Program-made: the position numbers and the translations under genes
NCBI GenBank assembly: GCA_964565195.1
Contig: CAZMCQ010000005.1
Coordinates: forward strand, 30,697 to 94,696
Length of the DNA: 64,000 nt
Source: an uncultured Candidatus Saccharibacteria bacterium
GTDB lineage: Bacteria > Patescibacteriota > Doudnabacteria > UBA920 > 2-01-FULL-46-14
Reading direction: 5' to 3'
The notes under the pieces: generated by a model
What the model was told of the DNA's origin: nothing
Databases searched by the model: none
The model's input: only the letters and a program-made list of their open reading frames with translations
Part shown: one piece after another, positions 1-64,000 of the stretch
Numbering within the stretch: the stretch's first letter is position 1
Layout: each line of letters begins with the position of its first letter

Positions 1-1
1 C

Positions 2-2020
2 GGTTTTGAGGTGCGCGACGTGCATCGTTCGCACTATGGCCGGCTCTGTCCGATCACCACGCCCGAAGGCCCGAACATTGGCCTGGTGGCGCACCTCGCT
101 TCTTACGCGCGCCTCAACGAGTTCGGGTTTATCGAGACGCCTTATCGGAAAGTTATCGCGGATCGAAACGGCCGCAAAAAGGTTACGGATGAGATCATCT
201 ACCTTGATGCCTACGAAGAAGAAAAGGCCGTGATCGCCCAGGCCAATACCCAAATTGATGAGCAGGGCTATTTCCTGGAAGAGCGCGCGCAGGTTCGGGT
301 GCACACCGAACCATCCCTGGCCGCAACGAATGAGATTGATTTTATGGACGTCTCGCCAAAACAGATCGTTTCGGTAACCACTTCGCTGATCCCGTTTCTG
401 GAACATGATGACGCGAACCGCGCGCTGATGGGCTCGAACATGCAGCGCCAGGCTGTGTCCTGCATCCAGCCGGAAGCGCCGCTCGTCGGGACAGGAGTCG
501 AGGAAAAAGCGGCTTTTGATTCCGGTCAGATCATTGTGTGTGAGGCCGATGGTACGGTGCAGTCCGTAACCGGCGACCGGCTTGTCGTGGCGGAAGCCGG
601 GGGGCTCAAGCGCGAGTATCCGCTTAAAAAGTTTTTGCGATCCAATACTTCCACCTCCATTAACCAGAAGCCGATTGTCAAGCGGGGGGACAAGGTGCTG
701 CGCGGCCAGGCGCTGGCGGATGGCCCGGCCACTGAAGATGGCGAGCTGGCGCTCGGCCAGAATGTGCTGGTCGCTTTTCTGTCCTGGGGCGGGTACAACT
801 ACGAAGACGCGGTGATTATCTCCTCGCGTCTTGTCGAGGAGGATCGTTACAGTTCAGTGCATATCGAGGATTTCAAAATTGACGTGCGGGATACCAAACT
901 GGGCCCCGAGATTGTGACGCGCGACATCCCGAACGTCGGCGAGGAAAAACTCAAAGATCTCGACGAGACTGGCGTGATCCGCATCGGCGCGCAGGTCAAG
1001 GCCGGCGACATTCTGGTCGGGAAAATCACGCCCAAGGGGGAGACGGATCTCACGGCCGAGGAAAAACTTTTGCGGGTGATCTTCGGGGAGAAGTCGCGCG
1101 ATGTCAAAGACACGTCGCTGACCTTGCCGCACGGTGAATACGGCAAGGTCGTGAACATCCGCGAATTCTCGCGCGACCGCGGCGACAAATTGCCGTCCGG
1201 CGTGATCCGGTCGATCCAGGTTTCCGTGGCGGTGTTGCGCAAGATTTCGGTTGGCGACAAGATGGCCGGCCGGCACGGCAACAAAGGCGTGATTTCCAAA
1301 ATTGTCCCGGTGGAGGATATGCCTTTTATGGCAGACGGGACGCCCGTGGATATTATATTAAATCCGTTAGGCGTAGCCTCGCGTATGAATTTGGGGCAAA
1401 TTTTAGAAACCCATTTGGGTTTGGCCGCGCATAAGCTTGGCTACAAGGCCGCGAGCCCGGCGCTGGACGGCGTGCCGGAAGGAGTAATCAAAGCTGAACT
1501 CAAGAAAGCCGGTTATCCCGAGGATGGCAAGGTCAAGCTGTATGACGGCAAGACCGGCGTACCGTTCGATGAGCGCGTTACCGTAGGGTACATTTATATG
1601 ATGAAATTGCATCACCTCGTGGATGACAAGATGCACGCGCGTTCCACTGGCCCTTATTCGCTTATTACGCAGCAGCCCTTGGGCGGCAAGGCCCAGTTTG
1701 GCGGCCAGCGCTTCGGCGAAATGGAAGTCTGGGCGCTCGAAGGCTACGGCGCAGCGCATACCCTGCAGGAGATGTTGACCATCAAATCCGACGACGTGGT
1801 TGGCCGCAGCAAGACTTATGAGTCGATTGTAAAGGGCGAACCGATCAAGACCCCGAATGTTCCGGAATCATTCCGCGTGCTCGTGAAAGAGCTCGAATCG
1901 CTCTGCCTTGATGTGAACCTGATTGGTGAGGAGACGGAGACCACTGCCGCCGCGGGCGAGATCGGCGAACTCACAACGCCAGAAGCCAATATGGAAGATA
2001 ATATTCGCATGCGCCATTAG
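2..2020 (+). CDS. rpoB: DNA-directed RNA polymerase beta subunit, 5'-truncated by the window edge
   Basis: The frame from nt 2 reads [29 protein letters not shown], then further conserved RpoB C-terminal blocks ([63 protein letters not shown]). rpoC follows directly. Confidence 0.95.
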
Positions 2021-2046
2021 CAGGCACTATTCGTAAGGGTATCAAC

Positions 2047-5000
2047 ATGTTTCAGAAAACTTCCGAATTCAAAGCCGTCCAGATCAAGCTCGCTTCACCC
2101 GAGAAGATTTTGGAGCAGTCCTATGGCGAGGTCACCAAACCGGAGACGATCAATTACCGTACCCAGCGGCCGGAAAAAGACGGGCTGTTTGACGAGAAAA
2201 TTTTCGGGCCAGTGAAGGACTGGGAGTGTTATTGCGGGAAGTACAAACGGATCCGCTACAAAGGCATCATTTGCGACAAGTGCGGCGTCGAAGTGACGCG
2301 CGCGCAAGTCCGCCGCGAGCGCATGGGACACATCGGCCTGGCCGTACCGGTGGCGCACATCTGGTTTCTCCGCGGCGTGCCCTCGCGCCTGGGCCTGATT
2401 TTGAATCTGTCCGTGCAGGATTTGGAGAAGGTGGTGTACTTTGCCTCTTACATCATCACGGAAATCGACGAGGAGGCGCGGGCCAATACCATGGAGCAGA
2501 TTGAAAAAGAGTACAAAATAAAACGAAAAGAGATTGAGGATCGTTACGCGCGGCTTATCGCGCGCGCCAAATCGGCCAGGATTGATAAGGCGGAAAATGC
2601 CGAGGTGGCCAGCGCGCGTATTGAGACCGAGGTACATAAACTTGAGGAGGGGGCGCAGCACGAGGCTGGCAATTTGGAAAAGATCCGCGATCTGGCACGC
2701 GCGGAACTTAAGTCCCTCAAAAAAATGCAGGTCATCTCCGAGCTCGAATACCGCGACCTGTCTTTGAAATACGGGCCAGTGTTCAAAGCAGGCATCGGCG
2801 CGGAAGGCATCATGCAGCTCGTGGCGCAGGCAGATTTGGAAAAGCTTGTTGCCGAACTGGAGCAGGAGCTCGTGGCCACCGAGGGCGCGGGGCGGCGCAA
2901 GATCATCAAGCGGATCAAGCTCGCGAAATCCCTGGTGAAGGCCGGCTCGCGGCCGGAATGGATGCTGATTTCCGCCTTGCCGGTCATTCCGCCGGACCTG
3001 CGGCCCATGGTCCAGCTTGACGGCGGCCGCTTTGCCGCATCAGATCTGAATGATCTCTACCGCCGCGTCATCAACCGTAACAATCGCCTGAAACGGCTTC
3101 TCGAGATCAATGCGCCGGAGGTCATCACCCGCAACGAAAAGCGGATGCTGCAGGAGGCGGTGGATGCGCTCATCGACAACTCCATCCGGCACGGCAAAGA
3201 GGTCACGGCCTCGACCGGCCAGCGGCGCAAACTCCGTTCGCTGGCGGACATGCTCAAAGGCAAGCAGGGCCGGTTTCGCCAGAACCTCCTGGGCAAGCGC
3301 GTGGACTATTCCGGCCGCTCCGTGATCGTCGTGGGGCCGGAGCTCAAACTGCACCAGTGCGGGTTGCCAAAACGCATGGCCCTCGAGCTGTTCAAACCCT
3401 TTGTCATTTCCAAGCTCATTGGCCGTGAATTTGCCCACAACGTGCGCTCCGCGAACCGGCTCATCGAGCAGGAGCGCGCCGAGGTTTATGATATTCTGGA
3501 AGAAGTCACCAAAGATCACTACGTTTTATTAAACCGCGCCCCGACCCTGCACCGCCTTGGGTTTCAGGCTTTCCAGCCAGTGCTCGTCGAGGGCAAGGCC
3601 ATCCAGATTCACCCCATGGTCTGCCAGGCCTTCAACGCAGATTTTGACGGCGACCAGATGGCCGTGCATGTGCCGCTCACCACCCAGGCCCAATTTGAGG
3701 CGCGCGAGATGATGTCTTCGTCGCGGAATCTCCTCAAACCTGCCTCCGGCGAGCCGATCATGACGCCGGATAAGGACGTGGTCCTGGGCTGCTATTATAT
3801 TACCGAGATCAAATCCAGCGCCCTGGGTGAGGGCAAGGCCTTTGCCAGTTTTGAAGACACGCTGCTCGCGTACCAGTCCGGCGTTTTATCCCTGAAGGCG
3901 AAGATCAGGGTGCGTACCCGGGACGGCCTGCTCCAGACTTGCGCGGGTCGGATTTTGATCAACAACCTGCTGCCGCCGGAGATGCGCTTCATCAATGAGG
4001 TGATGGACAAGAAGCGCCTGCGCAACACGATTCGGGAATGTTATCGGCGGTTCGGCACCGAACGCACGGCCCAGCTCATTGACGAGGTGAAAAAACTGGG
4101 GTTTGCCGAGCTTACCCGTTCCGGACTTTCCTGGGGCATGGATGACCTCCGCGTCCCCCAGGAGAAGTACGCACTGTTGCAGAAGGCAGATTTGGAGGTC
4201 CAGAAGACCTATGAACAATACCGCGAGGGACTCCTGACCGACAGCGAACGCTATAACCGCGTCGTGGAAATCTGGATGGAGACGCAAAGCGCGATTACTG
4301 ATCAGGTGACGAAATCACTCGACCAGACGGGTTCGGTTTACTCCATGGTCTCCTCGGGCGCACGCGGGTCGCTTTCCCAGGTCTCGCAGATGACCGGTAT
4401 GAAGGGCCTGGTGGTGAATCCGGCCGGCGACATCATCGAGCTGCCGGTTCGGGACAGCTTCAAGGAAGGTTTATCCATTTTGGAATATTTTATTTCGACG
4501 CATGGCTCCCGTAAGGGCATGTCAGATACGGCGTTGCGCACCGCGGATGCCGGGTATCTCACGCGCCGGCTCGTGGACGTGGCGCAGGACGTGGTGGTGA
4601 ACGAAGAGGATTGCCGGACGAAAAAGGGCCTGCTCATCACCCGCGAAGCGACGCGGGAAATGGGCAAGACCATTGCCGAGCGGCTGTTTGGTCGGGTTCT
4701 GGCCGCGGATGCGGGCGACATTGGTAAACGCGGCCAGGCCGTGGATGATGTTCTGGCTGCTGCCCTGGACAAATCCGACCTGCAGGAATTTGTGGTCCGG
4801 TCAGTGTTGCACTGCGATCTCCGGCGCGGCGTCTGCGCGGCCTGCTATGGCTTTGACCTCGGCTTTAACCGGATGGTTGCTTTGGGTTCGGCCGTTGGCA
4901 TTGTGGCCGCGCAGGCCATTGGCGAGCCAGGCACGCAGCTCACCATGCGGACTTTCCACACCGGCGGCGTGGCCGGTCTCGACATCACCCAAGGGTTGCC

Positions 5001-5934
5001 CCGCGTTGAGGAACTTTTCGAGGCGCGCGCGCCGAAAGGGCAGGCGGTTGTCTCGGAAATAGACGGCCTGGCCTACCTTTCCAAACCAACGCATAAGGAA
5101 GTCGTAATCCGCGTGGAAACTCCGGACCTGCACAAAGACGAATACCTTTTACCGGTCGGGGTCAAACCGCAGCTTATTGATGGCGAGAACGTGAAAAAGG
5201 GCGAGCCGATTTTGGTGGATGAAAAAGGTCAGACGGTGAAGGCAAAAAACGCGGGTCTCGCGAAAATCGAAGCCCTGGAAGACGGCCAGAAGAAGATCGT
5301 CATCATTCGGGAAGCCGAAAATTTCCGTGAATACATGGTGCCGGCGAGCGTGGGACTGACCATCAATGACAAGGATCTGGTCACGCGCGGGCAGCAGCTT
5401 ACGGAAGGCAACCTCAATCTGCACCAGATCATGCAGCTTAAAAGCATTGAAGAATGCCAATCTTATATTATCCGCGAAGTGCAGGATATTTATTCCTCGC
5501 AAGGACAGAATATTGCTGACAAGCACATCGAGATCATTGTCAAGCAGATTTTTTCCAAGGTGCGGATCACTGATCCGGGCGATACGGAGCTTTTGGTCGG
5601 CGATGTGGTTGATAAGCTTCGTTTTGTGGATTTGAACCGCGAGATCGGCAAACAAAAAGGCCGCAAGGCCGAGGCCGAGCAGCTCCTCCTCGGCATCACC
5701 AAAGCGTCGCTCAATACCGAATCCTTCCTCGCGGCCGCGTCTTTCCAGGAAACCACGCGCGTCTTGATCGAAGCCGCCGTCACGGCGAAGATTGATTACC
5801 TCCGCGGGCTCAAGGAGAACGTCATCATCGGCAAGCTCATCCCGGCCGGCACCGGTTTTTCCAAAGAGCGCCTGCTCGACGTGGAAAAACAAATGGCCGA
5901 AGCCGCGGACACGGTCGTCAGCACCGAGGAATAA
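2047..5934 (+). CDS. rpoC: DNA-directed RNA polymerase beta' subunit
   Basis: 1295-aa ORF with the zinc finger CYCGKYKRIRYKGIICDKCGVEV, the NADFDGDQMAVHVP catalytic motif and the trigger loop region. Located 26 nt after rpoB. Confidence 0.97.
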   Translation: MFQKTSEFKAVQIKLASPEKILEQSYGEVTKPETINYRTQRPEKDGLFDEKIFGPVKDWECYCGKYKRIRYKGIICDKCGVEVTRAQVRRERMGHIGLAVPVAHIWFLRGVPSRLGLILNLSVQDLEKVVYFASYIITEIDEEARANTMEQIEKEYKIKRKEIEDRYARLIARAKSARIDKAENAEVASARIETEVHKLEEGAQHEAGNLEKIRDLARAELKSLKKMQVISELEYRDLSLKYGPVFKAGIGAEGIMQLVAQADLEKLVAELEQELVATEGAGRRKIIKRIKLAKSLVKAGSRPEWMLISALPVIPPDLRPMVQLDGGRFAASDLNDLYRRVINRNNRLKRLLEINAPEVITRNEKRMLQEAVDALIDNSIRHGKEVTASTGQRRKLRSLADMLKGKQGRFRQNLLGKRVDYSGRSVIVVGPELKLHQCGLPKRMALELFKPFVISKLIGREFAHNVRSANRLIEQERAEVYDILEEVTKDHYVLLNRAPTLHRLGFQAFQPVLVEGKAIQIHPMVCQAFNADFDGDQMAVHVPLTTQAQFEAREMMSSSRNLLKPASGEPIMTPDKDVVLGCYYITEIKSSALGEGKAFASFEDTLLAYQSGVLSLKAKIRVRTRDGLLQTCAGRILINNLLPPEMRFINEVMDKKRLRNTIRECYRRFGTERTAQLIDEVKKLGFAELTRSGLSWGMDDLRVPQEKYALLQKADLEVQKTYEQYREGLLTDSERYNRVVEIWMETQSAITDQVTKSLDQTGSVYSMVSSGARGSLSQVSQMTGMKGLVVNPAGDIIELPVRDSFKEGLSILEYFISTHGSRKGMSDTALRTADAGYLTRRLVDVAQDVVVNEEDCRTKKGLLITREATREMGKTIAERLFGRVLAADAGDIGKRGQAVDDVLAAALDKSDLQEFVVRSVLHCDLRRGVCAACYGFDLGFNRMVALGSAVGIVAAQAIGEPGTQLTMRTFHTGGVAGLDITQGLPRVEELFEARAPKGQAVVSEIDGLAYLSKPTHKEVVIRVETPDLHKDEYLLPVGVKPQLIDGENVKKGEPILVDEKGQTVKAKNAGLAKIEALEDGQKKIVIIREAENFREYMVPASVGLTINDKDLVTRGQQLTEGNLNLHQIMQLKSIEECQSYIIREVQDIYSSQGQNIADKHIEIIVKQIFSKVRITDPGDTELLVGDVVDKLRFVDLNREIGKQKGRKAEAEQLLLGITKASLNTESFLAAASFQETTRVLIEAAVTAKIDYLRGLKENVIIGKLIPAGTGFSKERLLDVEKQMAEAADTVVSTEE

Positions 5935-5952
5935 TTTTAGTGGTTTTTTTAT

Positions 5953-5990
5953 GTCTACAGACTATAGCAATTGCTATCGAGTGTAGACAA
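5953..5990. repeat. Nested palindromic element, copy A (TGTCTACA...ATAGCAATTGCTAT...TGTAGACA)
   Basis: Outer 8-bp inverted arms flank a perfect inner palindrome ATAGCAATTGCTAT. A T-run lies on the 5' side. A near-identical second copy sits at 28458..28495. Confidence 0.7.
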
Positions 5991-6004
5991 AAGAGATATA
6001 AGAC

Positions 6005-6611
6005 TTATAATGTTTGGAATTTTTTAGATAATATCCCTAGTTGTTTTTTGCGCATGATGAGGCGCGGGCCGGAGGCAATTATCTTTTTTGCAGCTTTTAA
6101 ATATTCTCTTGCGCGGGCTGGCTGGTCAGCGCGCAGGGCTTCAGCGAGGCGCATGTAGGCGCCGGAATGCCAGACATTGGCAGTGAAGGTGTCAAACTGG
6201 CCGAAATATTTTTTAACTTGATTCAATCCTTTTATCATCAGTTGCTCGCCTTTACTTTTTTGTCCGGCTAGATAGAGCGCGAACCCAAGATGGCCCGTCC
6301 AGTTTGTAGAAACTTGTGGCGAGTTTATAATTTCCATTTAACGCATGCATTTCTCCGACGATAAAAAGTGTGGTCGCGCTTTGCGCCAGCAATAATTGCG
6401 TTTCCGCGTCTTTGAGCGCGAGCATGGCCAGGTCAGGATTACGCGTCAATTGAAAGAGGTGTTTATAGATGTAGCTTCGGTGGCCAAAAGCAGAGGCAAG
6501 CGTTTTGTGATCGCGATCTTTTTGGAGCTGCCAAATGATCTTATTGACCAACAGAAAAGCCGCCTGGTGGCGGGCCTGTTCACGCAGCTTGGCTACTTGG
6601 GCTAGTCCCAT
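6005..6611 (-). pseudogene. TPR-repeat-like gene split into two overlapping frames (frameshift candidate)
   Basis: ORFs 6252..6611 and 6005..6337 are on the same strand in adjacent frames and overlap by 86 nt. Both show TPR-like periodicity (W..LG..Y..A, e.g. NWTGHLGFALYLAGQ). GC is about 46%, against about 58% in the flanks. Confidence 0.4.
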
Positions 6612-6618
6612 TGGTTTG

Positions 6619-6849
6619 TTATTTCATTCCGACTTTCTCTTCAAGTTTTTTGACGCGAACTTCGATGCGGTTGATATCGGCATAAAATGCTTTATCCAGC
6701 TTCGTCTCCACCAAACGCAGGCGATCATCAATTCCATCAACCTTTTTTTCCAGCCGTGCATGGTCATCTTTTGTGGCAGTGTTATCAAAACCAGCCTTGA
6801 TCATTTCGGCCAGATCATCCAGCGTTGTATTGTTATTTTTTTCAGCCAT
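6619..6849 (-). CDS. Small coiled-coil protein, paralog 1 (76 aa), function unknown
   Basis: GGAG lies 4 nt upstream of the ATG. The heptad-rich sequence ...LAEMIKAGFDNTATKDDHARLEKKVDGIDDRLRLVETKLDKAFYADINRIEV... is about 45% identical without gaps to the ORF at 28613..28855. The region is AT-rich. Confidence 0.6.
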   Translation of the reverse strand: MAEKNNNTTLDDLAEMIKAGFDNTATKDDHARLEKKVDGIDDRLRLVETKLDKAFYADINRIEVRVKKLEEKVGMK

Positions 6850-6880
6850 ATCTCCATATTAGAATGCTAAATAATTTTGG

Positions 6881-9013
6881 TCAAATTTCCGGCCATTTTT
6901 GGACCATTAGCAGATCATCCGAGAGATGCGACCAGATGTGTTCGGTCACGAACGGCATAATGGGGTGGAGGAGCTTGAGAACATTTATCAGGCAGTAGAG
7001 GAGAACCTTTTGCGTATTTTTATTCAATGCTTCGTCTTTGAGCTGCGGCTTTGATTCTTCAAGATAGATATCTGCGAAATTATGCCACGTGAATTGATAA
7101 ATTTCCTGGGCTGCCTCGTGGAGATTAAAATTTTCCAAAGCTGCGGTGACCTTTTGTTTTGTTGATTCCAAACCGGCGAGGATTTTTTTGTCGGCCTCGG
7201 TTTCTGCCTTTGGAATTTGGGATTTGATATTTGGATTTTGCAGGTTTGTTAATACAAACCTGCTGATGTTCCAGAGCTTGTTAGCAAAGTGCTTCATGCC
7301 TTTGATTTTATCCTCGGAGAGCGGGATGTCATTGCCCGCGGCGGTCGAAAAAATAAGCGCAAACCGCAAGGCGTCGGTGCCATAGGTATCGATGACGCCG
7401 AGCGGATCCACGACATTGCCGCGGCTTTTACTCATCTTTTGGCGGTCTTTATCGCGGACCAGGCCATGCAACAAAACTTTTTCAAAGGGAGGCTTGCCGG
7501 TTTTGTAATATGATAGCATGATCATCCGGGCAACCCAGAAAAACAGGATATCCCAGCCGGTTTCCATCACCTGTGTAGGATAAAAGATTTTAAAATCCTT
7601 TTCCGAATGCGCCATGAGCGTGGCATAGGGCCACTGGCCCGAGGAGAACCAGGTGTCAAAGGTATCCGGATCTTTTTCCAATTTTGACGATTTACACTTT
7701 GGACATTTATTGACTCTGTCTTGGAGATCCACGATTACCTCGCTGCAATTTTGGCAATATTTTACGGGAATCGGTATGCCCCACCAGATCTGGCGGGAGA
7801 TGGGCCAGTCGCGGATATTTTCCATCCAGTGCATGAAGATTTTTTCAAACCGCTTCGTGACGATTTGCACTTCTTTTTTCATGACTGCTTTTACCGCCCG
7901 GTCGCGCAAAGTCGTCATGCCCACAAACCACTGCGGGATGATTTGCGGCTCAATGATCGAGCCGCACTTGTAGCAAAGCTGGACATTGTGCTGGTATTTT
8001 TCATCAATTTTTTCGAGCAGTCCCTTCGCCTTGAGTTTTTCCACGATTTTCGGCCGCGCTTTGCTAATATGCAGGCCGGTGAATTCCCCGGCAATCGGCA
8101 GGAGCTTCCCTTTGCGGTCAATAATTTTTTCCATATCCAGATTGTGCCGCTGGGCGATTTCAAAATCTATCGGATCATGCGCCGGGGTGATGGTCATCAC
8201 GCCACTGCCGAATTCCATATCCACGGCCTTATCCTTGATTACCGTTGCGGTGATGGGTCCGTTGATCCATTCTAGCTCGATTTTTTGCCCATCCTTATAT
8301 TTTTTATATCGTTTATCATCAGGATGCATGACGACATATTTGTCACCGAATTTGGTTTCCGGACGGGCGGTAGCGATTGTGAATGGGCCATATTTCAGGT
8401 AATAAAAGGGCTCTTGGCGTTCCTCGTATTTGGTTTCGAGATCAGAAAGCGCGGTCTGATGGCGCGGACACCAGTTGCCGATACGGCCGGCGCGGTACAC
8501 GAGGCCATCGCGATACATCTGTTCAAAAGTTTCATAAATGATTTTAACAATTCGTTCGTCAAGCGTGAAGATGTTGCGGCTCCAGTCGCAGGATGAACCC
8601 AGGCGCTTGATGCCCTCTTCAGAAATGTGTTTATTCTGCTGAACAAAATCCCAAATTTCTTTGTAAAATTCTTCGCGCGTCATCGCAAAGCGCGAGCGAC
8701 CTTCTTTTTCCAGCTTTTTTTCGAAAACGACTTGCGTCTCAAAACCGGCATGATCTGTGCCGGGCAGCCACAGGGTTTTTCGGCCGCGCATGCGCTCAAA
8801 GCGGATCAAGATGTCCTGAATGGTGAGGCCCAAAGCGTGACCGACATGCAGCGGCGCATTGGCATTGGGCGGGGGCATTATTATAGTGTAGGGTTTGCCG
8901 GAAAGCTTGTCCGGATTAAAAAAACCCGAACGCTCCCAGCGCTGGTAGATTTTATTCTCGACTTCTTTGGGATTGTAGTTTTTCGGGAGATCTTTCATAA
9001 AAAACGTCGTCAT
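6881..9013 (-). CDS. valS: Valyl-tRNA synthetase (short form)
   Basis: Class I aaRS with PPPNANAPLHVGHALG (HIGH), KMSKSRGNVVDP (KMSKS) and the LWLPGTDHAGFETQ block typical of ValS. At 710 aa it is shorter than canonical ValS. Confidence 0.8.
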   Translation of the reverse strand: MTTFFMKDLPKNYNPKEVENKIYQRWERSGFFNPDKLSGKPYTIIMPPPNANAPLHVGHALGLTIQDILIRFERMRGRKTLWLPGTDHAGFETQVVFEKKLEKEGRSRFAMTREEFYKEIWDFVQQNKHISEEGIKRLGSSCDWSRNIFTLDERIVKIIYETFEQMYRDGLVYRAGRIGNWCPRHQTALSDLETKYEERQEPFYYLKYGPFTIATARPETKFGDKYVVMHPDDKRYKKYKDGQKIELEWINGPITATVIKDKAVDMEFGSGVMTITPAHDPIDFEIAQRHNLDMEKIIDRKGKLLPIAGEFTGLHISKARPKIVEKLKAKGLLEKIDEKYQHNVQLCYKCGSIIEPQIIPQWFVGMTTLRDRAVKAVMKKEVQIVTKRFEKIFMHWMENIRDWPISRQIWWGIPIPVKYCQNCSEVIVDLQDRVNKCPKCKSSKLEKDPDTFDTWFSSGQWPYATLMAHSEKDFKIFYPTQVMETGWDILFFWVARMIMLSYYKTGKPPFEKVLLHGLVRDKDRQKMSKSRGNVVDPLGVIDTYGTDALRFALIFSTAAGNDIPLSEDKIKGMKHFANKLWNISRFVLTNLQNPNIKSQIPKAETEADKKILAGLESTKQKVTAALENFNLHEAAQEIYQFTWHNFADIYLEESKPQLKDEALNKNTQKVLLYCLINVLKLLHPIMPFVTEHIWSHLSDDLLMVQKWPEI

Positions 9014-9066
9014 TCTGAACGAAGTAAAGAATCTAGATTCTTCGTCTCTTTGATCCTCAGAATGAC
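9008..9066 (-). promoter_or_regulatory. Nested inverted repeat spanning the valS start codon and 5' leader
   Basis: Outer arms gtcattctga / tcagaatgac, middle arms gaacgaag / cttcgtc, and a central perfect palindrome agaatctagattct. This fills the tsaD-valS spacer and includes the valS ATG (9011..9013). Confidence 0.45.
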
Positions 9067-9090
9067 AGCCCTTTTAGTATTTTACCATAA

Positions 9091-10191
9091 TTATCTCCAG
9101 GATTTTAATTCTAGATTTGGATTGGCCTTCACCTGGTCAAAAGTCCGAAGGTCGCGGTATCGATAATGATAACTCGCCGCGAGCGCGATCATGCCGGCGT
9201 TGTCAGTGGTGAGAGAAGAATTGGGAATTAGGAATTTGGAATTAGGGAAGAATTTTTTAATTGCAGCTTTCAGTTGATGCCGCAGTTTTTTATTGGCGGC
9301 CACGCCGCCGCCCAGGAGAATGGTTTTGACTTTGTATTCCCGCGCCGCGCGGATAGTCTTTGCGACCAATACATCGACAATGGCCCGCTCAAGCGAAGCG
9401 GCGATGTCGGCGCGCAGTTTGTCATCGCGAGGGCGGAGCCCGTGGCGATCTCGGGATTGCTTCCCCCGACCTTGCGTCGGGGTCGCAATGACATCATTAT
9501 ATAAATACAAAACCGCGGTCTTGAGGCCAGAAAAGGAAAAATCATAATTTTTTCGATCAAGCATCGGCCGCGGCAAATCAAATGCGCGCGGATTGCCTTG
9601 TTCCGCGAGCTTCGCAAGAGCGGGCCCGCCGGGATAAGGAAGCCCCAGCAGCTTGGCGACTTTGTCAAAACACTCGCCAGCCGCGTCATCCACTGTCTCG
9701 CCGATAATTTTGTATTGCCCGATCTTTTTGATTAGCACCAACATCGTATGCCCGCCGGAGACGATAAGGCCGAGGGCGGGAAAATAGGTTTTAGGAGATA
9801 GCTTATAGGTTATAGGAAGAGCGGACAGGAGATGGCCTTCCAAGTGGTTGATTGGAATGATTGGTTTGTTTAGCGCAAAGGCCAGGGCTTTGGCAGTATC
9901 CACGCCGATGCGAAGCGAGGTAACGAGGCCCGGGCCGATTGTGACAGCAATGGCATCAATTTCTCGGAGATGGACCCCCGCCTGCGCGAGGGCCTGCCTG
10001 ATTACAGGCAGGATTTTTAGGATATGGTTTCTGGCCGCGACTTCCGGCACAATGCCGCCAGTCTTGCGGTGGACCGCGATTTGCGAATAGATGATGTTGC
10101 TGCGGAGCTTCCCATCCGTCAAGACCGCGGCCGAGGTCTCATCCGCCGAGGTTTCAATGGCTAAGAGGGAAACTTTACGTTGTTTCTTCAT
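9091..10191 (-). CDS. tsaD: tRNA N6-adenosine threonylcarbamoyltransferase (Kae1/YgjD family)
   Basis: MKKQRKVSLLAIETSADETSAAVL... with the HLEGHLLSA metal-binding region. Start chosen at MKKQ (10189..10191) to avoid a 110-nt overlap with the upstream ABC gene. The C-terminal region contains an FPNSKFLIPNSS insertion encoded by the GGAATT repeat at 9221..9250. Confidence 0.85.
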   Translation of the reverse strand: MKKQRKVSLLAIETSADETSAAVLTDGKLRSNIIYSQIAVHRKTGGIVPEVAARNHILKILPVIRQALAQAGVHLREIDAIAVTIGPGLVTSLRIGVDTAKALAFALNKPIIPINHLEGHLLSALPITYKLSPKTYFPALGLIVSGGHTMLVLIKKIGQYKIIGETVDDAAGECFDKVAKLLGLPYPGGPALAKLAEQGNPRAFDLPRPMLDRKNYDFSFSGLKTAVLYLYNDVIATPTQGRGKQSRDRHGLRPRDDKLRADIAASLERAIVDVLVAKTIRAAREYKVKTILLGGGVAANKKLRHQLKAAIKKFFPNSKFLIPNSSLTTDNAGMIALAASYHYRYRDLRTFDQVKANPNLELKSWR

Positions 10192-11947
10192 CGCGGAATT
10201 GCATTTCGTAGAGGCGGTGGTAGATCGAATCTTTTTTGATAAGTTTGCGGTGGGTGCCTTGGGCCACGATCTTGCCGTCGTCAAAGACCAGAATTTTATC
10301 AGCGCGGAGCACGGTCGAAAGCCGATGCGCGATGATAATCGTTGTGGTATTTTTCATCAGTTCCTCGGTCGCGGCGGCAACGAGCCGCTCGGACTCTGTA
10401 TCCAGATGCGAGGTTGCTTCGTCGAGGATGAGGATGGGCGGCTTTTTGAGCAGCGCGCGGGCAATGCCGACTCTTTGCCGCTCGCCGCCGGAGAGCTTGA
10501 TGCCGCGTTCGCCGACCAGAGTAGCATAGCCGGCAGGCAGATTTTTGATGAAGTCGTGCGCGTGCGCCAGGCGCGCGGCCGTTTCGATTTCCTTTGCCGC
10601 GGCCCCGGGTTTGCCATAACTGATGTTCTGCGCCACTGTCCGGCTGAAGAGATCCACCTCCTGCGGCACGATGGCGATTTGCTCGCGCAAACTTTCCTGG
10701 GTTACGTCGCGAAGATCCTCGCCGTCAATAAGAATGCCGCCTTTTTCCGGGTCGTACGAACGGAGCAGCAGATTGATGAACGTGGTCTTGCCCGAGCCCG
10801 ACCGGCCGACTGCCGCGATGACGTTTTTTGCGGGAATAACGATGTCAATATTTTTTAGTACCCAGTCAGTTTTTGAAGAATAACGAAACCAGACATTTTC
10901 AAAGCGGATCTCGTGTTGCAGGGGGCGCAGGATTTTGGCGTCGGGTTTGTCCACGACATGACGCGGCTCGTCAATGAGCTGGAAAAGCCGCTCGGCCCGT
11001 GCCGCGTTGCGCCGCGTGCGGGGAAAAGCGACCGAGAGCTGCGCGAGCGGCTGGTAGGCCATATTCTGCAGGGTCACATAGAAAACAAATTCGCCGACTG
11101 TGGCGCGGCCGGAGAGCGCGAGCCAGCCGGCAAGCCCGATCACCAACACACGGCCCGCGGTGGCGATGGTGGTTTGCAGCGATTCGATGAGGGCCCAGGC
11201 GCGCTCGCCGGAATATTGGGTCTGCCGCGCCTCTCCGCGTAAGCTGCGCTCGCGCGCGATCTCCTCGGTCTCGCGCGAGAATTTTTTTACGGTGAGCACA
11301 TTGCTCGCCACATCATACTCCTCCCGCGCCGCGTCTTCAAACTGCGCATTCGCCCGCGCCTCAATTTCATAGATGCGCTGACTCAACCTGCGCACGAGCA
11401 GCGCGTAGATCGGCAGGGGCAGGAACACCGTGAGCGCGACGAGCGGATTTTTATAAATCAGCACGCTGATGACGCCGACAAAGATAATCACCGGCGGCAG
11501 CAGGTGCTGGCCGATCACGTCATTCAGAATGGCATACACGCCGGTGGCGCCGCGGTCAATCCGGCCGATGATCTGCCCGGAACTGGCGCCATGATGGAAG
11601 AGCGCGTGCAGCCGCAGATAATTTTCATACGCCTTAAAGCGCAATTCATCCTCGAGCGCGGTGACCATCACAAAGAGCCGGTAATTGTAAAGCGAGCGCG
11701 CTCCTTGCGCTACGATGGTCGCCAGCAGAATGCCAAGCGCGGCGATGACCAGAAAACGGATGGCAAACGGGATTGGAGTGGAAAATGTGGCGATAAGCTG
11801 ATCAATGAGCGCGCGGGTGATAAACGGCACCGCGATATCCGCTGCCGCGGCCAGGCCGGCGAGCAGCAGCAAAACTGCGAGCATTTTTTTGTAAGCTCGC
11901 AGTTGCAGTAGAATCCGTTGGAATGTTCCGGGCTTCAGCTTTTTCAC
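10175..11947 (-). CDS. ABC transporter, fused permease/ATP-binding protein (MsbA-like exporter)
   Basis: Six predicted N-terminal TM helices, then an ABC domain with GRSGSGKTT (Walker A), LSGGERQRVGIARALL (signature) and ILILDEATSHLD (Walker B). Confidence 0.9.
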   Translation of the reverse strand: MKKLKPGTFQRILLQLRAYKKMLAVLLLLAGLAAAADIAVPFITRALIDQLIATFSTPIPFAIRFLVIAALGILLATIVAQGARSLYNYRLFVMVTALEDELRFKAYENYLRLHALFHHGASSGQIIGRIDRGATGVYAILNDVIGQHLLPPVIIFVGVISVLIYKNPLVALTVFLPLPIYALLVRRLSQRIYEIEARANAQFEDAAREEYDVASNVLTVKKFSRETEEIARERSLRGEARQTQYSGERAWALIESLQTTIATAGRVLVIGLAGWLALSGRATVGEFVFYVTLQNMAYQPLAQLSVAFPRTRRNAARAERLFQLIDEPRHVVDKPDAKILRPLQHEIRFENVWFRYSSKTDWVLKNIDIVIPAKNVIAAVGRSGSGKTTFINLLLRSYDPEKGGILIDGEDLRDVTQESLREQIAIVPQEVDLFSRTVAQNISYGKPGAAAKEIETAARLAHAHDFIKNLPAGYATLVGERGIKLSGGERQRVGIARALLKKPPILILDEATSHLDTESERLVAAATEELMKNTTTIIIAHRLSTVLRADKILVFDDGKIVAQGTHRKLIKKDSIYHRLYEMQFRDEETT

Positions 11948-11951
11948 GGCA

Positions 11952-13229
11952 TTATTTTACCGCAAACAATAAATAAAGAGTAGCCATGCTGGCCGCCGCC
12001 AGCAAAACGACGACTGCCCAGCCCACCAGGGCAGTCGCCGGGCCATTCACAAATTCACGCATTATTTTTTTATCGCTGCTCATTCGGACAACCAGGAATA
12101 AAATAACCGGGGCGATGATACCATTGGCAACGGCGGAGTAGATCAGGGCGCGGATCGGATCAAGGCCCAAAAAATTTGCGGCCAGTCCAAGGAACATTGA
12201 CAGGATGATGACGCCGTAAAAGGCATGCGCGCTTTTGAATTTCCGCCACAGGCCTTCGCGCCAGCCGAAGCTTTCGGAAAGCGCGTAAGCCGCCGAGCCG
12301 GCCAGGATCGGCACGGCGAGGAGGCCGGTGCCGATAATGCCGATGGTGAAAAGCAAATAAGCCGCCGAGCCGGCGATCGGCTGCAAGGCCCGCGCTGCCT
12401 CGGCTGCGGTTTTGATCTCCATGATGCCGTTCGGGAAAAGCGTGACCGCCGCCGCAGTAATGATAAAAAACATCACCAGGTTGGAGATGAACATTCCCCA
12501 CCACACATCCACGCGCATCGTGCGGATTTCTTCCGGCTCCGCAGTCTGCCGGAGGCGGAGATTGGTTTTGCCGCGCGCGATCTCTTCCTCCACTTCCTGG
12601 CTCGTCTGCCAGAAAAAGAGATAGGGAGAGATGGTCGTGCCGAGGACGGCCGTTAACAGCAGAATGTGCTCGCGCGTGAATGAAAACGAGGGAAAAATTC
12701 CGCGGCGCAGCACCTCTGACCAGTCGGGCCGCGCCGCCAGCGCCGAAAAAATGTAGGCAAACAGAATGAAGACCATCCATTTCAGAAAATATGCGTAGCG
12801 TTTGTAAGGGATGGCGATTTCGAGAAGCAAACTTAAAATGGCAAAACCAATGAGCAGCGCACTGAAGTTCCAGGCCGGCTGCAGGAGCTGCGTGGCGCGA
12901 GCCATGGCGCCAAGGTCAGCGCCGATGTTGAAGCTGTTCGCCCCAAACAGCAAAACAGCCATAATATAGAGCACCCATTTCGGATAGTGGATCCGGACGC
13001 TGCCGGCGAGCCCGCGGCCGGTCACGAGGCCGAGGCGGGCGCACATCTCCTGCACCACGGCCATCAGCGGAAACGTCCAGGCCGCGAGCCACAAAAATCC
13101 AAAGCCAAACCGCGCGCCGGCCTGCGAGTAGGTGGCGATGCCGGATGGGTCATCGTCCGCGGCGCCGGTTATGAGGCCGGGCCCGAGTTCATGCCAGAAT
13201 TTTTTGAGTTTGTTCATGGCAGTTCGCAA
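11952..13229 (-). CDS. Nramp-family divalent metal cation transporter (MntH-like)
   Basis: GPGLITGAADDDPSGIATYSQAGARFGFGFLWL matches the Nramp TM1 consensus (DPGN-type motif). A polytopic membrane protein of 425 aa. Confidence 0.75.
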   Translation of the reverse strand: MRTAMNKLKKFWHELGPGLITGAADDDPSGIATYSQAGARFGFGFLWLAAWTFPLMAVVQEMCARLGLVTGRGLAGSVRIHYPKWVLYIMAVLLFGANSFNIGADLGAMARATQLLQPAWNFSALLIGFAILSLLLEIAIPYKRYAYFLKWMVFILFAYIFSALAARPDWSEVLRRGIFPSFSFTREHILLLTAVLGTTISPYLFFWQTSQEVEEEIARGKTNLRLRQTAEPEEIRTMRVDVWWGMFISNLVMFFIITAAAVTLFPNGIMEIKTAAEAARALQPIAGSAAYLLFTIGIIGTGLLAVPILAGSAAYALSESFGWREGLWRKFKSAHAFYGVIILSMFLGLAANFLGLDPIRALIYSAVANGIIAPVILFLVVRMSSDKKIMREFVNGPATALVGWAVVVLLAAASMATLYLLFAVK

Positions 13230-14122
13230 ACTTTTTTGAGTTCCGCGAGATCGGCGGCCGTGGGCGTTTTATTTTCGCCCTGGTTCAAGCGGTACATGAT
13301 GGCCTGCCCATCCTCAACATGCGGCAGGCCAAGCGCGTGGCCGAATTCATGCGCCAGCACGCGCGTGAGTTTTTCCCGGCTGGAGTATTCATAAATGTTG
13401 ATGCGCCGGCCGGCGCGATCTTCCTGGTAAGTTCCTTCCTCAAACTCCTCGCCGCGCGAGGCGCCGACGGTGTTGTACTGCTCGACATTTAGATTGAGTT
13501 CGGTCGCGAGGCGGTTCATGGTCGTGGCGAGCGCATTGATTTTTTCGGCGAGGGCATTCAGCTCGTCCTGCGCGTTTTCTATTGCCGCAAGAGAAGTTTG
13601 CAGGATTCCCTTTTCCCGCTCTAGTTTTTCGTATTCGCCTTTCGGCGCCCCGCCCCGGCTGTTCCAGTCATTGACCCGTTGTTCGTATGCGGCTTTGCGT
13701 TTTTCAAAATCGCTTACCATGGTATCGAGCGCGGCCCTCTCTCGGTCGTACTGATTTTTGAGGAGCGTGTATTGGGCTTTCAGATTTTGGTAAGAATTTT
13801 CCGTGTCGGCAATGACGAGGCCCATCTCGGTTAAAATTTCCGTGGCCGCCTGGCGCGCATCATAGACCAGATTTATCTCGAGGCGGCCGCGGTCAGCATA
13901 ATTAAACAGGTCGCGGCTGATCGGTTTTTCCCAGACGTGTTCGGCTTCACTCAAGGCCGCGAGCAATTCGGCCCGCGCGAGGCCGAACCGCTCGTCGAAC
14001 CTGCCGATGGTATACGCAAGTGGCCGTTGGCACGGCGCGTAAAGCGCCGCGAGCCGCTGCCAGAGGTAGGGCAGGGCGGTCCCGAGCAGGATTAGGACCA
14101 GGAGTCCCCCGATTTTTTGCAT
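13214..14122 (-). CDS. Membrane-anchored zinc metalloprotease (HEXXHXXGXXH, matrixin/M10-like) with a coiled-coil region
   Basis: HEFGHALGLPHVEDGQAIMY zincin motif with a Met-turn. An N-terminal TM helix (MQKIGGLLVLILLGTALPYLW) is taken as the true start at 14122. The long coiled-coil segment is rich in E/K/Q/L. Confidence 0.65.
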   Translation of the reverse strand: MQKIGGLLVLILLGTALPYLWQRLAALYAPCQRPLAYTIGRFDERFGLARAELLAALSEAEHVWEKPISRDLFNYADRGRLEINLVYDARQAATEILTEMGLVIADTENSYQNLKAQYTLLKNQYDRERAALDTMVSDFEKRKAAYEQRVNDWNSRGGAPKGEYEKLEREKGILQTSLAAIENAQDELNALAEKINALATTMNRLATELNLNVEQYNTVGASRGEEFEEGTYQEDRAGRRINIYEYSSREKLTRVLAHEFGHALGLPHVEDGQAIMYRLNQGENKTPTAADLAELKKVCELP

Positions 14123-14141
14123 AACTTTAGTATAACAAAAC

Positions 14142-14897
14142 CTAGGTGATTTTGCGGTAGCGCCAGACCGCCAGTGGCATGAAGACGAGGAGAATGGCTG
14201 CGATCCAGGCCAGGGCAAACCACAGATCATTGCCGACCGGTGTGCCCAGGGCGAGGGCGCGGACGACATTGACCGTGTAGGTGATGGGATTGTGTTCCGC
14301 GAAAGCGCGAATGCCGGCTTTCATCGTGGCCACCGGGACAAAAACCGAACTCGCGAAGGCCAGGGGGAAAACCCAGATGAAACCCGCGGTCTGGGCGGTC
14401 TCCACGTTTTTGACCGCCAGGCCAATCGTGGCCGAGACCCAGGTGAAGGCAAAGCCAAAGAGCACGGTGAGGCCGATGGCCAGCGCAAAATTGCCGAAGC
14501 CGTGCTCAATGCGAAACCCGATAATGTACCCGACGCCGGTCATGAGCAGCACCACGAAGAGGTTGCGAATACTTTCCGTGATGGTGCGGCCGGCCAGCAC
14601 GGCCGAGCGGGCCATGGGCAGGGAGCGGAACCGGTCGATCATGCCACGCGAGAGATCATCCGCCAGGCCCACGCCGGTCATCATCGCGCCAAACAGCACG
14701 GTTTGCACGATGATGCCGGGAATAAGGTAGTTGATATAATTCACGCCCGGGGTCTGGATCGCCCCGCCGAAGACATAGGCAAAGAGCAGCACGAACATCA
14801 CGGGCTGGATGAAGGTAAAAACGATCAGCTGGGGCAGCCGCCGGTAGCGGATCAGATTCCGTTTGATCATTACCCAGATGTCGGAGAGTATTGTCAT
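14142..14897 (-). CDS. ABC-2 type transporter permease
   Basis: 251-aa protein with 6 TM helices, immediately downstream of the ABC ATPase at 14899..16050. Typical DrrB/ABC-2 architecture. Confidence 0.8.
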   Translation of the reverse strand: MTILSDIWVMIKRNLIRYRRLPQLIVFTFIQPVMFVLLFAYVFGGAIQTPGVNYINYLIPGIIVQTVLFGAMMTGVGLADDLSRGMIDRFRSLPMARSAVLAGRTITESIRNLFVVLLMTGVGYIIGFRIEHGFGNFALAIGLTVLFGFAFTWVSATIGLAVKNVETAQTAGFIWVFPLAFASSVFVPVATMKAGIRAFAEHNPITYTVNVVRALALGTPVGNDLWFALAWIAAILLVFMPLAVWRYRKIT

Positions 14898-14898
14898 A

Positions 14899-16050
14899 CT
14901 ATTCGGCGGCGTGGCCCGTCAATTTCATAAAGACATCGTCAAGGGACGGCCGGCGCAGAATAATATCGGAAAGCTTAAGCCGGACGGCATCCAGTTCGCG
15001 GATCACATCCGGTAAAACAGCCGCCCCGCGGCTCACCGGCATGGTGATGATGCCGCTGTTAGAGTCGGCGTGCGGCTCTTCGCTGCCGAATTTCCGGATG
15101 ACGCCAGCCGCTTTTGGCGCCTCACTATGCTGGGTCATGCGAATCTCCAGCACCTCGCCGCCGGCCGCGCGTTTCAATTCATCGGGTGTTCCTTCAGCGA
15201 TGATGTGTCCATGGTCAATGACAAAAATAAAATCCGCGAGCTGGTCGGCCTCTTCCAGATATTGGGTGGTCAGCACGACCGTCGTACCATTGGCCACGAG
15301 ATCGTGAATGATGCGCCAGAGGGCAAAGCGCGAGCGCGGATCGAGCCCGTTGGTCGGCTCGTCCAGAAACAAAATTTTCGGGCGGAAGAGGAGGGAGGCG
15401 GCGAGGTCAAGGCGGCGGCGCATGCCGCCGGAATAGGTTTTGACCGACCGGTCTGCCGCGTCATCCAGTTCAAATTGCTTGAGAAGTTCGGCAGCGCGCG
15501 ACTTGGCATCCGAGGGCCGCAGGTGATAAAGCCGGCCCACCATTTCCAGATTCTCGCGGCCAGTGAGGATCTCGTCTACCGCCGCGAACTGGCCGGCGAG
15601 GCCGATCACGGAGCGAAGCTGCTGCGCATCGCGCTCCACGTCAAAGCCGGCAACACGGGCCCGGCCGGCAGCGGCCGGAAGCAGCGTGGTCAAAATCCGG
15701 ATGAGCGTGGTTTTGCCCGCGCCATTGGGGCCCAAGAGCGCCGCGACCGTGCCGCGCTTTACCTTGAGACTGACTTTGTCCAATGCCAGAATTTTGCCGT
15801 AGGATTTGCTGATGTTTTGCACCTCAATAATGTTTGCGCCTTCGGCGGGAACTGCTGGCGCAGCCGAAACTTCTGGCTTATGTTCCAGAATGATATCAAT
15901 GATGTCATGCACCTGCCAGCCGGCGCCAGTGAGCGCGCTGATGATCTGCGGGGTATCCGCGCCGAGTTTGCGGGCTTCAGTGATGTAATGAATTAAGGGA
16001 TGCTTGGCCATAGGAAAATGAATGATAACAAAAAATCGTCCTTTTGACAA
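14899..16050 (-). CDS. ABC transporter ATP-binding protein (DrrA-like) with an extra N-terminal domain of about 70 aa
   Basis: GPNGAGKTT (Walker A), YSGGMRRRLDLA (signature), LFLDEPTNGLD (Walker B). The N-terminal extension reads HYITEARKLGADTPQIISALTGAGWQVHDI. The start may be the internal MAKHPL. Confidence 0.85.
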   Translation of the reverse strand: MSKGRFFVIIHFPMAKHPLIHYITEARKLGADTPQIISALTGAGWQVHDIIDIILEHKPEVSAAPAVPAEGANIIEVQNISKSYGKILALDKVSLKVKRGTVAALLGPNGAGKTTLIRILTTLLPAAAGRARVAGFDVERDAQQLRSVIGLAGQFAAVDEILTGRENLEMVGRLYHLRPSDAKSRAAELLKQFELDDAADRSVKTYSGGMRRRLDLAASLLFRPKILFLDEPTNGLDPRSRFALWRIIHDLVANGTTVVLTTQYLEEADQLADFIFVIDHGHIIAEGTPDELKRAAGGEVLEIRMTQHSEAPKAAGVIRKFGSEEPHADSNSGIITMPVSRGAAVLPDVIRELDAVRLKLSDIILRRPSLDDVFMKLTGHAAE

Positions 16051-16060
16051 GGGTCATCGC

Positions 16061-16086
16061 CAACGGCTCAACGCGTTGAGCCGTTG
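16061..16086. promoter_or_regulatory. 26-bp perfect palindrome (CAACGGCTCAACG|CGTTGAGCCGTTG) followed by a T-run
   Basis: 13-bp arms with no loop, then attttttgtcatttttttgc. It lies in the divergent region between the ABC operon start (16050) and tRNA-Glu. It could be a terminator-like hairpin or an operator. Confidence 0.5.
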
Positions 16087-16137
16087 ATTTTTTGTCATTT
16101 TTTTGCTAAATTTACTCTCGTTCCCCTAATAAAAGGG

Positions 16138-16168
16138 TTCCCGAAAAATGCGCAGCATTTTTCGGGAA
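16138..16168. promoter_or_regulatory. Perfect 14-bp-arm palindrome TTCCCGAAAAATGC-gca-GCATTTTTCGGGAA
   Basis: The second perfect inverted repeat in the same 190-bp intergenic region, 70 nt upstream of tRNA-Glu. Confidence 0.5.
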
Positions 16169-16237
16169 GAGGAGCAATCGCGGAGCGAGAGAGGATGGTT
16201 TTTAGTCAATCCGAACAAGCGAAGCGCATTGCGACGT

Positions 16238-16315
16238 GGCGCCATCGTCTAGTCTGGTCCAGGACACGAGCTTTTCAAGCTTGGTACCCGGGTTCGAATC
16301 CCGGTGGCGCCACCA
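16238..16315 (+). tRNA. tRNA-Glu (anticodon UUC), CCA encoded
   Basis: Acceptor stem GGCGCCA/TGGCGCC, anticodon loop TTTTCAA (TTC), T-arm GGTTCGAATCC, 3' ACCA. Confidence 0.9.
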
Positions 16316-16468
16316 AATGGAAAATGTCAAACCCTCGTCCCACCTGCAGCAGGACTCGGCAACCAAATCATAAGGTTTTTTGGGCTCAAAAATCAGGTGG
16401 CGATTCTGTAAAATGTGGTTCGAGCCGATATTTTTAAGAAATGTTGTCATTTCTGGTTTTGAAACACG

Positions 16469-16497
16469 GGCGGGACATCGGTCTCGCCTGTTTTTTT
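16469..16497 (+). terminator. Rho-independent terminator after tRNA-Glu
   Basis: ggcgggacatcggtctcgcc stem-loop followed by TTTTTTT. Confidence 0.6.
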
Positions 16498-16543
16498 ATC
16501 AATTCTCATTTACAAAAGCGCTGATTTAACATATGATTTATCG

Positions 16544-18319
16544 ATGAATAACATTAGAAACGTAGCAATTATCGCGCATGTGGACCACGGCAAGACCACG
16601 CTCGTGGATGCGCTGCTGCGCCAGTCCAACACCAAGCTTCAGAAAGATACTGATGCGGCCGGCCTCATCATGGATTCCAATGAACTCGAGCGCGAGCGTG
16701 GCATCACGATTTTTTCCAAAAATGCCGCGGTACGCTGGAAGGATGTAAAAATAAACATCATTGATACGCCTGGCCACGCGGATTTTGGCGGCGAGGTGGA
16801 GCGGGTTTTGCAGATGGCGGACGGCTGTTTGCTTTTGGTGGACGCGAAAGAAGGGCCGATGCCGCAGACGCGCTTCGTTTTGAAGCGCGCCCTCGAGATT
16901 GGCCTGAAAATTATTGTCATTATAAATAAAATTGACAGGCCGGATGAGCGGCACTCGTTTGTGTTGGATAAAACTTTTGAGCTGTTTTTAGAGCTCAGCG
17001 CGTCTGATAAGACGGCGGATTTTCCGGTGCTGTACGCCTCGGCCAAGCAGGGCCTCGCCGGGCCGGAACCGGATGTGTCCAAGATGACTGATATTGCGCC
17101 GGTGTTTGAGGCGATCCTGCAGCATATCCCGCCGCCAGTCGGCGATCCGGAAAAACCCCTGCAGATGCTCGCCACAATGCTTTCCCCGGACAATTTCAAG
17201 GGCCGCGTTGCCACGGGCCGGATTCACCACGGCCGTGTGAAAGCCGGCCAGGAAGTAACGCATTTGAGTCGCGCTGGTGAACAGAAGAAATATCGTTTGG
17301 TTTCGCTTATGACGTTTGAAGGGCTGGGGCGGGTGGAGACCCGGCAAGCGCAAGCCGGCGACATCATTGCCGTGGCCGGGGTTCCGGATATCGTGATCGG
17401 CGAAACTATCGCTGATCCCAACGCGCCGCAGGCCTTGCCGCTTCTCGATATTGAGCAGCCGACAGTGAAGATGACCTTTGCGGTCAATGACTCGCCGTTT
17501 GCCGGCCAGGAAGGCAAGTTTTCCACTTCAAGGCAGATCCGCGAGCGGCTTTATAAGGAACTCGAGACTGATATGGCCCTGCGCGTGGAAGACGCCGGCG
17601 CCTCGGCTTGGGTGGTTTCGGGCCGCGGTGAGCTGCACTTGGCGATTTTCATCGAGCGGCTGCGCCGCGAAGGATTTGAGCTTCAGGTCTCACGTCCGCA
17701 GGTCATCGAAAAAATCGTCAGCGGCAAAAAGCTCGTGCCGTTCGAGCGGGTATTTATCGAAGTGCCGGAGCAGTATGTCGGCGCAGTGATTCAGAAACTT
17801 GGCTCGCGTCACGGCCAGATGCAGGATTTGCGCACCGAAAAAGGCGTGGGCTATCTGGAATTTACTATTCCGACGCGCGGCCTTTTCGGCTACCGCAGTG
17901 AGTTTCTCAACGACGCGCACGGCCTGGGTATAATGAACAGCAACTTTTATGAATACGGCGAGGACACGGGGCAGTGGCGCGAGCGCGACCAGGGTTCGCT
18001 CGTCGCGCACGAGACCGGCACGACCAATCTGTATGGCCTCCTGAACGTGCAGGAACGGGGCGTATTATTTGTCGGTCCAGGAATAGCTGTTTACAAAGAC
18101 CAGGTTGTGGGGCAGAACGCGCGCGGCGGCGATATGAGCGTCAATGTCTGCAAAGAAAAACAGCTTTCCAATATGCGCTCCAAAGGTGAGGGCACGACCA
18201 GGCATTTTGACGCGCCGCGCGTGATGGGCCTCGAGGACGCGCTCGAATACATCGGCGACGACGAACTCGTCGAGGTGACGCCAAAGAGTATTCGGATCAG
18301 GAAGATAAAACTGCTATAA
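16544..18319 (+). CDS. typA: Translational GTPase TypA/BipA
   Basis: [23 protein letters not shown] (G1), [14 protein letters not shown] (G3), NKIDRP (G4). Length 591 aa with EF-G-like domains. Confidence 0.92.
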
Positions 18320-18330
18320 TTAAAGCCAGC

Positions 18331-18936
18331 ATGGCAAAGAAGCGCAAAATCAAGGCAGTGGTTTTCGACCTCGGCGGAGTTGTGGTGCATGGTGGCTATC
18401 TGGATTTCCTCCGGCACTATGTGCGCGGTGCGCTCTCCGGCCGCGGCAAAAAGAAAATCGAGCAGCTCGAGCGCGAGGTCAACCTCGGTTTTATCACGGA
18501 AAAGGAATTTTATGAGGAAATTCAGCGCGTTTTTGATGTACATATGACACCAAAGCAAATGCATAGGGTCATCGTGAAAAAGATGCGCGCGGACCGCGGG
18601 CTTTTGCACCTTCTGCCAAAACTAAAACGCAGCAAGATTGCCATGTTCACGAACACGATCGGGCATATGGGTTCGGAGGTGCTGCGCCGCCGCCGCATTC
18701 CGGCGCGAAAACTTTTTTCGCATGTCTTCCAGTCGTATATCATTCACCACGCCAAGCCAGACCGCGCGGCCTATCAGTATATTTTACACAAGTTAAAGGT
18801 AAAACCGCGCGCGGCCCTGATGGTGGATGACCGTTTGGCGAATATTCGCGGGGCGCGGAAAGTGGGCATGAACGGCATTGTCTATAAAAATTCGCGGCAA
18901 TTCCGTAAAGCCCTTCAGCATTATGAGCTAGTCTGA
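18331..18936 (+). CDS. HAD-superfamily hydrolase
   Basis: N-terminal KAVVFDLGGVVV (DxG motif I) and the C-terminal MVDDRLANIRGARKVGM motif typical of the HAD fold. Confidence 0.7.
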   Translation: MAKKRKIKAVVFDLGGVVVHGGYLDFLRHYVRGALSGRGKKKIEQLEREVNLGFITEKEFYEEIQRVFDVHMTPKQMHRVIVKKMRADRGLLHLLPKLKRSKIAMFTNTIGHMGSEVLRRRRIPARKLFSHVFQSYIIHHAKPDRAAYQYILHKLKVKPRAALMVDDRLANIRGARKVGMNGIVYKNSRQFRKALQHYELV

Positions 18937-18937
18937 A

Positions 18938-19534
18938 ATGCCGAAAGCCCGGATTATTAAGGCCGAGAATTTGTCGCCCTCGGTCAAACTCTACACCTGC
19001 CAAGCCCTGTCCCGGGGTTTTTCATTTCTGCCCGGGCAGTTTTTCACTTTCCTGCCGGTGTTGCGCGCCTATTCGTTTTGCTCGCTGCCCGAGGAGCTGC
19101 CGCAGTTCGAGATCTGCGTGCGGGACGAGGGCCCGGGCCTTGGCGTGAATTTTTTAAAAAATAATCTGGGCAGGGCCGTTGCGGTAAGCGAGCCGCAGGG
19201 GTCCTTTGTATTGCCTGCCCAACAAACGGAATTGACCTTCATTGCCGCCGGCGTCGGCATCGCGCCGGTGCGACCTATGCTGCGCGCCTGGTTTGAGAAA
19301 TATCCGGACGCGAAAGCCACGCTGTATTATAAATCGCGGCTGGGGGAAAATTTGTTTGGGGAAGAATTCAAGGAGTTAGCCGACAAGCATCCCCTTTCCA
19401 TTTCTCGGGATTTTCCAGCGGCAAGAAATTCGCAGGTATTTGTAGTCGGTTCCCCGGAATTTGTAACGAGCAGTATTCGCAAGCTTGAGGAAATCGGCTA
19501 CAATAAAGCCGACATTAATTTCGACATATGGTAA
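18938..19534 (+). CDS. FAD/NAD(P)-binding oxidoreductase, ferredoxin-NADP reductase-like
   Basis: RAYS (RxYS FAD-binding motif) and AAGVGIAPVRPML (NAD-binding GxGxxP). It overlaps the trxB start by 7 nt. Confidence 0.5.
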   Translation: MPKARIIKAENLSPSVKLYTCQALSRGFSFLPGQFFTFLPVLRAYSFCSLPEELPQFEICVRDEGPGLGVNFLKNNLGRAVAVSEPQGSFVLPAQQTELTFIAAGVGIAPVRPMLRAWFEKYPDAKATLYYKSRLGENLFGEEFKELADKHPLSISRDFPAARNSQVFVVGSPEFVTSSIRKLEEIGYNKADINFDIW

Positions 19535-20448
19535 GAAAATTGATAATCATCGGGTCCGGGCCGGCGGGGCTGACAGCTGCGATTTATGCCGCGCGGGCGG
19601 AACTGAAACCGCTGCTTATCGCCGGCATGACTTACGGCGGGCAGCTCATGCTCACGACTGATGTGGGAAATTATCCTGGCTTCATTGAGGATATCAAAGG
19701 GCCGGAGCTTATTGACCGGATGCTGAAACAGGCCCAGCGCTTTGGCGCTGAAGTAGTATTTGATAACGCGATAAAGGTCGACTTTCAGAATAAGCCGTTC
19801 AAAGTCATGACTGACAAAGAAACTTATGAAGCAGAATCTGTTATTCTGGCCACTGGCGCGGATGCGAAATGGCTCGGCCTCGAAAGCGAGCAGCGGCTGC
19901 GGGGCAAGGGCGTTTCCTCCTGCGCGACCTGCGACGGATTTTTCTTTAAGGGCAAAGACGTGGTCGTGGTCGGCGGCGGGGACACGGCCATGGAGGACGC
20001 GACTTTTCTTACCAAATTTGCCAGCGAAGTGACGATCATTCACCGCCGCAACACTTTGCGGGCGTCGAAAATAATGCAAAAGCGCGCGATGGAAAACCCG
20101 AAGATAAAATTGATTTATGATACAGAAGTGGTGGAAGTCTTGGGCGAGAGTGAAGTAAGAGGGGTTAAACTTAAGAACGTAAGAACGAAAGAACTTAAGA
20201 ACCTGGAAGTCCAGGGATTGTTCGTGGCCATTGGCCACGTGCCGAACACGAAATTTTTACAAGGGTCAGGCGTGGAGATAGACCAAAAAGGTTATATCAA
20301 AATCTACGACGAAAGCCGGACCAACATTGAGGGCGTGTTTGTCTCGGGCGATGTGCACGATTTCCGCTACCGCCAGGCCGTTACTGCCGCCGGCGCGGGC
20401 TGTAAAGCGGCGATGGACGCGGAAAAGTATTTGGCTGAACAGAAATAG
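19528..20448 (+). CDS. trxB: Thioredoxin-disulfide reductase
   Basis: IIGSGPAGLTAAIYAAR (FAD GxGxxG), the redox-active CATCDG motif, VVGGGDTAMEDA (NADPH-binding). Confidence 0.93.
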   Translation: MVRKLIIIGSGPAGLTAAIYAARAELKPLLIAGMTYGGQLMLTTDVGNYPGFIEDIKGPELIDRMLKQAQRFGAEVVFDNAIKVDFQNKPFKVMTDKETYEAESVILATGADAKWLGLESEQRLRGKGVSSCATCDGFFFKGKDVVVVGGGDTAMEDATFLTKFASEVTIIHRRNTLRASKIMQKRAMENPKIKLIYDTEVVEVLGESEVRGVKLKNVRTKELKNLEVQGLFVAIGHVPNTKFLQGSGVEIDQKGYIKIYDESRTNIEGVFVSGDVHDFRYRQAVTAAGAGCKAAMDAEKYLAEQK

Positions 20449-20530
20449 TTGATAGAGTTTTGGTCTATATTAATGTGTTAACACGTTAATATAAGTAAGT
20501 AATTTTGAGCATGGAACAAAAGAAGGGGAA

Positions 20531-20576
20531 GAAAAAAAATACGGCCTCGGGAACTTGCGAAGGGTTCCCCGAGGCC
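20531..20576 (-). terminator. Rho-independent terminator (minus strand) downstream of ORF 20602..21009
   Basis: GGCCTCGGGAAC-ttgcgaagg-GTTCCCCGAGGCC hairpin. The A8 run on the + strand gives a T8 run after the stem on the minus strand. Confidence 0.7.
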
Positions 20577-20601
20577 GTGCTTGATTACGGGCCGGCCACC
20601 A

Positions 20602-21009
20602 CTAGCTGGCAGACTTGGACAGTCGCCTCAATGCAAGGAGCAGACCTTCCATGACCCATTCCTTGAAGGGAGCAACGGGTTTGGTCGTAATGACCTCGTA
20701 GCCAGCGATCGTTAAGCCCGATGGTTCGCCCTTGCGGCGTGACTGAACGGCAATTTCTTTTGGCCTGAATTGCCTTCCTTTCTTTGTTCTGGCCAGGAAT
20801 GGGCCCTTCATGGTGATGCCGTGTCCGGGCCGCATCCTCAGATGAACCGTGGAGCCCTGGCACCGCTTTAACCGCCAAGTATCCCCGGCCTTGAGATTCC
20901 ACCGCGTGACTTCTACTTCATCCTCTGTCTTGCAAAGGGTGGGGAAATCCAGGCTCAGAGTTTGGAATACACCTTGCTTCACTTGAGTGCAAACCACAGC
21001 AGTGTTCAT
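20602..21009 (-). CDS. Hypothetical protein (135 aa) in a compositionally atypical islet
   Basis: Clean ORF with its own terminator. Lower GC3 than neighbours. No recognisable motif. Confidence 0.45.
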   Translation of the reverse strand: MNTAVVCTQVKQGVFQTLSLDFPTLCKTEDEVEVTRWNLKAGDTWRLKRCQGSTVHLRMRPGHGITMKGPFLARTKKGRQFRPKEIAVQSRRKGEPSGLTIAGYEVITTKPVAPFKEWVMEGLLLALRRLSKSAS

Positions 21010-21032
21010 GATTGATTCCTCCTTGTTTGGTT

Positions 21033-21608
21033 TTATCGACAGCCGTCATAGGTGAGCCACCAGCGTCGGGAAAAGCAGCGCGCGTAGGCGATCATAGAGA
21101 GAACCTCCGGAGCACCGAAGTGCTGTAAGTTTGAGCCGAAAATCAGTTGTGAAAAATCGGCTCGTTTTTTGTAATCTTCACGTGTTTGTTTGCCGGCTGC
21201 ATCTTCGACATCGGCAAAGTCAATTGCGAGACCAGATCGTCGCGCGTAGTATCTCCATACCGGCTCGCCGTATTTGAGATGCCAGTCTGATGTAACCCAG
21301 ATGATTCGCGCAGCACCCTGTTGTCGAGCAATTCGCATTGCGCCGCGACACGCTGACATGGTTTCGAGGCCGCGGTTGTCTATCAGGATTTGTTTCTTGC
21401 AGCCGTTAACCAAGAGCCAGGCCTCCATCAGGCAGCCGAGATTATAAGTTTTTCTCGGGATCTTGCCGAGTACGACAACAAGCGAGTCCTCCATTGTTCC
21501 GGAGAGCTTCAAAGTTTTCTCCAGCCGCTGGATCGTCGGTTCGCACAACCCAGTGCCGTGCACCGGCCGTTTGAAGCAACAGGCTGATACTGCGATAGCA
21601 GTCTTCAT
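21033..21608 (-). CDS. DUF218 (YdcF/SanA/ElyC-like) domain protein
   Basis: LVVVLGKIP...RGLETMSACRGAMRIARQQGAARIIWVTSDWHLKYG fits the DUF218 pattern (VVLGg...S.nT.eNA...ilVTs.yHm.R). The start codon is uncertain. Confidence 0.5.
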   Translation of the reverse strand: MKTAIAVSACCFKRPVHGTGLCEPTIQRLEKTLKLSGTMEDSLVVVLGKIPRKTYNLGCLMEAWLLVNGCKKQILIDNRGLETMSACRGAMRIARQQGAARIIWVTSDWHLKYGEPVWRYYARRSGLAIDFADVEDAAGKQTREDYKKRADFSQLIFGSNLQHFGAPEVLSMIAYARCFSRRWWLTYDGCR

Positions 21609-21672
21609 AAGTCCTCCTGACCAAATTTAAAACAGCCCTCTAGTTTAACTTAAAAAAACGAACTAGTCAATG

Positions 21673-22230
21673 CTAGTTCGCGCGTTCTACGTATTCCCCG
21701 CTGTCGGTATTCACTTTGACCACGTCGCCTTCTTTGATGAAGAGCGGCACGTTCACGGTAAGGCCGGTTTCCAGCGTGGCTGGCTTGGTGCCGCCGGTCG
21801 CTGTGTCGCCGCGGATGCCGGGCGGGGTCGAGGAGACTTTGAGCGCGACCTTAACCGGCAGTTCAATGCTCATCGGCTCACCGTTAAAAAATTTCAGCAA
21901 GACCTCTTCGCCTTCTTTGAGATAAACGATTTTATCTTGACTGATCTCGGCGGGGAGAGTGATCGTCTCAAAGGTGTTTTGTGTCATAAAATGCGCTCCG
22001 ATCTGATCGGAGTACAAATACTGCGCCTTCTGTTTGGTGATGTCCGCCTCATCCACGCGCTCACCGGATTTAAAGGAGTACTCGACAACTTTGCCGGTTT
22101 TGAGATTGCGCATCTTTACCTGCATCACGGGCTTGCGCTGCTGCATGCGCACAAACAGCGACCAGATCACTTCATGAGGCTGGGAATTAAAAATGATGAT
22201 AGCCCCCTTTTTGAGTTCGTTCATCTCCAT
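21673..22230 (-). CDS. efp: Elongation factor P
   Basis: 185 aa with KGAIIIFNSQPHEVI... and the KOW-like N-domain plus two OB domains typical of EF-P. Confidence 0.9.
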   Translation of the reverse strand: MEMNELKKGAIIIFNSQPHEVIWSLFVRMQQRKPVMQVKMRNLKTGKVVEYSFKSGERVDEADITKQKAQYLYSDQIGAHFMTQNTFETITLPAEISQDKIVYLKEGEEVLLKFFNGEPMSIELPVKVALKVSSTPPGIRGDTATGGTKPATLETGLTVNVPLFIKEGDVVKVNTDSGEYVERAN

Positions 22231-22259
22231 AATAGCATCTGCAAATTACTAATTATTCT

Positions 22260-22278
22260 AATTTCTAAATTAGAAATT
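22260..22278. promoter_or_regulatory. 19-bp palindrome AATTTCTAA-a-TTAGAAATT in the rpsR-efp spacer
   Basis: Perfect 9-bp arms abutting the rpsR stop codon, inside an AT-rich repeat-like spacer (ttctaatttctaaattagaaattta). Confidence 0.4.
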
Positions 22279-22499
22279 TATCCATTCGGAACGAATGGTA
22301 AAAGGGCCATGTGCCGCGCGCGTTTCAGGGCACGGGTGACGAGCTTCTGGTGCTTCTGGCAGGAGCCGGTGCGCTTGCGGCCGAGAATTTTCGCGTGCGG
22401 CGACATGAAGCGCCGCAGCATTTGGGTATCTTTATAATCCACCCAGGAAATTTTATTTTCGCACAAAAAGCAGGATTTTGGCTGTTGGGGGATCGGCAT
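22278..22499 (-). CDS. rpsR: 30S ribosomal protein S18
   Basis: 73 aa. CFLCENKISWVDYKDTQMLRRFMSPHAKILGRKRTGSCQKHQKLVTRALKRAR is the S18 signature. Part of an S6-SSB-S18 operon. Confidence 0.93.
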   Translation of the reverse strand: MPIPQQPKSCFLCENKISWVDYKDTQMLRRFMSPHAKILGRKRTGSCQKHQKLVTRALKRARHMALLPFVPNG

Positions 22500-22505
22500 G
22501 GCTCG

Positions 22506-23015
22506 TTAGAAGGGTATATCCTCGAGGCTGATTTCTTCCTCCTTCGCACCTTCTTCAGAAGTAGCTACGGAGGACAGGTCCGTTTTCGGTTCTCTTGGTG
22601 GCGCCGGCTCTTCAACAAAAATTTCGTCTTCCTGGCTCTGGGCTGCCGGGCGGGCAACCGGAGCGGCCCCTGCGCCAGCAGAGCCCTTGCTGTCGAGCAT
22701 GATCAAATTATCCGCGACAATCTCGGTGCGGTTTTTCTTCGTGCCGTCCTGGCCATCCCAGGTGCGCGTCTGCAGGCGGCCTTCGATCAAAACGCGGCTG
22801 CCTTTGTGGCAGTACTGTGCGGCGATCTCGCCGAGTTTGCCCCAGATGACAATGTTATGAAATTCGACGGCTTCGCGCTTTTCGCCGGTCGCGCGGTCTT
22901 TCCAGACCGAATTGGTGGCGACGCCAAACGAAACCACGCCCGCTCCCGAAGGCGTGGTGCGGCTCTCGGGATCGCGGGTGAGCCGGCCGACAATGGTTGC
23001 TCGATTTAGATCCAT
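22506..23015 (-). CDS. ssb: Single-stranded DNA-binding protein
   Basis: N-terminal OB fold (NRATIVGRLTRDPESRTTPSGAGVVSFGVATN) and the acidic C-terminal tail ending in DIPF. Confidence 0.92.
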   Translation of the reverse strand: MDLNRATIVGRLTRDPESRTTPSGAGVVSFGVATNSVWKDRATGEKREAVEFHNIVIWGKLGEIAAQYCHKGSRVLIEGRLQTRTWDGQDGTKKNRTEIVADNLIMLDSKGSAGAGAAPVARPAAQSQEDEIFVEEPAPPREPKTDLSSVATSEEGAKEEEISLEDIPF

Positions 23016-23062
23016 ATATTTTTAAATCCTAAATTCGAATATCGAAATTCGAAGCTTAATGA

Positions 23063-23515
23063 TTATTTTAAATTCTCCGATTCCAATGCTTTTTCGATTT
23101 CCGCGTCGAGGTCAATCTCGATCTTCCGCGCGGGTTTTGCGGCCGGTTTCTCGACGGGTGCGGCCTCCTGCGGAGTTCTCCGTTTCATCTGGCTCTGGAT
23201 GACGCGATCCTTTTCCATGCGCTCGAGCGCCTCGTCCATATTTACTACGAGATGGCGGATGATACTTTGGGTGGTGCGGATCCGGTGTTCGATCTCATTA
23301 ATTTTGTCTGACGGCGCGCTGAAGCCGACCACGACATAGTGGCCGATCTTGGTTTTCTTGATCGGGTAGGCGAGTTTTTTTTTGCCGGGCTCTTCGTATT
23401 TTTCAATGAGGCCGCCGCCGCTTTCGATAAATTTCCTGACCTCGTCAGTGGTTTTCGGGATCTCGTCGTCCGCGACATGCGAGCCGACGATGTACATCAA
23501 TTCATATTTTGGCAT
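23063..23515 (-). CDS. rpsF: 30S ribosomal protein S6
   Basis: MPKYELMYIVGSHVADDEIPKTTDEVRKFIESGGGLIEKYEEPGKKKLAYPIKK. First gene of the classic rpsF-ssb-rpsR unit. Confidence 0.9.
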   Translation of the reverse strand: MPKYELMYIVGSHVADDEIPKTTDEVRKFIESGGGLIEKYEEPGKKKLAYPIKKTKIGHYVVVGFSAPSDKINEIEHRIRTTQSIIRHLVVNMDEALERMEKDRVIQSQMKRRTPQEAAPVEKPAAKPARKIEIDLDAEIEKALESENLK

Positions 23516-23529
23516 TACCAGGTCCTTTC

Positions 23530-23589
23530 GCCACCGCTTTTAGCGGGGCCCCGCCAGAGGCGGTGGTAATCTCTCCGCCGATGAAGCGG
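23530..23589 (-). promoter_or_regulatory. Structured rpsF 5' leader (two stem-loops) between ychF and rpsF
   Basis: CCACCGC...GCGGGGCCCCGC...GCGGTGG branched hairpin plus a TCCGC-cgatgaa-GCGGA hairpin, 15 to 75 nt upstream of the rpsF ATG. Possible ychF terminator and/or an S6:S18 autoregulatory leader. Confidence 0.3.
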
Positions 23590-23652
23590 AAAGAATATGA
23601 TAATCATTAGTTGTCTTTGCATTATACCGGGCAAAAAGCCGTAAGTCAAGCG

Positions 23653-24744
23653 CTAAACGTTGAATTTGAAATGCACAACATCCCCGTCCTGGATGACGTA
23701 TTCTTTGCCCTCCAGTCTTAGCAAGCCTTTTTCCCTTGCCTGGGCATAGCCGCCGCAATCGAGGAGGACCTGCCAGTTGGTGATCTCGGCCTTGATAAAG
23801 CCCTTTTCAAAATCCGTATGAATAATTCCCGCCGCCTGCGGGGCGCGCGTTCCCGCCTTGCAGGTCCAGGCGCGCGTCTCTGATGGTCCGGCCGTGAAGA
23901 AGGTGATCAAGTTAAGAACTTTGTAAGATTCAATGATCAATTTATCCAGGCCGGATTGCTCAAGCCCCAATTCTTTCAGATAATCCTTGCGTTCTGCGGG
24001 TGGAAGTTGGGAAATTTCGGATTCAAGTTGCGCATCTAATGTAATCATTCTGCCATCCTGAGGCAGTAGCCGAAGGATCTCGTTGAGATTCTTCGCTTCG
24101 CTCAGAATGACATTTTGTTTTTGATTGGCGACATACAAAATCGGTTTGTTCGTTAGCAGTGGAAATTCGTGCAGATATTTTCGTTCCTCGTCAGTGAACG
24201 CAACCGTGCTGGCGAGTTGGCCGTCCGAGAGCGCTTGGTAATATTTTTCCGCAACGGTCAATCTGGTTAGGTCGTCCTTTTTATTGCCTTTGGCAGCAGA
24301 TCGCAGTCCTGCTAGCTTCTTCTCGACAAGCTGCAGGTCCGCAAGCGTGAGTTCAGTCTCAATTGTCGCGATGTCGCGTTTGGCATCAACTTTGCCTTCC
24401 ACATGAACCACATTTTCATCCTCAAAAAACCGCACGACCTCCACGATGGCATCCACCTCGCGGATGTGCGCGAGAAACTGGTTGCCCAGGCCCGCGCCTT
24501 GGTGTGCGCCGGCCACGAGGCCGGCAATGTCTTTGAACTCGATCACAGTCGGAATTATTTCTTTTGAATTTTCCAAGCGAGCGAGTTCCTCGAGCCGTTC
24601 ATCCGGCACGGCAACCACACCCACGTTCGGCTCAATGGTGACGAAGGGGTAGTTAGCTGCCTCAACCTGAAGATTGGTGAGGGCATTGAAGAGTGTAGAT
24701 TTTCCTACGTTAGGCAAGCCGACAATGCCTATTGAAAATGACAT
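23653..24744 (-). CDS. ychF: Ribosome-binding ATPase YchF (Obg-family GTPase)
   Basis: MSFSIGIVGLPNVGKSTLFNALT (G1), the C-terminal TGS domain, 363 aa. Confidence 0.93.
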   Translation of the reverse strand: MSFSIGIVGLPNVGKSTLFNALTNLQVEAANYPFVTIEPNVGVVAVPDERLEELARLENSKEIIPTVIEFKDIAGLVAGAHQGAGLGNQFLAHIREVDAIVEVVRFFEDENVVHVEGKVDAKRDIATIETELTLADLQLVEKKLAGLRSAAKGNKKDDLTRLTVAEKYYQALSDGQLASTVAFTDEERKYLHEFPLLTNKPILYVANQKQNVILSEAKNLNEILRLLPQDGRMITLDAQLESEISQLPPAERKDYLKELGLEQSGLDKLIIESYKVLNLITFFTAGPSETRAWTCKAGTRAPQAAGIIHTDFEKGFIKAEITNWQVLLDCGGYAQAREKGLLRLEGKEYVIQDGDVVHFKFNV

Positions 24745-24797
24745 AGATATTTGCTAGATTATAATTGTTAATTTTTTAAAAAGAAAGGGCATTAATT

Positions 24798-24968
24798 ATG
24801 GCGGAAATACAACCGCGGGAGGGGATGGAGGGAGCGTTCAGGCCAGCAATGTCCCGGGAAGGGGAAAATAGACCGCGCGTTCGGGTTGAACTCGATAATG
24901 GGGAGGTATTGACTGCGAACAGCGTGAATGAGATGATTGAGCAGCTGAAGAGTCTGCGCGAGCAGTAA
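24798..24968 (+). CDS. Small hypothetical protein (56 aa), translationally coupled to the downstream phosphomannomutase
   Basis: Uninterrupted ORF MAEIQPREGMEGAFRPAMSREGENRPRVRVELDNGEVLTANSVNEMIEQLKSLREQ. Its TAA stop overlaps the ATG of the next gene (TAATG). It is below the ORF-track length cutoff. Confidence 0.4.
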   Translation: MAEIQPREGMEGAFRPAMSREGENRPRVRVELDNGEVLTANSVNEMIEQLKSLREQ

Positions 24969-26401
24969 TGATTGAGCCGAAAATTTTCAAGGCCTACGAT
25001 ATTCGCGGGGTTTATCCGCTTGAACTTTCGCTCGAAGCTGCGTATTGCATCGGCCAGGGGTTTGCGAAATTTTTGCGAGAAGATCTGTCCCCCTACGGGG
25101 GATCTCCCGAAGGGAGAAAAAAAGAGCTGCCGCTCACAGTCGCGATTGCGCAGGATGCGCGGCCGTCCTCGCCGTTTCTGGCGCGGGAAGTCGTGCGGGC
25201 GCTCAATGAAGCGGAGATTGATGTCGTGGATCTCGGCCGCACGCCGACGCCGGCTTTTTACTATGCCGTGGCGAGCAAAAATTTCGCGGCTGGTGCCATG
25301 GTGACCGCCTCGCACAACCCGAAAGAGTATAATGGTTTCAAATTGTGCGGCCCGCGGGCCATGCCCATAGGGGAAAATTCCGGTTTGAAAAAAATCGAAG
25401 AGTATGCGCAGGGGTTCTTTGCGGCCATACCACGCGATGAGGAATCGCTCGGGCGCCGTATTCGCCGCCCATCGCTCAAAGGCAAACTTTCCAGCTTTGA
25501 TGGCGCGACGCGCGAGTACGTCGCCAATGACCTTGCCAAAGTTGACATCACCAAGATAAGGAGGTTAAAAATCGCGGCTGATCCGGGCAACGCCATGGGC
25601 GCGCTGTACCTGGAAGAGCTTTTCAAGGCCGTTCCCTGCGATCCCATCAAGATCAACTGGGACTTAAACGGCAATATGCCCATTCATGAGCCGAATCCGC
25701 TGAAGACCGAGACTTTGCAGCAGCTGCAGGCAGTGATCCAGAATGAAAAAGCGGATTTTGGCATCGCCCCGGACGGCGACGGGGACCGGATCGGACTTTT
25801 GGACGAAAAAGGGGACGTAATGTCCGCAGCAATCATTACCGGTCTGGTGGCGCAAAGCATTTTGAAGAAAAACCCGGGCGTGAAGATCGGCTACGACCTG
25901 CGGATGAGCCGGTCAGCACGGGAGATGATCGAGGATGCGGGGGGCGTGGCCGTGGAAACGCCGGTCGGGCATTCGTTCATAAAAAAGCAGATGGCTGATG
26001 AGAATTTGCTCTTCGCCGGTGAACTTTCTATGCATTATTATCTGCGTGATAATTTTAACTGCGAGTCCCCAGTGTTTGTGATTGCCGAGCTTCTGCAGAT
26101 GCGCTCGCAGCTGGATAAACCCTTTTCCGAGATCTGGCGGTTGCATCAAAAATACGCTCATTCCGGTGAGATCAATTTCACAGTCGCGGACAAGGAAGCC
26201 GTGCTTGCCAAATTGGAAAAAAAATATCCAGACGGGCAAGTGTCCCGTCTGGACGGCGTGAAGATCGAGTTTCCGGACTGGTGGTTCTCGGCTCGCGCCT
26301 CGAACACCGAACCAGTCCTGCGGCTCAATTTGGAAGCGCTTGACGAGTCAATAATGAAAGAGAAACTTACTGAGGTCAGGGGTTTGATTCAGGCTGGATG
26401 A
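24968..26401 (+). CDS. Phosphomannomutase/phosphoglucomutase (alpha-D-phosphohexomutase family)
   Basis: Active-site TASHNPKEYNGFK, metal-binding DGDGDR, sugar-binding GELSMHY. Confidence 0.9.
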   Translation: MIEPKIFKAYDIRGVYPLELSLEAAYCIGQGFAKFLREDLSPYGGSPEGRKKELPLTVAIAQDARPSSPFLAREVVRALNEAEIDVVDLGRTPTPAFYYAVASKNFAAGAMVTASHNPKEYNGFKLCGPRAMPIGENSGLKKIEEYAQGFFAAIPRDEESLGRRIRRPSLKGKLSSFDGATREYVANDLAKVDITKIRRLKIAADPGNAMGALYLEELFKAVPCDPIKINWDLNGNMPIHEPNPLKTETLQQLQAVIQNEKADFGIAPDGDGDRIGLLDEKGDVMSAAIITGLVAQSILKKNPGVKIGYDLRMSRSAREMIEDAGGVAVETPVGHSFIKKQMADENLLFAGELSMHYYLRDNFNCESPVFVIAELLQMRSQLDKPFSEIWRLHQKYAHSGEINFTVADKEAVLAKLEKKYPDGQVSRLDGVKIEFPDWWFSARASNTEPVLRLNLEALDESIMKEKLTEVRGLIQAG

Positions 26402-26678
26402 GAGGGAGCGCCGCTCGGTGACGATTGGGCTCCTCGCCAAACAACTCAAGAATTTCAGTCGCCCCGCCGGCTTCGAGCTTGCGGCAGATATAATCTGGAA
26501 GCGAGGTATTGGGATGAACCATACAAATGATAATCTCGTTTCCGAATACTCCCACTGCGTGAATTTCGCCAAGGTGCAGAATTTCTCTGACCTCCTGTGC
26601 CAAGAATCTGGCAGAAGTCTGTGTTGCAACTACGAATTTACGAACTTTTGGTTCGGGCGGTGATTTACTAGGTTGCAT
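26376..26678 (-). CDS. Hypothetical protein (100 aa), downstream of trpS on the same strand
   Basis: AGGAGG 7 nt upstream of the ATG. The 3' end overlaps the convergent phosphomannomutase gene by 26 nt. No recognisable motif. Confidence 0.55.
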   Translation of the reverse strand: MQPSKSPPEPKVRKFVVATQTSARFLAQEVREILHLGEIHAVGVFGNEIIICMVHPNTSLPDYICRKLEAGGATEILELFGEEPNRHRAALPLIQPESNP

Positions 26679-26701
26679 TATTGCCTCCTTATCTTTGCTG
26701 C

Positions 26702-27685
26702 TTAGGCCAACAGGCCCATTTTTTGTTTGACTTCCAAGAGTGTGGCCGAGGCAATGGCCCGGGCGCGCTCTCGACCTTGAGTGATAATTCCTTCGATATA
26801 CTCTGGTTGTTTTTCCAGCTCGCGGCGTCGCTCGCGGTACGGTGCAAAATGGTGTGCGATCAGCTTCCCGAGATTGGCTTTGAGGTCCGCGTAGCGGATT
26901 GCGCCTTCCTGGTGCGCGTCGCGGTAAAATTCATATTGCTCCTTATCGCCGAAAATTTCAAGCAGCGTAAAAAGATTTTTGGTTCCCGCGGAAATCGTCT
27001 TGGTCTTGCCGGTGTCAGTCACGGCGCGGGACAGCTTTTTCTCGATTACGGCAGGCTCATCTTGTAAATTAATAACGTGGTTGTCCCCGAGCGATTTGCT
27101 CATTTTTTTGCCGGGTGCGAGGAGGCTCATCACGCGCGCGGTTTTGGTGAGCAGTGTTTTCACCACTTGAAATGTCTGGCCAAACCTGCTGTTGAATTTT
27201 TTAACAATATCATTGGTGAGTTCGAGATGCTGGACCTGGTCTTCTCCCACCGGCACGCCAAAAGGCTTGTAGAGTAAAATGTCTGCGGCCTGGAGAACCG
27301 GGTAATCGAGCAGCCCGGCATTGATATTGTTTTTTTGCCGTGCGGCTTTGTCTTTGTACTGGGTCATCCGTTCCAGAGAAGCGACCGGCGTGAGGGTATT
27401 GAAATACCAGGCTAGCTCGGCATGTTCGGGCAGCTGGGATTGGATGAAGATAGTGGATTTGTTGGGATTAATGCCCAGAGCGAGCAGATCAATGACTACA
27501 TCCCGAATCTGCTGTGGCTTTTCTTTCGGATCGTAATTTTCCATAAGCGAGTGCATATCGGCCACGAAATAAAAGCAGTCATAGTCCTGATCCTGGAGTT
27601 CCACGGACTGCTTGAGCATGCCGAGATAATTGCCGATATGCAGTTTCCCGGTCGGCTGTATCCCCGAAACAATACGTTGATTCAT
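26702..27685 (-). CDS. trpS: Tryptophanyl-tRNA synthetase
   Basis: SGIQPTGKLHIGNYLG (HIGH-type), KMSKS, and FYFVADMHSL typical of TrpS. 327 aa. Confidence 0.93.
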   Translation of the reverse strand: MNQRIVSGIQPTGKLHIGNYLGMLKQSVELQDQDYDCFYFVADMHSLMENYDPKEKPQQIRDVVIDLLALGINPNKSTIFIQSQLPEHAELAWYFNTLTPVASLERMTQYKDKAARQKNNINAGLLDYPVLQAADILLYKPFGVPVGEDQVQHLELTNDIVKKFNSRFGQTFQVVKTLLTKTARVMSLLAPGKKMSKSLGDNHVINLQDEPAVIEKKLSRAVTDTGKTKTISAGTKNLFTLLEIFGDKEQYEFYRDAHQEGAIRYADLKANLGKLIAHHFAPYRERRRELEKQPEYIEGIITQGRERARAIASATLLEVKQKMGLLA

Positions 27686-27704
27686 AAAGGAAGTATATCA
27701 ACTC

Positions 27705-27734
27705 TTGACCATTTTGATAATGCGATGTTATAAT
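27705..27734 (+). promoter_or_regulatory. Sigma70-like promoter (TTGACC-N17/18-TATAAT) for ORF 27834..28391
   Basis: ttgaccattttgataatgcgatgttataat. The downstream 5'UTR contains the 14-bp perfect palindrome gatccgcgcggatc (27770..27783). Confidence 0.5.
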
Positions 27735-27833
27735 GGGTTGTTCTATTCAGAGGAAGAATAGACCGCTACGATCCGCGCGGATCGAGTGCCTCAAATCACC
27801 GCTCTCAAAAGAGGGCAACGAACGGAGGAAACG

Positions 27834-28391
27834 ATGATTGAATACCTAAAGAAGGCAGTCGGCGATCTAGGAGTTAATATCCATCTTGCAATTCAGGCCC
27901 TTGATGGCGCAAGCCAAACTTGGCAAGGGGTGAGTCAAGTGGGATGGCGGCAGTGGAGGACATGCCCTAAGCTATTAATTTTTACGGACAGCCCAATCAC
28001 GTTCGATTTCAAATTGCGTTTTCCAACGCAGATCGGGACTGGTGACAGTAACTGGTTACATCGCCGCTACATCATGCAGGCTCAATTTCCTCCAGGCATG
28101 ATATTCGGTTTGGATTGTCGTGCTGATGAAGGGCAAGGCCCGGGGAATTCTCTGTCTTTGGAGGAATATTTGCGCGAGCGGGGAGTACCATATGAGCAGA
28201 TTATCGCAGTCATTCAGTATGAGTTTTTGCGCACCCCCAATTATTATGGTAATTCTTTGGGGGTGCACCTACTGTGGCCTTATGATTTTACCAAATTGCG
28301 GCGCAGGGTAGAGGATCAGTTTAGGAAGGCTTGCCCACTAGAAAGTCTTCTGACCGTCGCAGGTTTTCTCGGGGTGAATATAGCCCTTTAG
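27834..28391 (+). CDS. Hypothetical protein (185 aa), AT-rich, likely acquired
   Basis: GGAGG 6 nt before ATGATTGAATAC. About 47% GC against about 58% for neighbours. No recognisable domain. Confidence 0.55.
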   Translation: MIEYLKKAVGDLGVNIHLAIQALDGASQTWQGVSQVGWRQWRTCPKLLIFTDSPITFDFKLRFPTQIGTGDSNWLHRRYIMQAQFPPGMIFGLDCRADEGQGPGNSLSLEEYLRERGVPYEQIIAVIQYEFLRTPNYYGNSLGVHLLWPYDFTKLRRRVEDQFRKACPLESLLTVAGFLGVNIAL

Positions 28392-28457
28392 GTCCGGATA
28401 AGTAGAAAGAATCGGTGGACGATGTTTGTTCACCGATTTATTTTTTTGCTTGTTTTT

Positions 28458-28495
28458 TGTCTACGGAACATAGCAATTGCTAGAGTGCGTAGACA
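28458..28495. repeat. Nested palindromic element, copy B (TGTCTAC...TAGCAATTGCTA...GTAGACA)
   Basis: Same architecture and core as copy A at 5953..5990, again preceded by a T-run. It lies between ORF 27834..28391 and the small coiled-coil gene. Confidence 0.7.
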
Positions 28496-28508
28496 AGGTA
28501 TTTTGTTT

Positions 28509-28544
28509 GATGTAAAACTCATCCGGCCGGATGAGTTTTACATC
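28509..28544. promoter_or_regulatory. 36-bp perfect palindrome GATGTAAAACTCATCCGG|CCGGATGAGTTTTACATC
   Basis: 18-bp arms with no loop, 15 nt upstream of a consensus -35 box. Candidate operator or terminator. Confidence 0.6.
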
Positions 28545-28559
28545 ATTAGGATTTCAGCT

Positions 28560-28587
28560 TTGACAATAAAATCGCACGGAGTATAAT
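28560..28587 (+). promoter_or_regulatory. Near-consensus sigma70 promoter TTGACA-N16-TATAAT driving ORF 28613..28855
   Basis: ttgacaataaaatcgcacggagtataat. The -10 box ends 25 nt before the ATG at 28613. Confidence 0.6.
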
Positions 28588-28612
28588 AATTTTACGTCTT
28601 TAATTTATTGCC

Positions 28613-28855
28613 ATGGCGAAACAAAACGATAAGGATATATCCAATGAAGAACTGGCCGAAATGGTGGCCAGGGGTTTTGAAAATGTCGATAAGCGATTTG
28701 ACGGCGTAGATAAGAAACTTGATGATGTTGAAACGCGATTGACATTGGTTGAGCGAAAAGTCGATAAGGCAATGTATCTTGATTCCCAACGCGTTGACAA
28801 ATTGGAAAAACAAGTCAAAACTATTCAAGAGAAACTCGGAATCGCGCAAAATTAA
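28613..28855 (+). CDS. Small coiled-coil protein, paralog 2 (80 aa)
   Basis: ...LAEMVARGFENVDKRFDGVDKKLDDVETRLTLVERKVDKAMYLDSQRVDKLEKQVKTIQEKLG aligns without gaps to the ORF at 6619..6849. Confidence 0.6.
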   Translation: MAKQNDKDISNEELAEMVARGFENVDKRFDGVDKKLDDVETRLTLVERKVDKAMYLDSQRVDKLEKQVKTIQEKLGIAQN

Positions 28856-28903
28856 AAAACGGCCCTTACTGGCCGTTTTTTAATGGAAATGAACAGTGAG
28901 TAA

Positions 28904-30718
28904 TTAGACTTGTATTACTACGGGTAAGACCATAGGTCGGCGTTCGGTCCTCTGAAAGAGGAACTCGCCGATCTGGTCGCGGATTTGGTTTCGGATAAAC
29001 GCCCAGTTCGCCTCGTGCGGTTTGTGATTGTGAGTTTCTACGACTTTGCGGACTTCATGCTTGACCTCACGAATGAGGTCTTCCGAGCCCTTCATATACA
29101 CGAACCCGCGCGAGATGATATCCGGGTGATTGACGAGTTTGCCACTCCGGCGGTCCACGCTCATGATCACCACGAACATGCCGTCTTTGGCCATGACCTG
29201 CCGGTCGCGCAGCACCACCTCGCCGACATCGCCGACCCCGAGGCCATCCACGAAGATGAGCCCCGAGGAAACCTGCTCGCCAAGCTTGCGCGCGCCATGC
29301 GGACCGATCTCCAGCACCTGGCCGTTGTCCACGATAAAGATATTTTCCCGTTTTACGCCCACTGATTCGGCCAGGTTCGCATGCGCCACCAGCATGTAGT
29401 GTTCGCCGTGAATCGGCATAAAGTATCTCGGCTTGGTGAGCGAGATCATGAGTTTGAGGTCTTCCTGGCGCGCGTGGCCCGAGGTGTGCACATCGAGAAT
29501 TTTCTGGTAAAGCACGTGCGCGCCCTGGCGGGTGAGATCATTCATCACTGACGCGATCGCCCGCTCGTTGCCCGGGATGGGCGAGGCCGAGACCACGACC
29601 GTGTCGCCCGGTTTGATGCGGATGGTTTTGTGTTCCTGCCGCGCGATGCGCGCGAGGGCTGCCGCCTCTTCGCCCTGGGAGCCGGTCGTGAGAATCAGAA
29701 CTTTATTATCCGGCAATCTGTGGGCCGCTTCGGCAGTAACAATGGTTCTTTTTGGAATGTCGAGATAGGCCATACCATGGGCGATTTCGACATTGGTCAC
29801 CATACTTCTCCCGGTGACCACGACCTTGCGGTCCATTTTTACGGACGAGTTGATGGCCTGTTGGATGCGCGAGATGAGCGTGGAGAAGGTCGCGAAAATC
29901 ACGCGGCCTGGCGCATCTTTGACGATGCGGTCAATGGTTTCGCCAAGTTCCTTTTCCGAGATGGAATAGCCGGGTTCGTTGGCATTGGTCGAGTCTGACA
30001 TCAGGAGATCCACGCCCTCGCCGCCGAATTTAGCGATTTTGTCAAACTCGCTCGGCTTCTGGTCCACCGGCGTGTGGTCGAATTTCCAGTCCGTGGCGTA
30101 GACGACGTGCGCGGCCGGAGTTTTGATGGAGAGGCCGACCGAGTCCGGAATGTTGTGATTCAGGCGGAAGAAACGGATGGTGAAGACGCCGAGCGTAAGC
30201 GTATCGTCCTTGCTCACCCGATGGATTTTGGAGCGGCCCTGGAGATGAAATTCCTCGAGGCGCTTGTCAATAAACGCGGCCGTGAGCGGCATGGTGTACA
30301 CGTCTGGATCGCCGATTTTCGGCAGGATGTAAGGCACGGCGCCGATGTGATCGAGGTGGCCGTGGGTGATGATCACGCCGCGGATATTTTTTTTCCGTTC
30401 CTGCAGATATTTGGTATCCGGAATAACATAATCAATTCCCGGCATGGTTTCATCCGGGAACGCCAGGCCCATATCCACGACGATGATGTCATGGCCGTAT
30501 TCGAACATGGTCATGTTTTCACCGACCTCTTCCACGCCGCCAAGCGGAATGACGCGCAGGCGCGCCCCGCCTTCGCCAAGGCTTCGGCGGGCAGGCTCAC
30601 TCTTTTGTGTCGCTTGAGCACCACGGGCGTACTGAACAGAGCGCGAGACCGGCAGGTGGCGCACCATTCGTTTTCTCATTCCCGAATGGGTCCGGGAACT
30701 TCTGGTAAAGGCAATCAT
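28904..30718 (-). CDS. rnj: Ribonuclease J (metallo-beta-lactamase/beta-CASP RNase)
   Basis: LRVIPLGGVEEVGENMTMFEYGHDIIVVDMG, HGHLDHIGAVPY (HxHxDH), beta-CASP and a C-terminal domain. The true start is probably an internal Met upstream of LRVIPLGG. Confidence 0.88.
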   Translation of the reverse strand: MIAFTRSSRTHSGMRKRMVRHLPVSRSVQYARGAQATQKSEPARRSLGEGGARLRVIPLGGVEEVGENMTMFEYGHDIIVVDMGLAFPDETMPGIDYVIPDTKYLQERKKNIRGVIITHGHLDHIGAVPYILPKIGDPDVYTMPLTAAFIDKRLEEFHLQGRSKIHRVSKDDTLTLGVFTIRFFRLNHNIPDSVGLSIKTPAAHVVYATDWKFDHTPVDQKPSEFDKIAKFGGEGVDLLMSDSTNANEPGYSISEKELGETIDRIVKDAPGRVIFATFSTLISRIQQAINSSVKMDRKVVVTGRSMVTNVEIAHGMAYLDIPKRTIVTAEAAHRLPDNKVLILTTGSQGEEAAALARIARQEHKTIRIKPGDTVVVSASPIPGNERAIASVMNDLTRQGAHVLYQKILDVHTSGHARQEDLKLMISLTKPRYFMPIHGEHYMLVAHANLAESVGVKRENIFIVDNGQVLEIGPHGARKLGEQVSSGLIFVDGLGVGDVGEVVLRDRQVMAKDGMFVVIMSVDRRSGKLVNHPDIISRGFVYMKGSEDLIREVKHEVRKVVETHNHKPHEANWAFIRNQIRDQIGEFLFQRTERRPMVLPVVIQV

Positions 30719-30865
30719 TATGAAGTTTTCACGTGGTTAATAAGTAGAAAATCTGGCACAAAACCGCGGTTTTATGCGAAAATCCCTAATTACCAAGCCA
30801 TTTTTTGTTTCTGCAAGAGGATATCTTGTAGAGGAAGTATAGCAAAGAAAAACCGGGCTGTCAAC

Positions 30866-30952
30866 TGGTGGGCACGAGAGGATTTGAACCTCCACGGGAT
30901 TGCTCCCACTAGCTCCTGAAGCTAGCGCGTATGCCAGTTCCGCCACGTGCCC
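30866..30952 (-). tRNA. tRNA-Leu (anticodon CAG), type II with long variable arm, CCA encoded
   Basis: Reverse complement GGGCACGTGGCGGAACTGGCATACGCGCTAGCTTCAGGAGCTAGTGGGAGCAATCCCGTGGAGGTTCAAATCCTCTCGTGCCCACCA. Anticodon loop CTTCAGGA. Confidence 0.88.
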
Positions 30953-30979
30953 AGGTCGCAATATATTTTACCGCGCAAT

Positions 30980-32710
30980 TCATTTTGTTTCAATATACCA
31001 CTTGTTGATGTCGGCAAAACGATCCGGGGGGGTGACAATGTTTTTTAGATCAAGACCTTTGACGTCTTTGGAGATATTGTAGACGTAGAGACTGCGGTCG
31101 ATGAAGATGGCCGGCGCGTCGCCGACGAAAACTTCCTGGAATTTTTTATATTTTTCGGCCCGCGTTTCCGGACTGACAATGCCGCGCGCCTCGATGAGCA
31201 GTTTGTCCGCCTCCTTGTTGGAAAAGTTGGTGAGGTTTGCGCCGGGATCGCGAAGTTGCGACGAATGCCAGTAGGGATAAGGATCCGGGTCGCCACCAAC
31301 ATTCTCGGAAAAAAGCAGCAGTTCGAAATTCCTTGGGCGGATAAATTTTTCCTCGAGGTCCGAGGCCACCTCGATGTTTAAATTGATCTGGACACCCAGA
31401 CTTTCCCACATTTCCTTGAGCGCCTCGGCCACGCGCACGTTCGGCGAGAAATTGTTGGTGGCCAGCGACAGGGCGAGAGCGCGGCCCTGTTTGTCGCGGC
31501 GCACTCCCGCTGGCTGCGACTGCCGCACCCACCCCGCCTGGTCGAGCAGGGCTTCGGACTTTTGCGGCTCGTAGATATTCATATCCGCGCCCGGAATTTG
31601 TTCATGGTAGCCTAAGGCGCCGGGCAGGATCGGGCCATACGCCTCCTCGGCCTGATTCCCGTAGACTTCGGTAATGATTCTTTTTTTATCCACGGCCTTG
31701 GCCAGGGCCAGGCGCACGCGCACGTCGCCTAAGGGGGCGGGATTTTTCAGGCGGTTGATGAAGACCGCCTGATATTGCGGCAGGAAGAACCGCAGTTGCT
31801 TAAGATTCTTTTTGGGTTCCAGGAAAAGACTTTGGTCAAAGGGCACGTAGCCCAAGCCCATAATCTCGCGGCCCTGATAGGCCGTGATCAGCGAGTCAGT
31901 GGCGTCATAGAATTTGAAGGTCAGCTCGGCAAGGTAGGGTTTGCCCGCGTGGTAGCGGTCAAAACGCTTGAGGCGGAGCTCACGGATTTCGCCAGAGCCA
32001 AACCGCTTGATGCCGGTAACCTGGTAAGGGCCGCTGCCGACCGGTTCCAGATTGTAGCTGGAAAGTCCAAACGCTTCCGGCTTGATGTTGGCCCAGATAT
32101 GTTTCGGCAGGATGCCGACCGTGAGATTATTGAGAAAACTTGTGGAGGCCTCGCGCGTCGTGAGCCGCAGGGTTAAGTCATCAATTTTTTCGACAGTGAC
32201 GCGATTCCAGGTGAGGTGCAGGGGGCTGCCGTATTCCAGATTTTGAATGATCTGGTAGGTGTAGACGAGGTCATCTGCCGTCATTTTTACCCCGTCGTGC
32301 CAATAGACATTATCTTTGATGCGAATGGTAAAAACTTTTCCGTCCGGGGCGATCTGTAAATCGGCGATCAGGTCGGGAACGAGATTCAGCTCTCCATCAT
32401 ATTTGTAAAGCGCGGCATAGATGACGCGCGAGATGTCCGCGTCAACGTCATTGGCCGTGGCGAGCAGCGGATTTAAATAGCGCGGCTGGCCGATCAACCC
32501 TTCGGTATATTCGCCACCGTAGTCCGGGGTGGTGCCGCTCCCTCGCCAAAACATCAGGAAGATCAGATTGGCGAGGAGGATGGCAGTGAAAAACAGGAGC
32601 AGCCTTTTTTCTACTCTCGAAAAGCGGTGCCAGTAAGTTTTAAGACGAGATAACAAGGTTGATGACGCCGATGGCGACAAATAACACGACGAGCACAATG
32701 GTTGCCGCAA
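30980..32710 (-). CDS. ABC transporter substrate-binding protein, family 5 (peptide/nickel-type), membrane-anchored
   Basis: 576 aa with an N-terminal TM helix and an SBP_bac_5-like length and composition. The start codon is uncertain because the ORF overlaps the secG 3' end by 71 nt. Confidence 0.6.
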   Translation of the reverse strand: MRQPLCSSCYLSPSASSTLLSRLKTYWHRFSRVEKRLLLFFTAILLANLIFLMFWRGSGTTPDYGGEYTEGLIGQPRYLNPLLATANDVDADISRVIYAALYKYDGELNLVPDLIADLQIAPDGKVFTIRIKDNVYWHDGVKMTADDLVYTYQIIQNLEYGSPLHLTWNRVTVEKIDDLTLRLTTREASTSFLNNLTVGILPKHIWANIKPEAFGLSSYNLEPVGSGPYQVTGIKRFGSGEIRELRLKRFDRYHAGKPYLAELTFKFYDATDSLITAYQGREIMGLGYVPFDQSLFLEPKKNLKQLRFFLPQYQAVFINRLKNPAPLGDVRVRLALAKAVDKKRIITEVYGNQAEEAYGPILPGALGYHEQIPGADMNIYEPQKSEALLDQAGWVRQSQPAGVRRDKQGRALALSLATNNFSPNVRVAEALKEMWESLGVQINLNIEVASDLEEKFIRPRNFELLLFSENVGGDPDPYPYWHSSQLRDPGANLTNFSNKEADKLLIEARGIVSPETRAEKYKKFQEVFVGDAPAIFIDRSLYVYNISKDVKGLDLKNIVTPPDRFADINKWYIETK

Positions 32711-32861
32711 AGAGCATTTTTTCCAAACCCCGTTTGGTGCGATAGATCGCGCCCGTGCCCCCGAACACGCCCGACAGGCCGCTGCCGCGATTCTGCAGCA
32801 GGATCGAGCCGATCAGCAGTACGGAAATAACGATTTGTGAAATGATGATTACCTTTTGCAC
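32640..32861 (-). CDS. secG: Preprotein translocase subunit SecG
   Basis: 73 aa, two TM helices, LLQNRGSGLSGVFGG motif. Confidence 0.85.
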   Translation of the reverse strand: MQKVIIISQIVISVLLIGSILLQNRGSGLSGVFGGTGAIYRTKRGLEKMLFAATIVLVVLFVAIGVINLVISS

Positions 32862-32908
32862 CTAAATATCCTATAAAAATTAGGCAGATAAGTCAATCCC
32901 GATGTGAT

Positions 32909-34762
32909 TTATATTTGTTCTTTTAAAATTTTCGCTTTTGCCTCGCCGATGACCTCTGCGATTTCGTCATGCGAGGTTTTTTTTATTTCCGCAGCCGAGC
33001 CGAATTTTTTTAAGAGTTTTTTCTTGAGCACTGGCCCAATCCCAGGGATCTCGTCGAGCCGCGAACGGACCATCGCGCGGCCGCGCCGCCCGCGGTGAAA
33101 GGTCGCGGCAAACCGGTGCGCCTCGTCGCGGAGGCGCTGCAGCAGATGCAGAACCAGAGAATTTTGCGGCAGACGAATCGGTTGTTTTTTTTGGGAAAGA
33201 TAAATTTCTTCGAGCCGTTTGGCCAAAGCGATCTTGGGAATTGGGAATTGGGAATTGGGAATTGCGGCTTCCGCCGCGTTGAGCTGTCCGCGGCCGCCGT
33301 CAATGATGATGAGGTCAGGGGTTGGCCAGGTTTTCGACCTCTCCCTTTCTCCCTCCCCATCACCTGGGGAGGGAACTCCTCTCTCCAGGAGGTGGAGAGA
33401 GGATGGGAGAGGGGTCGAGATATGCCCGAACCTTCTCTCCAACATCTCCCGCATCATCGCCACGTCATCTGGCGTTTCCTTGATATTGATTTTGAATTTT
33501 CGGTACTGCGATTTGTCTGGCCGGCCCTGCGTGAAAACTATCATTGAACCCACGGGATGGGTGCCCTGCATATTGGAGATATCAAAAGCTTCGATCCGCT
33601 CCGGCAATTTCGGAAGATTGAGAAGCCTTTTTAATTCCTCGAGAATTTTCGTCTCGTCTTCTTTTTCGAATGTGGCGCGTTCGCGTTCATAGTACGCCCG
33701 CGCGTTTTCGCCGGCCAGCTGCATCAGTTTGCCCTTGCGGCCGCGCACGGGCACAGCGATTTTAACTTTTGCTTTTCGCAATTTGCCGAGCGCGGCTTCC
33801 ACGATGTCGCTGTTTTCGATGCGGCCCGGCAAAAAAATATTTTTCGGGATGTCGGAACTGTCCTGATAATATTGCACGATGAAGCGTTCGAGGATTTCGC
33901 CCGCCGGCGCGCTATCATGCGTAAGCGTAAAATGCTCCTGGTTTAGGAGTTTCCCTTCGCGGACCAAGAATACATTGACCACTGCTTCAGTCGGAGCGGT
34001 GTATAGGCCGAGGTAGTCCTCATTTTCTTTTTTGGGCGAGATGACTTTTTGCCGTTCCCAGATCGAAAGCAGGGCGCGAAGCTTGTCGCGGAGCAGCGCC
34101 GCGTATTCAAAATTTTTCTCCCGCGCCGCCTGCTTCATATCGTGTTTTAGATCTGCGATTACCGCGCCTTGCTTATGTCTCAAAAAATCACCAATCTCTT
34201 TCATCTGGTGCCGGTATTGTGAAAGAGAAATTTCGCCGACGCAGACACCCGGGCAGCGTTTCAGATGATAGGCAAAGCAGGGCCTGCTGGTGATTTTTTT
34301 GTTCCGGCAAAGATGGAAAACATTTTCGATGAGTTTCAAAGTGCGGCGGACGGCGAGGCCGGAAGTGTAGGGGCCGAAGTATTTTGCTTGCGCCCGCGAT
34401 CCCAATTTACGAACCGGGTATATTTGGGGAATTGCAGAGGCGTAATCGATCTTGATGAACTGGTAGTTTTTATCGTCGCGCAGCAGGATGTTATAGCGCG
34501 GCTGGTACTGCTTGATGAGGTTGTTTTCGAGAATCAGACTTTCCACTTCGTTGGAGACCAGGAAATAGTCGAGGTCAGCGATCTCGGCAATCATCATTTC
34601 TGTGCGCGTCTCGCGGCCAGAGCTTTTGATGAAATAACTGCGCACGCGAGCGCGCAGATTTTTCGCCTTGCCGACATAAATAATTTCTCCGGCCGCATTT
34701 TTGTATAAATACACGCCGGGTTTGGCAGGAAGGGTGTTTAGCTTGCTTTCAAGCAACGACAT
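32909..34762 (-). CDS. uvrC: Excinuclease ABC subunit C
   Basis: N-terminal GIY-YIG ([30 protein letters not shown]), a UvrBC-interaction region and C-terminal RNase H-like/HhH domains. It contains in-frame insertions encoded by the (GGGAATT)4 repeat and two GC-rich hairpins. Confidence 0.93.
33236..33263. repeat. (GGGAATT)x4 perfect heptanucleotide tandem repeat inside the uvrC coding sequence
   Basis: tt-gggaatt-gggaatt-gggaatt-gggaatt-gcgg. It encodes [11 protein letters not shown] in UvrC. Related copies occur in tsaD (9221..9250) and the minor-pilin leader (52938..52992). Confidence 0.85.
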
Positions 34763-34874
34763 GTCCTCATTATATCGCGGGTTGACTTGTCTTGACAGCT
34801 ATGGTACACTGGCAGCTAGTTTATTTTTAGCTTCCCCGATCTTTATCGGGGCAATCGGCTTTGGCAAAAATCTC

Positions 34875-37697
34875 ATGACCAAACCAACCTCCGCAGAACT
34901 CATCAAAATCCGCGGCGCGCGGGTGCACAACCTCAAGAATATTGACCTCGATATTCCGCGCAACAAACTCGTGGTGTTCACGGGCATTTCCGGCTCGGGG
35001 AAATCCTCGCTTGCGTTTGACACGATCTACGCCGAGGGGCAGCGCCGGTACGTCGAGTCCCTCTCGGCCTATGCGCGGCAGTTTTTGGGGCTCATGGACA
35101 AGCCGGACGTGGAACAGATCGAAGGGCTCTCGCCCGCGATTTCCATTGACCAGAAGTCCGCCTCGCACAACCCGCGTTCGACAGTCGGCACAGTCACGGA
35201 AATTTACGATTACCTGCGGCTCTTGTTCGCGCGCGTGGGCGTGCCGCATTGCCCGGTCTGCGGGAAAAAGATCGCGGGGCAAACCGTAACCGCGATGGTG
35301 GGCCAGATTTTGCATTACCCAGAGGGAAAAAAACTGATGATTCTCGCGCCGTTTGTGGCCGACCGCAAGGGCGAGCACAAATTCGCGCTTGAAGAGGCGC
35401 GTAAAGCCGGCTACGCGCGCGTGCGTCTCGACGGCACTTTTTTAGACCTCTCCGAGGCGCTTGCTTCCAATATAGATAAGAAAAAGAAACACTCGATTGA
35501 TGTAGTCGTGGACCGGCTGACGCTCGACAAAAAAGACCGCGCCCGCATCGCTGATTCCCTTGAGACCGCGCTTGATCTCGGCAATGAAGCGGCCGTTTTG
35601 CATTTAGTGGATGAAGGAAAAGACGTCATTCTCTCGCAGAAATTCGCCTGTCCCGAGGGGCACATCTCGCTTCCCGAATTGCATCCGCGCAATTTCTCTT
35701 TCAATTCGCCGCATGGCGCCTGTCCAGCCTGCACTGGCCTCGGCACCAAGCTTGAAGTGGACCCCGATTTGGTGATTCCGAATCCACGCCTGTCCCTGGC
35801 CGAGGGCGCAGTGCGGCCGTGGAGCAAAACCACGGCGCGCCTGTCCTGGTATGACCGCATCCTTGAGGCCGTGGCCGAGACTTTCGGCTTTTCGGTCAGC
35901 GTGCCGGTCAAAGAACTTTCCAAACAGGACATTGACATTGTGCTTTATGGCTCGAAGGACCGAAAAATTTATCTGGACGGCGCGGAGACGGAGTTTGAAG
36001 GCGTGGTGCCCAACCTCGAGCGGCGCTATCTGGAAACAGATTCGGATTATATGCGCGCCGAGATCGAGCAGTATATGCGGCTGCAGATCTGTCCGGTCTG
36101 CCAGGGCCGGCGGCTGCGGCCCGAGGTCTTGGCTGTGACTATTTTGGATGAATCGATTATTGATGTCTCGGAGCGCACCGTGGATCGCGCCCAGGAATTT
36201 TTCGCGGCCTTGGAGACCAAACTTTCCGAAAAGGACCGCAAGATCGCCCGACAGATTTTGAAGGAGATCCGCGCGCGCCTGAAGTTTTTGCAGAATGTGG
36301 GTTTGGAATATTTGACCCTCGCTCGCGCCGCGGACACGCTCTCCGGCGGGGAAGCCCAGCGTATTCGTCTCGCCACGCAGATCGGCTCAGGTCTCACCGG
36401 TGTTTTGTATATTTTGGACGAGCCGTCCATTGGGCTGCACCAGCGCGACAACGCGCGTCTGCTGGCCACGCTCAAAAACCTGCGCGACCTCGGCAATACG
36501 GTGATCGTCGTGGAACACGACGAGGAGACGATTCTGGCGGCGGACTGGGTCGTGGACATCGGCCCGGGCGCTGGCAAGCACGGCGGCGAAATCGTGGCCG
36601 TGGGGCTCCCGGCGGAGATCAAGAAAAATCCGGCCTCGCTCACCGGTAAATATTTGTCCGGCAAGGAGGAAATTCCCCTGCCGGCGCGGCGTAAGAGCGG
36701 CAGCGGCAAAAAACTTTCCATTGTCGGCGCGACCGAGCATAATTTACAAAACCTCACGGTAGATATCCCGCTGGGCAAGTTCGTTTGCATCACCGGCGTT
36801 TCCGGTTCCGGCAAATCCACGCTGCTCAATGATATTCTCGCGAAGGCGCTTTCTAGATATTTTTATAATGCCAAGGAGGAACCCGGGGAACACAAGAAAC
36901 TTCTCGGCCTGGACAACATTGACAAGGTCATTAACATTGACCAGTCGCCGATCGGCCGGACGCCGCGCTCCAACCCCGCGACCTATACGGGCGTCTTTAC
37001 CTATATTCGGGATCTTTTTGCCGCGACGCCGGAGGCAAAGATGCGCGGCTACAAGGCCGGGCGCTTCTCGTTCAATGTCAAAGGCGGCCGCTGCGAGGTT
37101 TGCGCGGGCGACGGCCTCATCCAGATCGAGATGCACTTCCTGCCGGATGTGTATGTGACGTGCGAGGAGTGCAAAGGCCAGCGCTACAACAAAGAAGCGC
37201 TCGATATCCACTATAAAGAAAAAACCATTGCCGATATTCTGGAGATGACTGTGGACGAGGCGCGCATTTTCTTCCGCAACATCCCGGCCGTCTACCGCAA
37301 ACTCGACACGCTCTCGCTCGTGGGCCTGGGCTATATGCATCTGGGACAGAGCGCGACCACGCTGTCCGGCGGGGAGGCGCAGCGCATCAAGCTCGCCACG
37401 GAACTGTCGCGCGCGCAGACCGGCAAGACTTTGTATATTCTCGACGAGCCGACCACTGGCCTGCATTTTGATGATGTGAAGCGGCTCTTGCATGTGCTCG
37501 CCAAGCTCGTGGAAAAAGGCAATACCGTGATCGTCATTGAGCACAACCTGCACGTCATCAAGTGCGCGGACTGGATCATTGACCTCGGGCCCGAGGGCGG
37601 GGACCGCGGCGGCGAGCTCGTCGCCGCCGGCACGCCCGAGGAGGTGGCCCGCATCAAGCGCAGCTACACTGGGCAGTATTTGAAGAAGATTTTGTAA
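34875..37697 (+). CDS. uvrA: Excinuclease ABC subunit A
   Basis: Start at [59 protein letters not shown]. Two ABC modules plus zinc fingers ([19 protein letters not shown]). The ORF track extends 58 codons upstream of this. Confidence 0.95.
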
Positions 37698-37754
37698 AAT
37701 TATAAAAAAATCCGCCGCCCCGAGGATGTTTAAGTCCTAGGGCGGCGTTTGTAT

Positions 37755-39167
37755 TCAGATCGCCGACAGATTGGCGAGCTGAGTTTCGCGTGTGTCGAGG
37801 GCGCGCAGGAGCGCGTTCTCGACCGCTCGGACATCGGCCGCGAGTTCGATCGGCGGGTTAGCGTGGCGGGCCTCGATGCCTTTGAGGCTCTGTTCGTGAT
37901 ATTGACGGGTTGAGTCAGTGAATTTCAACCCATTCGCCGTCGAGAGTACTTGCACCCGGGCAGAGCGGGGAATAACGCCGCGATTCACGAGTTTTTTCGT
38001 AACCGCGAGAGCGACTCCGGTTTGGGTGCAGTTGAACATGCCGGTGAGGTCACCCTCAACCCGGGCTTCTTCAAGCTCCTGCTCGCTCGCGATCTCCACG
38101 ATACCATTGGTATTCTTGATCGCCTGGACGGCTTTCGGGTAGCTTACCGGATTGCCGATCTGGATAGCACTCGCGAGCGTCGGTTTGGGTTCCATGGGAT
38201 GGAACTCCTTAAAACCAGTCCGGTAGCTTTGGTAGAACGGGTCGGCGGCTTCCGCCTGGGCGCAGACGAGGCGCGGGAAACGATCGATTAGCCCGAGTAT
38301 CCGAAGCATCCAGAAACCTTTGGCCAGGGCGCTCACGTTGCCGAGATTGCCGCCCGGTAGCACGACGAAGTCAGGAACCTGCCAATCAAATTGCTGACAG
38401 ATTTCGAAGGAGACGGTTTTTTGTCCCTCAATCCGGAGGCTGTTTTTCGAATTGGCGAGGTAAAAGCCGAGGCGCGCGGCGATTTGTTCGCCAATCGTCA
38501 TGCACCCGTCGAAATTCGTGTCGAGCGCGAGGGTGATGGCGCCGTTCGCCAGCGGCTGGACGAGCTGGGCCCCGGAAATCTTGTTCCGCGGCAAGAGGAC
38601 GACGGCCGGAATTTTGGCCATGGCCGCATAGGCCGCGAGTGAGGCCGAGGTGTCGCCCGTCGAGGAGCAGATGACAGCGCGCACGTTCTTTCCCCTGGCC
38701 CGCATCTGTTTCACGTTACTGACGAGCACAGTCATCCCGAGGTCTTTGAACGAGCCAGTGTGAGAGTTCCCGCACTGTTTGATCCAGAGATCCGGAAGTC
38801 CCCACTGCTGACCGAGCAGCTCGGCCCAAAACATGTTGGTGTTTCCCTCGGCCGTCGAGACGACATTTTCATTGTCGAGTTCGGGGTGGACGAATTCTTT
38901 TTTCGCCCACACGCCGGAGCCATAGGGCCATTCAGTCGTCGCGAGACGGCTGTGGAAGACTTCTTTCCAGCGGTCGGGCGGAGTTTTGGCGAGCTCGGAG
39001 AGGCGATGGGTCACCTCCAAGAGACCGCCGCATTTCGGGCATTCGTAAATCACCTCATCAAGCGGGTAAGTTCCGGGACAATCACTAAAACAGCGAAACG
39101 CAGCCTGGTAGTTAGCTTGGTTAGGGTTTTCCAATTGCATTTTTTCCTCCAAAAAGTTGAAATTCAT
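37755..39167 (-). CDS. thrC: Threonine synthase
   Basis: PLP lysine motif GNSHTGSFKDLGMTVLVS and an N-terminal Cys4 zinc-ribbon-like segment (CFSDCPGT...CPKCGG). 470 aa. Confidence 0.85.
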   Translation of the reverse strand: MNFNFLEEKMQLENPNQANYQAAFRCFSDCPGTYPLDEVIYECPKCGGLLEVTHRLSELAKTPPDRWKEVFHSRLATTEWPYGSGVWAKKEFVHPELDNENVVSTAEGNTNMFWAELLGQQWGLPDLWIKQCGNSHTGSFKDLGMTVLVSNVKQMRARGKNVRAVICSSTGDTSASLAAYAAMAKIPAVVLLPRNKISGAQLVQPLANGAITLALDTNFDGCMTIGEQIAARLGFYLANSKNSLRIEGQKTVSFEICQQFDWQVPDFVVLPGGNLGNVSALAKGFWMLRILGLIDRFPRLVCAQAEAADPFYQSYRTGFKEFHPMEPKPTLASAIQIGNPVSYPKAVQAIKNTNGIVEIASEQELEEARVEGDLTGMFNCTQTGVALAVTKKLVNRGVIPRSARVQVLSTANGLKFTDSTRQYHEQSLKGIEARHANPPIELAADVRAVENALLRALDTRETQLANLSAI

Positions 39168-39233
39168 TATAGTTATAGGTAATGAATTCGTCCAGGGTTA
39201 GCACCCCGTCATACGACGGGGCAGGCTTGACTT

Positions 39234-39260
39234 TTAGCACTTAGACTGCTAGAGTGCTAA
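39234..39260 (+). promoter_or_regulatory. CIRCE operator (TTAGCACTT-N9-GAGTGCTAA) upstream of hrcA
   Basis: Matches the CIRCE consensus TTAGCACTC-N9-GAGTGCTAA with one mismatch. It ends 5 nt before the hrcA ATG. Confidence 0.85.
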
Positions 39261-39265
39261 TTGGT

Positions 39266-39967
39266 ATGACACAGCGGCAGGCCCAAATTTTGGCGGCAAT
39301 TGTCAAAGAATACAGCGAAACCGGCACGCCGGTGGCGTCTTTGGATTTGGCCAAAAAATACAACTTTGACATAAGTCCCGCGACGATTAGAAATGAAATG
39401 GTCATTCTGGAAGACGAGGGGTATATCACCCAGCCGCACACTTCGGCCGGCCGCATTCCGACTGACGCGGGCTACCGGTATTTCGTGAACAAACTGATGA
39501 AGCATCTGGAACTTTCCAGTCAGGAACAGCTGCGGCTGCAGGAGGAAATTCGCAAACTGCAGAAGCAGTACCTCGAGCTCGGACAGGGGCTGGCCAAGCT
39601 GCTCGCCCAGAAGACCGAGGGCGCGGCTTTTGCGCTCCTCCCCCAAGGAACGAGCGCTGCGGGGCTATCCAATGTCATTGAGCAGAGTTCGAGCGTGGAT
39701 GAGATGAAAGAGATGGCGCATTTTTTGGATGAGCTGGAAGAACGCGGCCAATCTTTGGTCAAGACCCATTCCGAAGAGGTTGAAACTCTGATCGCGCCGA
39801 GCTACAGTCTGCTGGTCCGCCGCGTGCGCTTGCCGGGCGGGGACCGCGGCGTGATCGGCATCGTGGGCCCGAAGCGCATGAAATACGCGCGGAACATATC
39901 GCTGTTGGAATATGTTAGCAAGTTTCTTGCAGGTGGTTTGGTATTGCTGATGGTTGTTAAGCTATGA
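39266..39967 (+). CDS. hrcA: Heat-inducible transcription repressor HrcA (short form, 234 aa)
   Basis: TQRQAQILAAIVKEYSETGTPVASLDLAKKYNFDISPATIRNEMVILEDEGYITQPHTSAGRIPTDAGYRYFV N-terminal wHTH, with a CIRCE just upstream and grpE-dnaK-dnaJ downstream. Confidence 0.85.
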   Translation: MTQRQAQILAAIVKEYSETGTPVASLDLAKKYNFDISPATIRNEMVILEDEGYITQPHTSAGRIPTDAGYRYFVNKLMKHLELSSQEQLRLQEEIRKLQKQYLELGQGLAKLLAQKTEGAAFALLPQGTSAAGLSNVIEQSSSVDEMKEMAHFLDELEERGQSLVKTHSEEVETLIAPSYSLLVRRVRLPGGDRGVIGIVGPKRMKYARNISLLEYVSKFLAGGLVLLMVVKL

Positions 39968-40074
39968 AATGTAAAATGCAAATATCAAAGTGCAAAATGA
40001 CAGTTGAAAATTAAAAATTTTGGATTTTACATTGTCATTTTGATTTTTGCATTTTGAATTTTAAATTTTTGAAA

Positions 40075-40548
40075 ATGATGCAAGATATAGAAAAACTTAA
40101 TAAAGAACTAAACGAATTTAAGAAGAAGAGTGATGACTATCTGAATTCCTGGAAACGCACGGCCGCGGATTTTGAAAATTACAAAAAGCGGCAGGATAAA
40201 GAGGCCCGCGAGCTCGTGCAGTTTGCCCAGGAGATTACGGTAGTAAAAATGCTGCCGACCCTGGAGTCGCTCGAGCAAGCCCTGAAGAACGCGCCGCAGG
40301 ACGAGCGGTTCAAAACCTGGTCAGAGGGGGTGCTCAAGATCGTTCAGCAGCTGGAAAAGGTTTTGCTCGAGATGGGGATAGAAAAAGTTAAAACTGTTGG
40401 TGAACAATTTGATCCTGCGCTCCACGAGGCAGTGGAGATGGTGGAGGACCCTCAGGCAAGCTCAGGGCATATTATTGAAGAAGTGCAAACAGGGTTTAAA
40501 TTAAATGGAAAATTAATCCGGCCAGCAAAGGTAAAAGTGGCCAAATAA
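40075..40548 (+). CDS. grpE: Nucleotide exchange factor GrpE
   Basis: [18 protein letters not shown] signature. Start taken at ATGATG (40075); the ORF track begins at an upstream TTG. Confidence 0.9.
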
Positions 40549-40558
40549 GGAAAAGTAT

Positions 40559-42355
40559 ATGCCAAAAATTATAGGTATTGACCTTGGAACAAGTAATAGC
40601 GCGGCGGCCGTGCTGGAGGGCGGCAAGCCGGTCATCATTCCGTCCGCGGAAGGCACGACAGTGGGCGGCGGCAAGGCGTTTCCGTCTTATGTGGCTTTCA
40701 CCAAAGACGGCGAGCTTTTGGTCGGCGAGCCGGCGCGGCGGCAGGCCGTGACCAACCCCGAGGGCACGGCTTATGCCGTGAAGCGCAAGATGGGCGCCAA
40801 AGAGAAAATTAAACTGCGCGACAAAGAATACACGCCCGAGCAGATTTCCGCGTTTATCCTGCAAAAAATCAAGCGCGATTCAGAGGCGTATCTTGGCGAG
40901 CCAGTGCCCAAGGCCGTGATTACGGTACCGGCATATTTTGACGACTCGCAGCGGCAGGCCACGAAAAACGCGGGCGAGATCGCCGGATTGGAAGTGATTC
41001 GGATCATCAATGAACCGACGGCCGCGGCTCTCGCCTACGGTTTGGATAAAAACGGCGCCGAGCAGAAGATCATGGTTTTCGACTTCGGCGGCGGCACGCT
41101 CGACGTGACGATCATGGATTTCGGGCAGGGTGTTTTTGAGGTCGTTTCCACTTCCGGGGACACGCACCTTGGCGGCACGGATATGGACAACGCGCTTATG
41201 GACTACATTGCCGGGGAATTTAAAAAAGAATCCGGCGTTGATATTAGAAACGATAAGATGGCTCTAAACCGCCTGAAGGAGGCGGCCGAAAAGGCGAAAA
41301 TCGAGCTCTCCACCACGCTCGAGACCGAGATCAATCTGCCGTTTATCACGGCGGACAGCGCGGGCCCGAAGCATTTAAGTCTGAAACTCACGCGCACAAA
41401 ACTGGAGCAACTGGTCCGGCCAATTGTCGAGTGCACCCAGAATTCAATTCAACAGGCGCTTTCGGATGCCAAACTTTCGCCGCAGGATATTGAAAAAGTC
41501 ATTCTGGTTGGGGGGCCGACGCGTATGCCGCTGGTGCAGAAGTTTGTCGAGGAATTTGTCGGCAAGCCGGCCGAACGCGGCGTGGACCCGATGGAAGCCG
41601 TGGCCAAAGGCGCGGCGATTCAGGCCGGGGTGCTTGGCGGGGAGGTCAAGGACGTTTTGCTCCTGGATGTCACCCCGCTGACTTTGGGCATCGAAACTCT
41701 GGGTGGGGTTTCCACTCCGCTGATTGACCGCAATACCACTATTCCGACCTCCAAGTCCCAGGTGTTTTCGACGGCGGCCGACAATCAGACCTCGGTGGAG
41801 ATTCACGTGCTGCAGGGCGAGCGGCCGCTCGCCGCGGACAACAAATCGCTTGGCCGGTTTGTGCTGGACGGCATTCCGCCGGCGCCGCGGGGCATTCCCC
41901 AGGTCGAGGTGACGTTTGACATTGACGCCAACGGCATTCTCAAAGTCGCTGCCCGCGACAAGGCCACGAGCAGGGAGCAGCACATCACCATCACCGGTTC
42001 GTCTAATCTCTCCAAGGACGAGATTGAGCGGATGCGCAAGGAGGCCGAGGCGCATGCCGAAGAGGATCGCCGGCGCCGCGAACTGATTAACACGCGCAAC
42101 CAGGCCGATCATCTCATCTCGGTCGTGGAAAAAACTTTGAAAGACGCCGGGGATAAGGTTGACGCCGCGACCAAAGTCAAACTGGAAACTCTTGTCTCGG
42201 ACTTGAAGAAAGCCAAGGACGGCAATGATATGGACGCGCTCAAGAAGAAAATGGATGAGGTGAGCGCCGAGATCCAGAAAGTCGGCGCGGCCATGTATAA
42301 AGATGCGGACAAAGATAAGCCCAAGGACGCGGATTTTGAGGAGAAGAAGGAGTAA
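40559..42355 (+). CDS. dnaK: Molecular chaperone DnaK (Hsp70)
   Basis: [39 protein letters not shown] Hsp70 signatures. 598 aa. Confidence 0.97.
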
Positions 42356-42442
42356 TTGTTAAAGTCTTTGCGAGCGAAGCGAAGCAATCTCGAATTTCAT
42401 GGGGTTGCTTCGTCATTTCACTCCTCGCAATGACAGTTCATT

Positions 42443-43603
42443 ATGGCCAGGAATTATTACGACATTTTAGGCGTTTCCAAAAACGCGTCGCGCGACGAGA
42501 TTAAGCGCGCCTACCGAAAACTGGCGCACGAATACCATCCGGATAAACAGCACGGCCGCGGCGACGAGCAAAAATTCCGCGAGCTAAACGAGGCCTACGA
42601 GGTTTTGTCGGACGAGACCAAGCGCGCGCAGTATGACCAGTTTGGTCAGACTTTTGAGTCCGCCAGAGGCGGACAGGCAGGCTTTGGTGGGTTCTCTGGA
42701 TTCAATGATTTCTCCGAATTTATGAAGGGCTTTGGCCAGAACTATTCGCGCGGGCCGTATGCGGGCATGGAATTCGACTTCGGCGATATTTTCTCGGATA
42801 TCTTTGGCGCGCCGCGGCAGAGCCGCAAGCGTCAGGGCGTGGATCTCGAGATGACGCTCGAGATCAATTTTCCCGAGTCAGTTTTTGGCGCGGAAAAAGA
42901 ACTAACCCTTGAAAAAAAAGACGCCTGCCCGCGCTGCGCGGGTTTGGGCGCCGAGCCGGGCAGTAAAAACAAGGCCTGTCCTAAATGCCACGGCCAGGGA
43001 CAGATTATCACGCATCAGAAAACCATTCTCGGCAGTTTCCAGAGCGCGCAAACCTGCGACCGATGTATGGGTTCCGGACAGGTGCCGGAAAAAGAATGCA
43101 CGGAGTGCAAAGGCGCGGGCTGGAAGAAAGTGAAGAAGAAGGTCAAAGTTGTGATTCCGCCCGGGATAGGCGACAGCCAGCGGCTCAAACTTACCGGCGA
43201 AGGAGAATTCGGTTACAAAGGCAGCAAATCAGGCAATCTATATATTGTGATAAGAGTAAAACCGCATCCGGAATTCGTGCGCGCCGGCTTTGACATCCGC
43301 AGCGAAGTGCCGATAAGTTTTTATCAGGCCGCGCTCGGCGCGAAGATCGAGGTCAAAACCGTGGACGGCCCGGTGATGCTCAAAATTCCGGCGGGCATTC
43401 AGTCCGGCGAGGTGCTGCGTTTGCGCGCAAAGGGTGTGCCGCATCTCGAGAGCACGCGCCGCGGCGATCATCTCCTCACCATCCGCATCATCACGCCAAC
43501 GAAGCTAACCCGCAAAGAAAAAGAATTATTTAAGCAAATGGCCGGGGAGCGCGGCGAAGCCGGCAGCATTGACGAGAGCTTTTGGGATAGACTGAAAAAA
43601 TAA
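42443..43603 (+). CDS. dnaJ: Molecular chaperone DnaJ
   Basis: J-domain with HPD ([13 protein letters not shown]), G/F region, four CxxCxGxG zinc motifs. Confidence 0.95.
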
Positions 43604-43630
43604 AATTCGCTCTTCTGGCGAATTTTATTC
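43604..43630 (+). terminator. Rho-independent terminator after dnaJ
   Basis: AAAATTCGC-tcttctg-GCGAATTTT stem-loop followed by a T-rich tract. It abuts the 3' end of the convergent tRNA-Ala. Confidence 0.6.
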
Positions 43631-43707
43631 TGGTGGAGATAGCCGGATTCGAACCGGCGACCTTCGCATTGCAAATGCGACGCTCTAACCAGCTGAGCTA
43701 TATCCCC
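43631..43707 (-). tRNA. tRNA-Ala (anticodon UGC), CCA encoded
   Basis: Reverse complement GGGGATATAGCTCAGCTGGTTAGAGCGTCGCATTTGCAATGCGAAGGTCGCCGGTTCGAATCCGGCTATCTCCACCA. Confidence 0.9.
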
Positions 43708-43956
43708 TCATTGCCCTTTCAATCCGCTGAAGATTGACGCCAGCGGGCCGAGGAACAGTTCCAAAAGGCCAAACATATACATTCCGGACAGGATGATTGC
43801 TGCCAGCCCGATCAGTTTGTAAAGCAAATACGTCCCGCCGGAGGAGAGATGCTGCTCGGCCCAAGGCACCTTGCCGAAAAGGCCGACCAGCGGATAAGTC
43901 TTCCAGATGAGCAACGTGCCGAGGCCGATGCCAATTAGTCCCCAAATGATGCGCAT
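43708..43956 (-). CDS. Small membrane protein (82 aa, 2 TM helices) packed exactly between tRNA-Ile and tRNA-Ala
   Basis: MRIIWGLIGIGLGTLLIWKTYPLVGLFGKVPWAEQHLSSGGTYLLYKLIGLAAIILSGMYMFGLLELFLGPLASIFSGLKGQ. The ATG lies 5 nt after the tRNA-Ile CCA and the TGA stop abuts the tRNA-Ala 5' end. There is no Shine-Dalgarno sequence. Confidence 0.35.
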   Translation of the reverse strand: MRIIWGLIGIGLGTLLIWKTYPLVGLFGKVPWAEQHLSSGGTYLLYKLIGLAAIILSGMYMFGLLELFLGPLASIFSGLKGQ

Positions 43957-43961
43957 ATGTT

Positions 43962-44036
43962 TGGTGGGCACGGATGGAATCGAACCATCGACCCCTTCAT
44001 TATCAGTGAAGTGCTCTGCCCCTGAGCTACGTGCCC
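43962..44036 (-). tRNA. tRNA-Ile (anticodon GAU), CCA encoded
   Basis: Reverse complement GGGCACGTAGCTCAGGGGCAGAGCACTTCACTGATAATGAAGGGGTCGATGGTTCGATTCCATCCGTGCCCACCA. Confidence 0.9.
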
Positions 44037-44148
44037 TCGTCGCAATGCGCACATTATCAAATTTTGACATTCTTGGCAAGTTTGTGATATATTAAATCCT
44101 AGATTTTCTCACGGCTCATGGGTTTTTGAAAGCAAAAATATAAAATTA

Positions 44149-45168
44149 ATGCTATTTGCCCGCACCAAAAGCAAATTAGGGATCGATATCGGCACTTCTA
44201 GCATAAAAGTCGTCCAATTAACAAAAGCACAAGAGAAATTTGTTTTGGAAACCTATGGCGTGGTGAGCGTGGCCTTCCCGGGGGGCCTCGCGGAAGGCTT
44301 TGATGCGATTGCCAAGACCGCGGAGATTTTGAAAAGTCTTCTGGCGCGCGCCAAGACCACCACGAAGAAGGTCGTGGCGAGCCTGCCGAACAGCATTGTC
44401 TTTGTCTCGGTCATTGATATGCCGGAAATGTCCGAAAAAGAGCTCAAAGACTCCATTGAATTCGAGGCGAGACGGTATGTGCCGCTGCCGCTCGAGGAGG
44501 TTACGCTGTCCTGGAGCGTACTCAAAGAAGGCGCGCTCGCGAGTCCCAAAGTAAAAGTTCTGCTCACCGCGGTCCCGACCAACGTGATTGATAATTATCT
44601 CAAAATGTTCAAACTCGCCGGCCTTGAACCAATTGCCCTGGAGATTGAATCGCTGGCGCTGATCCGGTCTCTGGTGGGCGCGCGCCGCGAAAGCTTCATC
44701 ATCATTGACATGGGCGCGCGCAGCACTTCTTTGAACCTCGTGGACAAGGGTTTTCTGCGGGTCAGCCGCAACCTCTCGGCCGGCGGCGAGACGATCACCA
44801 ATGCGGTGGCGCAGGGCCTCAAGGTGAGTTTTGCCCGCGCCGAGCAATTTAAGCGCGATCTGGGTTTGTCGGAAAGCGCGTCTGACCAGATCCCCCAGAC
44901 CATACGTCAGACCATTGATGTCATCAAAAGCGAGACTTCGCAACTCATTAATATTTACCAGTCCTCCGGCGAGACCATCGCGGAGATAATCCTGGCCGGT
45001 TCGAGTGCGCGTCTGCCGGGTTTGATCAAGTATTTTTCGGATTTGGGGCCAAAGGTGGTCCTGGGCGATCCGCTGCAGTTTATCAGTTTTGATTCGCGTC
45101 TCAAAAGTAATTTAGCCGAAAGTGCCTTGTCTTTATCTGTGGCCTTGGGCCTCGCCATGCGGGAATAA
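44149..45168 (+). CDS. pilM: Type IV pilus assembly ATPase-like protein PilM
   Basis: Actin-like fold and the N-terminal LGIDIGTSSIKVVQL motif. First gene of a pilMNO-pilB-pilT-pilC locus. Confidence 0.85.
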   Translation: MLFARTKSKLGIDIGTSSIKVVQLTKAQEKFVLETYGVVSVAFPGGLAEGFDAIAKTAEILKSLLARAKTTTKKVVASLPNSIVFVSVIDMPEMSEKELKDSIEFEARRYVPLPLEEVTLSWSVLKEGALASPKVKVLLTAVPTNVIDNYLKMFKLAGLEPIALEIESLALIRSLVGARRESFIIIDMGARSTSLNLVDKGFLRVSRNLSAGGETITNAVAQGLKVSFARAEQFKRDLGLSESASDQIPQTIRQTIDVIKSETSQLINIYQSSGETIAEIILAGSSARLPGLIKYFSDLGPKVVLGDPLQFISFDSRLKSNLAESALSLSVALGLAMRE

Positions 45169-45169
45169 A

Positions 45170-45730
45170 ATGGTCGAAATCAACCTTCTAAAAAATGAAT
45201 TACAGGAAAAAGGGCCGTTCTCATTCGGTCCGCCCGGCCTGGCCTCGTTTTATATCGTCGCGGCAGTAGTTGCCCTGGAGCTTTTCCTGTTCGGCGGTCT
45301 GGTGTTTTACCAGCAGTACCTCGCGCGGCAGGCACGGGCCGTCGAGCAGCAGGCGGTAGCGATTGATTTTGAGACCAGAGAATTGGATGCTGCTCGCTTG
45401 GCGGCGATTTCCTTCCAGCGGCGGGTCAGCAATCTGCAATTTCTTCTGCAAAACCACATTTTCTGGACCCCAATTTTCGATGAACTCGAAAAATTTACCT
45501 ACCGTGGCGCCCGCTATGGCACGCTGCAGGTGGACCAGTCGAAAGCCGAACTCCTGGTGAGCGGGGTGATTCCTTCCTACACTGAACTTGGTAAACTCAT
45601 GCTCGGCCTTAAGCAGTCACCCAATGTCTCAAACGTTACGCTCAACGCCACCGGGGCTACGCAATCCGGAGAGGCCGGTTATGAATTTACGATGCTCGTG
45701 AGTTTCAACCCAAAACTTTTGAGCAAATAA
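45170..45730 (+). CDS. pilN: Type IV pilus assembly protein PilN-like
   Basis: Start MVEINLLKNE 1 nt after the pilM stop. Single TM helix and coiled coil, typical PilN topology. Confidence 0.65.
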   Translation: MVEINLLKNELQEKGPFSFGPPGLASFYIVAAVVALELFLFGGLVFYQQYLARQARAVEQQAVAIDFETRELDAARLAAISFQRRVSNLQFLLQNHIFWTPIFDELEKFTYRGARYGTLQVDQSKAELLVSGVIPSYTELGKLMLGLKQSPNVSNVTLNATGATQSGEAGYEFTMLVSFNPKLLSK

Positions 45731-45732
45731 TT

Positions 45733-46338
45733 ATGGCCAAGCCGAAGTATACCTTCTCTCAATATCTAAGTGGCATCGGCGTTCCCTTGCTCGTGCTCGC
45801 GGGTGGACTGTTTGCTTACTTTATCGTCATGCCGAAATTTTCCGCCGCCCGCGCGGCGCGCGCCGAGGTCAGTTTGGCGCAGGCCGATGTGCAAAAACGC
45901 CAGGGGCAGCTTGCGACTGTCCAGCGACTGGCGGCGGATTATGAAGTCAAGCAAAACCGCCTCGAGCCCGTTGCCCTGGCGCTGCCGGACGCGCCCCGCA
46001 TTCCCGAACTGCTGGCCAATCTCGACGTCCTGGCCAAGCAGAGCGGTCTGCTGATTGCCTCGCTCCAGATCACGCCGGTGGCGATCGAGGTCAAACCCAA
46101 TGAGACGCAAGGCGCGCTGCCCAAGCGGACGCAGCTGCTGCGGCGCGCGGAGAACCTCGGGGTCCTGGAAATCAATGTCGGTCTCAAAGGCAAATATCCG
46201 AATGTGAAGGCGTTTCTGGCTAATCTGGAACAGAACCAGCGGCTGATGGACACGGACAGCCTCAACTTTGGCCTGGTGGAGGCAGAGTCAGGCTTGCAGG
46301 AATATGTTTTGAAGATTCAGACTTATTACCAAAAATAG
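45733..46338 (+). CDS. pilO: Type IV pilus assembly protein PilO-like
   Basis: N-terminal TM helix plus a coiled-coil periplasmic/extracellular domain. Directly follows pilN. Confidence 0.6.
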   Translation: MAKPKYTFSQYLSGIGVPLLVLAGGLFAYFIVMPKFSAARAARAEVSLAQADVQKRQGQLATVQRLAADYEVKQNRLEPVALALPDAPRIPELLANLDVLAKQSGLLIASLQITPVAIEVKPNETQGALPKRTQLLRRAENLGVLEINVGLKGKYPNVKAFLANLEQNQRLMDTDSLNFGLVEAESGLQEYVLKIQTYYQK

Positions 46339-46341
46339 GGT

Positions 46342-46686
46342 ATGAAATTTTTACCGGAAGACAAAAAGAAGACCGTTCGTGCTCTGCTGATTCTGATCGT
46401 CGCGGTCGGCGGGATCGTTTATTTTAATTTCTTTACCGGTTCCAAAACTGAAATTCTTCCGCCAACCGATACGAGCCAGTCTGCTGTGCCCAATGCCTCA
46501 AATTTGCCCGCCGCCCCGCCAGTGCAATTGCCATCCGCGCTGAAGAATCAGGGCGGCCTTCTGCCCTATGGCGGGACCATTGATCTCGGCATTCTCGATG
46601 ACGCCAGATTTAAGAGTTTAAAGAGCACTCCGCCTCTGGAAATTTTCCCGGAAGAACTCGGGCGGCCGAATCCCTTTGGTGATTAA
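46342..46686 (+). CDS. Small membrane-anchored Pro-rich protein in the pilus operon (PilP-like?)
   Basis: TM helix LLILIVAVGGIVYF, then a Pro/Ala-rich linker. Confidence 0.45.
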   Translation: MKFLPEDKKKTVRALLILIVAVGGIVYFNFFTGSKTEILPPTDTSQSAVPNASNLPAAPPVQLPSALKNQGGLLPYGGTIDLGILDDARFKSLKSTPPLEIFPEELGRPNPFGD

Positions 46687-46697
46687 CCTTTGCCTTT

Positions 46698-48446
46698 ATG
46701 GCCACGACCACTGCCGTAAAAAAAGCCGTTAGTTTTGAACAATTTTTGGTGGACGAGGGCTATGTCACCAAAAAACAGCTTGCGGATGTGCACCTCGCGC
46801 AGGTGAAAAGCAAGCTTCCCGTTGATCAGGCGCTCGTCGCCGAGAAAATTTTGGACGAGGAAAAACTGACGCGCGCGAAAGCCGTTTTTTTTCATCTGCC
46901 CTATGTGGACCTGCGGATAGTGGGGCTGCCCAAAGAAGCGCTCGCGGTCATTGCCAAAGAGACCATTGAGAACTATCGGTTTTTACCGTTTGCCAAGCAG
47001 GGCAATTTATTGAAAATCGCGCTTACGGACCCGGCGGATCTGCGGGCCCTCGAGGCGCTGGAATTTTTGGCGCAAAAAAATAAATACCGCATCGAACTCT
47101 ACCTGACGTCCAGGACCAGTTTTAGCGAAGCGCTGCACCGTTCCAAGACGATCACGACCGAAGTTTCCGAGGCCTTGCACATTATCGAGGAGAAAGAAAA
47201 AGAAGTCGGCAAGCCGCAAAAAGCGGCGGTGGAGGAAACGCGGAAAATCGCGGCCGAAGCGCCGCTCACGAAGATCGTGGACGTGATCATCGCGCACGCG
47301 ATCACGGCGCGCGCCTCGGACATTCACATCGAACCGCAGGAGAACGATTTGCGGATCCGGTACCGCATCGACGGCATTTTGCACAGCTCGTTGGTCGTCC
47401 CGAAGATCGTTCATCCCGGCGTGGTGTCACGCATCAAGATCCTTTCCAATCTCAAGATCGATGAGCAGCGCCTGCCGCAGGACGGCCGGTTTCATATGAA
47501 TATCGAGGACCGGTCGATTGACTTCCGCGTTTCCACCCTGCCGACGGTCAATGGCGAAAAAGTGGTGATGCGCATCCTCGACAAATCCGGCGGCGTACCG
47601 ACTTTGGAAGAACTGGGGCTTTCGGGCATGAAGCTGGAACGCCTGCGAGAAAATATCGTGAAGGCGCACGGCATGCTGCTCGTGACCGGCCCGACCGGCA
47701 GCGGCAAATCTACCACACTTTATGCCGTGCTGAACATCCTTAACAAAATCGGCGTCAACATCGTGACTCTGGAAGATCCGGTGGAGTACTATATTGAGGG
47801 CGTGAACCAGTCCCAGATCAATCCTGACATCGGCCTGACCTTTGCCTCGGGCCTGCGCTCCATCCTCCGGCAGGATCCGAACATCATCATGGTCGGCGAG
47901 ATCCGCGATCGCGAGACCGCGGAGCTGGCGGTGCACTCCGCGCTTACCGGGCACCTCGTGTTTTCGACGCTGCACACCAATGACGCGATCGGCGCGATCC
48001 CGCGGCTTTTGGACATGGGCATCGAGGCGTTTCTGCTGACCGCTTCGGTCAACGCCGTGATGGCGCAGCGCCTGGTGCGGAAGATTTGTCCGGATTGCAA
48101 GACGGAAATTCCCGTTCCGGACGAGATTCAAAAGATGTTCAAAGATGAGCTCAAAGACATTCCGGCCGGCGAAAGCGCGGCAGTGGATTTGTCCAAGATC
48201 AAGATGTTCAAAGGGCAGGGCTGCAAAACCTGCTCGGATACCGGCTACCAGGGACGGATCGCGATTTTTGAGGTGCTGCCGCTCTCGGACCCGATCAAAA
48301 ATATCATTCTGGAGCGCCAGTCTGTCGCCAAAATCAAGGAAACCGCCGTGGCCGAAGGTATGATTTTTATGAAACAGGACGGACTTTTGAAGGTGCTCGC
48401 CGGCCGCACGACCATCGAAGAGGTGATACGGGTAACGAAGGAATAA
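46698..48446 (+). CDS. pilB: Type IV pilus extension ATPase PilB (GspE family) with N-terminal GSPII_E_N domain
   Basis: Walker A GPTGSGKSTTLY, Asp box, His box, the CxxC...CxxC tetracysteine (CPDCK...CKTCSDTG). 582 aa. Confidence 0.92.
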   Translation: MATTTAVKKAVSFEQFLVDEGYVTKKQLADVHLAQVKSKLPVDQALVAEKILDEEKLTRAKAVFFHLPYVDLRIVGLPKEALAVIAKETIENYRFLPFAKQGNLLKIALTDPADLRALEALEFLAQKNKYRIELYLTSRTSFSEALHRSKTITTEVSEALHIIEEKEKEVGKPQKAAVEETRKIAAEAPLTKIVDVIIAHAITARASDIHIEPQENDLRIRYRIDGILHSSLVVPKIVHPGVVSRIKILSNLKIDEQRLPQDGRFHMNIEDRSIDFRVSTLPTVNGEKVVMRILDKSGGVPTLEELGLSGMKLERLRENIVKAHGMLLVTGPTGSGKSTTLYAVLNILNKIGVNIVTLEDPVEYYIEGVNQSQINPDIGLTFASGLRSILRQDPNIIMVGEIRDRETAELAVHSALTGHLVFSTLHTNDAIGAIPRLLDMGIEAFLLTASVNAVMAQRLVRKICPDCKTEIPVPDEIQKMFKDELKDIPAGESAAVDLSKIKMFKGQGCKTCSDTGYQGRIAIFEVLPLSDPIKNIILERQSVAKIKETAVAEGMIFMKQDGLLKVLAGRTTIEEVIRVTKE

Positions 48447-48462
48447 TAAACTATAATTATAA

Positions 48463-48801
48463 ATGCGCGTATTACTGCTCGACCCAGACGAATATTATCA
48501 TCAGGAATTCCGCCGTCACCTTGCCGATGTGGCCGAAGTGCTCGTCGCCCGCGAGGCCGCGGCCGCCCGCGCGCTTTTGCCGCAGGTGGATCTCTGCGTG
48601 ATGGAGCTCTTGCTGGCGGATGCGCCGGGTTATGAAGTTTTAAAGGATATGCGAGGAGAGCTGCCGGTCGTGATTTATTCGCGGGTGGACCACCCCGACG
48701 ATATCGAAGCCGCGCTCTCGTTTGGGGTAAGCGGTTATTTCGTCAAGGGCCGCGATACCGTCAATGACGTGAAAAAATTACTTTTAAGTTTTAGCGCGTG
48801 A
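48463..48801 (+). CDS. CheY-like receiver domain protein with Glu in place of the phospho-acceptor Asp (pseudo-receiver)
   Basis: VLLLDPDEY (acidic pocket), VDLCVMELLLADAPG where Glu replaces the phosphorylatable Asp, conserved Ser (VVIYSRV) and Lys (GYFVKG). It lies between pilB and pilT, with a TGATG stop/start overlap with pilT. Confidence 0.6.
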   Translation: MRVLLLDPDEYYHQEFRRHLADVAEVLVAREAAAARALLPQVDLCVMELLLADAPGYEVLKDMRGELPVVIYSRVDHPDDIEAALSFGVSGYFVKGRDTVNDVKKLLLSFSA

Positions 48802-49886
48802 TGCCGATCAATTATCGAAATCGCGAAGCCGAACTGGAGGGCCTGCTGTCTTTTGTGCTCGAGGCCGCGGCCTCGGATTTGCATCTTTTGGCCGGCAAGC
48901 CGCCGATTATCCGCGTGGATAGCAATTTGGTACCGGTCGAGGGCTACGGCGTGTACGACGCGGACTCGCTTGCCGATCTCCTCCTCGTGCTGTTGAACGA
49001 AGCACGCGCCATGCAGCTTCGGGAAAAACGTCAGGTGGATTTTTCCTATAGTTTTAAAGACCAGGCCCGGTTTCGGGTCAATTTGTATTACCAAAAGGGA
49101 ACGCTCGCCGGCGCGTTCCGTCACATCCCGACGAAAATCCGGACGCTTGCCGAACTCAATCTGCCCTCGCGGCTTGCGGACTTTATGAAATATCGTCAGG
49201 GACTCATCCTGATGTGCGGGCCGACGGGTCATGGCAAATCCTCAACCCTAGCCGCGCTCATTGATCTGGTCAACCACGCGCGGGCCGATCACGTTATTAC
49301 CATTGAGGACCCGATCGAATATATTTTCACCCAGGACAAATCCATCGTGAGCCAGCGGGAAGTCTATCAGGATACCGAGGGGTTCGCGCCAGCCATCCGC
49401 GCTACGCTGCGCGAGGATGTCAATGTCGTGATGGTCGGCGAGATGCGCGATCTGGAGTCCATCGCGACCACGATCACCGTGGCCGAAACCGGGCACCTGG
49501 TGCTCGCGACCTTGCACACCAATGATGCTCCGCAGAGCATTGATCGCATTATTGATGTTTTTCCGAGCCACCAGCAGAATCAGATCCGGTCGCAACTGGC
49601 GAACATTCTGATCGGGGTTGTCTCGCAGCGGCTTCTGCCGCGGATCGGCGGGGGCCGTGTCCCGGCGGTGGAGATTATGATCTCCAACTCGGCCACGAGA
49701 AACGTCATCCGCGAGGGCCGGACGTATGAACTTGCCAATATCATCCATACCAGTTCCGCGGAAGGCATGGTGAGTTTGGATCAGTCCCTCTCGGAACTCA
49801 CGCGCCGTGGGCAAGTGAAACTCGAGGATGCCATAGCGTATGCGGTCAATGCCGATTTATTTAAATCCTTAGTGAAGAGATTTTAA
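48801..49886 (+). CDS. pilT: Twitching-motility / pilus retraction ATPase PilT
   Basis: Walker A GPTGHGKSSTLAA, Walker B VVMVGEMRD, His box. About 360 aa, typical of PilT. Confidence 0.9.
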   Translation: MPINYRNREAELEGLLSFVLEAAASDLHLLAGKPPIIRVDSNLVPVEGYGVYDADSLADLLLVLLNEARAMQLREKRQVDFSYSFKDQARFRVNLYYQKGTLAGAFRHIPTKIRTLAELNLPSRLADFMKYRQGLILMCGPTGHGKSSTLAALIDLVNHARADHVITIEDPIEYIFTQDKSIVSQREVYQDTEGFAPAIRATLREDVNVVMVGEMRDLESIATTITVAETGHLVLATLHTNDAPQSIDRIIDVFPSHQQNQIRSQLANILIGVVSQRLLPRIGGGRVPAVEIMISNSATRNVIREGRTYELANIIHTSSAEGMVSLDQSLSELTRRGQVKLEDAIAYAVNADLFKSLVKRF

Positions 49887-51091
49887 TGCTGTTCGATTAC
49901 AAGGCGCGGGACGAACAGGGCGTCATCCGCAAGGGCGTGGTGGAGGCGGGATCAGAAACGCAGGCCTCGCAGATTCTCCATGACCACAACCTGGTTGTTA
50001 TTTCCCTGGAAGCCGAAGAGCCGAAACTGGATCTTGGCAAGTTTATCCCGTTCCTGGGCCGCGTGCCGCGTAAAGAGCTCGTGATTTTTTCGCGACAGCT
50101 CTCCACGCTGATCAATGCCAAGGTGCCGATTATTCAGGCCTTTGAGATTTTGTCGAGCCAGGTTACCAGCCGGAAACTGAAAGATGTGATCGGCGAGATG
50201 ATTGCCGACATCGAGGGTGGCAAAAGTTTGTCGGAAAGCATTTCCCGTTTCCCCCGCGTCTTCTCCAATCTCTACATCAATTTGGTCAAAGCCGGCGAGC
50301 TGTCTGGCACGCTCGACCAGTCGCTTCTCTATCTCGCCGATCAGGAGGAGAAAGATTATGACCTCATCTCCAAGGTGCGCGGCGCACTCACTTACCCGAT
50401 CTTCATCATCTCCGCGATCGGCATTGTCGGCGCGCTGATGTTCATTTTTGTGTTGCCGCAGATGATCTCCGTGCTCCGCGAAGCCGGCGCGGCTCTGCCA
50501 ATTACCACGAGGGTTTTAATTTTTTTGACCGATATTTTCCGCGGCTACTGGTATGTGCTCCTGCTGGGGCTTGTCGGCCTCATCGTTGGTTTCCAGTTTT
50601 ACCTTCATAGCCATTCCGGTCGGATTGTCTGGGATCACGCGATCCTGAAAATGCCGATCGTCGGCAAGCTTCTCCAGAAAATTTATATGGACCGCTTCGC
50701 GCGCAACCTCGCGACGCTCACGGCCGGCGGTATCCCGATTGTGCAGTCGCTGCATACGGTGGCGGACATTGTCGGTAACACGGTTTACCGGCGGATCATC
50801 GAGGCCGCTGCCGCCGAGGTGGAGACCGGCAAATCCATTGCCGTGGTGTTTGGCCAGCACAAGGAGATTCCCACGATCGTGACGCAGATGATCCGCATCG
50901 GCGAGCAGACCGGCTCGCTCGACGAGATTCTGGGCAAGCTGGCGCATTTTTACGACAAGGAAGTGGACAGTACGCTTTCCACATTGACCACGCTTCTCGA
51001 GCCGATTATTATGATTCTGCTCGGCTTCGCGGTTGCGGTTATGGTTGCAGGAATTTTACTTCCGATTTATAATCTAGCTAACATTCAATAA
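49886..51091 (+). CDS. pilC: Type IV pilus platform protein PilC (GspF family)
   Basis: 401 aa with two GspF repeats and 3 TM segments. Start overlaps the pilT stop (TAATG). Confidence 0.9.
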   Translation: MLFDYKARDEQGVIRKGVVEAGSETQASQILHDHNLVVISLEAEEPKLDLGKFIPFLGRVPRKELVIFSRQLSTLINAKVPIIQAFEILSSQVTSRKLKDVIGEMIADIEGGKSLSESISRFPRVFSNLYINLVKAGELSGTLDQSLLYLADQEEKDYDLISKVRGALTYPIFIISAIGIVGALMFIFVLPQMISVLREAGAALPITTRVLIFLTDIFRGYWYVLLLGLVGLIVGFQFYLHSHSGRIVWDHAILKMPIVGKLLQKIYMDRFARNLATLTAGGIPIVQSLHTVADIVGNTVYRRIIEAAAAEVETGKSIAVVFGQHKEIPTIVTQMIRIGEQTGSLDEILGKLAHFYDKEVDSTLSTLTTLLEPIIMILLGFAVAVMVAGILLPIYNLANIQ

Positions 51092-51123
51092 AGGATAAAA
51101 AATATCCACATCTTTGAGAGGGG

Positions 51124-51624
51124 GTGAAACAAAAAGTGAAAACAATCCATAATTTAGGCAAGAGTAAGGGCTTTACCCTGATTGAACTGCTGGTGGTAAT
51201 TGCGATCATCGGCATTCTGGCTGCCGTGGTTTTGGTCTCACTCAACTCCGCCCGTCAGAAGTCCCGCGATGCTAAGCGCCTCGCCGATGTCCGCCAGATG
51301 ATGACCGCTCTGGAACTTTATTTTAATGATCAGAATGCCTACCCGGCGGGCAGCAGCTTGGTCTTGGATGGCGAAGGCTTGTCAAGCACCAATGGTTGGT
51401 CAGCGACACTTGGTGGCACGACGTATATGCAGGCCACCAGTGCCGCACCGACGCCGGTTGATGGTACTTGCTCGGCAGCACAGAATTCGTACACTTACAC
51501 CGTCAACGGCACAAGCTCAAATTATAAACTTGCGTTTTGTGTTGGCGCAGCGACCGGCGGCCTTCCTGGCAGCGTCCAGCTTTACGCTTCGCCAGCCGGT
51601 ATCGCGCAGGCCGCGCCGTTCTAG
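51124..51624 (+). CDS. pilA: Type IV pilin (major pilin candidate)
   Basis: Class III signal peptide ...GKSKG|[21 protein letters not shown] with Glu5. 166 aa. Confidence 0.88.
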
Positions 51625-51641
51625 TTTTCAGTTTGTGAACC

Positions 51642-51664
51642 CTTCTCCCAAATTTTGGGAGAAG
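51642..51664 (+). terminator. Perfect hairpin CTTCTCCCAAA-t-TTTGGGAGAAG between the two pilin genes (attenuator/terminator candidate)
   Basis: 11-bp arms, 18 nt after the pilin stop. No long T-run follows, so it is probably a partial terminator. Confidence 0.5.
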
Positions 51665-51691
51665 TCTCATGCACTTAAATTATAGAATTAT

Positions 51692-52156
51692 ATGATCAAG
51701 CAAAAAGGTTTTACCCTCATAGAACTTCTGGTCGTGGTCGCCATCATCGGCCTTTTGACCTCGATCATCAGTTTTGCGCTGAATACCTCGCGGGCCAAGG
51801 CGCGCGATGCGCGGCGGCTTTCGGATATGCAGCAGGTCAAATCCGGCCTGGACATCTATTACAGCAACGGCACGGGTTATCCGCATGATACGGAGTGGGC
51901 GACGGCGCAGAGTTCGGGCGGCCAGCTCTCCTGCGCCGGCACGGCCACGCTGCGCGTGCCGCAGGATCCGCTGAACGCGAGCCAGCCAGCCTTTGCCTAT
52001 ACGTACCAATCAGGGGGCAATGCCTACAGCGGCTGTGGCGGTACAGTTTACGCAAACTATAAAGTGCAGTTCCAGACCGAAGGGGAAACCTCGATCGGCT
52101 CAGCCGGCATTTACTACCTAAGCCCAACGGGAATCAGTACGACCGCACCGTTTTAG
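51692..52156 (+). CDS. Type IV pilin, second copy
   Basis: MIKQKG|[16 protein letters not shown]. Classical 6-aa leader. 154 aa. Confidence 0.88.
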   Translation: MIKQKGFTLIELLVVVAIIGLLTSIISFALNTSRAKARDARRLSDMQQVKSGLDIYYSNGTGYPHDTEWATAQSSGGQLSCAGTATLRVPQDPLNASQPAFAYTYQSGGNAYSGCGGTVYANYKVQFQTEGETSIGSAGIYYLSPTGISTTAPF

Positions 52157-52159
52157 GAG

Positions 52160-52912
52160 ATGGCAGTTTTCGCGGTCTTTGTCTTCGGCCTCATCATCGG
52201 CAGCTTTTTGAACGCTGTCATTTACAGACTCGCTTCGGGCGAGTCTGTGTTTGCTGCTCACTCGCGTTGTCCGCATTGTCGGCACGCCCTCGCCGCGCGG
52301 GATTTGATCCCGGTGTTGAGTTTTGCGCTCTTGCGAGGCCAATGTCGCTACTGCGGCAAAGGAATTTCCTGGCAGTATCCAATAGTTGAGCTCGCAACCG
52401 CCGCGGCATTCGTCTTGATTTATATCTCTATTCCCTATTCTCTATTCCCTATTCTTTTTAATTTTATTTTTGCCGCCCTCCTCATCCTCATCTTTGGCTA
52501 TGACCTCAAGCATTACCTCATCCTCGACAAAGTCGTGTTCCCGGCGGCGATTCTCACCCTCCTCTATCAGGGATATCTGGGGAATTTGGGAAATGCCCTC
52601 CTGGGCGCGGCATTGCTCGCTGGATTTTTCTATTTTTTGTACCTTGTCTCCCGCGGGCGATGGATCGGGGCCGGGGACGTGAAGCTCGGGATATTCTTGG
52701 GTGCGCTCGTGCCATGGCCGGTGACCGTGGCCCTGTTTTTCCTCGCTTATTTCATCGGCGCGGCTTTTGCCCTCATCCTTATCGCCCTGCGGAAAAAGAA
52801 AATGGCTGACCGCCTGCCCTTTGGCACTTTTTTAACGCTCGCCGCTTTTATTGCTATGCTGTGGGGAGAGGACATTGTTAACTGGTACTTCGTGTTGATA
52901 GGCATATCGTAA
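52160..52912 (+). CDS. pilD: Prepilin peptidase (A24 family) PilD
   Basis: N-terminal CPHCRH...C zinc motif, 8 TM helices, the conserved AGDVKL catalytic Asp region. Confidence 0.9.
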   Translation: MAVFAVFVFGLIIGSFLNAVIYRLASGESVFAAHSRCPHCRHALAARDLIPVLSFALLRGQCRYCGKGISWQYPIVELATAAAFVLIYISIPYSLFPILFNFIFAALLILIFGYDLKHYLILDKVVFPAAILTLLYQGYLGNLGNALLGAALLAGFFYFLYLVSRGRWIGAGDVKLGIFLGALVPWPVTVALFFLAYFIGAAFALILIALRKKKMADRLPFGTFLTLAAFIAMLWGEDIVNWYFVLIGIS

Positions 52913-52913
52913 A

Positions 52914-53020
52914 ATTTCTAATTTCTAATTTCTAATGAAATCCCAAATCCCAATTTCCAATTCCCAATCAAATCCCAAATCCCAATTTCCAAAATTGGTC
53001 ATTGGTCATTGGTCATTGGG
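52914..53020 (+). repeat. Three tandem-repeat tracts at the 5' end of the minor pilin gene: (ATTTCTA)3 abutting the ATG, a 32-nt tandem duplication, and (TTGGTCA)3
   Basis: 52914..52934 is (atttcta)x3. 52938..52992 holds two copies of aaatcccaaatcccaatttccaa separated by ttcccaatc. 52995..53015 is (ttggtca)x3. None of the unit lengths is a multiple of 3. Confidence 0.85.
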
Positions 53021-53510
53021 ATTTACGCTTATTGAGCTTCTGATCGTGATCTTCATCATTGGGCTACTCTCGAGCATTGTCACGGTCAATTTCAAAACCC
53101 AGCGTTCAAGCCAGGAGATCCAGATCGCGGGGCAGGATCTTATCTCCAACCTCCGCGAGATTCAAAATCTGATCCTCACTGGGAAACAGGTCGCGGGCGG
53201 CCAGGCCGCAACCGCTTATGAAATCACTTTTAGTATCGGCAGTCAGAACTACACCGTGGATTATTACCTTGGGACCGATAAAACGAGTTATAAAACCATT
53301 GCTTTGTCGCAGAACATTGCCATCGGCCAGCTGTACCGCAGCGCAGTGCCGGAAGCGCAGATGAAAATTCGCTTTGATGCACCATATGGCAAGATCACTG
53401 TGGATGGCCAAGCTAACCAGATTGGGGAAGTGCAACTTCGGCACGCTACGGAGGAGAGGGTCAGCGCAATAATCGTGGATGGCATCTCGGGTCGGATTGG
53501 GTTGAAATGA
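52935..53510 (+). CDS. Minor pilin / pseudopilin with an unusually long repeat-encoded leader
   Basis: MKSQIPISNSQSNPKSQFPKLVIGHWSLG|FTLIELLIVIFIIGLLSS. The mature N-terminus is class III pilin-like. The 29-aa leader is encoded entirely by repeat DNA. Confidence 0.75.
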   Translation: MKSQIPISNSQSNPKSQFPKLVIGHWSLGFTLIELLIVIFIIGLLSSIVTVNFKTQRSSQEIQIAGQDLISNLREIQNLILTGKQVAGGQAATAYEITFSIGSQNYTVDYYLGTDKTSYKTIALSQNIAIGQLYRSAVPEAQMKIRFDAPYGKITVDGQANQIGEVQLRHATEERVSAIIVDGISGRIGLK

Positions 53511-53534
53511 CGACCTATGGTATAATATTTAAGT

Positions 53535-53999
53535 ATGAAAAAATTACTTTTACCAATAGTCGGCATAGCGGTTTTGGTTATCGCTTATTATGCGGTTAAC
53601 AACTGGCAAAAACAGACCGCGGTGGAGAGCGACCAGGGCGGCGAGGAGTTCAAGGTGGCCAAAAAAGAAGTGAGCGCGGATGAGGCGCCGGCCGGCTTTC
53701 CTCAAGGCGTGCCGATTGAGGCGGGCGCGACGATAATTCAGAATTATGAAGCCGAGGTGAGTGATGGCCGGCATCAGGCCACGCGCGCGTTTGTCTCCGG
53801 TAAAACCGTAGCGCAAAACTATCAAGTATATTTGGACTTTTTAACTAGCGATGGCTGGGAGATAAAAAATAAATCCGGCACTGAAACCGTGGCTTCGCTC
53901 TATGCCGTCAAATCTGACAGCGAACTCACGGTGAGCATCACCAAAAACGCCGTAACTGGCGTGGTCACCGTTGATTTAAGCGTCCTGGCAAAGCAATAG
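53535..53999 (+). CDS. Membrane-anchored protein with GFP...GW motif (paralog of 58749..59264)
   Basis: N-terminal TM helix LLLPIVGIAVLVIAYYAV. ...APAGFPQGVPIEAG...YQVYLDFLTSDGWEIKNKSG aligns with TGFPDKYLPVP...FYRKLFAAEGWQNQT of the paralog. Confidence 0.6.
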   Translation: MKKLLLPIVGIAVLVIAYYAVNNWQKQTAVESDQGGEEFKVAKKEVSADEAPAGFPQGVPIEAGATIIQNYEAEVSDGRHQATRAFVSGKTVAQNYQVYLDFLTSDGWEIKNKSGTETVASLYAVKSDSELTVSITKNAVTGVVTVDLSVLAKQ

Positions 54000-54021
54000 C
54001 AAATTTCGCCAATAAAAAAAT

Positions 54022-54052
54022 GGAGCTCTTCGCTGCAAGGCAGAAGAGCTCC
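54022..54052. terminator. Bidirectional terminator between convergent genes 53535..53999 (+) and 54060..55142 (-)
   Basis: GGAGCTCTTC-gctgcaaggca-GAAGAGCTCC with an A-run upstream and TTTCGGTTT downstream. Confidence 0.65.
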
Positions 54053-54059
54053 TTTCGGT

Positions 54060-55142
54060 TTATGGCCCAGCGAGCTCGAGCGGCTCGAGCGTCGCGGGAT
54101 CAACTAAGTTCTCATACTCGCCGGCGAGGACATAGCCCGTGTCCTCAAAGTAGAGAACGAGGCGAGTTCGCTCGGCCGGGAATTTGTCGTCAGGCGAGAC
54201 GCCCGCGATAATCCGGTCATGTTTCAGCTCCTCAATGGTGTTGGGGCCACTCGAGCGCGAGATGACGCGGTTGCCGAGGAGCACTAGCACGCGCCCGGGC
54301 TTGGCGCTGGGAAATTTACCAGTTGCCACGATCGCGCTGGGCTTCATATCGCTGTAGGTGATCCAGAGCACGCCAGCATTCAGTCGCGGGCCGATTCCGC
54401 CGCCCCGGCCATATTCGAGAAAGGTGAAATCAAACCGCGCGAGCGCGAATATGATTTGCTCGCTCGCGTCGGTAAGCTTCACCTCAATGCTGTAGTCGCC
54501 TTTGGGCGTGGTGTCGTCCAGAGCCGCTTCGTAGAGAGGCGTTTTTGTCTCCGAGCCGGAAGCGAGATCCAGGACCGGGGTCGGGACGCCAAATCCAACC
54601 TCATTCCCGCCGGGTGTAAGCAGACGGAAAACAAGACGAAATGCCCCCCGGAGCGGCCGCAAGGCATAAGCCGCGATCGCGAGTGTTTTGTCGTTGCCGC
54701 CGGCAAAATGGGAGGCTGGGAACAAAATAGCTGCCGGGTTTTGCAGGAGTGGCAATTCCGTCGGATCATATACAGTCGCCATCTCCCCCAGCGCAGAGTA
54801 GCGCGGCGTCTTGCCGTTTTTGTCCAGCGTATAATAAAACCAGGCCACGCCGGGTCGGCCAAAGAAAGCGCGGTATTCGCCGGTGGCCGGGTTCAAAACT
54901 GGGATATCCGCGATTTGCGGGTATTTGGGACGAATCGCGTAGCCCGCAATCCCCGCGGCCTGCCTGATTTTTCTGGTACCGACATTCCAGATATTTGTCC
55001 AGACGAGCCCTGTGGTCGTGCTGCTTGCGACAAACATCGCGCCATCCAGCTTGCTTGCCGGCCCCAGCACGGTTTCCTGCGCCACAAGGAAACGACCGCT
55101 AAAAAGCAGAAGCAACAAAATCGGAAAATTATATCGTTTCAT
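54060..55142 (-). CDS. Secreted hypothetical protein (signal peptide MKRYNFPILLLLLFSGRFLVAQE)
   Basis: AGGAGGAAT RBS before the ATG at 55142. About 360 aa with no recognisable catalytic motif. Confidence 0.6.
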   Translation of the reverse strand: MKRYNFPILLLLLFSGRFLVAQETVLGPASKLDGAMFVASSTTTGLVWTNIWNVGTRKIRQAAGIAGYAIRPKYPQIADIPVLNPATGEYRAFFGRPGVAWFYYTLDKNGKTPRYSALGEMATVYDPTELPLLQNPAAILFPASHFAGGNDKTLAIAAYALRPLRGAFRLVFRLLTPGGNEVGFGVPTPVLDLASGSETKTPLYEAALDDTTPKGDYSIEVKLTDASEQIIFALARFDFTFLEYGRGGGIGPRLNAGVLWITYSDMKPSAIVATGKFPSAKPGRVLVLLGNRVISRSSGPNTIEELKHDRIIAGVSPDDKFPAERTRLVLYFEDTGYVLAGEYENLVDPATLEPLELAGP

Positions 55143-55268
55143 ATTCCTCCTTCGCAGTTTGAAAACAACACACCAGTGTATGCTTTGTCCGGGTAAGATG
55201 TCAAATAAAGAAAGAGAGCCCTCCGGAAAGTTCAAGAGGGCTCTCTTCGTTGTTGCGGGCGGGGTGTG

Positions 55269-55745
55269 TCAGGGCAGTCGCCTGCCCCTTTGGCCCTCTC
55301 CGGTGGGACGGGGCTCGTCGCCTATCGCTTCGTTAATGACCGCAATAGACGGCTGCAGCCAAACCCAGACGATTTCACCGTCAGTCCAGGTTACCCTGAT
55401 CTCGATCGCGAAACCAGGAATCAGGACTTGGCTTAAACGTTGACCGGGTTCTCCGAAGACGGGGCCGAAGACCGCGTCCTGCAGCGCGGGATGCCAATCA
55501 GTGTCCTGAATGACCTGACCGTCCCGCTTGTCCCGGATCGTGACTTGGATATGTCCTACAAAACCATCCGGAACTACGGATGGGATTGTTTGCACATCCA
55601 GGTCACCAATCGTCGGCGCCGGCTTCGGCCCGATTGTCTTTCCCTCTGCCGCGCTGGCGCACAGCAGGAGGGCAACAACGACACAAACGACGGACGAAAC
55701 GAACGATCGAACGAACGAAACGCCGTTAAAACGTTTGGTTTTCAT
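55269..55745 (-). CDS. Small secreted hypothetical protein (signal peptide MKTKRFNGVSFVRSFVSSVVCVVVALLLCASAAEG)
   Basis: AGGAGGG RBS. About 158 aa. Confidence 0.55.
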   Translation of the reverse strand: MKTKRFNGVSFVRSFVSSVVCVVVALLLCASAAEGKTIGPKPAPTIGDLDVQTIPSVVPDGFVGHIQVTIRDKRDGQVIQDTDWHPALQDAVFGPVFGEPGQRLSQVLIPGFAIEIRVTWTDGEIVWVWLQPSIAVINEAIGDEPRPTGEGQRGRRLP

Positions 55746-55920
55746 AGACCCTCCTACTGTGCATTTGGTGTGGCAAGGGTAGCACACCCTCTTATTTTTG
55801 TCAATCATTAAGGCAAAATTAAAGGGCGGGGAATTCGTAATGAATTCCTCGCCCTGTTTTGTTCGTTATGCACCCTCCTTTGGTGCTGTTATTGCGGCCC
55901 GCCTTCATAGGCGAGGCTCG

Positions 55921-58596
55921 CTACTGCGGCTGGCCGGGGACTGCGGCCATGGCGCCAGTCGCGAAGTTGCCGTAGAGCGCAAAGCCCCCGCATGGCGGGC
56001 CTTCCGGCTGAACCAGGTCCTGGTCAGTATCGAAGACTTGCTCCGGCAGGCAGCCAACCCGAATGAATCCTGCGGCTTGCCCGCGGGCCTCGGGAGTGAG
56101 CTCGTCAATCATCGCGACCTTGCGGCCGTAGGGGGGAAGCTGGAATTTGGCAAAGCCAATCCGTGTTCCGCCCTTGCGGTCATAGGCCTCGATGATGACG
56201 TCCACTTTCCGGCCGAGGACATTTCCTATGGCTACGCCTGTGAAGTACCCGGCTGTCGTCGCGATCTGGTTGAAGGACAGATCATGCGACGAGTAGCGCG
56301 GCACGGCGAGCACGGCCTCCTCTTTTCCCGGGCGGCTGAAACTCATTGTTGCGTGGAATTTCGGCGCCCAGGTTTCGGCCCGGATGCGGACCCCGCCGCT
56401 TACCGCGGCGTTTCCGGTAATCTGGAAGAGCTCGCGGATGTCAAGTTCGGCAAGTTCCCCGGGCTTGATCACCCATGAGACCGGATTTTGGGCGACTTCG
56501 GGCAGCAGCGCTCCAGCATCGTTTCTGGCCTCGAACGCGAGTTGAATTTGTTCGGGGCCGAGGTTCACGATCCGGGCCACAGATTGCCAGCCGTCGCCCA
56601 CAGCAAAGTGGGGAAAGACTGGCGGCGGCGCCTCGCCCTTCTGCCCGCCGGTTGAACTCACCGGCGCGGCAACATCCTGCCCCTCCAGATACGAGAAGTC
56701 GCGGCCGGAAATCGAGGTCACGGCCGAGACGAAGACGTCATTGCTTGAGCGAACCCGGACATAAGCCAGATTGGCCAAGCTTTCCACGGCCACGGTCTCG
56801 ACGGCGCCAGCGCGCAGAATTTTTGGAACAGAGAACAGCAATATGCCGCCTCTGTCGTAATACTCCACGCGCGCGTCATTGAGCGCAACCCCGGGATTTA
56901 AGAGGTAAATCTCCCGCAAAGCCCGCCCCTGCAAAAACACGAAGTCCTTGCCGGGACGAAACGCAACCGATCCGCCGTCCAAACCCAGGCTGTCCCCGAA
57001 CACAGTGAAGACCTTCCAGTCTTCCCGCGGCGCGGTGACCACGAGGTAGGCGGCCTGCGCAATAGGCGAGGCAAACCATTCGGGCACGAGTTTGGCAAGC
57101 TGCTGCTTTGGCCCGACCACTTGCGTGGCAGTGCCAAGCAGGCGGCCGGTTTTGTCAAAAGCGCGCAGTTTCACGGCTTGGCCCTCATCATCCGTGAGGT
57201 TCGTAACCGCAAGGCCTTGAAACGTCCCCACGACCGGCAGGTAATAATCCACCTCCCGGTCAACGATGATCCGCAAATCCTGCCGGACGCGCGGATCAAT
57301 CACCGTGTAGGGGACGCCGTTGACCACCGCGGCATTGCCTAGGATCCGCTGCTCCGAAGTCTTGCCCGGAAGCAGAGACGAGAGCTGCCGTTTGGGATCC
57401 ACTTGGGCGAAGATGAAGTTATTCGTGAGGCTACTCGGAATGATCCAGTAGTTCGTGGCAACAAGTATCTCATTGCTTTTTTGGACGAAAAAGGCGACGG
57501 CCTTTGTCCGAAATATCCTTCCGGTCTCATAGAGCAACCCGTCTATACCGAAGAGCAGAAATTTCTCATTCGGCCAGAAACCAAAAAACTCGCGGCGCGG
57601 GGAAAATTGGTTCGCCGGAGCATACAATGGTGCTCTTTCGGCAAGGTCGTTGAAGTTCTCCACGGCCACGGTTACACTTGGGCTGGTGCGGTAATTCGGA
57701 AACAACTCCAACCCGTTTATACTACGGATTGTGTAAGGAAATTCCACTTCGTTGTTGCCCATGGTCACGCCGAGAAACTCGCCGGCTTTCCGGTTTTGGA
57801 TCACGGGGTAGCCCATCACCCATGCGCTGGCCTTCTGCCCGTCAACTGCCGGCACGAGAGAGTCGAGGATTTGCAGAATCGCCGCTTCGGACACGACTGG
57901 AAGCCCGTTGACAGCAGTATTGAGTAGTGTCCAGAAGTCCTGCTTCCCGCTTGCACTTTCGAGCAGTTCCCACATTTGGACCAGCCCGTTTTCTGCATAG
58001 CGATTATTTACGAGATCCGAGCCAGGAGAAGGGACCCAGCGATACTGATTTTGGACCTTCGTAAATGGAGTGAGATTTGCTCGCATTACTTGCGGGCCCA
58101 TTAGGTTTGTCAGGCCGACATTCAGAAGCCCAAGCCGCTGTTCAGCGAACCGGAAATTGCCGTTGGGGTTGGCTTTGCGGAGCTGGGCAGCAATGGCATA
58201 TGCTTCTGCCACAATCCGTCCTTCAAACCACTCCGGTCCGGTGTGCCGGCCATTACCGGTTTGGTACAAGATAGCTTGTAAAACAAGCCAACCATGCAAC
58301 TCGAACCAGACCGAATGAGCAGGGAGGCCGATCTCGATAAAACCTTCCTGCATGGCAATCTGCCTGTGCTCCAAATCTTCCACAGGCACGTCTGACGTGG
58401 CGACCTCGACAACCACATCAGTGCGGGAAGGGGAGACATTGGTGATGAGTGGGATTGCCTCGCTCCACAGCGCATCAAACCGCCTTTGCAGTTCTGGCGA
58501 TCCGGGCTGCTTGTGGCGATAGGTCAACCCAGCAGCAGCGAGCGAAATAAGCGATGCAAAGAACAGCACGCCCAAAGTTATAAAAAGTTTCTGCAT
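55921..58596 (-). CDS. Large secreted protein (891 aa), function unknown
   Basis: Signal peptide MQKLFITLGVLFFASLISLAAA. Long ORF with native GC. No motif recognised by eye. Confidence 0.65.
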   Translation of the reverse strand: MQKLFITLGVLFFASLISLAAAGLTYRHKQPGSPELQRRFDALWSEAIPLITNVSPSRTDVVVEVATSDVPVEDLEHRQIAMQEGFIEIGLPAHSVWFELHGWLVLQAILYQTGNGRHTGPEWFEGRIVAEAYAIAAQLRKANPNGNFRFAEQRLGLLNVGLTNLMGPQVMRANLTPFTKVQNQYRWVPSPGSDLVNNRYAENGLVQMWELLESASGKQDFWTLLNTAVNGLPVVSEAAILQILDSLVPAVDGQKASAWVMGYPVIQNRKAGEFLGVTMGNNEVEFPYTIRSINGLELFPNYRTSPSVTVAVENFNDLAERAPLYAPANQFSPRREFFGFWPNEKFLLFGIDGLLYETGRIFRTKAVAFFVQKSNEILVATNYWIIPSSLTNNFIFAQVDPKRQLSSLLPGKTSEQRILGNAAVVNGVPYTVIDPRVRQDLRIIVDREVDYYLPVVGTFQGLAVTNLTDDEGQAVKLRAFDKTGRLLGTATQVVGPKQQLAKLVPEWFASPIAQAAYLVVTAPREDWKVFTVFGDSLGLDGGSVAFRPGKDFVFLQGRALREIYLLNPGVALNDARVEYYDRGGILLFSVPKILRAGAVETVAVESLANLAYVRVRSSNDVFVSAVTSISGRDFSYLEGQDVAAPVSSTGGQKGEAPPPVFPHFAVGDGWQSVARIVNLGPEQIQLAFEARNDAGALLPEVAQNPVSWVIKPGELAELDIRELFQITGNAAVSGGVRIRAETWAPKFHATMSFSRPGKEEAVLAVPRYSSHDLSFNQIATTAGYFTGVAIGNVLGRKVDVIIEAYDRKGGTRIGFAKFQLPPYGRKVAMIDELTPEARGQAAGFIRVGCLPEQVFDTDQDLVQPEGPPCGGFALYGNFATGAMAAVPGQPQ

Positions 58597-58679
58597 TTTT
58601 TCCTCCCTAAGGTTTTAAACTGCAATCTGTTAAAATTCAGGAAGCTACTTTAGCACAGATACAGCAAAAGGTCAATTGC

Positions 58680-58708
58680 TTGCATTTTAATGAAGAAAAT
58701 GCTATAAT
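58680..58708 (+). promoter_or_regulatory. Sigma70-like promoter TTGCAT-N17-TATAAT for ORF 58749..59264
   Basis: ttgcattttaatgaagaaaatgctataat in an AT-rich divergent intergenic region. Confidence 0.5.
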
Positions 58709-58748
58709 TATAATAGATTAGTGATTAGTCAAAAATTTTAGAAACAAA

Positions 58749-59264
58749 ATGCCATTGAATAAAAAAATAATATTGCTGGCAGGCGCTTTACTCGTGCTTT
58801 CGGGGGCGGGTTATTTTTTATTTATACAAGAACAGGCGAGGGAGCGCGAGGAGAATCCTATAGATAAAATCTCCTCTTCAAATTTTAAAGATCTAAAACC
58901 AGTTGCTGCTCCCAAAGAAATCCCGACGGGATTTCCGGACAAGTATCTGCCGGTGCCGCGCTCGGAACTGAATGCGCAAAATATTTTGTATGGCCAGCAA
59001 GTCACGGAAAATGAACAAGTCTCCTTTTCTTTGAGTTTTGATATCAACCGGACCCCAGAACAGATTTTGGATTTTTATAGAAAATTATTTGCCGCAGAGG
59101 GCTGGCAGAACCAAACTATTTCAGCCGATGAACAGGCGAGACTGGATCCGAATCAAACTCGTCTGCGCGCCTTCAGCCAAGACGGCATTATGGCTTTTGT
59201 CGTTACCGTCGAAAAACTGGAGGAAGGTCTAACTCGTATTGCAATTCTCTATGCTCCATTTTAG
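58749..59264 (+). CDS. Membrane-anchored protein with GFP...GW motif (paralog of 53535..53999)
   Basis: TM helix IILLAGALLVLSGAGYFLFI. Shared motifs with the ORF at 53535..53999. Immediately upstream of the giant adhesin gene, which overlaps its 3' end. Confidence 0.6.
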   Translation: MPLNKKIILLAGALLVLSGAGYFLFIQEQAREREENPIDKISSSNFKDLKPVAAPKEIPTGFPDKYLPVPRSELNAQNILYGQQVTENEQVSFSLSFDINRTPEQILDFYRKLFAAEGWQNQTISADEQARLDPNQTRLRAFSQDGIMAFVVTVEKLEEGLTRIAILYAPF

Positions 59265-62200
59265 GCGATATTTTTCCCAACAACTGCCCTACCTTTTGTT
59301 GTTTTTTGGAATTGCGGTTTGGTTTTTTTTGCTTTGGTCTCAAGTTGAAGCGGCTCCTCCAGGATCATGTTCTGGACCATCCAATTTTGGCATTGACAAC
59401 GTTTGTGCGGCTTTCAGCAACCACCGGCCCTCTTATGTACCGGATAATTTTACTCTGCCAGTCCCGAATTCAGAAAATGACCCTCGTTTTTCTATCGCTA
59501 TAGTTTACCCCATCAAGTTTTATACCAGGAATGTTTTGGGTAGATTTACAGTTGATGAGAAATCGCCTGATGTTACAGGGGGGGGCTCGGTTCCAGTTTG
59601 TGATCTTGGTGAAGGATATGGGTACGCATCCTTTGATGCCTTTTATGGAGGCGATCACTACGCCGGCACTGATAGCTGTATGGCACCAGCCCCTCGCATC
59701 CTTAGAGATGATCTGGGTTTGGCAGGGGATAAGGAATACAAATATTATGGAGAATTATTTGATAACATAAGGGGGCGGGTTATTGATAGTACCAATCCCG
59801 ATCCACTTAACAGAAGTTCGCTTTGCGCTGTTATTTCGCCTGGCGATTATTGCAGCTATACCGTCGTTCGGGTTTATGTACCCAAGCCGCAGCTTGCGGC
59901 GAGCGGCCCGGCCTCGCGGAGCGCCAATGAGACGAGCGTGGCCATCGCGCTCGCCGGCAGCCAGTCATCGCTTGGGAGCGGGACCAGCAGTCAGGGACGG
60001 GACAAGCTCATTTACCGCTATTGGGTGGATGGCAATGCCCCCAGCAGCGATACCAATACGGGCGCGCGAAGTTTCAACACCAACCTGAATCTGAATTTGG
60101 ACTGCAACGCGCACACCGTAACCGTGGAGCTGCGCAACGGCTACCCCCAAGTGCCGAACGTCAATCCGGTGAGCAAGACAGTCAATGTTCCCGCCTGTGC
60201 CAAGTCGGTCACCATTCAGGGCCGGGTCTGGTATGACGAGGATCGCAACGGCACGCAGGATGGCTATATCAAGCGGCCTTTTATCTCCTGCAGCGGATTG
60301 GATGTCGGCCATGTGATCACCCTGAATACCGGCCAGTCTGCTTATTTGGATGGCTGTGATGCCGCGGGCGCCACCTACCAGTTTACGGGCTTGCCTTTGG
60401 CGGATTACACAATAACTTTGGGCGGGCTGTCTGGCTGGCATTTGTTGAGTACCAATCCGGTCACGGTTACGAAAGCGGAATTTGAGGCAAAAAATTATGT
60501 CGCTGATGTTTGGTTTGCGGTCCAGAAGGATGCCCCGCCGCCGCCGGGAAGTTTCACGCTCTCGGTTAGCAAAGATGGCACTGGCTCGGGCACAGTGACG
60601 AGCGCGCCGGCCGGCATCAATTGCGGGGTAACCTGCAGCGCCAATTTCACTGATGGCACGAGTGTTGCCTTGACCGCGAGTGCGGCCTCCGGCTCAACCT
60701 TTGGCGGCTGGAGCGGGGCCTGTTCTGGCACGGGCGGCTGCAGCGTAACTATGAATGCGAACAAGACCGCCACCGCGACTTTTACCAAGACCGGCGGGGG
60801 CGGCAGTTTGGAGGTCACTTTGACGGCCAGCCCATTTTCCGGCACCGGCACAATCAATTCCACTTTATCCGCCTCGGTCAACACTGCCTCAAGTTCGGGA
60901 ACGCCAGTGCCGCCCTACACTTATTCTTTTGATTGCACGAGTGACGGAACATACGAGCATGTCTCCGCTCCAACCAACAGCAACCCTTATTCGTTCAGCA
61001 CTTGCACTTATAGTTCCAGCAGTACCGCAAAAGTTGATGTGGCGGACAGCGCCGGGCAAAGAGGCAGCGCTACGACCCCGATTACGATTGGCGCGCCGCA
61101 GCCGCAAGGCGACACCTGTCCGCAAAATTCCAGCGACCCGGACAACCCTTATGAAGCGCCGCGCGATAAATACAGCGCCTGCGTCTTCAGTAATACCACG
61201 TTGAGCCCCGGCTCAACCTCGCCGCTTGGCGTGTTTGATAATCAATATGCCGGTTATTTTGAGGAAACGCCTCTTGCCCCGCCGCCTTCCGGCCGCGTCC
61301 GTCACGATTACGGCAACGGGAAACCAAAGTGCGGCACGACCGGCGCGCCGGCGCCGACCAATGACTGCAACGGCAACGATAATTTTTCCATCCGCTGGAT
61401 GGGTAATTTTTCCTTTAACCGCGGCCAGTACCGGTTCACGGCCCGCGCCGATGACGGCGTACGACTGTACGTTGACGGCACGCGCATCATTGACGCCTGG
61501 CGCGACCAGCCGCCGACGACTTATACCGCGGACCGCGCTTTGAGCGCCGGCTATCATGCCGTGCAGGTGGAATACTACGAAAAAGGCGGCGGCGCGTATA
61601 TCGAATTTTACTGGGAACTCCTGCCGTGCACCACAGTTGTCAATGGCGATAAGGCCGTGGTTACAAGCGATCTTGGCACAGTCGGAACTGCGCTCAATCC
61701 CGGCGGAATCGCCTGGAACGCGGGCGACCCGATTCCGCGCGAAGTGGCCCTCACCATGCGCAACTGCGGCGACACCACCTGGCAGGCCGCAAACCATTAT
61801 CGCCTCGGCGCGACGAATGATGTGACCATCTGGGGCGCCGGGCGAGTGCGGATGAGCAGCGCTGATTCCTGGGGCGGCACCGTGAGCAACAAAACCCCCA
61901 AAGACACCGTTGCCCCCAATGAGAGCATTACCTTTACGTTTGACGTGACCGCGCCATCCGAGGACGCAGTGAAAAACGGCCGGGATTCAAGCGGCGCCAA
62001 GATTTGTACGAAACAATCCGGTAATACTTATAACTGCAATTTCCGCTACCAGATGCTCCATGAAGCCGTGGCCTGGTTTCCGGACATCGCGGCCGCAACC
62101 GTGAAGGTCGTGATTGATCCCTGTTCGCGCAGCTACCCGCGCGACAGCTGGCAGGCGTGCATCTATAACAAGTCGCCGTTCAACGACTTCGATGCGGCGT

Positions 62201-64000
62201 TTTTCCACAAGGAGATTAGCGATGCTGTGCCGAAGACTAATGCCTACCCGGCGCCGCCGCCGCGGAAAATTTACCATGACTGGGGGGAGAGCGGCCCGCT
62301 CGGCCCGGCCACGACCAACTCCGGACCGCCTTTTTACCTTACCGAGGAGACCGGCAACCCGGTAGATGATTTCAGCGTGCGCTGGCGGGGCAAGTTTAAG
62401 TTTGATAGCGCCGAGTATCAATTTGCGGCCTGCAGCGACGACGGCATCCGTATCTACGTGGATGGTGAAGCGGCAAGCAACCGCATTCTTGAGGACTGGC
62501 GCCCGCGCGCATGCGATGATCCCTCTGGCAGCAGCGGCCGGGTGACGGCGAACAAAGTCTTGGCCGCGGGCGACCACCAAATTATGGTGGAGTATTTTGA
62601 AAGCAGCGGCCAGGCAGTAATTGATGTTTATTGGGAAAAGGTCACGGTTTTGGCGCCAATTGCTGATCCCACGGCTGCGCCCTTTTGTTCTGGCAGTGAT
62701 TCCAAAGCCACCATCTCCTGGAGCGAGGCCGGCCGTGGCAGCGCTGGCTACTTCGTGGATATAGACAATGATAATAACTGGAACAATGGTTTTTGGAATA
62801 AAAATATTCCGTCAGGAACTTTGTCCACCACTGCGCCGGACGGATTTAACGGCTATAATGGGCCGAGCGGGCCGATGCCGCCCCTGCAAGCCGGGGCAAC
62901 CTACCAGGTCCGCATTTTCTACATTGCCACCGGCGAGCACTCCAGTACCGTAAGTTTCAAGGCGAGCACCTGTACCGGCACCTTTACCATCAACGTCGCG
63001 CCGGCCACGCGCACGATCACCCAGGGCGACGCGACGACCTACAATGTCAATGTTTCCTGCAGCGGCAGCTTCGCGGGTCCGGTGACGAATCTGAACGTAA
63101 CCAATCTGCACACCAACACGAACCCTTCTTTCAATCCGACTTCCATAAACTGCAGCGGCCCGGGGGGCAACTCCACGCTTACCATTACCACCTCGGCCGC
63201 GACGCAAACCGGCACCAAAACCCTGAACGTCAATGGCGACGGGGCCGGCGCGGGCACGCAGACCGGCAATGCGGACCTGACCGTCAATGCTCTCGAGCCG
63301 CCGGAAGAGCCGTGCGTCAACAACTGCACTCCGCCGCCGCCCACGGGCGGGTGCTCCGGAACCAATTGCACCAATCCGCCGCCGGGTTTGGGCGGGCAGC
63401 TCGGCGTCGCGGTAAGCTGCGAGCAGATTCTGTTCGCCTGGCAGGACAGGTCCGATAACGAAGACGGCTTCCATGTCTGGCGCGCGCCGTCGTTTGGCGG
63501 GACGACATTGACTTATGAGGGCCGGACCTATTCGCTGCTTGGCACCAAGGGTGCGAACGTGGAATATCATCTTGATACCACCGCTCTCCCTGACCAGTCC
63601 TATTGGTACGCGGTGACCAGCTACAATGCCGGCGGCGATTCCGCAGCAGATGGCCTGGGCCCGATTTTCAATACCGCTTGCGCGGCAAATCTCTCGCTGT
63701 CCGACAAAGTGATTGATTCCGTGAACGGCAGTCCTTACGTCGTCGGGCAGTCCATCAAAAACGGGGACACTGTGCGGTTCCGCATCATCATCAACAACAG
63801 CGGCAATACGGCGGCCTACGACGTGTATGTGGACGATACCATCTCGAGCAACCTGCAGTACACCGGCAACCCGACGATCCAGCGCGGCTCGGGCTCGGAG
63901 AGCGGCATTTCCGTTTCCCAAAACGGGCAGAATCTGATTTTTGACGCTGGTCGGAACCTCGGCGACAAGGATGCCGACAGCCAGAACTGGCTTGTGCGGT
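59251..64000 (+). CDS. Giant secreted multidomain surface/adhesin-like protein with two PA14 domains, 3'-truncated by the window edge (over 1580 codons in the window)
   Basis: Frame 1 is open from the TAA at 59230..59232 to nt 64000. The supplied ORF track lists no frame-1 + ORF after 59251. N-terminus MLHFRRYFSQQLPYLLLFFGIAVWFFLLWSQVEA (ATG 59251; alternative TTG 59239 with AGGAAGG 11 nt upstream). PA14-like blocks: NDNFSIRWMGNFSFNRGQYRFTARADDGVRLYVDGTRIIDAW...YHAVQVEYYEKGG and DDFSVRWRGKFKFDSAEYQFAACSDDGIRIYVDGE...DHQIMVEYFESSG. Also a Cna-B/SdrD-B-like region, a divergent InlB-B-repeat-like region, an FN3-like region and DUF11/CARDB-like segments. Confidence 0.85.
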   Translation, partial: MLHFRRYFSQQLPYLLLFFGIAVWFFLLWSQVEAAPPGSCSGPSNFGIDNVCAAFSNHRPSYVPDNFTLPVPNSENDPRFSIAIVYPIKFYTRNVLGRFTVDEKSPDVTGGGSVPVCDLGEGYGYASFDAFYGGDHYAGTDSCMAPAPRILRDDLGLAGDKEYKYYGELFDNIRGRVIDSTNPDPLNRSSLCAVISPGDYCSYTVVRVYVPKPQLAASGPASRSANETSVAIALAGSQSSLGSGTSSQGRDKLIYRYWVDGNAPSSDTNTGARSFNTNLNLNLDCNAHTVTVELRNGYPQVPNVNPVSKTVNVPACAKSVTIQGRVWYDEDRNGTQDGYIKRPFISCSGLDVGHVITLNTGQSAYLDGCDAAGATYQFTGLPLADYTITLGGLSGWHLLSTNPVTVTKAEFEAKNYVADVWFAVQKDAPPPPGSFTLSVSKDGTGSGTVTSAPAGINCGVTCSANFTDGTSVALTASAASGSTFGGWSGACSGTGGCSVTMNANKTATATFTKTGGGGSLEVTLTASPFSGTGTINSTLSASVNTASSSGTPVPPYTYSFDCTSDGTYEHVSAPTNSNPYSFSTCTYSSSSTAKVDVADSAGQRGSATTPITIGAPQPQGDTCPQNSSDPDNPYEAPRDKYSACVFSNTTLSPGSTSPLGVFDNQYAGYFEETPLAPPPSGRVRHDYGNGKPKCGTTGAPAPTNDCNGNDNFSIRWMGNFSFNRGQYRFTARADDGVRLYVDGTRIIDAWRDQPPTTYTADRALSAGYHAVQVEYYEKGGGAYIEFYWELLPCTTVVNGDKAVVTSDLGTVGTALNPGGIAWNAGDPIPREVALTMRNCGDTTWQAANHYRLGATNDVTIWGAGRVRMSSADSWGGTVSNKTPKDTVAPNESITFTFDVTAPSEDAVKNGRDSSGAKICTKQSGNTYNCNFRYQMLHEAVAWFPDIAAATVKVVIDPCSRSYPRDSWQACIYNKSPFNDFDAAFFHKEISDAVPKTNAYPAPPPRKIYHDWGESGPLGPATTNSGPPFYLTEETGNPVDDFSVRWRGKFKFDSAEYQFAACSDDGIRIYVDGEAASNRILEDWRPRACDDPSGSSGRVTANKVLAAGDHQIMVEYFESSGQAVIDVYWEKVTVLAPIADPTAAPFCSGSDSKATISWSEAGRGSAGYFVDIDNDNNWNNGFWNKNIPSGTLSTTAPDGFNGYNGPSGPMPPLQAGATYQVRIFYIATGEHSSTVSFKASTCTGTFTINVAPATRTITQGDATTYNVNVSCSGSFAGPVTNLNVTNLHTNTNPSFNPTSINCSGPGGNSTLTITTSAATQTGTKTLNVNGDGAGAGTQTGNADLTVNALEPPEEPCVNNCTPPPPTGGCSGTNCTNPPPGLGGQLGVAVSCEQILFAWQDRSDNEDGFHVWRAPSFGGTTLTYEGRTYSLLGTKGANVEYHLDTTALPDQSYWYAVTSYNAGGDSAADGLGPIFNTACAANLSLSDKVIDSVNGSPYVVGQSIKNGDTVRFRIIINNSGNTAAYDVYVDDTISSNLQYTGNPTIQRGSGSESGISVSQNGQNLIFDAGRNLGDKDADSQNWLVR

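What the first reader, a model, noticed from the sequence alone, without database searches (positions are those of the whole stretch)
28458..28495. Conserved nested palindromic DNA element present in two copies (5953..5990 and 28458..28495)
Both copies have the architecture T-run, then TGTCTAC(A), a 5-6 nt spacer, the perfect core palindrome (A)TAGCAATTGCTA(T), a 4-7 nt spacer, then (T)GTAGACA. The core and outer arms are identical between copies while the spacers differ. That pattern suggests selection on a protein-binding site, with the dimeric core plus flanking half-sites, or on a structured RNA/DNA hairpin, rather than recent duplication. Copy A lies 3' of rpoC and 3' of the minus-strand islet genes. 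Copy B lies between the islet ORF and the coiled-coil gene's promoter. Neither is followed by a T-tract on either strand, so they are not canonical terminators.
Basis: seen in the sequence. Interest (0 to 1): 0.6.

Follow-up and report, generated by a model that had tools for sequence, protein, structure and literature searches.

The report
Two-copy 38-bp nested palindrome
A 38-base nested palindrome occurs twice in this uncultured (CPR/Patescibacteria) bacterial genome, each time in a small accessory gene islet. Its stems are letter-perfect between copies and its two spacers are scrambled, so it is real and constrained, but no other copy turned up in any collection searched, so its job can only be inferred.

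Summary
Two 38-nt copies (5952-5989 and 28458-28495) share the layout TGTCTAC-N6-TAGCAATTGCTA-N6-GTAGACA. All 26 arm and core positions are identical, and all 7 differences fall in the 12 spacer positions (P=6e-5). The flanks are unrelated. No third copy exists in the window, even with a covariance model.

Exact half-pattern scans of 185,579 species genomes, JGI metagenomes and IMG/VR gave only chance hits, none with both arms. BLAST against plasmid and phage collections found nothing.

The host is a Patescibacteria (CPR) bacterium near Doudnabacteria. Both copies lie in low-GC ORFan islets between housekeeping genes, and each islet carries one of two paralogous small coiled-coil genes. The orthologous islet of a relative keeps the terminator, second palindrome, promoter and coiled-coil gene but lacks the element. 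Other relatives lack the islet entirely.

The element is not a canonical terminator, CIRCE, parS, attC, an Rfam family or a TIGR guide unit.

Best reading (about 0.37): a duplex-DNA site recognised sequence-specifically by a symmetric oligomeric protein. Rivals are an RNA hairpin, a REP-like selfish palindrome, and a symmetric promoter module. This is a modestly interesting, lineage-specific element whose function is unproven.

The parts
5952..5989 (.). Copy A of the element: TGTCTAC AGACTA TAGCAATTGCTA TCGAGT GTAGACA. It is the only stable hairpin in the 70-nt gap between the convergent rpoC (stop 5934) and the islet-A operon (stop 6005).
   Evidence: (I4)
28458..28495 (.). Copy B of the element: TGTCTAC GGAACA TAGCAATTGCTA GAGTGC GTAGACA. 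It lies between terminator T1 and the second palindrome, with its centre about 118 nt upstream of the inferred start site of the coiled-coil gene cc-B.
   Evidence: (I5)
28409..28457 (+). Terminator T1 of the 201-aa ORF (14-pair stem) plus a T-rich tract that runs up to copy B. T1 is conserved in relative L050.
28508..28545 (.). Second palindrome (pal2): a perfect 38-nt palindrome with an A4-stem-T4 shape, which suggests a bidirectional intrinsic terminator. Its palindromic character is kept in L050 through a compensatory change.
   Evidence: (I2)
28560..28587 (+). Consensus sigma-70 promoter of cc-B: TTGACA-16-TATAAT, 12 of 12. It is conserved in L050.
28613..28855 (+). cc-B, an 80-aa protein predicted as a single long helix. 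It belongs to a small coiled-coil protein family whose named hits are Patescibacteria.
27786..28391 (+). ORFan of 201 aa in islet B. It has no homologs or domains, and the structure model is poor (pLDDT 46).
6619..6849 (-). cc-A, a 76-aa paralog of cc-B (39% identity). It is the first gene of the islet-A operon, whose promoter TTGACC-17-TAATAT lies at 6884-6856.
6005..6611 (-). Two overlapping ORFs of 119 and 110 aa downstream of cc-A; the 119-aa ORF has weak TPR similarity. They may be one frameshifted gene. Copy A follows their stop codon by 15 nt.
5984..6011 (+). Near-consensus promoter-like site TAGACA-16-TATAAT (11 of 12). Its -35 hexamer is the right arm of copy A, and it points antisense into the islet-A operon.

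Best explanation
The element is most likely a lineage-specific cis-acting site read as duplex DNA by a symmetric, sequence-specific protein. That protein would be a dimer of dimers or a tetramer, and it is encoded outside the window.

The conserved letters form four triplet contacts, CTA-N7-TAG-N6-CTA-N7-TAG, centred at element positions 5, 15, 24 and 34. They are about one helical turn apart, so they lie on one face of the helix. The two 6-nt spacers need only keep their length.

Bound protein would act as an operator or roadblock inside two accessory islets that carry strong promoters and sit against essential genes (rpoC-valS and trpS-rnj). At copy A it would cover the -35 hexamer of a near-consensus antisense promoter and stand between convergent transcription units. 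At copy B it sits in a transcriptionally insulated gap upstream of the cc-B promoter.

Shown: the anatomy, the pattern of constraint, the islet context, and the absence from relatives. Inferred: that a protein binds, which protein it is, and the regulatory consequence.
For: - Constraint is on sequence, not only on pairing. All 26 arm, core and apical-loop positions are identical, while the 12 spacer positions differ at 7 sites, which is near saturation (P=6e-5). There is not one compensatory or G-U change in 11-13 pairs.
- Spacer length is exactly 6+6 in both copies.
- The stems are perfect Watson-Crick on both strands.
- Copy B lies between terminator T1 and the terminator-shaped pal2, and upstream of a promoter. 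It should therefore be poorly transcribed on either strand.
- The right arm of copy A doubles as the -35 hexamer of an 11/12 promoter-like site.
- Both copies fall in the two coiled-coil islets (P about 0.004). In L050 the same slot between T1 and pal2 holds a different short repeat, TATCTCG twice. That is what lineage-specific regulator sites would look like.
- No known RNA family matches.
Against: - No candidate binding protein was found. The islet proteins show no DNA-binding domain: cc-B is modelled as one long acidic helix and the 201-aa ORF gave no usable model.
- The only regulator in the window is HrcA, which has its own canonical CIRCE elsewhere.
- Two operators for one regulator are rarely identical at 26 of 26 specified positions.
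- The two copies sit differently relative to the coiled-coil genes. Copy A is about 630 nt downstream of cc-A and copy B about 120 nt upstream of cc-B.
- Relatives express the same gene family without the element.
- With only two copies, recognition of sequence cannot be rigorously separated from recognition of structure.
Confidence: 0.37

Rival explanations
1. The element acts as an RNA (or single-strand DNA) hairpin in 3' untranslated regions. It has an 8-pair outer stem, a 6x6 internal loop and a 4-5-pair inner stem, and lies at the end of the rpoC and islet transcripts. It would protect 3' ends from exonucleases, be cut by a double-strand RNase, or help stop convergent transcription.
For: - The folds are stable on both strands: -16 to -21 kcal/mol, z from -3.7 to -5.2.
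- Copy A is the only hairpin in the 70-nt gap between convergent rpoC and the islet-A operon. No real terminator precedes it, since the upstream fold has z=-0.4.
- Both copies lie 3' of a + strand gene and follow a T-rich tract.
- Relatives of the coiled-coil gene sit next to RNA-turnover genes: rnj, and rpsO-pnp.
Against: - No U-tract follows either copy on either strand, whereas this genome uses canonical terminators, namely T1 and the cc-B terminator.
- Copy B sits after an efficient-looking terminator and before another, so little transcript should contain it.
- Stems and apical loop are identical rather than covarying although the spacers are saturated.
- No G-U pairs are present.
- No Rfam match.
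Confidence: 0.2
2. The element is a small selfish or mobile palindrome of the REP/REPIN kind, or a recognition hairpin for a transposase or recombinase. Copies were inserted into permissive accessory hot spots. The stems are conserved because the mobilising enzyme needs them, and the loops are free to vary.
For: - It is a sharply bounded 38-nt unit in unrelated flanks.
- It is extragenic, lies at gene 3' ends, and in one case sits between convergent genes.
- Both host sites are variable accessory islets. The rnj-trpS gap is empty in L055 and L056, holds a different ORF in L042, and holds a coiled-coil gene without the element in L050.
- Each 19-nt half is itself an imperfect inverted repeat (TGTCTA-N7-TAGCAA), as in REP doublets.
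- The arms contain GTAG/CTAC.
- Identical scaffold with unrelated spacers suits copies that descend from different family members.
Against: - Only two copies in 64 kb, and none in any public collection.
- No target-site duplication.
- No transposase, RAYT or recombinase in the window.
- REP families normally show stem variation among copies.
- At 38 nt it is shorter than known MITEs.
Confidence: 0.17
3. The element is a symmetric promoter module. Each strand reads TTGTCT (-35), an 18-nt spacer, then TGnTAnnnT (extended -10). It would fire short transcripts outward in both directions, which the neighbouring hairpins would stop.
For: - Three of the four strand-copies (A minus, B plus, B minus) meet an extended -10 criterion. 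Only 28 sites in the whole window meet it, with about 10 expected by chance.
- The two positions conserved in the left spacer (A10, A13) are exactly the T3 and T6 of the minus-strand -10 hexamers TATAGT and TATGTT.
- The promoter-like site upstream of the 201-aa ORF in this genome also has an 18-nt spacer with TG.
- Copy B is boxed in by two hairpins of bidirectional-terminator shape.
Against: - No gene lies downstream in any of the three directions. The targets are antisense rpoC, antisense 201-aa ORF/T1, and pal2.
- A promoter has no need for a perfect nested palindrome or for 26 invariant positions.
- The -35 hexamer is only 4/6 and the 18-nt spacer is long.
- The plus strand of copy A fails (TATCGA lacks the final T).
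Confidence: 0.1
4. The element is a solo dual-spacer guide RNA scaffold related in outline to the stem-loop TIGR units of CPR bacteria. It would have an outer stem, spacer A, a small hairpin, spacer B and the outer stem again, with the two variable 6-7-nt stretches pairing to a target.
For: - An identical scaffold with unrelated spacers is the hallmark of guide arrays.
- The outline matches stem-loop tigRNAs described in CPR, including a roughly 5-bp hairpin between the spacers (bioRxiv 10.64898/2026.09.09.750476).
- CTA is an accepted box C variant in that paper's detection method.
- A terminator-shaped hairpin follows copy B.
Against: - No boxC-N8-10-boxD (TG/CG) interval fits either copy when checked by hand against the motifs. 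The variable stretches are 6-7 nt, not 8-12.
- There is no tandem array.
- No Nop-domain/Tas protein was detected in the window.
- No spacer-pair target occurs in the window in any geometry tried.
Confidence: 0.05

Closest known systems
Palindromic operators bound by two dimers (for example QacR IR1, or Arc/MetJ-type sites bound by a tetramer) - recalled from general knowledge, not tested
   Same: A 30-40-bp symmetric site with four sequence-specific contacts about one helical turn apart. It is intergenic and overlaps or lies upstream of promoter hexamers. Spacer letters are free and spacer length is fixed.
   Different: No cognate protein is known. There is no sequence similarity to any described operator. 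Identity at 26 of 26 positions between sites is unusually strict. One copy lies at the 3' end of an operon rather than in a 5' region.
REP / REPIN extragenic palindromes mobilised by RAYT transposases
   Same: A short imperfect palindrome, extragenic, at gene 3' ends and between convergent genes. It is built from two inverted half-units and contains GTAG/CTAC.
   Different: Only two copies are seen. The stems are invariant rather than variable. No RAYT gene is in view. GTAG lies inside the stem rather than flanking it. The total length is far shorter than a REPIN.
Stem-loop TIGR guide units (TIGR-Tas systems) of CPR bacteria (Science 2025, PMC12045711; bioRxiv 10.64898/2026.09.09.750476)
   Same: The outline is outer stem / variable stretch / small conserved hairpin / variable stretch / outer stem. 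The scaffold is conserved and the two spacers are unrelated between units. The host is a CPR bacterium.
   Different: No box C-N9-box D (TG/CG) intervals, spacers of 6-7 nt rather than 8-12, no tandem array, no Tas (Nop-domain) gene nearby, and no target match.
CIRCE operator of HrcA (TTAGCACTC-N9-GAGTGCTAA)
   Same: The TAGCA/TGCTA pentamers of the core are those of the CIRCE arms. Copy B shares an 11-mer (TGCTAGAGTGC) with this genome's own CIRCE, and both right spacers contain GAGTG.
   Different: The pentamers are 2 nt apart instead of 15. The 9-N9-9 pattern is absent even with 3 mismatches. The genuine CIRCE sits upstream of hrcA at 39234-39260.
Integron attC recombination sites
   Same: Nested inverted repeats: 7-bp outer boxes, an unpaired spacer and inner boxes. 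The element sits at the 3' end of ORFan genes in accessory DNA.
   Different: The outer boxes do not fit RYYYAAC/GTTRRRY. The element is fully symmetric with no extrahelical bases. At 38 nt it is shorter than the shortest attC (57 nt). There is no array and no integrase. In L050 the swapped ORF and the element slot are separated by a conserved terminator.

Membership tests
Intrinsic (Rho-independent) terminator | GC-rich hairpin followed directly by a U-tract on the transcribed strand | tested here: not met
   The hairpins are followed by AAAGAG / AGGTAT on the + strand and TAAAAA / AAAAAA on the - strand. The terminator scan did not flag them but did flag T1; the cc-B terminator (28851-28884, A-run-stem-T-run) is seen (I16).
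REP/REPIN (RAYT-associated) | Tens to hundreds of copies per genome | not testable with these tools
   Only 64 kb of this genome is available. There are two copies in it and none in public collections.
REP/REPIN (RAYT-associated) | Extragenic imperfect palindrome of about 20-40 nt | tested here: met
   38 nt, 83-84% self-complementary, and both copies intergenic.
REP/REPIN (RAYT-associated) | Cognate RAYT (IS200/IS605-like Y1 transposase) gene in the genome | tested here: inconclusive
   None among the window's ORFs by Pfam. The rest of the genome was not seen.
CIRCE / HrcA operator | Inverted repeat TTAGCACTC-N9-GAGTGCTAA | tested here: not met
   The pattern with up to 3 mismatches hits only 39234-39260, upstream of hrcA. 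The element shares only an 11-mer and the pentamers.
TIGR stem-loop guide unit | [quoted passage not shown] | tested here: not met
   The stem is present (7-8 bp). After each CTA, however, the next TG/CG is not at 8-10 nt. The layout is CTA-N7-TAG (sequence; criteria).
TIGR stem-loop guide unit | Tandem array next to a tas (Nop-domain) gene | tested here: not met
   The two units are solitary and 22.5 kb apart. There is no Nop hit in any window ORF at E<=1 for the unannotated ones, and no match to solved structures for five ORFs tested: the three islet ORFs and two other unannotated ORFs.
Integron attC | R''/R' boxes RYYYAAC / GTTRRRY with asymmetric extrahelical bases | tested here: not met
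   The arms are TGTCTAC / GTAGACA, and the hairpin is symmetric on both strands.
parS (ParB centromere) | 16-bp palindrome TGTTNCACGTGAAACA | tested here: not met
   No match with up to 3 mismatches in the window. The element has no similarity to it.
Sigma-70 promoter (extended -10 type) | -35-like hexamer, 16-18-nt spacer, TGn plus TAnnnT | tested here: inconclusive
   Met on A minus (9/12), B plus and B minus (8/12), and not on A plus. Transcription was not measured.
Any Rfam RNA family | Score at or above the family's gathering threshold | tested here: not met
   Only four tRNAs in the window reach the gathering threshold. Permissive scans of both loci gave only sub-threshold chance hits.

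The most novel reading that the evidence does not exclude
The two elements are solitary genes for a hairpin guide RNA with a programmable 6x6 internal loop. This would be a minimal relative, or independent analogue, of the dual-spacer box C/D-like guides (stem-loop TIGR units) recently found in CPR bacteria. It would use CUA/UAG anchors and shorter spacers and work with an effector encoded elsewhere in the genome. An identical scaffold with unrelated spacers is what such a system produces by design.
Probability: 0.06. Interest if true: 0.8.

Novelty: new variant of a known kind. Interest (0 to 1): 0.35.

Why it matters
CPR/Patescibacteria have very few recognisable regulators and almost no characterised cis elements. 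A 38-bp site that is invariant at 26 positions and free at 12 would give a clean handle for finding an unknown DNA- or RNA-binding factor in an uncultured lineage.

It could also help explain how small accessory islets wedged between essential genes (rpoC-valS and trpS-rnj) are kept from interfering with them.

If instead it proves to be a REP-like repeat, it would be an early example of such selfish palindromes in a reduced CPR genome.

Practically, the finding shows that this element is private to one lineage. Any claim of a conserved role with the coiled-coil gene family is not supported.

Tried and rejected
- Searches for further copies. The exact half-pattern TAGCAATTGCTA-N4-8-GTAGACA gave 12, 22 and 5 hits in genome contigs, metagenome contigs and viral contigs. 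All lacked the other arm, so they are chance hits. blastn against plasmids and phages found nothing. A covariance model of the two copies found nothing else in the window (filters off) or in 180 kb of related loci.
- Literature search for the 12-mer returned only primer sequences.
- Canonical terminator: rejected, because no U-tract follows.
- CIRCE: rejected, because the real one is at 39234-39260.
- parS: rejected.
- Boundaries of a 22.5-kb mobile island: rejected, because the interval holds valS, tsaD, typA, trxB, rpsF, ychF, pgm and trpS.
- Integron-like cassette end: rejected. In L050 the swapped ORF and the element slot are separated by the conserved terminator T1, and the arms do not fit attC boxes.
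- Longer duplicated unit that includes the left flank (CACCGA plus T-rich tract): rejected, because flank alignments score no better than shuffles.
- Binding by islet proteins: no support. cc-B is modelled as a single long helix with an acidic N-terminus. The 201-aa ORF model was unusable, pLDDT 46. Pfam, PHROGs, PADLOC, NCBIfam and PDB searches gave only coiled-coil noise.
- TIGR-like targeting: no adjacent or spaced match to the spacer pairs anywhere in the window.
- cc-B alone had no homolog in the word-indexed search. A profile was needed.
- No coiled-coil relatives in viral contigs.

Full report
**Observation**

The window holds two 38-nt elements, at 5952-5989 and 28458-28495, with the same layout:
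- Copy A: TGTCTAC-AGACTA-TAGCAATTGCTA-TCGAGT-GTAGACA
- Copy B: TGTCTAC-GGAACA-TAGCAATTGCTA-GAGTGC-GTAGACA

The spacers are 6+6 nt in both copies, not 5-6 and 4-7.

Dinucleotide-preserving shuffles gave 0 matches to the arm pattern and 0.09 to the core 12-mer, against 2 observed for each. The heptamer TGTCTAC occurs nowhere else in the 64 kb. No third copy appears with three mismatches or with an unfiltered covariance-model search.

Copy B is also present, base for base, in an independent Logan assembly of run SRR12113384. That contig breaks at the perfect palindrome next door.

**Pattern of conservation**

The copies differ at 7 of 38 positions, and all 7 lie in the 12 spacer positions (hypergeometric P=6.3e-5). 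Spacer divergence of 58% is close to saturation. Even so, the 14 arm positions, the 8 inner-stem positions and the 4 apical-loop positions are all unchanged, with no compensatory or wobble substitution.

The flanks are unrelated apart from T-richness on the left. Local alignment scores are matched by 27-72% of shuffles. The orientation of A relative to B cannot be decided: identities are 31 versus 30 of 38. The unit is therefore a sharply bounded 38-mer, not the remnant of a recent segmental duplication.

**Organism and context**

The genes are those of a CPR/Patescibacteria bacterium. TrpRS is 100% identical to a protein known only from NCBI and Logan, and the next relatives are 73-76% identical, including a Candidatus Doudnabacteria MAG.

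The window is core chromosome. It carries:
- rpoB and rpoC, valS, tsaD and transporters
- typA, trxB, rpsF, ychF, pgm, trpS and rnj
- uvrC and uvrA
- an hrcA-grpE-dnaK-dnaJ operon with a canonical CIRCE
- a type IV pilus cluster

Both elements lie in short low-GC stretches (43-46% against about 55%) that hold ORFans.

Islet A (5935-6880) contains a promoter at 6884-6856, then cc-A (76 aa), then two overlapping ORFs of 119 and 110 aa (the 119-aa one weakly TPR-like) on the minus strand. Copy A follows their stop codon by 15 nt and the stop of the convergent rpoC by 17 nt.

Islet B (27686-28903) runs in this order on the plus strand, ending convergent with rnj:
1. a promoter and a 201-aa ORFan
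2. a strong terminator, T1
3. copy B
4. a perfect 38-nt palindrome (pal2) shaped like a bidirectional terminator
5. a 12/12 consensus promoter
6. cc-B (80 aa)
7. a bidirectional terminator

cc-A and cc-B are 39% identical. They and the element are the only things the two islets share. If two elements were dropped at random into the 29 intergenic gaps, the chance of one landing in each islet is about 0.004.

**Relatives**

Exact scans for half of the element in 185,579 species genomes, JGI metagenomes and IMG/VR returned only chance matches, none with the second arm. Plasmid and phage collections gave nothing.

The coiled-coil proteins belong to a real family. A two-sequence profile finds 1038 cluster representatives at E<=1e-3. 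The hits that carry source names are from Patescibacteria lineages (Doudnabacteria, Ryanbacteria, Paceibacterota) or unclassified bacteria.

The orthologous locus of a relative with 73% TrpRS identity (L050) keeps T1, an imperfect palindrome in the position of pal2 with a compensatory change, the TTGACA/TATAAT promoter, the cc-B ortholog and its terminator. In place of the element it has TTTTGTCTA followed by an unrelated 24 nt that contains a tandem TATCTCG.

Two other relatives have rnj and trpS directly adjacent, and another has an unrelated 152-aa ORF there. The rnj-trpS gap is therefore an accessory hot spot, and the element is private to this lineage.

None of 17 other loci carrying coiled-coil homologs has the element or a structural look-alike.

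**What the element is not**

- It is not a canonical terminator. No T-run follows on either strand, and the genome uses ordinary terminators elsewhere.
- It is not CIRCE. The true CIRCE lies at 39234-39260. Curiously, copy B shares an 11-mer with it (0 of 20,000 random 27-mers do so), and the core pentamers TAGCA/TGCTA are those of the CIRCE arms.
- It matches no Rfam family, parS or attC boxes.
- The 22.5 kb between the copies is housekeeping DNA, so the copies do not bound a mobile island.
- The islet proteins give no sign of DNA binding. cc-B is modelled as one long helix (pLDDT 82). The 201-aa ORF could not be modelled. Domain and structure-sequence searches returned only coiled-coil noise.

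**How it most likely works**

Several features point to sequence-specific recognition of duplex DNA by a symmetric oligomer:
- invariance of every stem and loop letter alongside saturated spacers
- exact conservation of spacer length
- perfect Watson-Crick symmetry on both strands
- four CTA/TAG triplets spaced 10, 9 and 10 bp apart, on one face of the helix

Copy B lies between two terminator-shaped hairpins and upstream of a promoter. Little transcription should cross it there, which favours a DNA-level role. The right arm of copy A is the -35 hexamer of an 11/12 promoter-like site that points antisense into the islet-A operon.

I therefore rate an operator or roadblock site in accessory islets as the best single explanation (0.37). 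Binding itself, the identity of the protein and the regulatory effect are all inferences.

**Rivals**

- RNA hairpin (0.20). It is supported by stable folds and by copy A being the only hairpin between convergent rpoC and the islet-A operon, with no real terminator before it. It is weakened by the lack of covariation and by the insulated position of copy B.
- REP/REPIN-like selfish palindrome or enzyme-recognition hairpin (0.17). This fits the sharp boundaries, the 3'-end and convergent-gene locations and the accessory hot spots. There are only two copies, however, with no target duplication and no transposase in view. The genome-wide count is unavailable.
- Symmetric promoter module (0.10). 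Three of four strand-copies read TTGTCT-18-TGnTAnnnT, a criterion met by only 28 sites in the window. The two conserved left-spacer positions are the T3 and T6 of the minus-strand -10 hexamer. No gene lies downstream, though.
- Dual-spacer guide RNA (0.05). The outline resembles the stem-loop TIGR units described in CPR bacteria (PMC12045711; bioRxiv 10.64898/2026.09.09.750476). The defining features fail: box C-N9-box D intervals, an array and a Tas protein are all absent, and no target was found.

**Verdict**

The element is a lineage-specific nested palindrome of unproven function. It is best filed as a new variant of the known kind 'short repeated intergenic palindrome or operator-like site'. 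Interest is moderate to low (0.35). There is a small chance (about 0.06) that it is a minimal guide-RNA scaffold, which would be much more interesting. The decisive data are the complete genome, read-level polymorphism and transcript-end mapping.

Noticed in passing
window 28508-28545: Perfect 38-nt palindrome TGATGTAAAACTCATCCGG|CCGGATGAGTTTTACATCA, 12 nt after copy B. It has an A4-stem-T4 shape like a bidirectional terminator. Relative L050 has an imperfect palindrome at the same place with a compensatory change (GTAAAA/TTTTAC to GGAAAA/TTTTCC). A Logan contig breaks here.
   Followed up: partly
window 39234-39260: Canonical CIRCE (TTAGCACTTAGACTGCTAGAGTGCTAA) directly upstream of hrcA (39254-39967), followed by grpE-dnaK-dnaJ. 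It shares the 11-mer TGCTAGAGTGC with copy B, and both right spacers of the element contain GAGTG. The meaning is unknown.
   Followed up: partly
window 39967-40068: AT-rich inverted repeat with 51-nt arms (75% complementary) filling the gap between hrcA and grpE.
   Followed up: no
window 20466-20493: 28-nt near-perfect palindrome TATATTAATGTGTTAACACGTTAATATA, just after the thioredoxin-reductase-like gene. It looks like an operator.
   Followed up: no
window 9218-9243, 33238-33263, 52913-52976: Tracts with a 6-nt period of the GGAATT / GGGAATT type (and the complement, AATTCC-like), recurring at three places.
   Followed up: no
window 58749-63921: About ten consecutive ORFs without any Pfam hit even at E<=1. 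This may be another accessory block.
   Followed up: partly
window 43631-44036: A tRNA-Ala(TGC) and tRNA-Ile(GAT) pair, 254 nt apart, with no rRNA genes on either side.
   Followed up: no
window 5984-6011: Near-consensus promoter-like site TAGACA-16-TATAAT (11/12) that uses the right arm of copy A as its -35 hexamer. It points antisense into the islet-A operon.
   Followed up: partly
window 27686-28903; L042 9384-10000; L050 1994-2781; L055 939-1013; L056 3912-4000: The gap between rnj and trpS is a hot spot for lineage-specific inserts. It is empty in two relatives, holds a 152-aa ORFan in one, a zinc-ribbon ORF plus coiled-coil gene in another, and a 201-aa ORFan plus element plus coiled-coil gene here.
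   Followed up: yes
L062-L071 (for example L062 3001-5928); window 28613-30718: Members of the small coiled-coil protein family sit next to RNA-turnover genes. One lies 8 nt upstream of rpsO-pnp in one lineage. Here and in L050 the gene is convergent with rnj. A TPR gene neighbours the family member in L052, and a weakly TPR-like ORF follows cc-A.
   Followed up: partly
L052 8833-8874 and 9472-9511: In another Patescibacteria contig, two related 38-42-nt perfect palindromes (CGTCACAAA..CGTGCGGCCGCACG..TTTGTGACG) flank a PaaX-like regulator gene. They differ from each other by paired, symmetry-preserving changes.
   Followed up: no

Follow-up and report, generated by a model that had tools for sequence, protein, structure and literature searches.

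In-frame heptanucleotide arrays in loop-coding segments of core genes in a Doudnabacteria-type CPR bacterium

Introduction

Bacterial heptameric simple sequence repeats (SSRs) were first described in 1990; to our knowledge, they are still unexplained and have been treated as intergenic features. In Haemophilus influenzae, 7-bp repeats are located upstream of hmw1A and hmw2A, which are phase-variable contingency loci. Rickettsia palindromic elements, the subject of work by Ogata et al. in 2000, are said to be in-frame selfish insertions in protein genes. The GGGAATC repeats of Xanthomonas and the GGGGA(C/T)T repeats of Nostoc form G-quadruplexes (G4), are 89-93% intergenic and are found no farther than about 50 bp from the end of an ORF (Rehm et al., 2015, PMC4692102). 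The passage of the same paper that cites Mrazek et al. (2007) relates that heptameric SSRs are over-represented in many bacteria, with polymerase slippage as the proposed cause (PMC4692102). Our literature search turned up no report of heptamer repeats or SSRs in CPR/Patescibacteria.

The DNA analysed here, referred to below as the window, is a stretch of 64,000 nucleotides (contig CAZMCQ010000005.1, positions 30,697 to 94,696 of the forward strand) from an ultra-small Candidatus Doudnabacteria-type CPR bacterium. An initial annotation of this stretch had drawn attention to a perfect heptamer tract within the excision repair gene uvrC, and read it as a member of a self-seeding repeat family and as a potential mutator switch. 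We consider it probable that this tract is instead an in-frame heptanucleotide microsatellite in a coding loop, and one case of a slippage-driven, selection-filtered habit that runs through the Doudnabacteria-type CPR lineage.

Results

Heptamer arrays in the window

Period 7 is the sole enriched tandem period in the window, with five arrays against none in shuffled sequences and zero or one for each of the other tested periods between 4 and 13; period 14 was counted twice, both times as a re-detection of period-7 arrays. The annotated excess of tandem heptamers in coding and intergenic DNA is thereby borne out. In the output of Tandem Repeats Finder (TRF), the uvrC tract is accompanied by at least eight more repeats of period 7. 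As a single heptamer, GGGAATT occurs about as often as expected (18 observed, 16.1 expected), and the dimer GGGAATTGGGAATT, with up to two mismatches allowed, gave 11 matches against 0.79 expected, spread over three loci. Three loci of the window have GGRAWTT-type units in common; over the window as a whole the array units vary by site (AATTCCC, CCTATAA, CTATTCC, ATTGGTC, AATTTCT and ATTTTGN). The arrays that the initial annotation had placed in tsaD and the pilin leader exist, but since their units differ by site they cannot be grouped as one family. Arrays at a second tsaD site and in valS, pilD, the pilin gene (ATTGGTC) and the hrcA-grpE and rpsF-ssb spacers had gone unmentioned.

Two of these arrays are intergenic. 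The hrcA-grpE spacer holds an imperfect array, (ATTTTGN) x~7, at 40016-40069 on the plus strand (TRF), and the same spacer of a relative (L123) also has a period-7 array. In the rpsF-ssb spacer, TRF found a short imperfect array, (AAATTCG) x3.3, at 23031-23053 (75% matches, no strand assigned), the weakest member of the window set. The rpsR-efp spacer, which had been described as filled with heptamers, contains at 22245-22278 a palindrome (AATTTCTAA/TTAGAAATT) and no direct-repeat family.

The uvrC tract

The uvrC gene (32909-34762, minus strand, 617 aa) has as homologs the excinuclease ABC subunit C of Candidatus Doudnabacteria and matches the PDB entries 2nrt and 1yd6. The tract that it carries at 33234-33264 is real: TRF describes a perfect array of TTGGGAA x4.4 (31 nt, 100% matches), which reads (GGGAATT)x4 on the plus strand and (AATTCCC)x4.4 in the minus-strand sense direction and is translated in frame. 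An assembly artefact is rejected, because the tract lies within an intact ORF and comparable arrays occur in independent NCBI, ENA, JGI and Logan assemblies. The tract begins mid-gene, at codon 500 of 617, and encodes residues 501-510, which in the AF2 model form a loop linking helix 491-500 to strand 510-513 (pLDDT ~86). Its peptide is absent from Thermotoga maritima UvrC (2nrt); nevertheless, the alignment with this protein is ungapped, with a net change of 0 aa, and 120 orthologs also align without gaps and with identical length, so that the tract had wrongly been called inserted.

The orthologous uvrC site carries degenerate arrays in relatives, built on CAAATTC in L121, on CAAATTA/C in L123 and on AAATTCCATATTCT x2 in L125. 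Even in sister strains that are ~91% identical in DNA, the same UvrC loops hold different arrays or palindromic filler. Such a filler, resembling the Rickettsia palindromic element class, is also present within the UvrC of the window (33329-33424).

Arrays in tsaD, valS and pilD

Two arrays were found in tsaD (9091-10191, minus strand, 366 aa, ATG at 10191; Pfam PF00814, 3e-95; PDB 4ydu, 4.6e-81). At the site designated T3 (9216-9248, minus strand), an imperfect array with the sense units CCTAATT, CCAAATT, CCTAATT and CCCAATT encodes residues ~315-326, FPNSKFLIPNSS (read to include FPNSKFLIPNS), among them the invariant Pro323; the AF2 model gives this segment as loop-strand-loop with pLDDT 87-96. 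At site T1 (9784-9816, minus strand; TRF), an array of CCTATAA-type sense units encodes PITYKLSPKTYF, residues 126-137, which form a loop in the AF2 model. Relative to Escherichia coli TsaD the net change is +2 aa at T3 and +4 aa at T1, which makes the term "inserted" nearly wrong for tsaD as well. The tract peptides are absent from E. coli TsaD, as they are from T. maritima UvrC, but they do not amount to net insertions. Palindromic filler, again resembling the Rickettsia class, lies at ~9436-9501 of the same gene.

The 34 arrays of 84 tsaD genes fall into clusters at five sites, those in the 80 metagenome loci having been assigned by alignment-based mapping, and the array density in tsaD is 7.5-fold that of its flanks. 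T1 is occupied by perfect AAATTCC x4 in L207 and GCAGTTN x5 in L210, and T3 by CTTCCGA x5 in L208 and perfect CCAAATA x5 in L210. When 7-aa tandems were counted per bin, the TsaD hot spots were clear and the UvrC signal was weak; this count is given little weight, since the lag 8 and 9 controls are noisy because of conserved motifs.

The gene next to tsaD encodes a class I aminoacyl-tRNA synthetase, ValRS (6881-9013, minus strand; Pfam, tsaD-valS synteny, tblastn and alignment), the ORF being truncated at its C-terminus. Its imperfect array (7206-7240, minus strand, CAAATCC-type sense; TRF and alignment) encodes NPNIKSQIPK, a loop downstream of the KLWNISRFVL motif; alignment with three orthologs places the same loop there, with a length equal to that in L209. 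Similarly, the prepilin peptidase gene pilD (52160-52912, plus strand; Pfam A24_N_bact and Peptidase_A24) contains an array of (CTATTCC/CTATTCT) x~4 at 52424-52457 (plus strand, TRF) that encodes ISIPYSLFPILF.

The pilin gene

Three arrays are found at the 5′ end of a type IV pilin-like gene (52935-53510, plus strand), identified by Pfam PF07963, an N-methylation motif at residues 29-49 and orthologs. As annotated, the pilD-pilin spacer is filled by an AATTTCT array (52913-52936, plus strand), which is perfect with 3.4 units (TRF) and has no counterpart in the ortholog L211, whose pilD stop codon and pilin ATG overlap. It is followed on the same strand by ~8 units of AAATCCC/AATTCCC/AATTTCC (52938-52993; TRF, translation), which encode the leader segment KSQIPISNSQSNPKSQFPK, and by perfect (ATTGGTC)x3.7 (52994-53019; TRF), which encodes LVIGHWSL directly before the cleavage site G/FTLIEL. 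We take the ATTGGTC unit to be the cyanobacterial STRR2, TTGGTCA, of Mazel et al. 1990. The ATTGGTC array is partly complementary to the C-rich array upstream of it, and the RNA fold predicted for 52905-53040 has an energy of -29.1 kcal/mol (z = -4.8).

The 74%-identical pilin ortholog P0267 has the leader MKSQQG only, as compared with MKSQ, 23 heptamer-coded residues and G in the window; among the coding tracts, the pilin leader alone is a true expansion, of +23 aa. The array is continuous with a native AAATCCCAA seed. A TTG start, giving a 9-aa leader, was considered and rejected in favour of the ATG at 52935, as MKSQ is kept in two orthologs. With three arrays gained since the split from the 74%-identical ortholog, the pilin 5′ region is a concrete candidate site at which a surface structure of a CPR bacterium might vary in phase or in expression.

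Arrays in relatives and across phyla

In 225.6 kb of related Doudnabacteria-type loci, 31 period-7 arrays were counted against 0-5 for each other period between 4 and 12, and ORFs of 150 codons or more contain 25 of the 31. In tsaD loci totalling an independent 270 kb, period 7 gave 33 arrays and other periods at most 12, and period 7 was enriched in four of the five related uvrC loci examined; the DNA evidence for relatives comprises about a dozen loci in all. The arrays are mostly intragenic and sit at structurally tolerant positions. In CPR orthologs that are 45-70% identical, heptamer arrays occur at matching positions with different units, and those found at the UvrC, TsaD and ValRS loops (e.g. 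CAAATTC, CTTCCGA, CCAAATA and GCAGTTA) are unrelated in sequence. Across relatives, conservation extends to the period and the site but not to the sequence of the unit. Arrays at the same positions in orthologs speak in part against insertion, by the initial annotation's own standard, although the bacteria concerned are related, not unrelated.

Neither is the repeat genome-specific, as had been supposed, since period 7 is also enriched in related uvrC loci and GGGAWTT x3 was counted at more than 120 loci. These belong to cyanobacteria, Xanthomonas, Chloroflexota, Acidobacteriota and others, with most of them in filamentous cyanobacteria. GGGAWTT arrays inside ORFs across these phyla have the C-rich strand as sense strand by 48:8. 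For all period-7 arrays of the Doudnabacteria loci, a C-rich sense-strand rule was not significant (17 of 25).

Discussion

Alternative origins of the uvrC tract

It could be argued that (GGGAATT)x4 on the template strand of uvrC folds into a G4 or i-motif and thereby influences transcription or replication, as a counterpart of the GGGAATC and GGGGAYT repeats of Xanthomonas and Nostoc. In the uvrC tract, G3 runs number exactly four and are separated by 4-nt loops, the predicted fold is -15.0 kcal/mol, compared with -5.4 kcal/mol without G4 (RNA parameters), and within ORFs the sense strand carries the C-rich, not the G-rich, sequence by 48:8. Moreover, GGGAATC forms G4 in vitro and a preference for four units has been described (Rehm et al., 2015, PMC4692102). 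Against this, copy numbers of GGGAWTT arrays in our sample decay monotonically (63, 31 and 13 arrays at 3, 4 and 5 units) with no peak at four, the units of relatives at the uvrC site (CAAATTC, CAAATTA, AAATTCCATATTCT) are not G-rich, and most arrays in these genomes (CCTATAA, CTATTCC, ATTGGTC, CCAAATA, GCAGTTA) are unable to form G4. In the T3 copy of tsaD the G-tracts are broken (AGGAATT, TGGAATT), leaving fewer than four G3 tracts, and the known G4 repeats are largely intergenic (89-93%; PMC4692102). We regard a G4-based function as improbable.

Of similarly low probability is the proposal that selection acts on the 7-residue peptides as a functional or structural motif, [IL]P-x-[ST]-x-[FY]-x, with the DNA periodicity as a by-product. 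The T3 site speaks for it: the pattern LPxSxFxIPxSxL is kept at constant length in ~100 CPR TsaD orthologs, which show a matching 7-aa tandem pattern, it includes Pro323 and an ordered strand, and the identity between residues i and i+7 is already high between proteins (1.49 of 10). Within a protein, however, this identity rises to 2.07, a value reached in 0 of 2000 permutations, and the variable residues co-vary within a protein (H/H, K/K, TSD/TSD, NTKY/NTKY). Array copies are identical at synonymous positions too and follow the heptamer, not codon usage, and arrays of the same period also occur in intergenic spacers. The T1 loops of different TsaDs hold unrelated peptides (AVSSWRL, NSKFQIP, TYKLSPK), and in other strains palindromic fillers occupy the corresponding loops of TsaD and UvrC. 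Since T3 spans an ordered strand and an invariant proline, protein-level constraint nonetheless adds to the pattern at this site.

According to the initial annotation, uvrC would be a phase-variable contingency locus, in which ±1 unit toggles nucleotide excision repair and gives rise to a mutator subpopulation. Its mechanical part holds. Simulated gain or loss of one unit shifts the frame after residue ~507, yielding products of 581 and 600 residues with a garbled end of ~75-95 residues that takes in both the LAKR-EEI and RDEAHRF motifs and the HhH domain; ±3 units keep the frame. The perfect array is compatible with recent slippage, and the pilin gene of the window, with its three 5′ arrays, is a classical setting for phase variation. 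The switch itself finds no such backing: none of the 120 UvrC homologs is cut short at the tract as an off-phase allele would be, the short proteins stopping elsewhere or at contig ends, and no unit-number variants were seen in 90%-identity UvrC clusters, the members of three of which have identical tracts; the single exception, in a fourth cluster, carries palindromic filler, not a different unit number. Note also that the tract has just ~4 units, and that the degenerate arrays of relatives at this site would slip poorly. Since comparable arrays are found in tsaD and valS, normally indispensable genes whose off-state should be lethal, carrying an array does not by itself imply a switch. uvrC, tsaD, valS and pilD are housekeeping genes, and only the pilin gene fits the class, made up of surface and restriction-modification genes, in which on/off switching is adaptive. 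When JGI metagenome contigs were searched for the tract, with anything from 1 to 5 units allowed between exact 14-nt flanks, 0 matches resulted; as the genome, the locus included, is absent from that collection, this search is silent on polymorphism. Taken together, a mutator switch appears very unlikely.

Finally, a defined heptamer cassette that copies itself to new sites as a small mobile or self-seeding element, in the manner of Rickettsia palindromic elements or cyanobacterial small dispersed repeats, is suggested by the GGRAWTT-type units common to three loci, by the pilin leader and spacer (true additions relative to the ortholog) and by palindromic in-frame fillers in the same genes. 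It can hardly be entertained and is largely refuted for the uvrC and tsaD tracts, which lie on native loop residues (0 to +4 aa) without net insertion. The units change from site to site and, at a given site, from ortholog to ortholog, there are neither conserved termini nor flanking duplications, the pilin array is continuous with its native seed and the single heptamer is not enriched.

A proposed origin by slippage and selection

Slippage filtered by selection, the origin that we favour, may have proceeded as follows. Nucleation would have occurred on native codons: ATT CCC encodes both a conserved Ile-Pro that precedes strand IxLAKR of UvrC and IP323 of TsaD, and in the pilin gene nucleation may have taken place on ATG AAA TCC CAA, in which AAA TCC CAA is Lys-Ser-Gln. 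The units would have been extended and homogenised in place by replication slippage or by unequal exchange among them. Selection would retain products in which a net change by a multiple of 3 leaves the frame intact, either in steps such as three units (21 nt, 7 aa) or by compensation between steps, and would also demand a tolerable loop peptide. Since 7 shares no factor with 3, it takes three units to encode one complete 7-residue peptide (IPNSQFP, KSQIPNP, PNTKYQI etc.), which explains the recurring peptides without a protein-level function. The tract would then be a neutral or near-neutral outcome of mutation bias, neither a mobile insertion nor a dedicated switch.

Homogenisation is supported, at the level of sequence comparison, by the within-protein i/i+7 excess at T3 and by the DNA-perfect arrays; the different arrays or fillers of ~91%-identical sister strains seem to support rapid turnover, and the pilin leader compared with P0267 suggests growth in situ. 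The predicted loop location of the tracts also counts in favour of slippage, as do the excess of period 7 over other periods, the near absence of net insertion in UvrC, TsaD and ValRS, the differing units at shared sites and the precedent of heptameric SSRs in other bacteria. Several observations point the other way. Copy-number polymorphism has been observed directly for no array, and the 7.5-fold density in tsaD over its flanks is unpredicted by simple neutral slippage. Single 7-nt steps break the frame, and the constant length at UvrC and at TsaD T3 would therefore need 21-nt or compensated events. The 48:8 C-rich sense bias of GGGAWTT arrays in ORFs speaks against a model of mutation only, and indicates selection on the peptide or G4 avoidance at work beyond mutation alone.

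A further-reaching reading, which we offer tentatively and with less than even confidence, is that the arrays are long-lived residents of set codon positions in the core genes of a large CPR clade (five in TsaD, at least two each in UvrC and ValRS), surviving 40-70% protein divergence while their units are replaced by concerted evolution. If this were true, either an active homogenisation in 7-nt register or a role of the period itself at the level of DNA or RNA would be at work, and coding microsatellites would be part of the stable architecture of essential proteins, not transient mutational noise. The in-frame arrays in genes for excision repair, t6A synthesis, ValRS and the pilus provide a natural system for studying how mutation bias writes protein sequence, how selection on frame and fold filters the outcome and how microsatellites persist in frameshift-intolerant genes. 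In practical terms, IPNSKFQ-, KSQIPNP- and PNTKYQI-type peptides in CPR proteins are to be read as products of DNA repeats, not as motifs, domain insertions or horizontal elements.

Comparison with known repeat systems

The arrays resemble contingency loci in having a unit that is not a multiple of 3 in or near a gene, so that a change in unit number alters the frame or expression, and the pilin gene fits the usual gene class. They differ in that the tracts are short (3-5 units) and mostly lie in housekeeping or essential genes, where off-switching is not adaptive. With Rickettsia palindromic elements they have in common that extra peptide segments of DNA-level origin are found in surface loops of conserved proteins, but the heptamer arrays lack both palindromic structure and a conserved sequence and, for the most part, add no net length.

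The uvrC unit GGGAATT is one base off the Xanthomonas GGGAATC, its four units are the minimum for a G4, and a G4 is predicted. As in Xanthomonas (PMC4692102), C-rich and G-rich arrays converge within a short distance of each other, here at the pilin gene as well as in L212, and coding strands avoid the G-rich version, as reported for the G4 repeats of Rehm et al. (PMC4692102). Unlike the Xanthomonas and Nostoc repeats, the uvrC tract lies mid-gene and its G-tracts are not conserved at the orthologous site.

A further likeness is to the over-represented heptanucleotide SSRs of bacteria, including STRR1-3 of Calothrix and Nostoc, which also consist of head-to-tail 7-nt units at many loci, with several units per genome, and in which period 7 is likewise singled out among the longer SSR periods. 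Those repeats are overwhelmingly intergenic, whereas here 25 of 31 arrays lie in long ORFs, housekeeping genes included; and here the host is a CPR bacterium, in which the sites are common to orthologs of 40-70% identity while the units turn over.

Heptanucleotide arrays in uvrC and tsaD

The initial annotation had described a genome-specific, self-seeding GGGAATT family inserted in frame into essential genes. The perfect tract reported in uvrC was borne out: TTGGGAATTGGGAATTGGGAATTGGGAATTG, 4.4 exact copies of a 7-nt unit (window 33234-33264, + strand), is part of a 617-aa minus-strand ORF (32909..34762), where it is translated in frame within UvrC. The best non-self homologs of this UvrC are excinuclease C proteins from Candidatus Doudnabacteria and further Patescibacteria (58-45% identity); its PDB matches are UvrC domains of T. 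maritima and B. stearothermophilus. The tract aligns without gaps to T. maritima UvrC (2nrt; GQVNAAIEALKEIGKDCPVVGLAK) and has the column count of the usual VLKxYNLQIPIIGLAKR in an alignment of 120 homologs. In the RNase H-like endonuclease domain of the AlphaFold model (mean pLDDT 81), residues 501-510 form the loop that joins helix 491-500 to strand 510-513. The tsaD copy (T3, 9216-9248; peptide FPNSKFLIPNS) is also real, a second tsaD array (T1, 9784-9816) having been overlooked, and the TsaD tracts exceed E. coli TsaD (4ydu) by +2 and +4 residues. Alignment with UvrC and TsaD orthologs, proposed in the annotation to confirm lineage-specific insertions, thus placed the tracts at native loop positions, and 'inserted' does not describe them. 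A mobile cassette was rejected for both genes, in view of these lengths and of the varying units.

At the uvrC site, the loci of relatives carry CAAATTC CAAATTC AAAATTC CAGATTC (L121), AAAATTA CAAATTA CAAATTC CAAATTC (L123), AAATTCCATATTCT x2 (L125) or no array (L124). T1 is CCTATAA-type in the window, and in four relatives with tsaD-valS it is AAATTCC x4, perfect (L207), AAAATCC-type (L208), weak (L209) or GCAGTTN x5 (L210); T3 reads CCNAATT x4 in the window and, in the same order, ACTNAAT-type, CTTCCGA x5, TTCCACA/TTCTAAA and CCAAATA x5, perfect. Period and sites are conserved among relatives, and unit sequence is not, a pattern that speaks against a sequence-defined element as well as against any conserved G4 or protein-binding site.

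The uvrC genes of two sister strains (L125 and L126) are ~91% identical in DNA, yet wholly unlike at three small sites: the tract site, where L125 has a heptamer array and L126 the palindromic filler TCTCCCCCTGCGGGGGATCTCCCGAAGGGAGA; a second loop, filled by (CTCCNAN)x5 in one strain and by (CGCCAAT)x3.5 in its sister; and a 21-nt indel (ADLPTGE). Four UvrC alleles (P0023, P0026, P0127, P0030; 92-98% identical) show all four pairings of the first two loop cassettes, which suggests recombination between alleles of co-existing strains.

When all period-7 arrays of 84 tsaD genes, 34 in total, were mapped onto TsaD of the window, they fell into five clusters (residues ~25-30, 123-133, 196-206, 244-253 and 313-321). 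Variable residues of T3 co-vary inside each TsaD (IPHS/IPHS, LPKT/IPKT, PTSD/PTSD, PNTKY/PNTKY): i/i+7 identity is 2.07 within proteins vs 1.49 between proteins, a value reached in 0/2000 permutations, and the lag of 7 aa scores 0.207 vs <=0.095 at other lags. T3 length is constant across orthologs. In 80 metagenome loci (L127-L206) plus the window, array density in tsaD is 7.5-fold that of the flanks (26 in 89 kb vs 7 in 181 kb; 0.29 vs 0.039 per kb; p = 9e-8), with the mild caveat of ascertainment, the query alignment including the array peptides of T1 and T3.

Excess of period-7 arrays

Tandem GGGAATT dimers (<=2 mismatches) are in excess in the window (11 observed vs 0.79 expected, at three loci), but the single heptamer is not enriched (18 vs 16.1 expected). 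Among tandem periods only 7 is enriched: five period-7 arrays were detected vs 0 in shuffles, and other periods tested (4-13) gave 0-1; the two arrays of period 14 are period-7 arrays detected again. Doudnabacteria-type DNA (225.6 kb) contains 31 period-7 arrays, 25 of them inside long ORFs, vs 0-5 arrays at each of the remaining periods in the range 4-12, and an independent 270 kb contains 33 vs <=12 for other periods. Further overlooked arrays lie in valS (7206-7240), in pilD (52424-52457) and in the hrcA-grpE and rpsF-ssb spacers. The only non-heptamer array of such kind in the window is of period 8 (AACGTAAG x4.4, 85% matches, 20168-20202; peptide KLKNVRTKELKNLE), in a thioredoxin-reductase-like ORF (19528..20448).

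In ValRS, the loop that carries the tract matches that of one relative in length. We also noted that the window ValRS stops at ...LMVQKWPEI* (6881-6900), exactly where L207 and L209 have a heptamer array (PISKSKIKNQKSKIG, PVLEVRSLKLEVG), and lacks their C-terminal ~165 residues, coiled coil included; downstream (6620-6850), a coiled coil is encoded by a small ORF of its own (MAEKNNN...EEKVGMK, - strand). The gene may have been truncated or split at the array site.

The pilD-pilin junction

The pilin-leader copy (52938-52993) and the spacer heptamers, a 22-nt (AATTTCT)n, were both confirmed, and a leader array of ATTGGTC x3.7 had been overlooked; three different heptamer arrays thus adjoin at 52905-53040. 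In the closest ortholog (74% identity) the leader is MKSQQG|FTLIEL and the pilD stop overlaps the pilin ATG, whereas the window pilin has the spacer, then MKSQ, 23 heptamer-coded residues and G|FTLIEL, its C-rich array running on directly from the native ATG AAA TCC CAA. A more distant ortholog has C-rich and then G-rich arrays. The C-rich and ATTGGTC arrays are predicted to pair in a long hairpin immediately behind the ATG (-29.1 kcal/mol, z = -4.8), and the junction is a candidate site of phase or expression variation in this minor pilin. The leaders of the two other pilin genes upstream (51124.., 51692..) are short and ordinary.

Palindromes and alternative fillers

The rpsR-efp spacer (22243-22279), said to be filled with heptamers, has no tandem array; it holds perfect 9-bp palindromes (AATTTCTAA/TTAGAAATT), possibly a terminator or operator, with the word AATTTCT in common with the pilD-pilin spacer array. 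The true insertion of UvrC relative to T. maritima UvrC is separate from the heptamer tract (residues 447-478, 33329-33424): it is built of nested palindromes, with perfect hairpins of 10 and 11 bp enclosed by a 24-nt outer stem (RNA fold -62.7 kcal/mol, z = -4.75), translated in frame, disordered in the AF2 model and reminiscent of Rickettsia palindromic elements. Similarly, the window TsaD has an insertion of 19 aa that E. coli TsaD lacks (residues ~231-252, ~9436-9501; IATPTQGRGKQSRDRHGLRPRD); it is likewise made of nested palindromes read in frame, includes the hairpin CCCCGAC...GTCGGGG and is disordered (pLDDT <50); orthologs have highly diverse fillers of 0-45 residues there. In L126 and in several TsaD and ValRS orthologs, loops that elsewhere carry heptamer arrays are occupied by similar GEG/GRG-type fillers instead.

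Origin of the arrays

The best-supported reading, which we consider probable, is that of heptanucleotide microsatellites which arise by slippage and are sifted by selection, so that the reading frame is preserved and the loops tolerate the product. The analysis shows the specificity for period 7, the sharing of sites, the turnover of units, the absence of net insertion and one true expansion (the pilin). Arrays of the window and its relatives are identical at synonymous positions too, and those of UvrC and TsaD T3 end with ATT CCC, the codons of a conserved Ile-Pro. Slippage or unequal exchange would be the process, native codons may have been the seeds, and the frame would be kept by 21-nt or compensated steps. 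The tsaD array density and constant T3 length are not explained by slippage.

A G4 element is quite unlikely: the uvrC tract provides, on the template strand, the four G-tracts of a canonical G4 motif, and GGGAATT is one base off GGGAATC repeats shown to form G4 (PMC4692102), but the G-tracts are not retained at the orthologous uvrC site of relatives and the majority of arrays are not G-rich. Selection for a protein-level motif seems improbable as well; T3 shows some constraint (invariant P323, an ordered strand in the model), but identity at the DNA level, the presence of arrays between genes and the alternative fillers argue for DNA as the source of the period. The proposed mutator switch of uvrC is very improbable: its frame arithmetic is correct (±1 unit scrambles the C-terminal ~75-95 residues in simulation), but 90%-identity UvrC clusters contain no unit-number variants, none of 120 homologs is truncated at the tract, and like arrays occur in tsaD and valS, two genes whose switching off should be lethal. 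The initial observation thus stands in part, its interpretation being mostly unsupported.

Comparison with known heptamer repeats

Heptameric SSRs are described as over-represented in many bacteria (PMC4692102), the described cases being the STRR heptamers of heterocystous cyanobacteria and GGGAATC/GGGGAYT repeats, which are 89-93% intergenic and not known to serve a function (PMC4692102). Our literature search found no account combining the CPR setting, coding predominance and array sites common to divergent orthologs with unit replacement. The unit itself is not genome-specific: a scan of one genome per species found GGGAWTT x3 at >120 loci, mainly in filamentous cyanobacteria, and also in Xanthomonas, Chloroflexota, Planctomycetota, Acidobacteriota, Bacteroidota and one Moraniibacteria genome. 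Roughly half of the arrays fall within an open frame >=150 codons long, and among the in-ORF arrays of L001-L120 (cyanobacteria, Acidobacteriota, Planctomycetota and other phyla) the C-rich strand is nearly always the sense strand (48:8, p = 5e-8). In-frame AAWTCCC arrays are therefore not unique to the window genome, and the peptides that they encode seem widespread outside CPR as well.

Follow-up and report, generated by a model that had tools for sequence, protein, structure and literature searches.

Comparative sequence analysis indicates that a conserved gene under selection, predicted to encode a small membrane protein, resides in the stable-RNA operons of Patescibacteria, including the spacers of rRNA operons, an arrangement for which no published description was found. 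To our knowledge, protein genes in rRNA operon spacers are rare, and those beyond homing endonucleases have not been analysed. One copy of the gene lies in the window, which is the whole 64-kb stretch of DNA analysed here. We consider it likely that this copy is a real gene in a stable-RNA unit, a cassette derived from an rRNA spacer that would be co-transcribed with its two tRNAs and released by tRNA processing.

The cassette consists of tRNA-Ile(GAU), an open reading frame (ORF) and tRNA-Ala(UGC), all three on the minus strand according to ARAGORN, Rfam and the ORF list. Its parts and neighbours are listed below in the order in which the minus strand is read.

44149..45168, plus strand: pilM (Pfam PilM_2), the divergent neighbour and first gene of pilM-N-O-B-T-C
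44051..44079, minus strand: putative promoter-like site of the tRNA-ORF-tRNA unit, with -35 TTGCCA (44079-44074), 14 nt, and an extended -10 TGATAATGT (44059-44051)
43962..44036, minus strand: tRNA-Ile(GAU), CCA encoded (ARAGORN; Rfam RF00005, 72.5 bits)
43957..43961, minus strand: 5-nt leader AACAT from the tRNA-Ile CCA to the ATG, without SD (read from the sequence)
43708..43956, minus strand: gene for an 82-aa protein, predicted to be a two-helix membrane protein, with TGA at 43710-43708 (ORF list and family profile): MRIIWGLIGIGLGTLLIWKTYPLVGLFGKVPWAEQHLSSGGTYLLYKLIGLAAIILSGMYMFGLLELFLGPLASIFSGLKGQ
43631..43707, minus strand: tRNA-Ala(UGC), with G3:U70, CCA encoded (ARAGORN; Rfam, 76.8 bits)
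43595..43631, minus strand: terminator-like hairpin suggested by folding, core AAAAUUCGC...GCGAAUUUU, then a U-run
42443..43603, plus strand: dnaJ (Pfam DnaJ, DnaJ_CXXCXGXG, DnaJ_C), the convergent neighbour and last gene of hrcA-grpE-dnaK-dnaJ

The 254-nt gap between the two tRNAs (43708..43961) is made up of AACAT and the frame from ATG to TGA (82 codons plus the stop), and the last base of the stop codon (43708) directly adjoins G1 of tRNA-Ala (43707), a spacing of 0 nt. The first-pass annotation had described the tRNA-Ile, the ORF and the tRNA-Ala with correct coordinates and layout, leaving the minus strand unstated. Its report of a window without rRNA genes is borne out by Rfam at gathering threshold and by blastn with the 16S, 23S and 5S of a relative, which found none in the 64 kb, and likewise no 16S upstream or 23S downstream within about 1.5 kb of the cassette. 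Rfam at gathering threshold detects four tRNAs in the window, and it matches no RNA family within the inter-tRNA gap. tRNA-Ile(GAU) followed by tRNA-Ala(UGC) on the same strand (ARAGORN, Rfam) is the order found in rRNA spacers. The canonical bacterial spacer reads 16S-tRNA-Ile(GAU)-tRNA-Ala(UGC)-23S, with only a short non-coding gap between the tRNAs. The cassette shares both tRNAs with it, as well as their order and orientation, and in three related lineages described below it truly lies between 16S and 23S, but in the window an ORF fills the inter-tRNA gap and the rRNA genes are missing.

Sequence comparisons show that the 249-nt frame is a real, conserved gene. Among six distinct orthologues, dN/dS is 0.05-0.24 with dS at or near saturation (Nei-Gojobori), and the ORF, whose conservation the first-pass annotation had left to be checked in this way, is therefore conserved. 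Between L011 and L015, differences by codon position number 6, 2 and 31, with third positions dominating. Indels among the orthologues are multiples of three, and the positions of start and stop are kept. The dominance of third positions, together with the low dN/dS, shows purifying selection at the protein level and excludes both a chance frame and an RNA with a structural role only. The NCBI product for the window copy is 120 aa long, as its reading frame is extended through the tRNA-Ile gene; in a word-indexed search, four close homologues of 70-83 aa were found in addition to the window's own copy. One could argue from this different annotation, from the missing SD and from the leader of only 5 nt that the frame is untranslated, and that the 254 nt form a structured inter-tRNA spacer RNA in which the open frame is incidental. 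This reading is scarcely credible and, as far as sequence can tell, already close to refuted: substitutions are spread over the codon positions as in a protein gene, the indels and the conserved start and stop positions respect the frame, no Rfam RNA family lies in the gap, and some family members have no tRNAs nearby. We note that the probability of a chance open frame of 82 codons is about 2% per frame ((61/64)^82), and that the evidence from conservation is far stronger than this figure.

The product of the ORF belongs to an uncharacterised Patescibacteria (CPR) family of ~80-aa proteins that are predicted to be two-helix membrane proteins. An exhaustive profile search of a 1.84-billion-protein library found 253 representative clusters at E <= 1e-3, nearly all of 70-90 aa, and a word-indexed search with a 32-sequence profile found 932 family clusters at 90% identity, all annotated 'hypothetical protein'. 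The window ORF matches the family profile over its full length (hmmsearch E 1.7e-33, profile positions 1-80), and the profile search finds just one family copy in the window. Named hosts are Magasanikbacteria, Uhrbacteria, Komeilibacteria, the Parcubacteria group and the Patescibacteria group; as far as named sources show, the family is confined to Patescibacteria. The 932 clusters represent a widespread unannotated family of predicted small membrane proteins, whose members gene callers mis-start or miss, as in the NCBI call through tRNA-Ile.

A conserved loop motif, FG...WAE..L..GGT..YK, joins the two predicted transmembrane helices. The AF2 model, built from 79 sequences (pLDDT 85), contains helices at residues 2-18 and 41-62, both hydrophobic, two short helices in the conserved loop, and a C-terminal helix at 64-80. 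The model thus agrees with the first-pass annotation, which had read a clean two-TM-helix protein from the sequence, and predicts two transmembrane helices. The family has no match in Pfam, NCBIfam, PHROGs or PADLOC, nor in a sequence profile search of the PDB, and all Foldseek matches of the AF2 model to the PDB have E > 1. A relationship with SecG (PF03840) was rejected, given that there is no Pfam match and no PDB sequence match, and that hhalign gives a probability of 0.2% against E. coli SecG. A small membrane protein of phage or defence type, such as a holin or a type I toxin, was also rejected, as there is no PHROGs or PADLOC match and the context consists of housekeeping genes. Our guess is that the protein serves as a small structural or accessory membrane subunit. 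No description of the ORF family or of a conserved spacer ORF was found in the literature. Among the tryptic peptides of the 82-aa protein are TYPLVGLFGK and VPWAEQHLSSGGTYLLYK.

To describe the genomic context across the family, we gathered 104 loci, which fall into 72 clusters at about 90% amino-acid identity; the genome collection contributed one of these loci, L016, and aquifer and groundwater samples, such as the ANAN16/Rifle series and 3300029288, are a source of the contigs. Of the 67 informative clusters, 54 have a tRNA on the same strand no more than 700 nt upstream of the ORF, namely Val(TAC) in 36, Ile(GAT) in 14, Leu(GAG) in two and Ile(TAT) in two, and 46 have tRNA-Ala(TGC) within the same distance downstream. 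When the distance is limited to 300 nt, the counts are 44/64 clusters upstream and 40/64 downstream, against a background expectation of 1.2%. The p-values of this enrichment are overstated because the clusters are phylogenetically non-independent; the effect is very large all the same. In 21 clusters, tRNA-Ala begins -10 to +12 nt from the stop codon.

Genomic contexts track the protein tree (an unrooted UPGMA of the 80-aa proteins) clade by clade. Clade I, which includes the window, has tRNA-Ile - ORF - tRNA-Ala, with the tRNA-Ile inverted in six clusters. Clade II has (tRNA-Leu or tRNA-Arg) - tRNA-Val - ORF - tRNA-Ala, the tRNA-Ala having been lost in a sub-clade. Clade III has no tRNAs, or one upstream only, and the ORF is followed by genes for a methyltransferase, UPF0102, NusA and YidC. 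In the largest clade, the upstream tRNA is Val(UAC) and not Ile. As the upstream tRNA switches between Ile and Val while tRNA-Ala stays, the constant partner of the ORF is tRNA-Ala(UGC), and the six Clade I clusters with an inverted tRNA-Ile indicate that linkage to the upstream tRNA is not obligatory. The close homologues all lie between tRNA-Ile(GAT) and tRNA-Ala(TGC), with pilMN divergent on the tRNA-Ile side. L014, on a short contig, is a partial exception in which only a tRNA-Ile fragment precedes the ORF. Homologues in relatives, which the first-pass annotation had pointed to as informative, are thus found at the same two tRNAs. The downstream neighbours of the close homologues vary by locus (dnaJ, ftsH, PhdYeFM).

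These distributions show that the tRNA linkage of the family is old. Whether it carries meaning is a separate matter, and we weighed the reading that a real gene simply sits in a tightly packed, compact genome, where the linkage has no regulatory or mechanistic meaning and the ORF is expressed adequately whatever processing occurs. Such passive placement would fit the family-wide spacing, which ranges from -10 to several hundred nt, the clade without flanking tRNAs, the inverted tRNA-Ile of the six clusters and the fact that several members have a -10 box of their own. We nevertheless regard it as unlikely: the linkage persists although the proteins share only 37-56% identity and dS is saturated, 40-44 of 64 clusters have it where 1.2% is expected, tRNA-Ala(UGC) stays downstream though the upstream tRNA changes from Ile to Val, and the cassette of the window is packed too tightly to hold independent signals.

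In many relatives, the ORF has partial copies of tRNAs beside it, which raises the idea that the cassette is cargo or debris of a mobile element aimed at tRNA genes and that the ORF, instead of being a housekeeping gene resident at its site, travels with tRNA fragments. In L024, L040, L036 and L027, the tRNA-Ile is split by an insert with inverted-repeat ends that itself bears a second tRNA-Ile; 5' halves of tRNA-Ala occur in L011, L031 and L098, and 3' ends of tRNA-Val are repeated in L021. The variable downstream neighbours would also fit this idea. However, no integrase or transposase adjoins the cassette in the window or in the inspected loci, the family has no PHROGs or PADLOC match, and the inserts are located in the tRNA and not around the ORF. 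In addition, the ORF phylogeny follows context by clade, synteny with pilM is kept and the window has a single copy, all of which makes a mobile origin very improbable. The truncated tRNA-Ile directly upstream of the ORF in L014, L015, L024 and L040 was considered as a deletion-derived 'mini-tRNA' retained as a processing signal. This was rejected: in the longer upstream sequence, it proves to be the 3' half of a tRNA-Ile split by an insertion, and it therefore does not count as evidence for a selected processing element.

The preferred reading, a gene resident in a stable-RNA unit, gains from relatives in which the rRNA operon is intact. Three species-level lineages (L068; L104/L105; L106/L107) have an intact 16S-23S-5S operon whose 16S-23S spacer contains tRNA-Ile-ORF-tRNA-Ala, with the following coordinates (Rfam).

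L068 (SDBS01000001.1): 16S 1955-3433; tRNA-Ile 3815-3891; ORF 3992-4237; tRNA-Ala 4274-4350; 23S 4522-7592; 5S 7706-7822
L104 (GCA_042571975.1): 16S 4047-5526; tRNA-Ile 5823-5899; ORF 6001-6252; tRNA-Ala 6297-6373; 23S 6557-9709; 5S 9839-9956
L105 (GCA_042568785.1): order as in L104, identical ORF, rRNA coordinates slightly shifted
L106 (JGI 3300068096): 16S 1711-3185; tRNA-Ile 3447-3524; ORF 3586-3843; tRNA-Ala 3930-4005; 23S 4176-7202; 5S 7356-7472
L107: partial copy of the L106 arrangement

Both 16S and 23S flank the cassette within about 1.5 kb in L068, L104, L105 and L106, and partly in L107. The spacers that hold the ORF measure 990-1088 bp. The spacer-resident ORFs are 68-79% identical to one another, and their dN of 0.21 with dS of 0.95 or saturated (dN/dS about 0.2) shows that they too are under purifying selection. 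The rRNA calls were made by Rfam and blastn; a universal 16S primer pattern gave no match even in L068, which bears a 16S. Other loci have part of the operon only. In L098 and L081, 16S is followed by an inverted tRNA-Ile, then by the ORF and tRNA-Ala, and a 23S is missing within 2.5 kb; in L043 and L037 a 16S is found 3-4 kb upstream with other genes between and no 23S alongside.

In Patescibacteria, rRNA genes are commonly unlinked (bioRxiv 10.1101/705046; PMC8172020), and this applies to each of the five genomes of class ABY1 in the study of Lui et al. 2021 (PMC8172020). Since relatives carry the cassette in the spacers of intact operons, the window most likely holds a free-standing descendant of such a spacer. 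Read most simply, the ORF was already present in the spacer, between tRNA-Ile and tRNA-Ala, when the operon broke up; in the lineage of the window, the rRNA genes would have moved away and the cassette would survive as a small operon of its own. We infer the direction from spacer to free-standing cassette by parsimony and from the unrooted UPGMA of 80-aa proteins. That the largest clade has tRNA-Val upstream and a third clade has no tRNAs speaks against a spacer-first direction. The first-pass annotation had suggested the remnant of a disrupted rRNA operon with a captured ORF. Its link to the rRNA operon holds, given the three spacer lineages and the intermediates with 16S only. A recent capture does not: the ORF appears to have resided there for long, since before the operon broke up, and a large sister clade has tRNA-Val(UAC) upstream. 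The ORF may thus be traced through operon break-up in a phylum known for unlinked rRNA genes, and the cassette could serve as a marker for reconstructing that break-up in Patescibacteria.

The cassette in the window has its own signals at both ends, a promoter-like site that is conserved and a hairpin that resembles a terminator. The promoter-like site ends 14 nt 5' of tRNA-Ile, and eight other Clade I loci have T(T/G)(T/G)ACA-14 nt-TGnTA(A/G)A(G/T)T upstream of tRNA-Ile, making nine loci with the window. The hairpin has a dG of -13.6 kcal/mol (z -6.15; none of 200 shuffles as stable), begins at the terminal A of the tRNA-Ala CCA and overlaps the stop codon of the convergent dnaJ. It would be common to the cassette and dnaJ. 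A consensus promoter/terminator scanner called neither site, so both remain inferred, the former from conservation across species and the latter from folding. The scanner missed the promoter-like site because its -10 agrees with TATAAT at only 3/6 positions. A promoter-like site of pilM's own, TTGACA-18-TATATT, was found at 44064..44093 by the promoter scan. With 5 nt before the ATG and 0 nt after the stop, there is no room for a separate promoter or terminator, and co-transcription of all three genes is therefore the only economical reading.

Because the same cassette lies inside intact rRNA operons of relatives, the 82-aa protein is probably made from a stable-RNA transcript. The unit would comprise the promoter, tRNA-Ile(GAU), the ORF, tRNA-Ala(UGC) and the terminator hairpin, and the spacing suggests that a single transcript carries tRNA-Ile, the ORF and tRNA-Ala. 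By the same spacing, RNase P would cut at G1 of tRNA-Ala, directly after the UGA stop, and the 3' maturation of tRNA-Ile would cut within the 5-nt leader. These distances make it plausible that RNase P and tRNA 3' processing release the ORF mRNA. This mRNA would end at its stop codon, have next to no leader or trailer, and be translated without SD, as most genes of the genome are. Alternatively, translation may occur on the precursor, ahead of processing.

A more far-reaching proposal, possible but somewhat doubtful at present, is that the flanking tRNAs act as punctuation. They would free a leaderless, trailerless mRNA from a stable-RNA precursor, in some lineages from the rRNA spacer, as a bacterial counterpart of mitochondrial tRNA punctuation; synthesis of the protein would be tied to ribosome production, and the arrangement would have been kept for very long. 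If this mechanism is true, membrane-protein synthesis would follow the activity of the stable-RNA (growth-rate) promoter, and the lifetime of the ORF mRNA would be set by tRNA processing. The cassette may also offer a natural test case in bacteria, with an mRNA that tRNA-processing enzymes cut out and that is translated independently of an SD or without a leader.

Animal mitochondrial tRNA punctuation, in which mRNAs are butt-jointed to tRNAs on both sides, was reportedly described by Ojala, Montoya & Attardi in 1981. There, RNase P and RNase Z free the mRNAs, whose leaders are very short or absent and whose stop codons lie at or beyond the cleavage site. That system is organellar, and polyadenylation completes the stop codons, whereas the genome here is bacterial and of free-living type, and the parallel is drawn purely from spacing. 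In E. coli, thrU-tyrU-glyT-thrT-tufB and tyrT-tpr have protein genes downstream of tRNAs that are transcribed from the tRNA promoter; the mRNA has a normal SD leader, and no tRNA follows the stop. These operons share with the cassette a protein gene behind a tRNA, but differ from it in the SD leader and in lacking a tRNA after the stop.

In E. coli secG-leuU, RNase P separates mRNA and tRNA, and the secG mRNA then decays within 30 s (Mohanty & Kushner 2008, PMC2241853). By analogy with this decay, the downstream tRNA-Ala may act as a stabiliser of the ORF mRNA until it is cut off. As in secG-leuU, a small two-helix membrane-protein gene (predicted in the window) has a tRNA directly 3' on the same strand with no terminator between; co-transcription is known for secG-leuU and probable in the window. 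The two differ in that the protein families are unrelated (hhalign and Pfam, above), that the window ORF also has a tRNA 5 nt upstream and a stop that abuts the tRNA, and that the window unit would be derived from an rRNA operon spacer, inside which it lies in relatives.

Lui et al. 2021 tabulate CPR operons 'linked by 2 tRNAs, 1 ORF' (PMC8172020, Fig 3C, S1 Table), for example in Peregrinibacteria with a 1025-bp spacer; SRX1775573_bin_5 and SRX3348993_bin_93 are among the genomes with such spacers. They name homing endonucleases only and leave single spacer ORFs unidentified (PMC8172020). Judged by the description in their table, these operons are alike in having protein ORFs in Patescibacteria 16S-23S spacers of similar length (1025 bp there, 990-1088 bp here), whereas that paper is without ORF conservation, selection, family membership or persistence after operon break-up. 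The closest case is, in mechanism, secG-leuU and, in architecture, the '2 tRNAs, 1 ORF' spacers of CPR, with mitochondrial punctuation as an analogy only.

The first-pass annotation had taken the missing SD as a sign of special initiation. This argument is weak: among 45 long ORFs in the window, only 7 have an SD-like motif (GGAG, GAGG or AGGA at -18..-4). Some 85% of genes here, the adjoining dnaJ and pilM included, do without an SD, so its absence before the ORF is unremarkable. In 25 clusters, the leader from tRNA end to ATG is 5-32 nt long and is composed of A 45%, T 35%, G 9% and C 10%. Where no tRNA adjoins the ORF, a perfect TATAAT is often seen 8-14 nt ahead of the ATG, which would give very short or absent leaders and suggests a family habit. 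The 5-nt gap after the CCA in the window is likewise suggestive of a near-leaderless mRNA. An mRNA 5' end close to the AUG would fit about 40 of the 71 clusters; in about 29, neither a tRNA end nor a -10 box can be recognised near the ATG. The ORFs of L001 and L024 extend 10 nt into tRNA-Ala, so RNase P cleavage would remove the stop codon; in these two clusters, processing and translation would therefore be alternatives for any one transcript, with translation taking place on the unprocessed form.

The cassette, tRNA-Ile(GAU) - ORF - tRNA-Ala(UGC), is flanked by two operons in the window:

39266-43603, plus strand, complete hrcA-grpE-dnaK-dnaJ heat-shock operon
44149-51091, plus strand, type IV pilus operon pilM-N-O-B-T-C

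The pilM gene is also near the cassette in most relatives of Clade I (the protein-tree clade that shares this gene order and includes the window), the cases with inverted tRNA-Ile included. In the public annotation of the contig, the ORF is represented by P0001, a protein of 120 aa (MSKFDNV..., window 43708-44070, minus strand), whose start lies upstream of the tRNA-Ile gene and whose reading frame runs through it. In several longer family members from the databases (P0010, P0013, P0018 and P0037), the N-terminal extensions resemble translated tRNA 3' ends. All of these, P0001 included, are systematic mis-starts, which arise because a tRNA adjoins the ORF.

Several relatives have a tRNA-Ile(GAT) beside the ORF that is broken in two by an insert of ~150-250 nt. 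This insert contains a second, complete tRNA-Ile(GAT), has inverted repeats at both ends (e.g. CCCCGCACCTTC / GAAGGTGCGGGG) and is not accompanied by a target duplication. The split regions, by locus of the relative, are as follows:

L024 ~3700-4000, split tRNA-Ile
L040 ~3740-4000, split tRNA-Ile
L036 ~3560-3880, split tRNA-Ile
L027 ~3400-3710, split tRNA-Ile
L016 ~3150-3260, split tRNA-Ile
L014 1-85, split tRNA-Ile
L015 57-125, split tRNA-Ile

The insertion point within the tRNA varies (positions 26/27, 31/32 and 35/36). The two halves of L040, when put together, match the intact tRNA-Ile of both L046 and L027 with 100% identity. The insert could be an element that targets tRNAs and supplies a replacement for the one it splits, or else an intervening sequence similar to an intron. 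The window has neither a split tRNA-Ile nor such an insert.

Partial tRNAs also occur on the other side of the ORF. The 5' half of a tRNA-Ala lies directly at or after the ORF stop in L011 (also L012 and L013), L031 and L098; the L011 copy has the sequence GGGCCTATAGTTAAACGGTAAAACACCGCATTTG and breaks off in the anticodon loop:

L011 3123-3209, tRNA-Ala 5' half region

Next after the half comes a hairpin, followed by a complete tRNA-Ala(TGC) of different sequence, and the L011-type proteins are also shorter at the C-terminus (71 aa in total). In L021 (5648-5975), two direct repeats of ~150 nt separate tRNA-Val(TAC) from the ORF, each closed by the last 20 nt of the tRNA-Val (GACTCCCTCGTTGCCCACCA), and the final copy of this 3' end lies 27 nt 5' of the ATG. 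A tRNA-like match at the equivalent position of L070 is weak (30 bits).

ORFs were also observed within or between rRNA genes of relatives. The 16S gene of L098 is broken by two ORF-containing insertions of ~1 kb, and one contains an LLGDG (LAGLIDADG-like) motif:

L098 195-1325, 16S insertion
L098 2205-3152, 16S insertion

An ORF of the 23S_rRNA_IVP family lies between 23S and 5S in L105 (9872-10276) and is absent from its close relative L104.

Across the whole window, only ~16% of long ORFs (n=45) have a Shine-Dalgarno-like motif at -18..-4, and genes of this genome seem, as a rule, to be initiated independently of this motif. Despite this scarcity, the 16S of the relative L068 has the usual CCUCCU at its end.

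Follow-up and report, generated by a model that had tools for sequence, protein, structure and literature searches.

Does a run of eight guanines close to the start of a large surface-protein gene work as a phase-variation switch, or is it simply what consecutive glycine codons leave behind? The question is raised by a G8 homopolymer at 59578..59585 on the plus strand of the window, by which we mean the whole stretch of 64,000 nucleotides analysed here. The organism is probably a member of the Patescibacteria (CPR), judging from the relatives of its PilC, whose best match is 70% identical (in an unclassified MAG) and which shares 41-45% identity with MAGs of Komeilibacteria, Minisyncoccota and Parcubacteria. 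The tract, in the context ...gatgttaca GGGGGGGG ctcggttcc..., is read as ACA GGG GGG GGC TCG when counted from the ATG at 59251, and its codons 110-112 (GGG GGG GGC) encode the Gly-Gly-Gly of the peptide TGGGS. Both the exact position, about 110 codons into the gene, and the frame were confirmed by three-frame translation. The length of eight found in the assembly keeps the signal peptide and the body of the protein in one frame, and the gene is therefore intact. We consider it probable that the tract is incidental, a homopolymer resulting from three glycine codons within an orphan and mosaic N-terminal module that belongs to a secreted surface protein with PA14 domains, and the evidence for and against this reading is discussed below.

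The outcome of slippage was simulated in silico for tract lengths of 5 to 11. Gain of one nucleotide (G9) or loss of two (G6) led to the TGA at 59601..59603 on the plus strand, with products of 117 and 116 aa, respectively. Loss of one nucleotide (G7) or gain of two (G10) led to the TAA at 59768..59770 on the same strand, with products of 172 and 173 aa, and G5 and G11 kept the surface-protein frame. The original prediction that a one-base change in the tract would truncate the protein was borne out by these simulations, and the +2-frame ORF to which it pointed (59531..59770) does exist, ends at the same TAA and is the frame read by the G7 allele. Compared with what characterizes phase-variable genes, the locus contains, inside an ORF, a G/C tract of the length concerned (at least about 7-8 nt), in which changes of ±1 cause frameshift and truncation, while an over-representation of tracts relative to the expectation from composition or codon usage was not found. 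The tract is real, in frame and situated where a switch would work, yet it is statistically ordinary. An 8-nt G run is likely more indel-prone than ordinary sequence; a tandem-repeat search found no repeat at the G8 tract. It may also be observed that contingency tracts classically occupy this position, in the 5′ coding part of a surface-protein gene right behind the signal peptide, which sits uneasily with an incidental origin.

How ordinary the tract is depends on the composition of the sequence around it. A genomic GC content of 58% had been assumed, while the window measured 54.3%, with P(G|G) = 0.27. Under a first-order Markov model with simulations of 64 kb, 2.0 G/C runs of at least 8 nt are expected per 64 kb and the probability of at least one is 0.86. 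In the second null model synonymous codons were shuffled across the 44 genes of the window, keeping each protein and the per-gene codon usage, and here the expectation was 1.2 such runs over the window CDS (probability of at least one 0.71) and 0.32 in the surface-protein ORF alone. With one run observed, the claim that a G8 would be rare in such a genome is refuted. Runs of G/C of at least 6, 7 and 8 nt were observed 11, 2 and 1 times in the CDS of the window, against shuffled means of 14.9, 3.6 and 1.2, so that G/C runs are mildly depleted, not enriched, in the window. The pilC-centred loci of related genomes, 394 kb altogether, contained four G/C runs of at least 8 nt, or about one per 100 kb. 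The G8 at 59578 is the sole G/C run of at least 8 nt in the window, the next longest being a G7 at 31026, and no second tract-bearing surface gene was found in these 64 kb.

The earlier statement that no comparable run occurs elsewhere holds for G/C only, while A/T runs of 8-9 nt occur nine times in the window, once in the same gene. The run in the same gene is a T8 at 59323..59330 on the plus strand, in codons 25-27 (F-F-L) of the predicted signal peptide, so that two 8-nt runs lie in this 5′ region. Others lie inside rpsF, encoding ribosomal protein S6 (9 nt, at codon 45; 23375), in the gene for RNase J (8 nt, 30387) and in uvrC (two), and further genes with an internal A/T run of 8-9 nt are dnaJ (8 nt, 42912), pilB and a gene of the phosphoglucomutase/phosphomannomutase family (PGM_PMM). 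Essential genes of this organism evidently tolerate homopolymers of 8-9 nt, with the reservation that A/T runs can stand in for G/C runs only imperfectly, since the latter slip more readily in several organisms. The choice of glycine codons may also be considered. Nine runs of at least three glycines are encoded in the window, and of these only the tripeptide at the tract has codons that give more than five consecutive G, in a genome where GGC makes up 62% of the glycine codons; this codon choice is an observation that does not favour an incidental tract. Within the AT-rich module that harbours the tract, GGG accounts for 26% of the glycine codons, from which it follows that encoding Gly-Gly-Gly as GGG-GGG-GGN has a probability of about 0.07.

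The alternative to an incidental tract that deserves most attention is that slipped-strand mispairing at the G8 toggles the surface protein between ON (G8, G5, G11) and OFF (G7, G9). In this way an episymbiotic CPR cell would be able to vary a protein used for attachment to its host or as a phage receptor. The placement of the tract in the 5′ coding region past the signal peptide, and the truncated products of 117 or 172 aa that follow from a change of ±1, are what such a switch would entail. The protein carries PA14 carbohydrate-binding domains, a type IV pilus cluster lies about 5 kb upstream of its gene, and the GGG GGG codon choice is unusual for the genome. It has been documented that homopolymeric tracts at the 5′ ends of genes are a route of gene inactivation in many prokaryotes (PMC2831843), and at least one CPR lineage is without MutS/MutL (PMC8406219). 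These proteins are reported absent from Saccharibacteria and present in other CPR lineages (PMC8406219). It is worth observing that a lack of MutS/MutL, as described for some CPR lineages (PMC8406219), would make a G8 strongly hypermutable, a circumstance that speaks against regarding such a tract as incidental.

The resemblance to established switches is clear at the level of the single locus. In the poly-G/C loci of Campylobacter jejuni, Neisseria meningitidis (for example hmbR and hpuAB) and Helicobacter, as in the present gene, a G run of about 8 lies in the 5′ part of a surface-protein ORF and a change of ±1 leads to an early stop (PMC8355987, PMC3786947, PMC5084427, PMC2823697). The genomes of C. 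jejuni, N. meningitidis and Helicobacter contain dozens of such tracts, far above chance, with length heterogeneity both in reads and between strains. In contrast to that picture, there is here a single tract at chance frequency, known from one assembly, in a genome of 54% GC where a G8 arises easily. A second likeness is to inlA of Listeria monocytogenes (Orsi et al. 2010, PMC2831843), where a 5′ homopolymer in an adhesin-type surface gene gives truncation upon frameshift, and the InlB-B-repeat-type domain (Flg_new_2) of the present protein adds to this likeness. The inlA tract is, however, a poly(A) at about codon 8 for which the frequency of frameshifting was measured (PMC2831843), whereas the tract described here is a poly(G) at codon 110 that is known from sequence alone.

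Several results weaken the case for a switch. G/C tracts are not above chance in either null model, and no other tract-bearing surface gene lies within the 64 kb. No length variant or off-state product was encountered in the databases searched; the predicted truncated products of the G6, G7, G9 and G10 alleles were absent from a collection of 15 billion proteins in an exact look-up, which is a weak negative. Orthologues with which conservation of the tract could be compared were not found, and the literature searches retrieved no paper on homopolymeric tracts in Patescibacteria/CPR or joining phase variation with this group. These observations make slippage-driven toggling at the G8 unlikely, and that the G8, possibly together with the T8 of the signal peptide, constitutes a working ON/OFF switch of a host-attachment or phage-receptor protein in a CPR episymbiont is more doubtful still. 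Were it to be true, the CPR/Patescibacteria radiation could have its first described contingency locus, and the protein would be singled out as a key site of contact with host or phage. Stochastic surface switching is known mainly from host-adapted pathogens, and such a locus would extend it to ultra-small, uncultured episymbionts.

Whether the tract belongs to the gene at all depends on where the gene begins. From 59233 onwards the reading frame is free of stops as far as the window extends, and its first ATG is at 59251, from where the surface-protein ORF (59251..64000, plus strand) runs out of the window and continues for 60 codons beyond it. The public gene call P0001 (1500 aa) uses an internal ATG, Met144 (59680..59682, plus strand), as its start and leaves out both the signal peptide and the G8 tract. 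It is 100% identical to the surface protein over the whole region searched and reaches 60 aa past the window, so that with the 143 residues upstream of Met144 the full ORF amounts to 1643 aa, which is large but not the giant adhesin originally envisaged. Pfam searches identified two PA14 domains (PF07691, E = 6e-28, 97.9 bits against a cut-off of 24) and a further Flg_new_2 (InlB B-repeat) domain, and DUF11 was detected below threshold. A role at the surface or as an adhesin may be proposed for the 1643-aa protein. In having two PA14 domains, a predicted N-terminal signal peptide and a multi-domain Ig-like/DUF11 architecture it resembles PA14 surface proteins and adhesins (PF07691), from which it differs in that its N-terminal 200-330 aa are without a homologue and that no C-terminal anchor motif was recognised.

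The start of the gene, previously placed at 59264, was set at 59251, where the ATG overlaps the upstream ORF (58749..59264), including its stop codon, by 14 nt. The protein is predicted to begin there with a Sec signal peptide (59251..59352, plus strand), MLHFRRYFSQQLPYLLLFFGIAVWFFLLWSQVEA, with cleavage expected ahead of the residues APPGS. It has a basic n-region, a hydrophobic core of 18 residues and V-E-A at positions −3 to −1, as read by eye from the translation according to the (−3,−1) rule. We consider 59251 to be the true start and the public call to be 143 codons late, with the signal peptide missed, since 149 stop-free codons precede Met144 in DNA of 45% GC (P ~9e-4), since GC1 > GC2 > GC3 in this region as in AT-rich coding sequence, since the first ATG directly precedes the predicted signal peptide, and since an extracellular PA14/DUF11 protein needs one. 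A role for the G run as a Shine-Dalgarno sequence for Met144 was rejected, as the run lies 95 nt upstream.

It could be argued to the contrary that the locus reflects an artefact of assembly or annotation, either because the tract length was miscalled in low-coverage Illumina data or because the gene does start at Met144, the 143 upstream codons being a non-functional remnant. The public call begins at Met144, and for codons 1-143 the log-likelihood ratio (LLR) of codon usage falls below zero (−0.22 per codon), compared with +0.32 to +0.38 in the body of the gene. Furthermore, three independent Logan assemblies are fragmentary, all losing coverage at 58656-58706 in the AT-rich intergenic region to the left of the gene. 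These contigs, from SRR12113383, SRR12113384 and SRR12113385, were located through the 154-aa and 891-aa neighbour proteins; they are 100% identical to the window and stop at 58656, 58670 and 58706, and none extends to the G8 tract. Nextera adapter tails terminate two of these contigs, and the ends seem to reflect a loss of coverage in the spacer of 28% GC and not a structural variant. The negative codon score is in itself enough to explain why an automatic gene caller would trim the start, and a miscalled tract length would most likely break the frame rather than keep it. The open frame upstream of Met144 in otherwise stop-rich DNA, its coding-like GC profile and the predicted, canonical signal peptide, which the Met144 product would be without, also oppose an artefact, and we regard this explanation as very unlikely. 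An origin of the run as a poly-G read artefact of two-colour chemistry was likewise rejected, as the run is short and internal, keeps the reading frame and has consistent ORF sequence on either side.

A scan of GC and codon usage along the gene showed GC3 of 0.33-0.42 per 40-codon window in codons 1-200. The values rise to 0.80, 0.70, 0.80 and 0.72 in the windows from codon 201 onwards, so that the composition changes sharply at about 59850 (codon 200). The GC content is 44.8% for 59251-59850 and 59.2% for 59851-63999, and the in-frame LLR is about −0.2 per codon in the AT-rich N-terminus against +0.3 to +0.4 in the rest. The original prediction of an AT-rich N-terminus thus describes a real feature, and the GC3 step is even sharper than was claimed, but the remainder of the gene falls short of the suggested 62% or so and the feature is not confined to the gene. 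It spans an AT-rich block of 42.7% GC (58597..59850) that takes in a divergent intergenic region of 28% GC, a 171-aa gene and codons 1-200. The 171-aa gene (58749..59264, plus strand; GC3 0.43) is an orphan with a predicted membrane anchor and a weak precomputed match to PF27226, and it is the one whose end overlaps the surface-protein start. Codons following the signal peptide up to the boundary (59353..59850, plus strand) form a Cys-containing N-terminal module with AT-rich codon usage for which no homologue was found in the searches. An AlphaFold2 model of aa 34-331, made with no alignment, had a mean pLDDT of 32 and was unusable, and an Rfam scan of 58000-60500 returned sub-threshold noise only.

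Near the boundary the GC-rich body has neither an in-frame ATG nor a signal peptide of its own, so that its export is predicted to depend on the AT-rich module. The composition is most simply read as the trace of a cassette of promoter, small gene and N-terminal module that may have been acquired or replaced by recombination from a donor of lower GC content. Such an event would be reminiscent of mosaic surface-protein genes with exchanged N-terminal modules, with which the present gene shares a sudden shift of GC3 and codon usage inside the coding sequence, at what is probably a domain boundary, and from which it differs in that composition is all that points to an exchange. The proposal of a mosaic N-terminal module hence gains from the GC3 step, the atypical codon usage and the orphan status of the module, whereas no donor or alternative N-terminus was found in the searches. 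We regard the AT-rich block with its foreign codon usage as a more solid feature of this locus than the G8 tract as a switch.

Several searches bear on the orphan status. For the N-terminal 331 aa, a word-indexed search of 5.8 billion proteins matched only the gene itself, no relative was found in GTDB genomes or JGI metagenomes, and a full HMMER search over 1.84 billion cluster representatives gave only P0001 and one spurious stretch of 24 residues. The body (aa 332-1583) had P0001, that is, the same gene, as its only full-length match and no orthologue; the other matches covered 6-16% of the query, which corresponds to the 65-aa B-repeat domain, the only part that the nearest proteins in the databases have in common with it. 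The 171-aa upstream protein matched only itself. Neither the N-terminal region nor the protein as a whole thus had an orthologue in the collections searched. Moreover, the proteins of the locus had no tblastn matches in 24 related pilC loci, which implies that there is no synteny, and blastn against a plasmid collection gave no match.

On the incidental reading the G8 would be a by-product of three consecutive glycine codons, GGG GGG GGC, lying in the orphan N-terminal module of a putatively Sec-secreted protein of 1643 aa with PA14, InlB-B-repeat and DUF11 domains. The first 200 codons would form, together with the 171-aa gene and the promoter region, one AT-rich block of 1.25 kb, through which the protein may have gained its N-terminus by recombination. 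Nothing indicates that selection either placed the tract or kept it as a switch. The case has cautionary value, in that a single G8 in a Gly-rich surface protein is no more than chance would produce in a genome of 54% GC. As by-products of the analysis, a public gene call that appears to be 143 codons late and a gene with a compositionally foreign, orphan N-terminal module have come to light.

The AT-rich block is bracketed by an inverted repeat of 19 nt with 18 of 19 positions matched (58563-58581 and 60412-60430), and DNA inversion at this repeat, rather than slippage, could in principle swap the 5′ ends of the surface-protein gene and the divergent gene of 891 aa. Such an inversion is most improbable. 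In its favour, no other inverted repeat of the window, hairpins aside, matches at 18/19 or better with its arms within 3 kb (P ~0.07 per 64 kb in Markov simulations), and each arm is read in frame in the gene where it lies. Against it, this P value is marginal and was obtained post hoc, a domain scan of the large ORFs of the window up to 64000 revealed no recombinase or invertase domain, the three Logan contigs (three runs, low coverage) cross the left arm in the orientation of the window only, and the inverted surface protein would be without a complete signal peptide. The left arm corresponds to codons 6-11 of the 891-aa gene and the right arm to codons 388-393 of the surface protein, both reading I-T-L-G-(V/G)-L, and the repeat is probably coincidental.

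Long homopolymers are common in the essential genes of the window. A/T runs were located inside rpsF (9 nt, 23375-23383), the PGM_PMM gene of the phosphoglucomutase/phosphomannomutase family (8 nt, 26217-26224), the RNase J gene (8 nt, 30387-30394), dnaJ (8 nt, 42912-42919) and pilB (8 nt, 46885-46892), and two such runs of 8 nt each are found inside uvrC (32977-32984 and 33185-33192). The surface-protein gene that carries the G8 tract also harbours a T8 run at 59323-59330, corresponding to codons 25-27 in its signal peptide. A G10 run was found in the pilus locus of Parcubacteria GW2011_GWF2_45_11 (contig LCKE01000028.1, positions 8722-8731 of locus L024), approximately 1.3 kb upstream of pilC and close to the start of an ORF of 385 codons which, from its position before pilC, is taken to be a putative pilT-like gene. 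This run is longer than predicted by chance for a locus of 47% GC and, lying in a CPR pilus cluster, it could be a better candidate for phase variation than the window's G8.

The AT-rich block that includes the 5′ part of the surface-protein gene lies between the arms of a 19 nt inverted repeat (58563-58581 and 60412-60430; 18 of 19 positions matched), the sole distant inverted repeat of such quality in the whole window. Simulations put the probability that one arises by chance in 64 kb at about 0.07. Each arm encodes ITLG(V/G)L in frame, and the two arms belong to different genes, the divergent 891-aa gene and the surface-protein gene. A domain search of the large ORFs of the window found no recombinase near the repeat, and all three matching Logan contigs display a single orientation, the second not being seen.

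Three independent Logan assemblies (L025/L027, L028 and L029, from SRR12113383, -84 and -85) all stop no more than 50 nt apart, at 58656-58706, in an intergenic spacer of 28% GC, and two of the three terminate in Nextera adapter sequence (CTGTCTCTTATACACATCT). A structural variant as the cause of these ends is disfavoured; they look like a coverage dropout in AT-rich DNA. The public gene call of the surface-protein gene (P0001, 1500 aa) starts at Met144 (59680) and so leaves out, within 59251-59682, 143 codons including the signal peptide, probably because the AT-rich 5′ module has a negative codon-usage score.

The membrane-anchored proteins of 154 aa (53535-53999) and 171 aa (58749-59264) share 25% identity (E = 9e-5), both match PF27226 weakly and are distant paralogues. 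Their genes stand either side of a trio of orphan genes on the minus strand (54060-58596; 56-58% GC), whose products of 391, 179 and 891 aa matched no Pfam domains, and this block has the pilus cluster on one side and the surface-protein gene on the other. The 5′ part of the 179-aa gene contains 10.5 imperfect tandem copies of the tetranucleotide AACG (73% matches, 55677-55719), an array that is too degenerate for an obvious slippage switch.

Between dnaJ and pilM (43631-44036), the minus strand carries adjacent tRNA-Ile(GAT) and tRNA-Ala(TGC) genes, the usual pair of rRNA spacers. Protein-coding ORFs flank the pair immediately on either side and leave no space for adjoining 16S or 23S genes, and the rRNA genes are therefore presumably unlinked to it.
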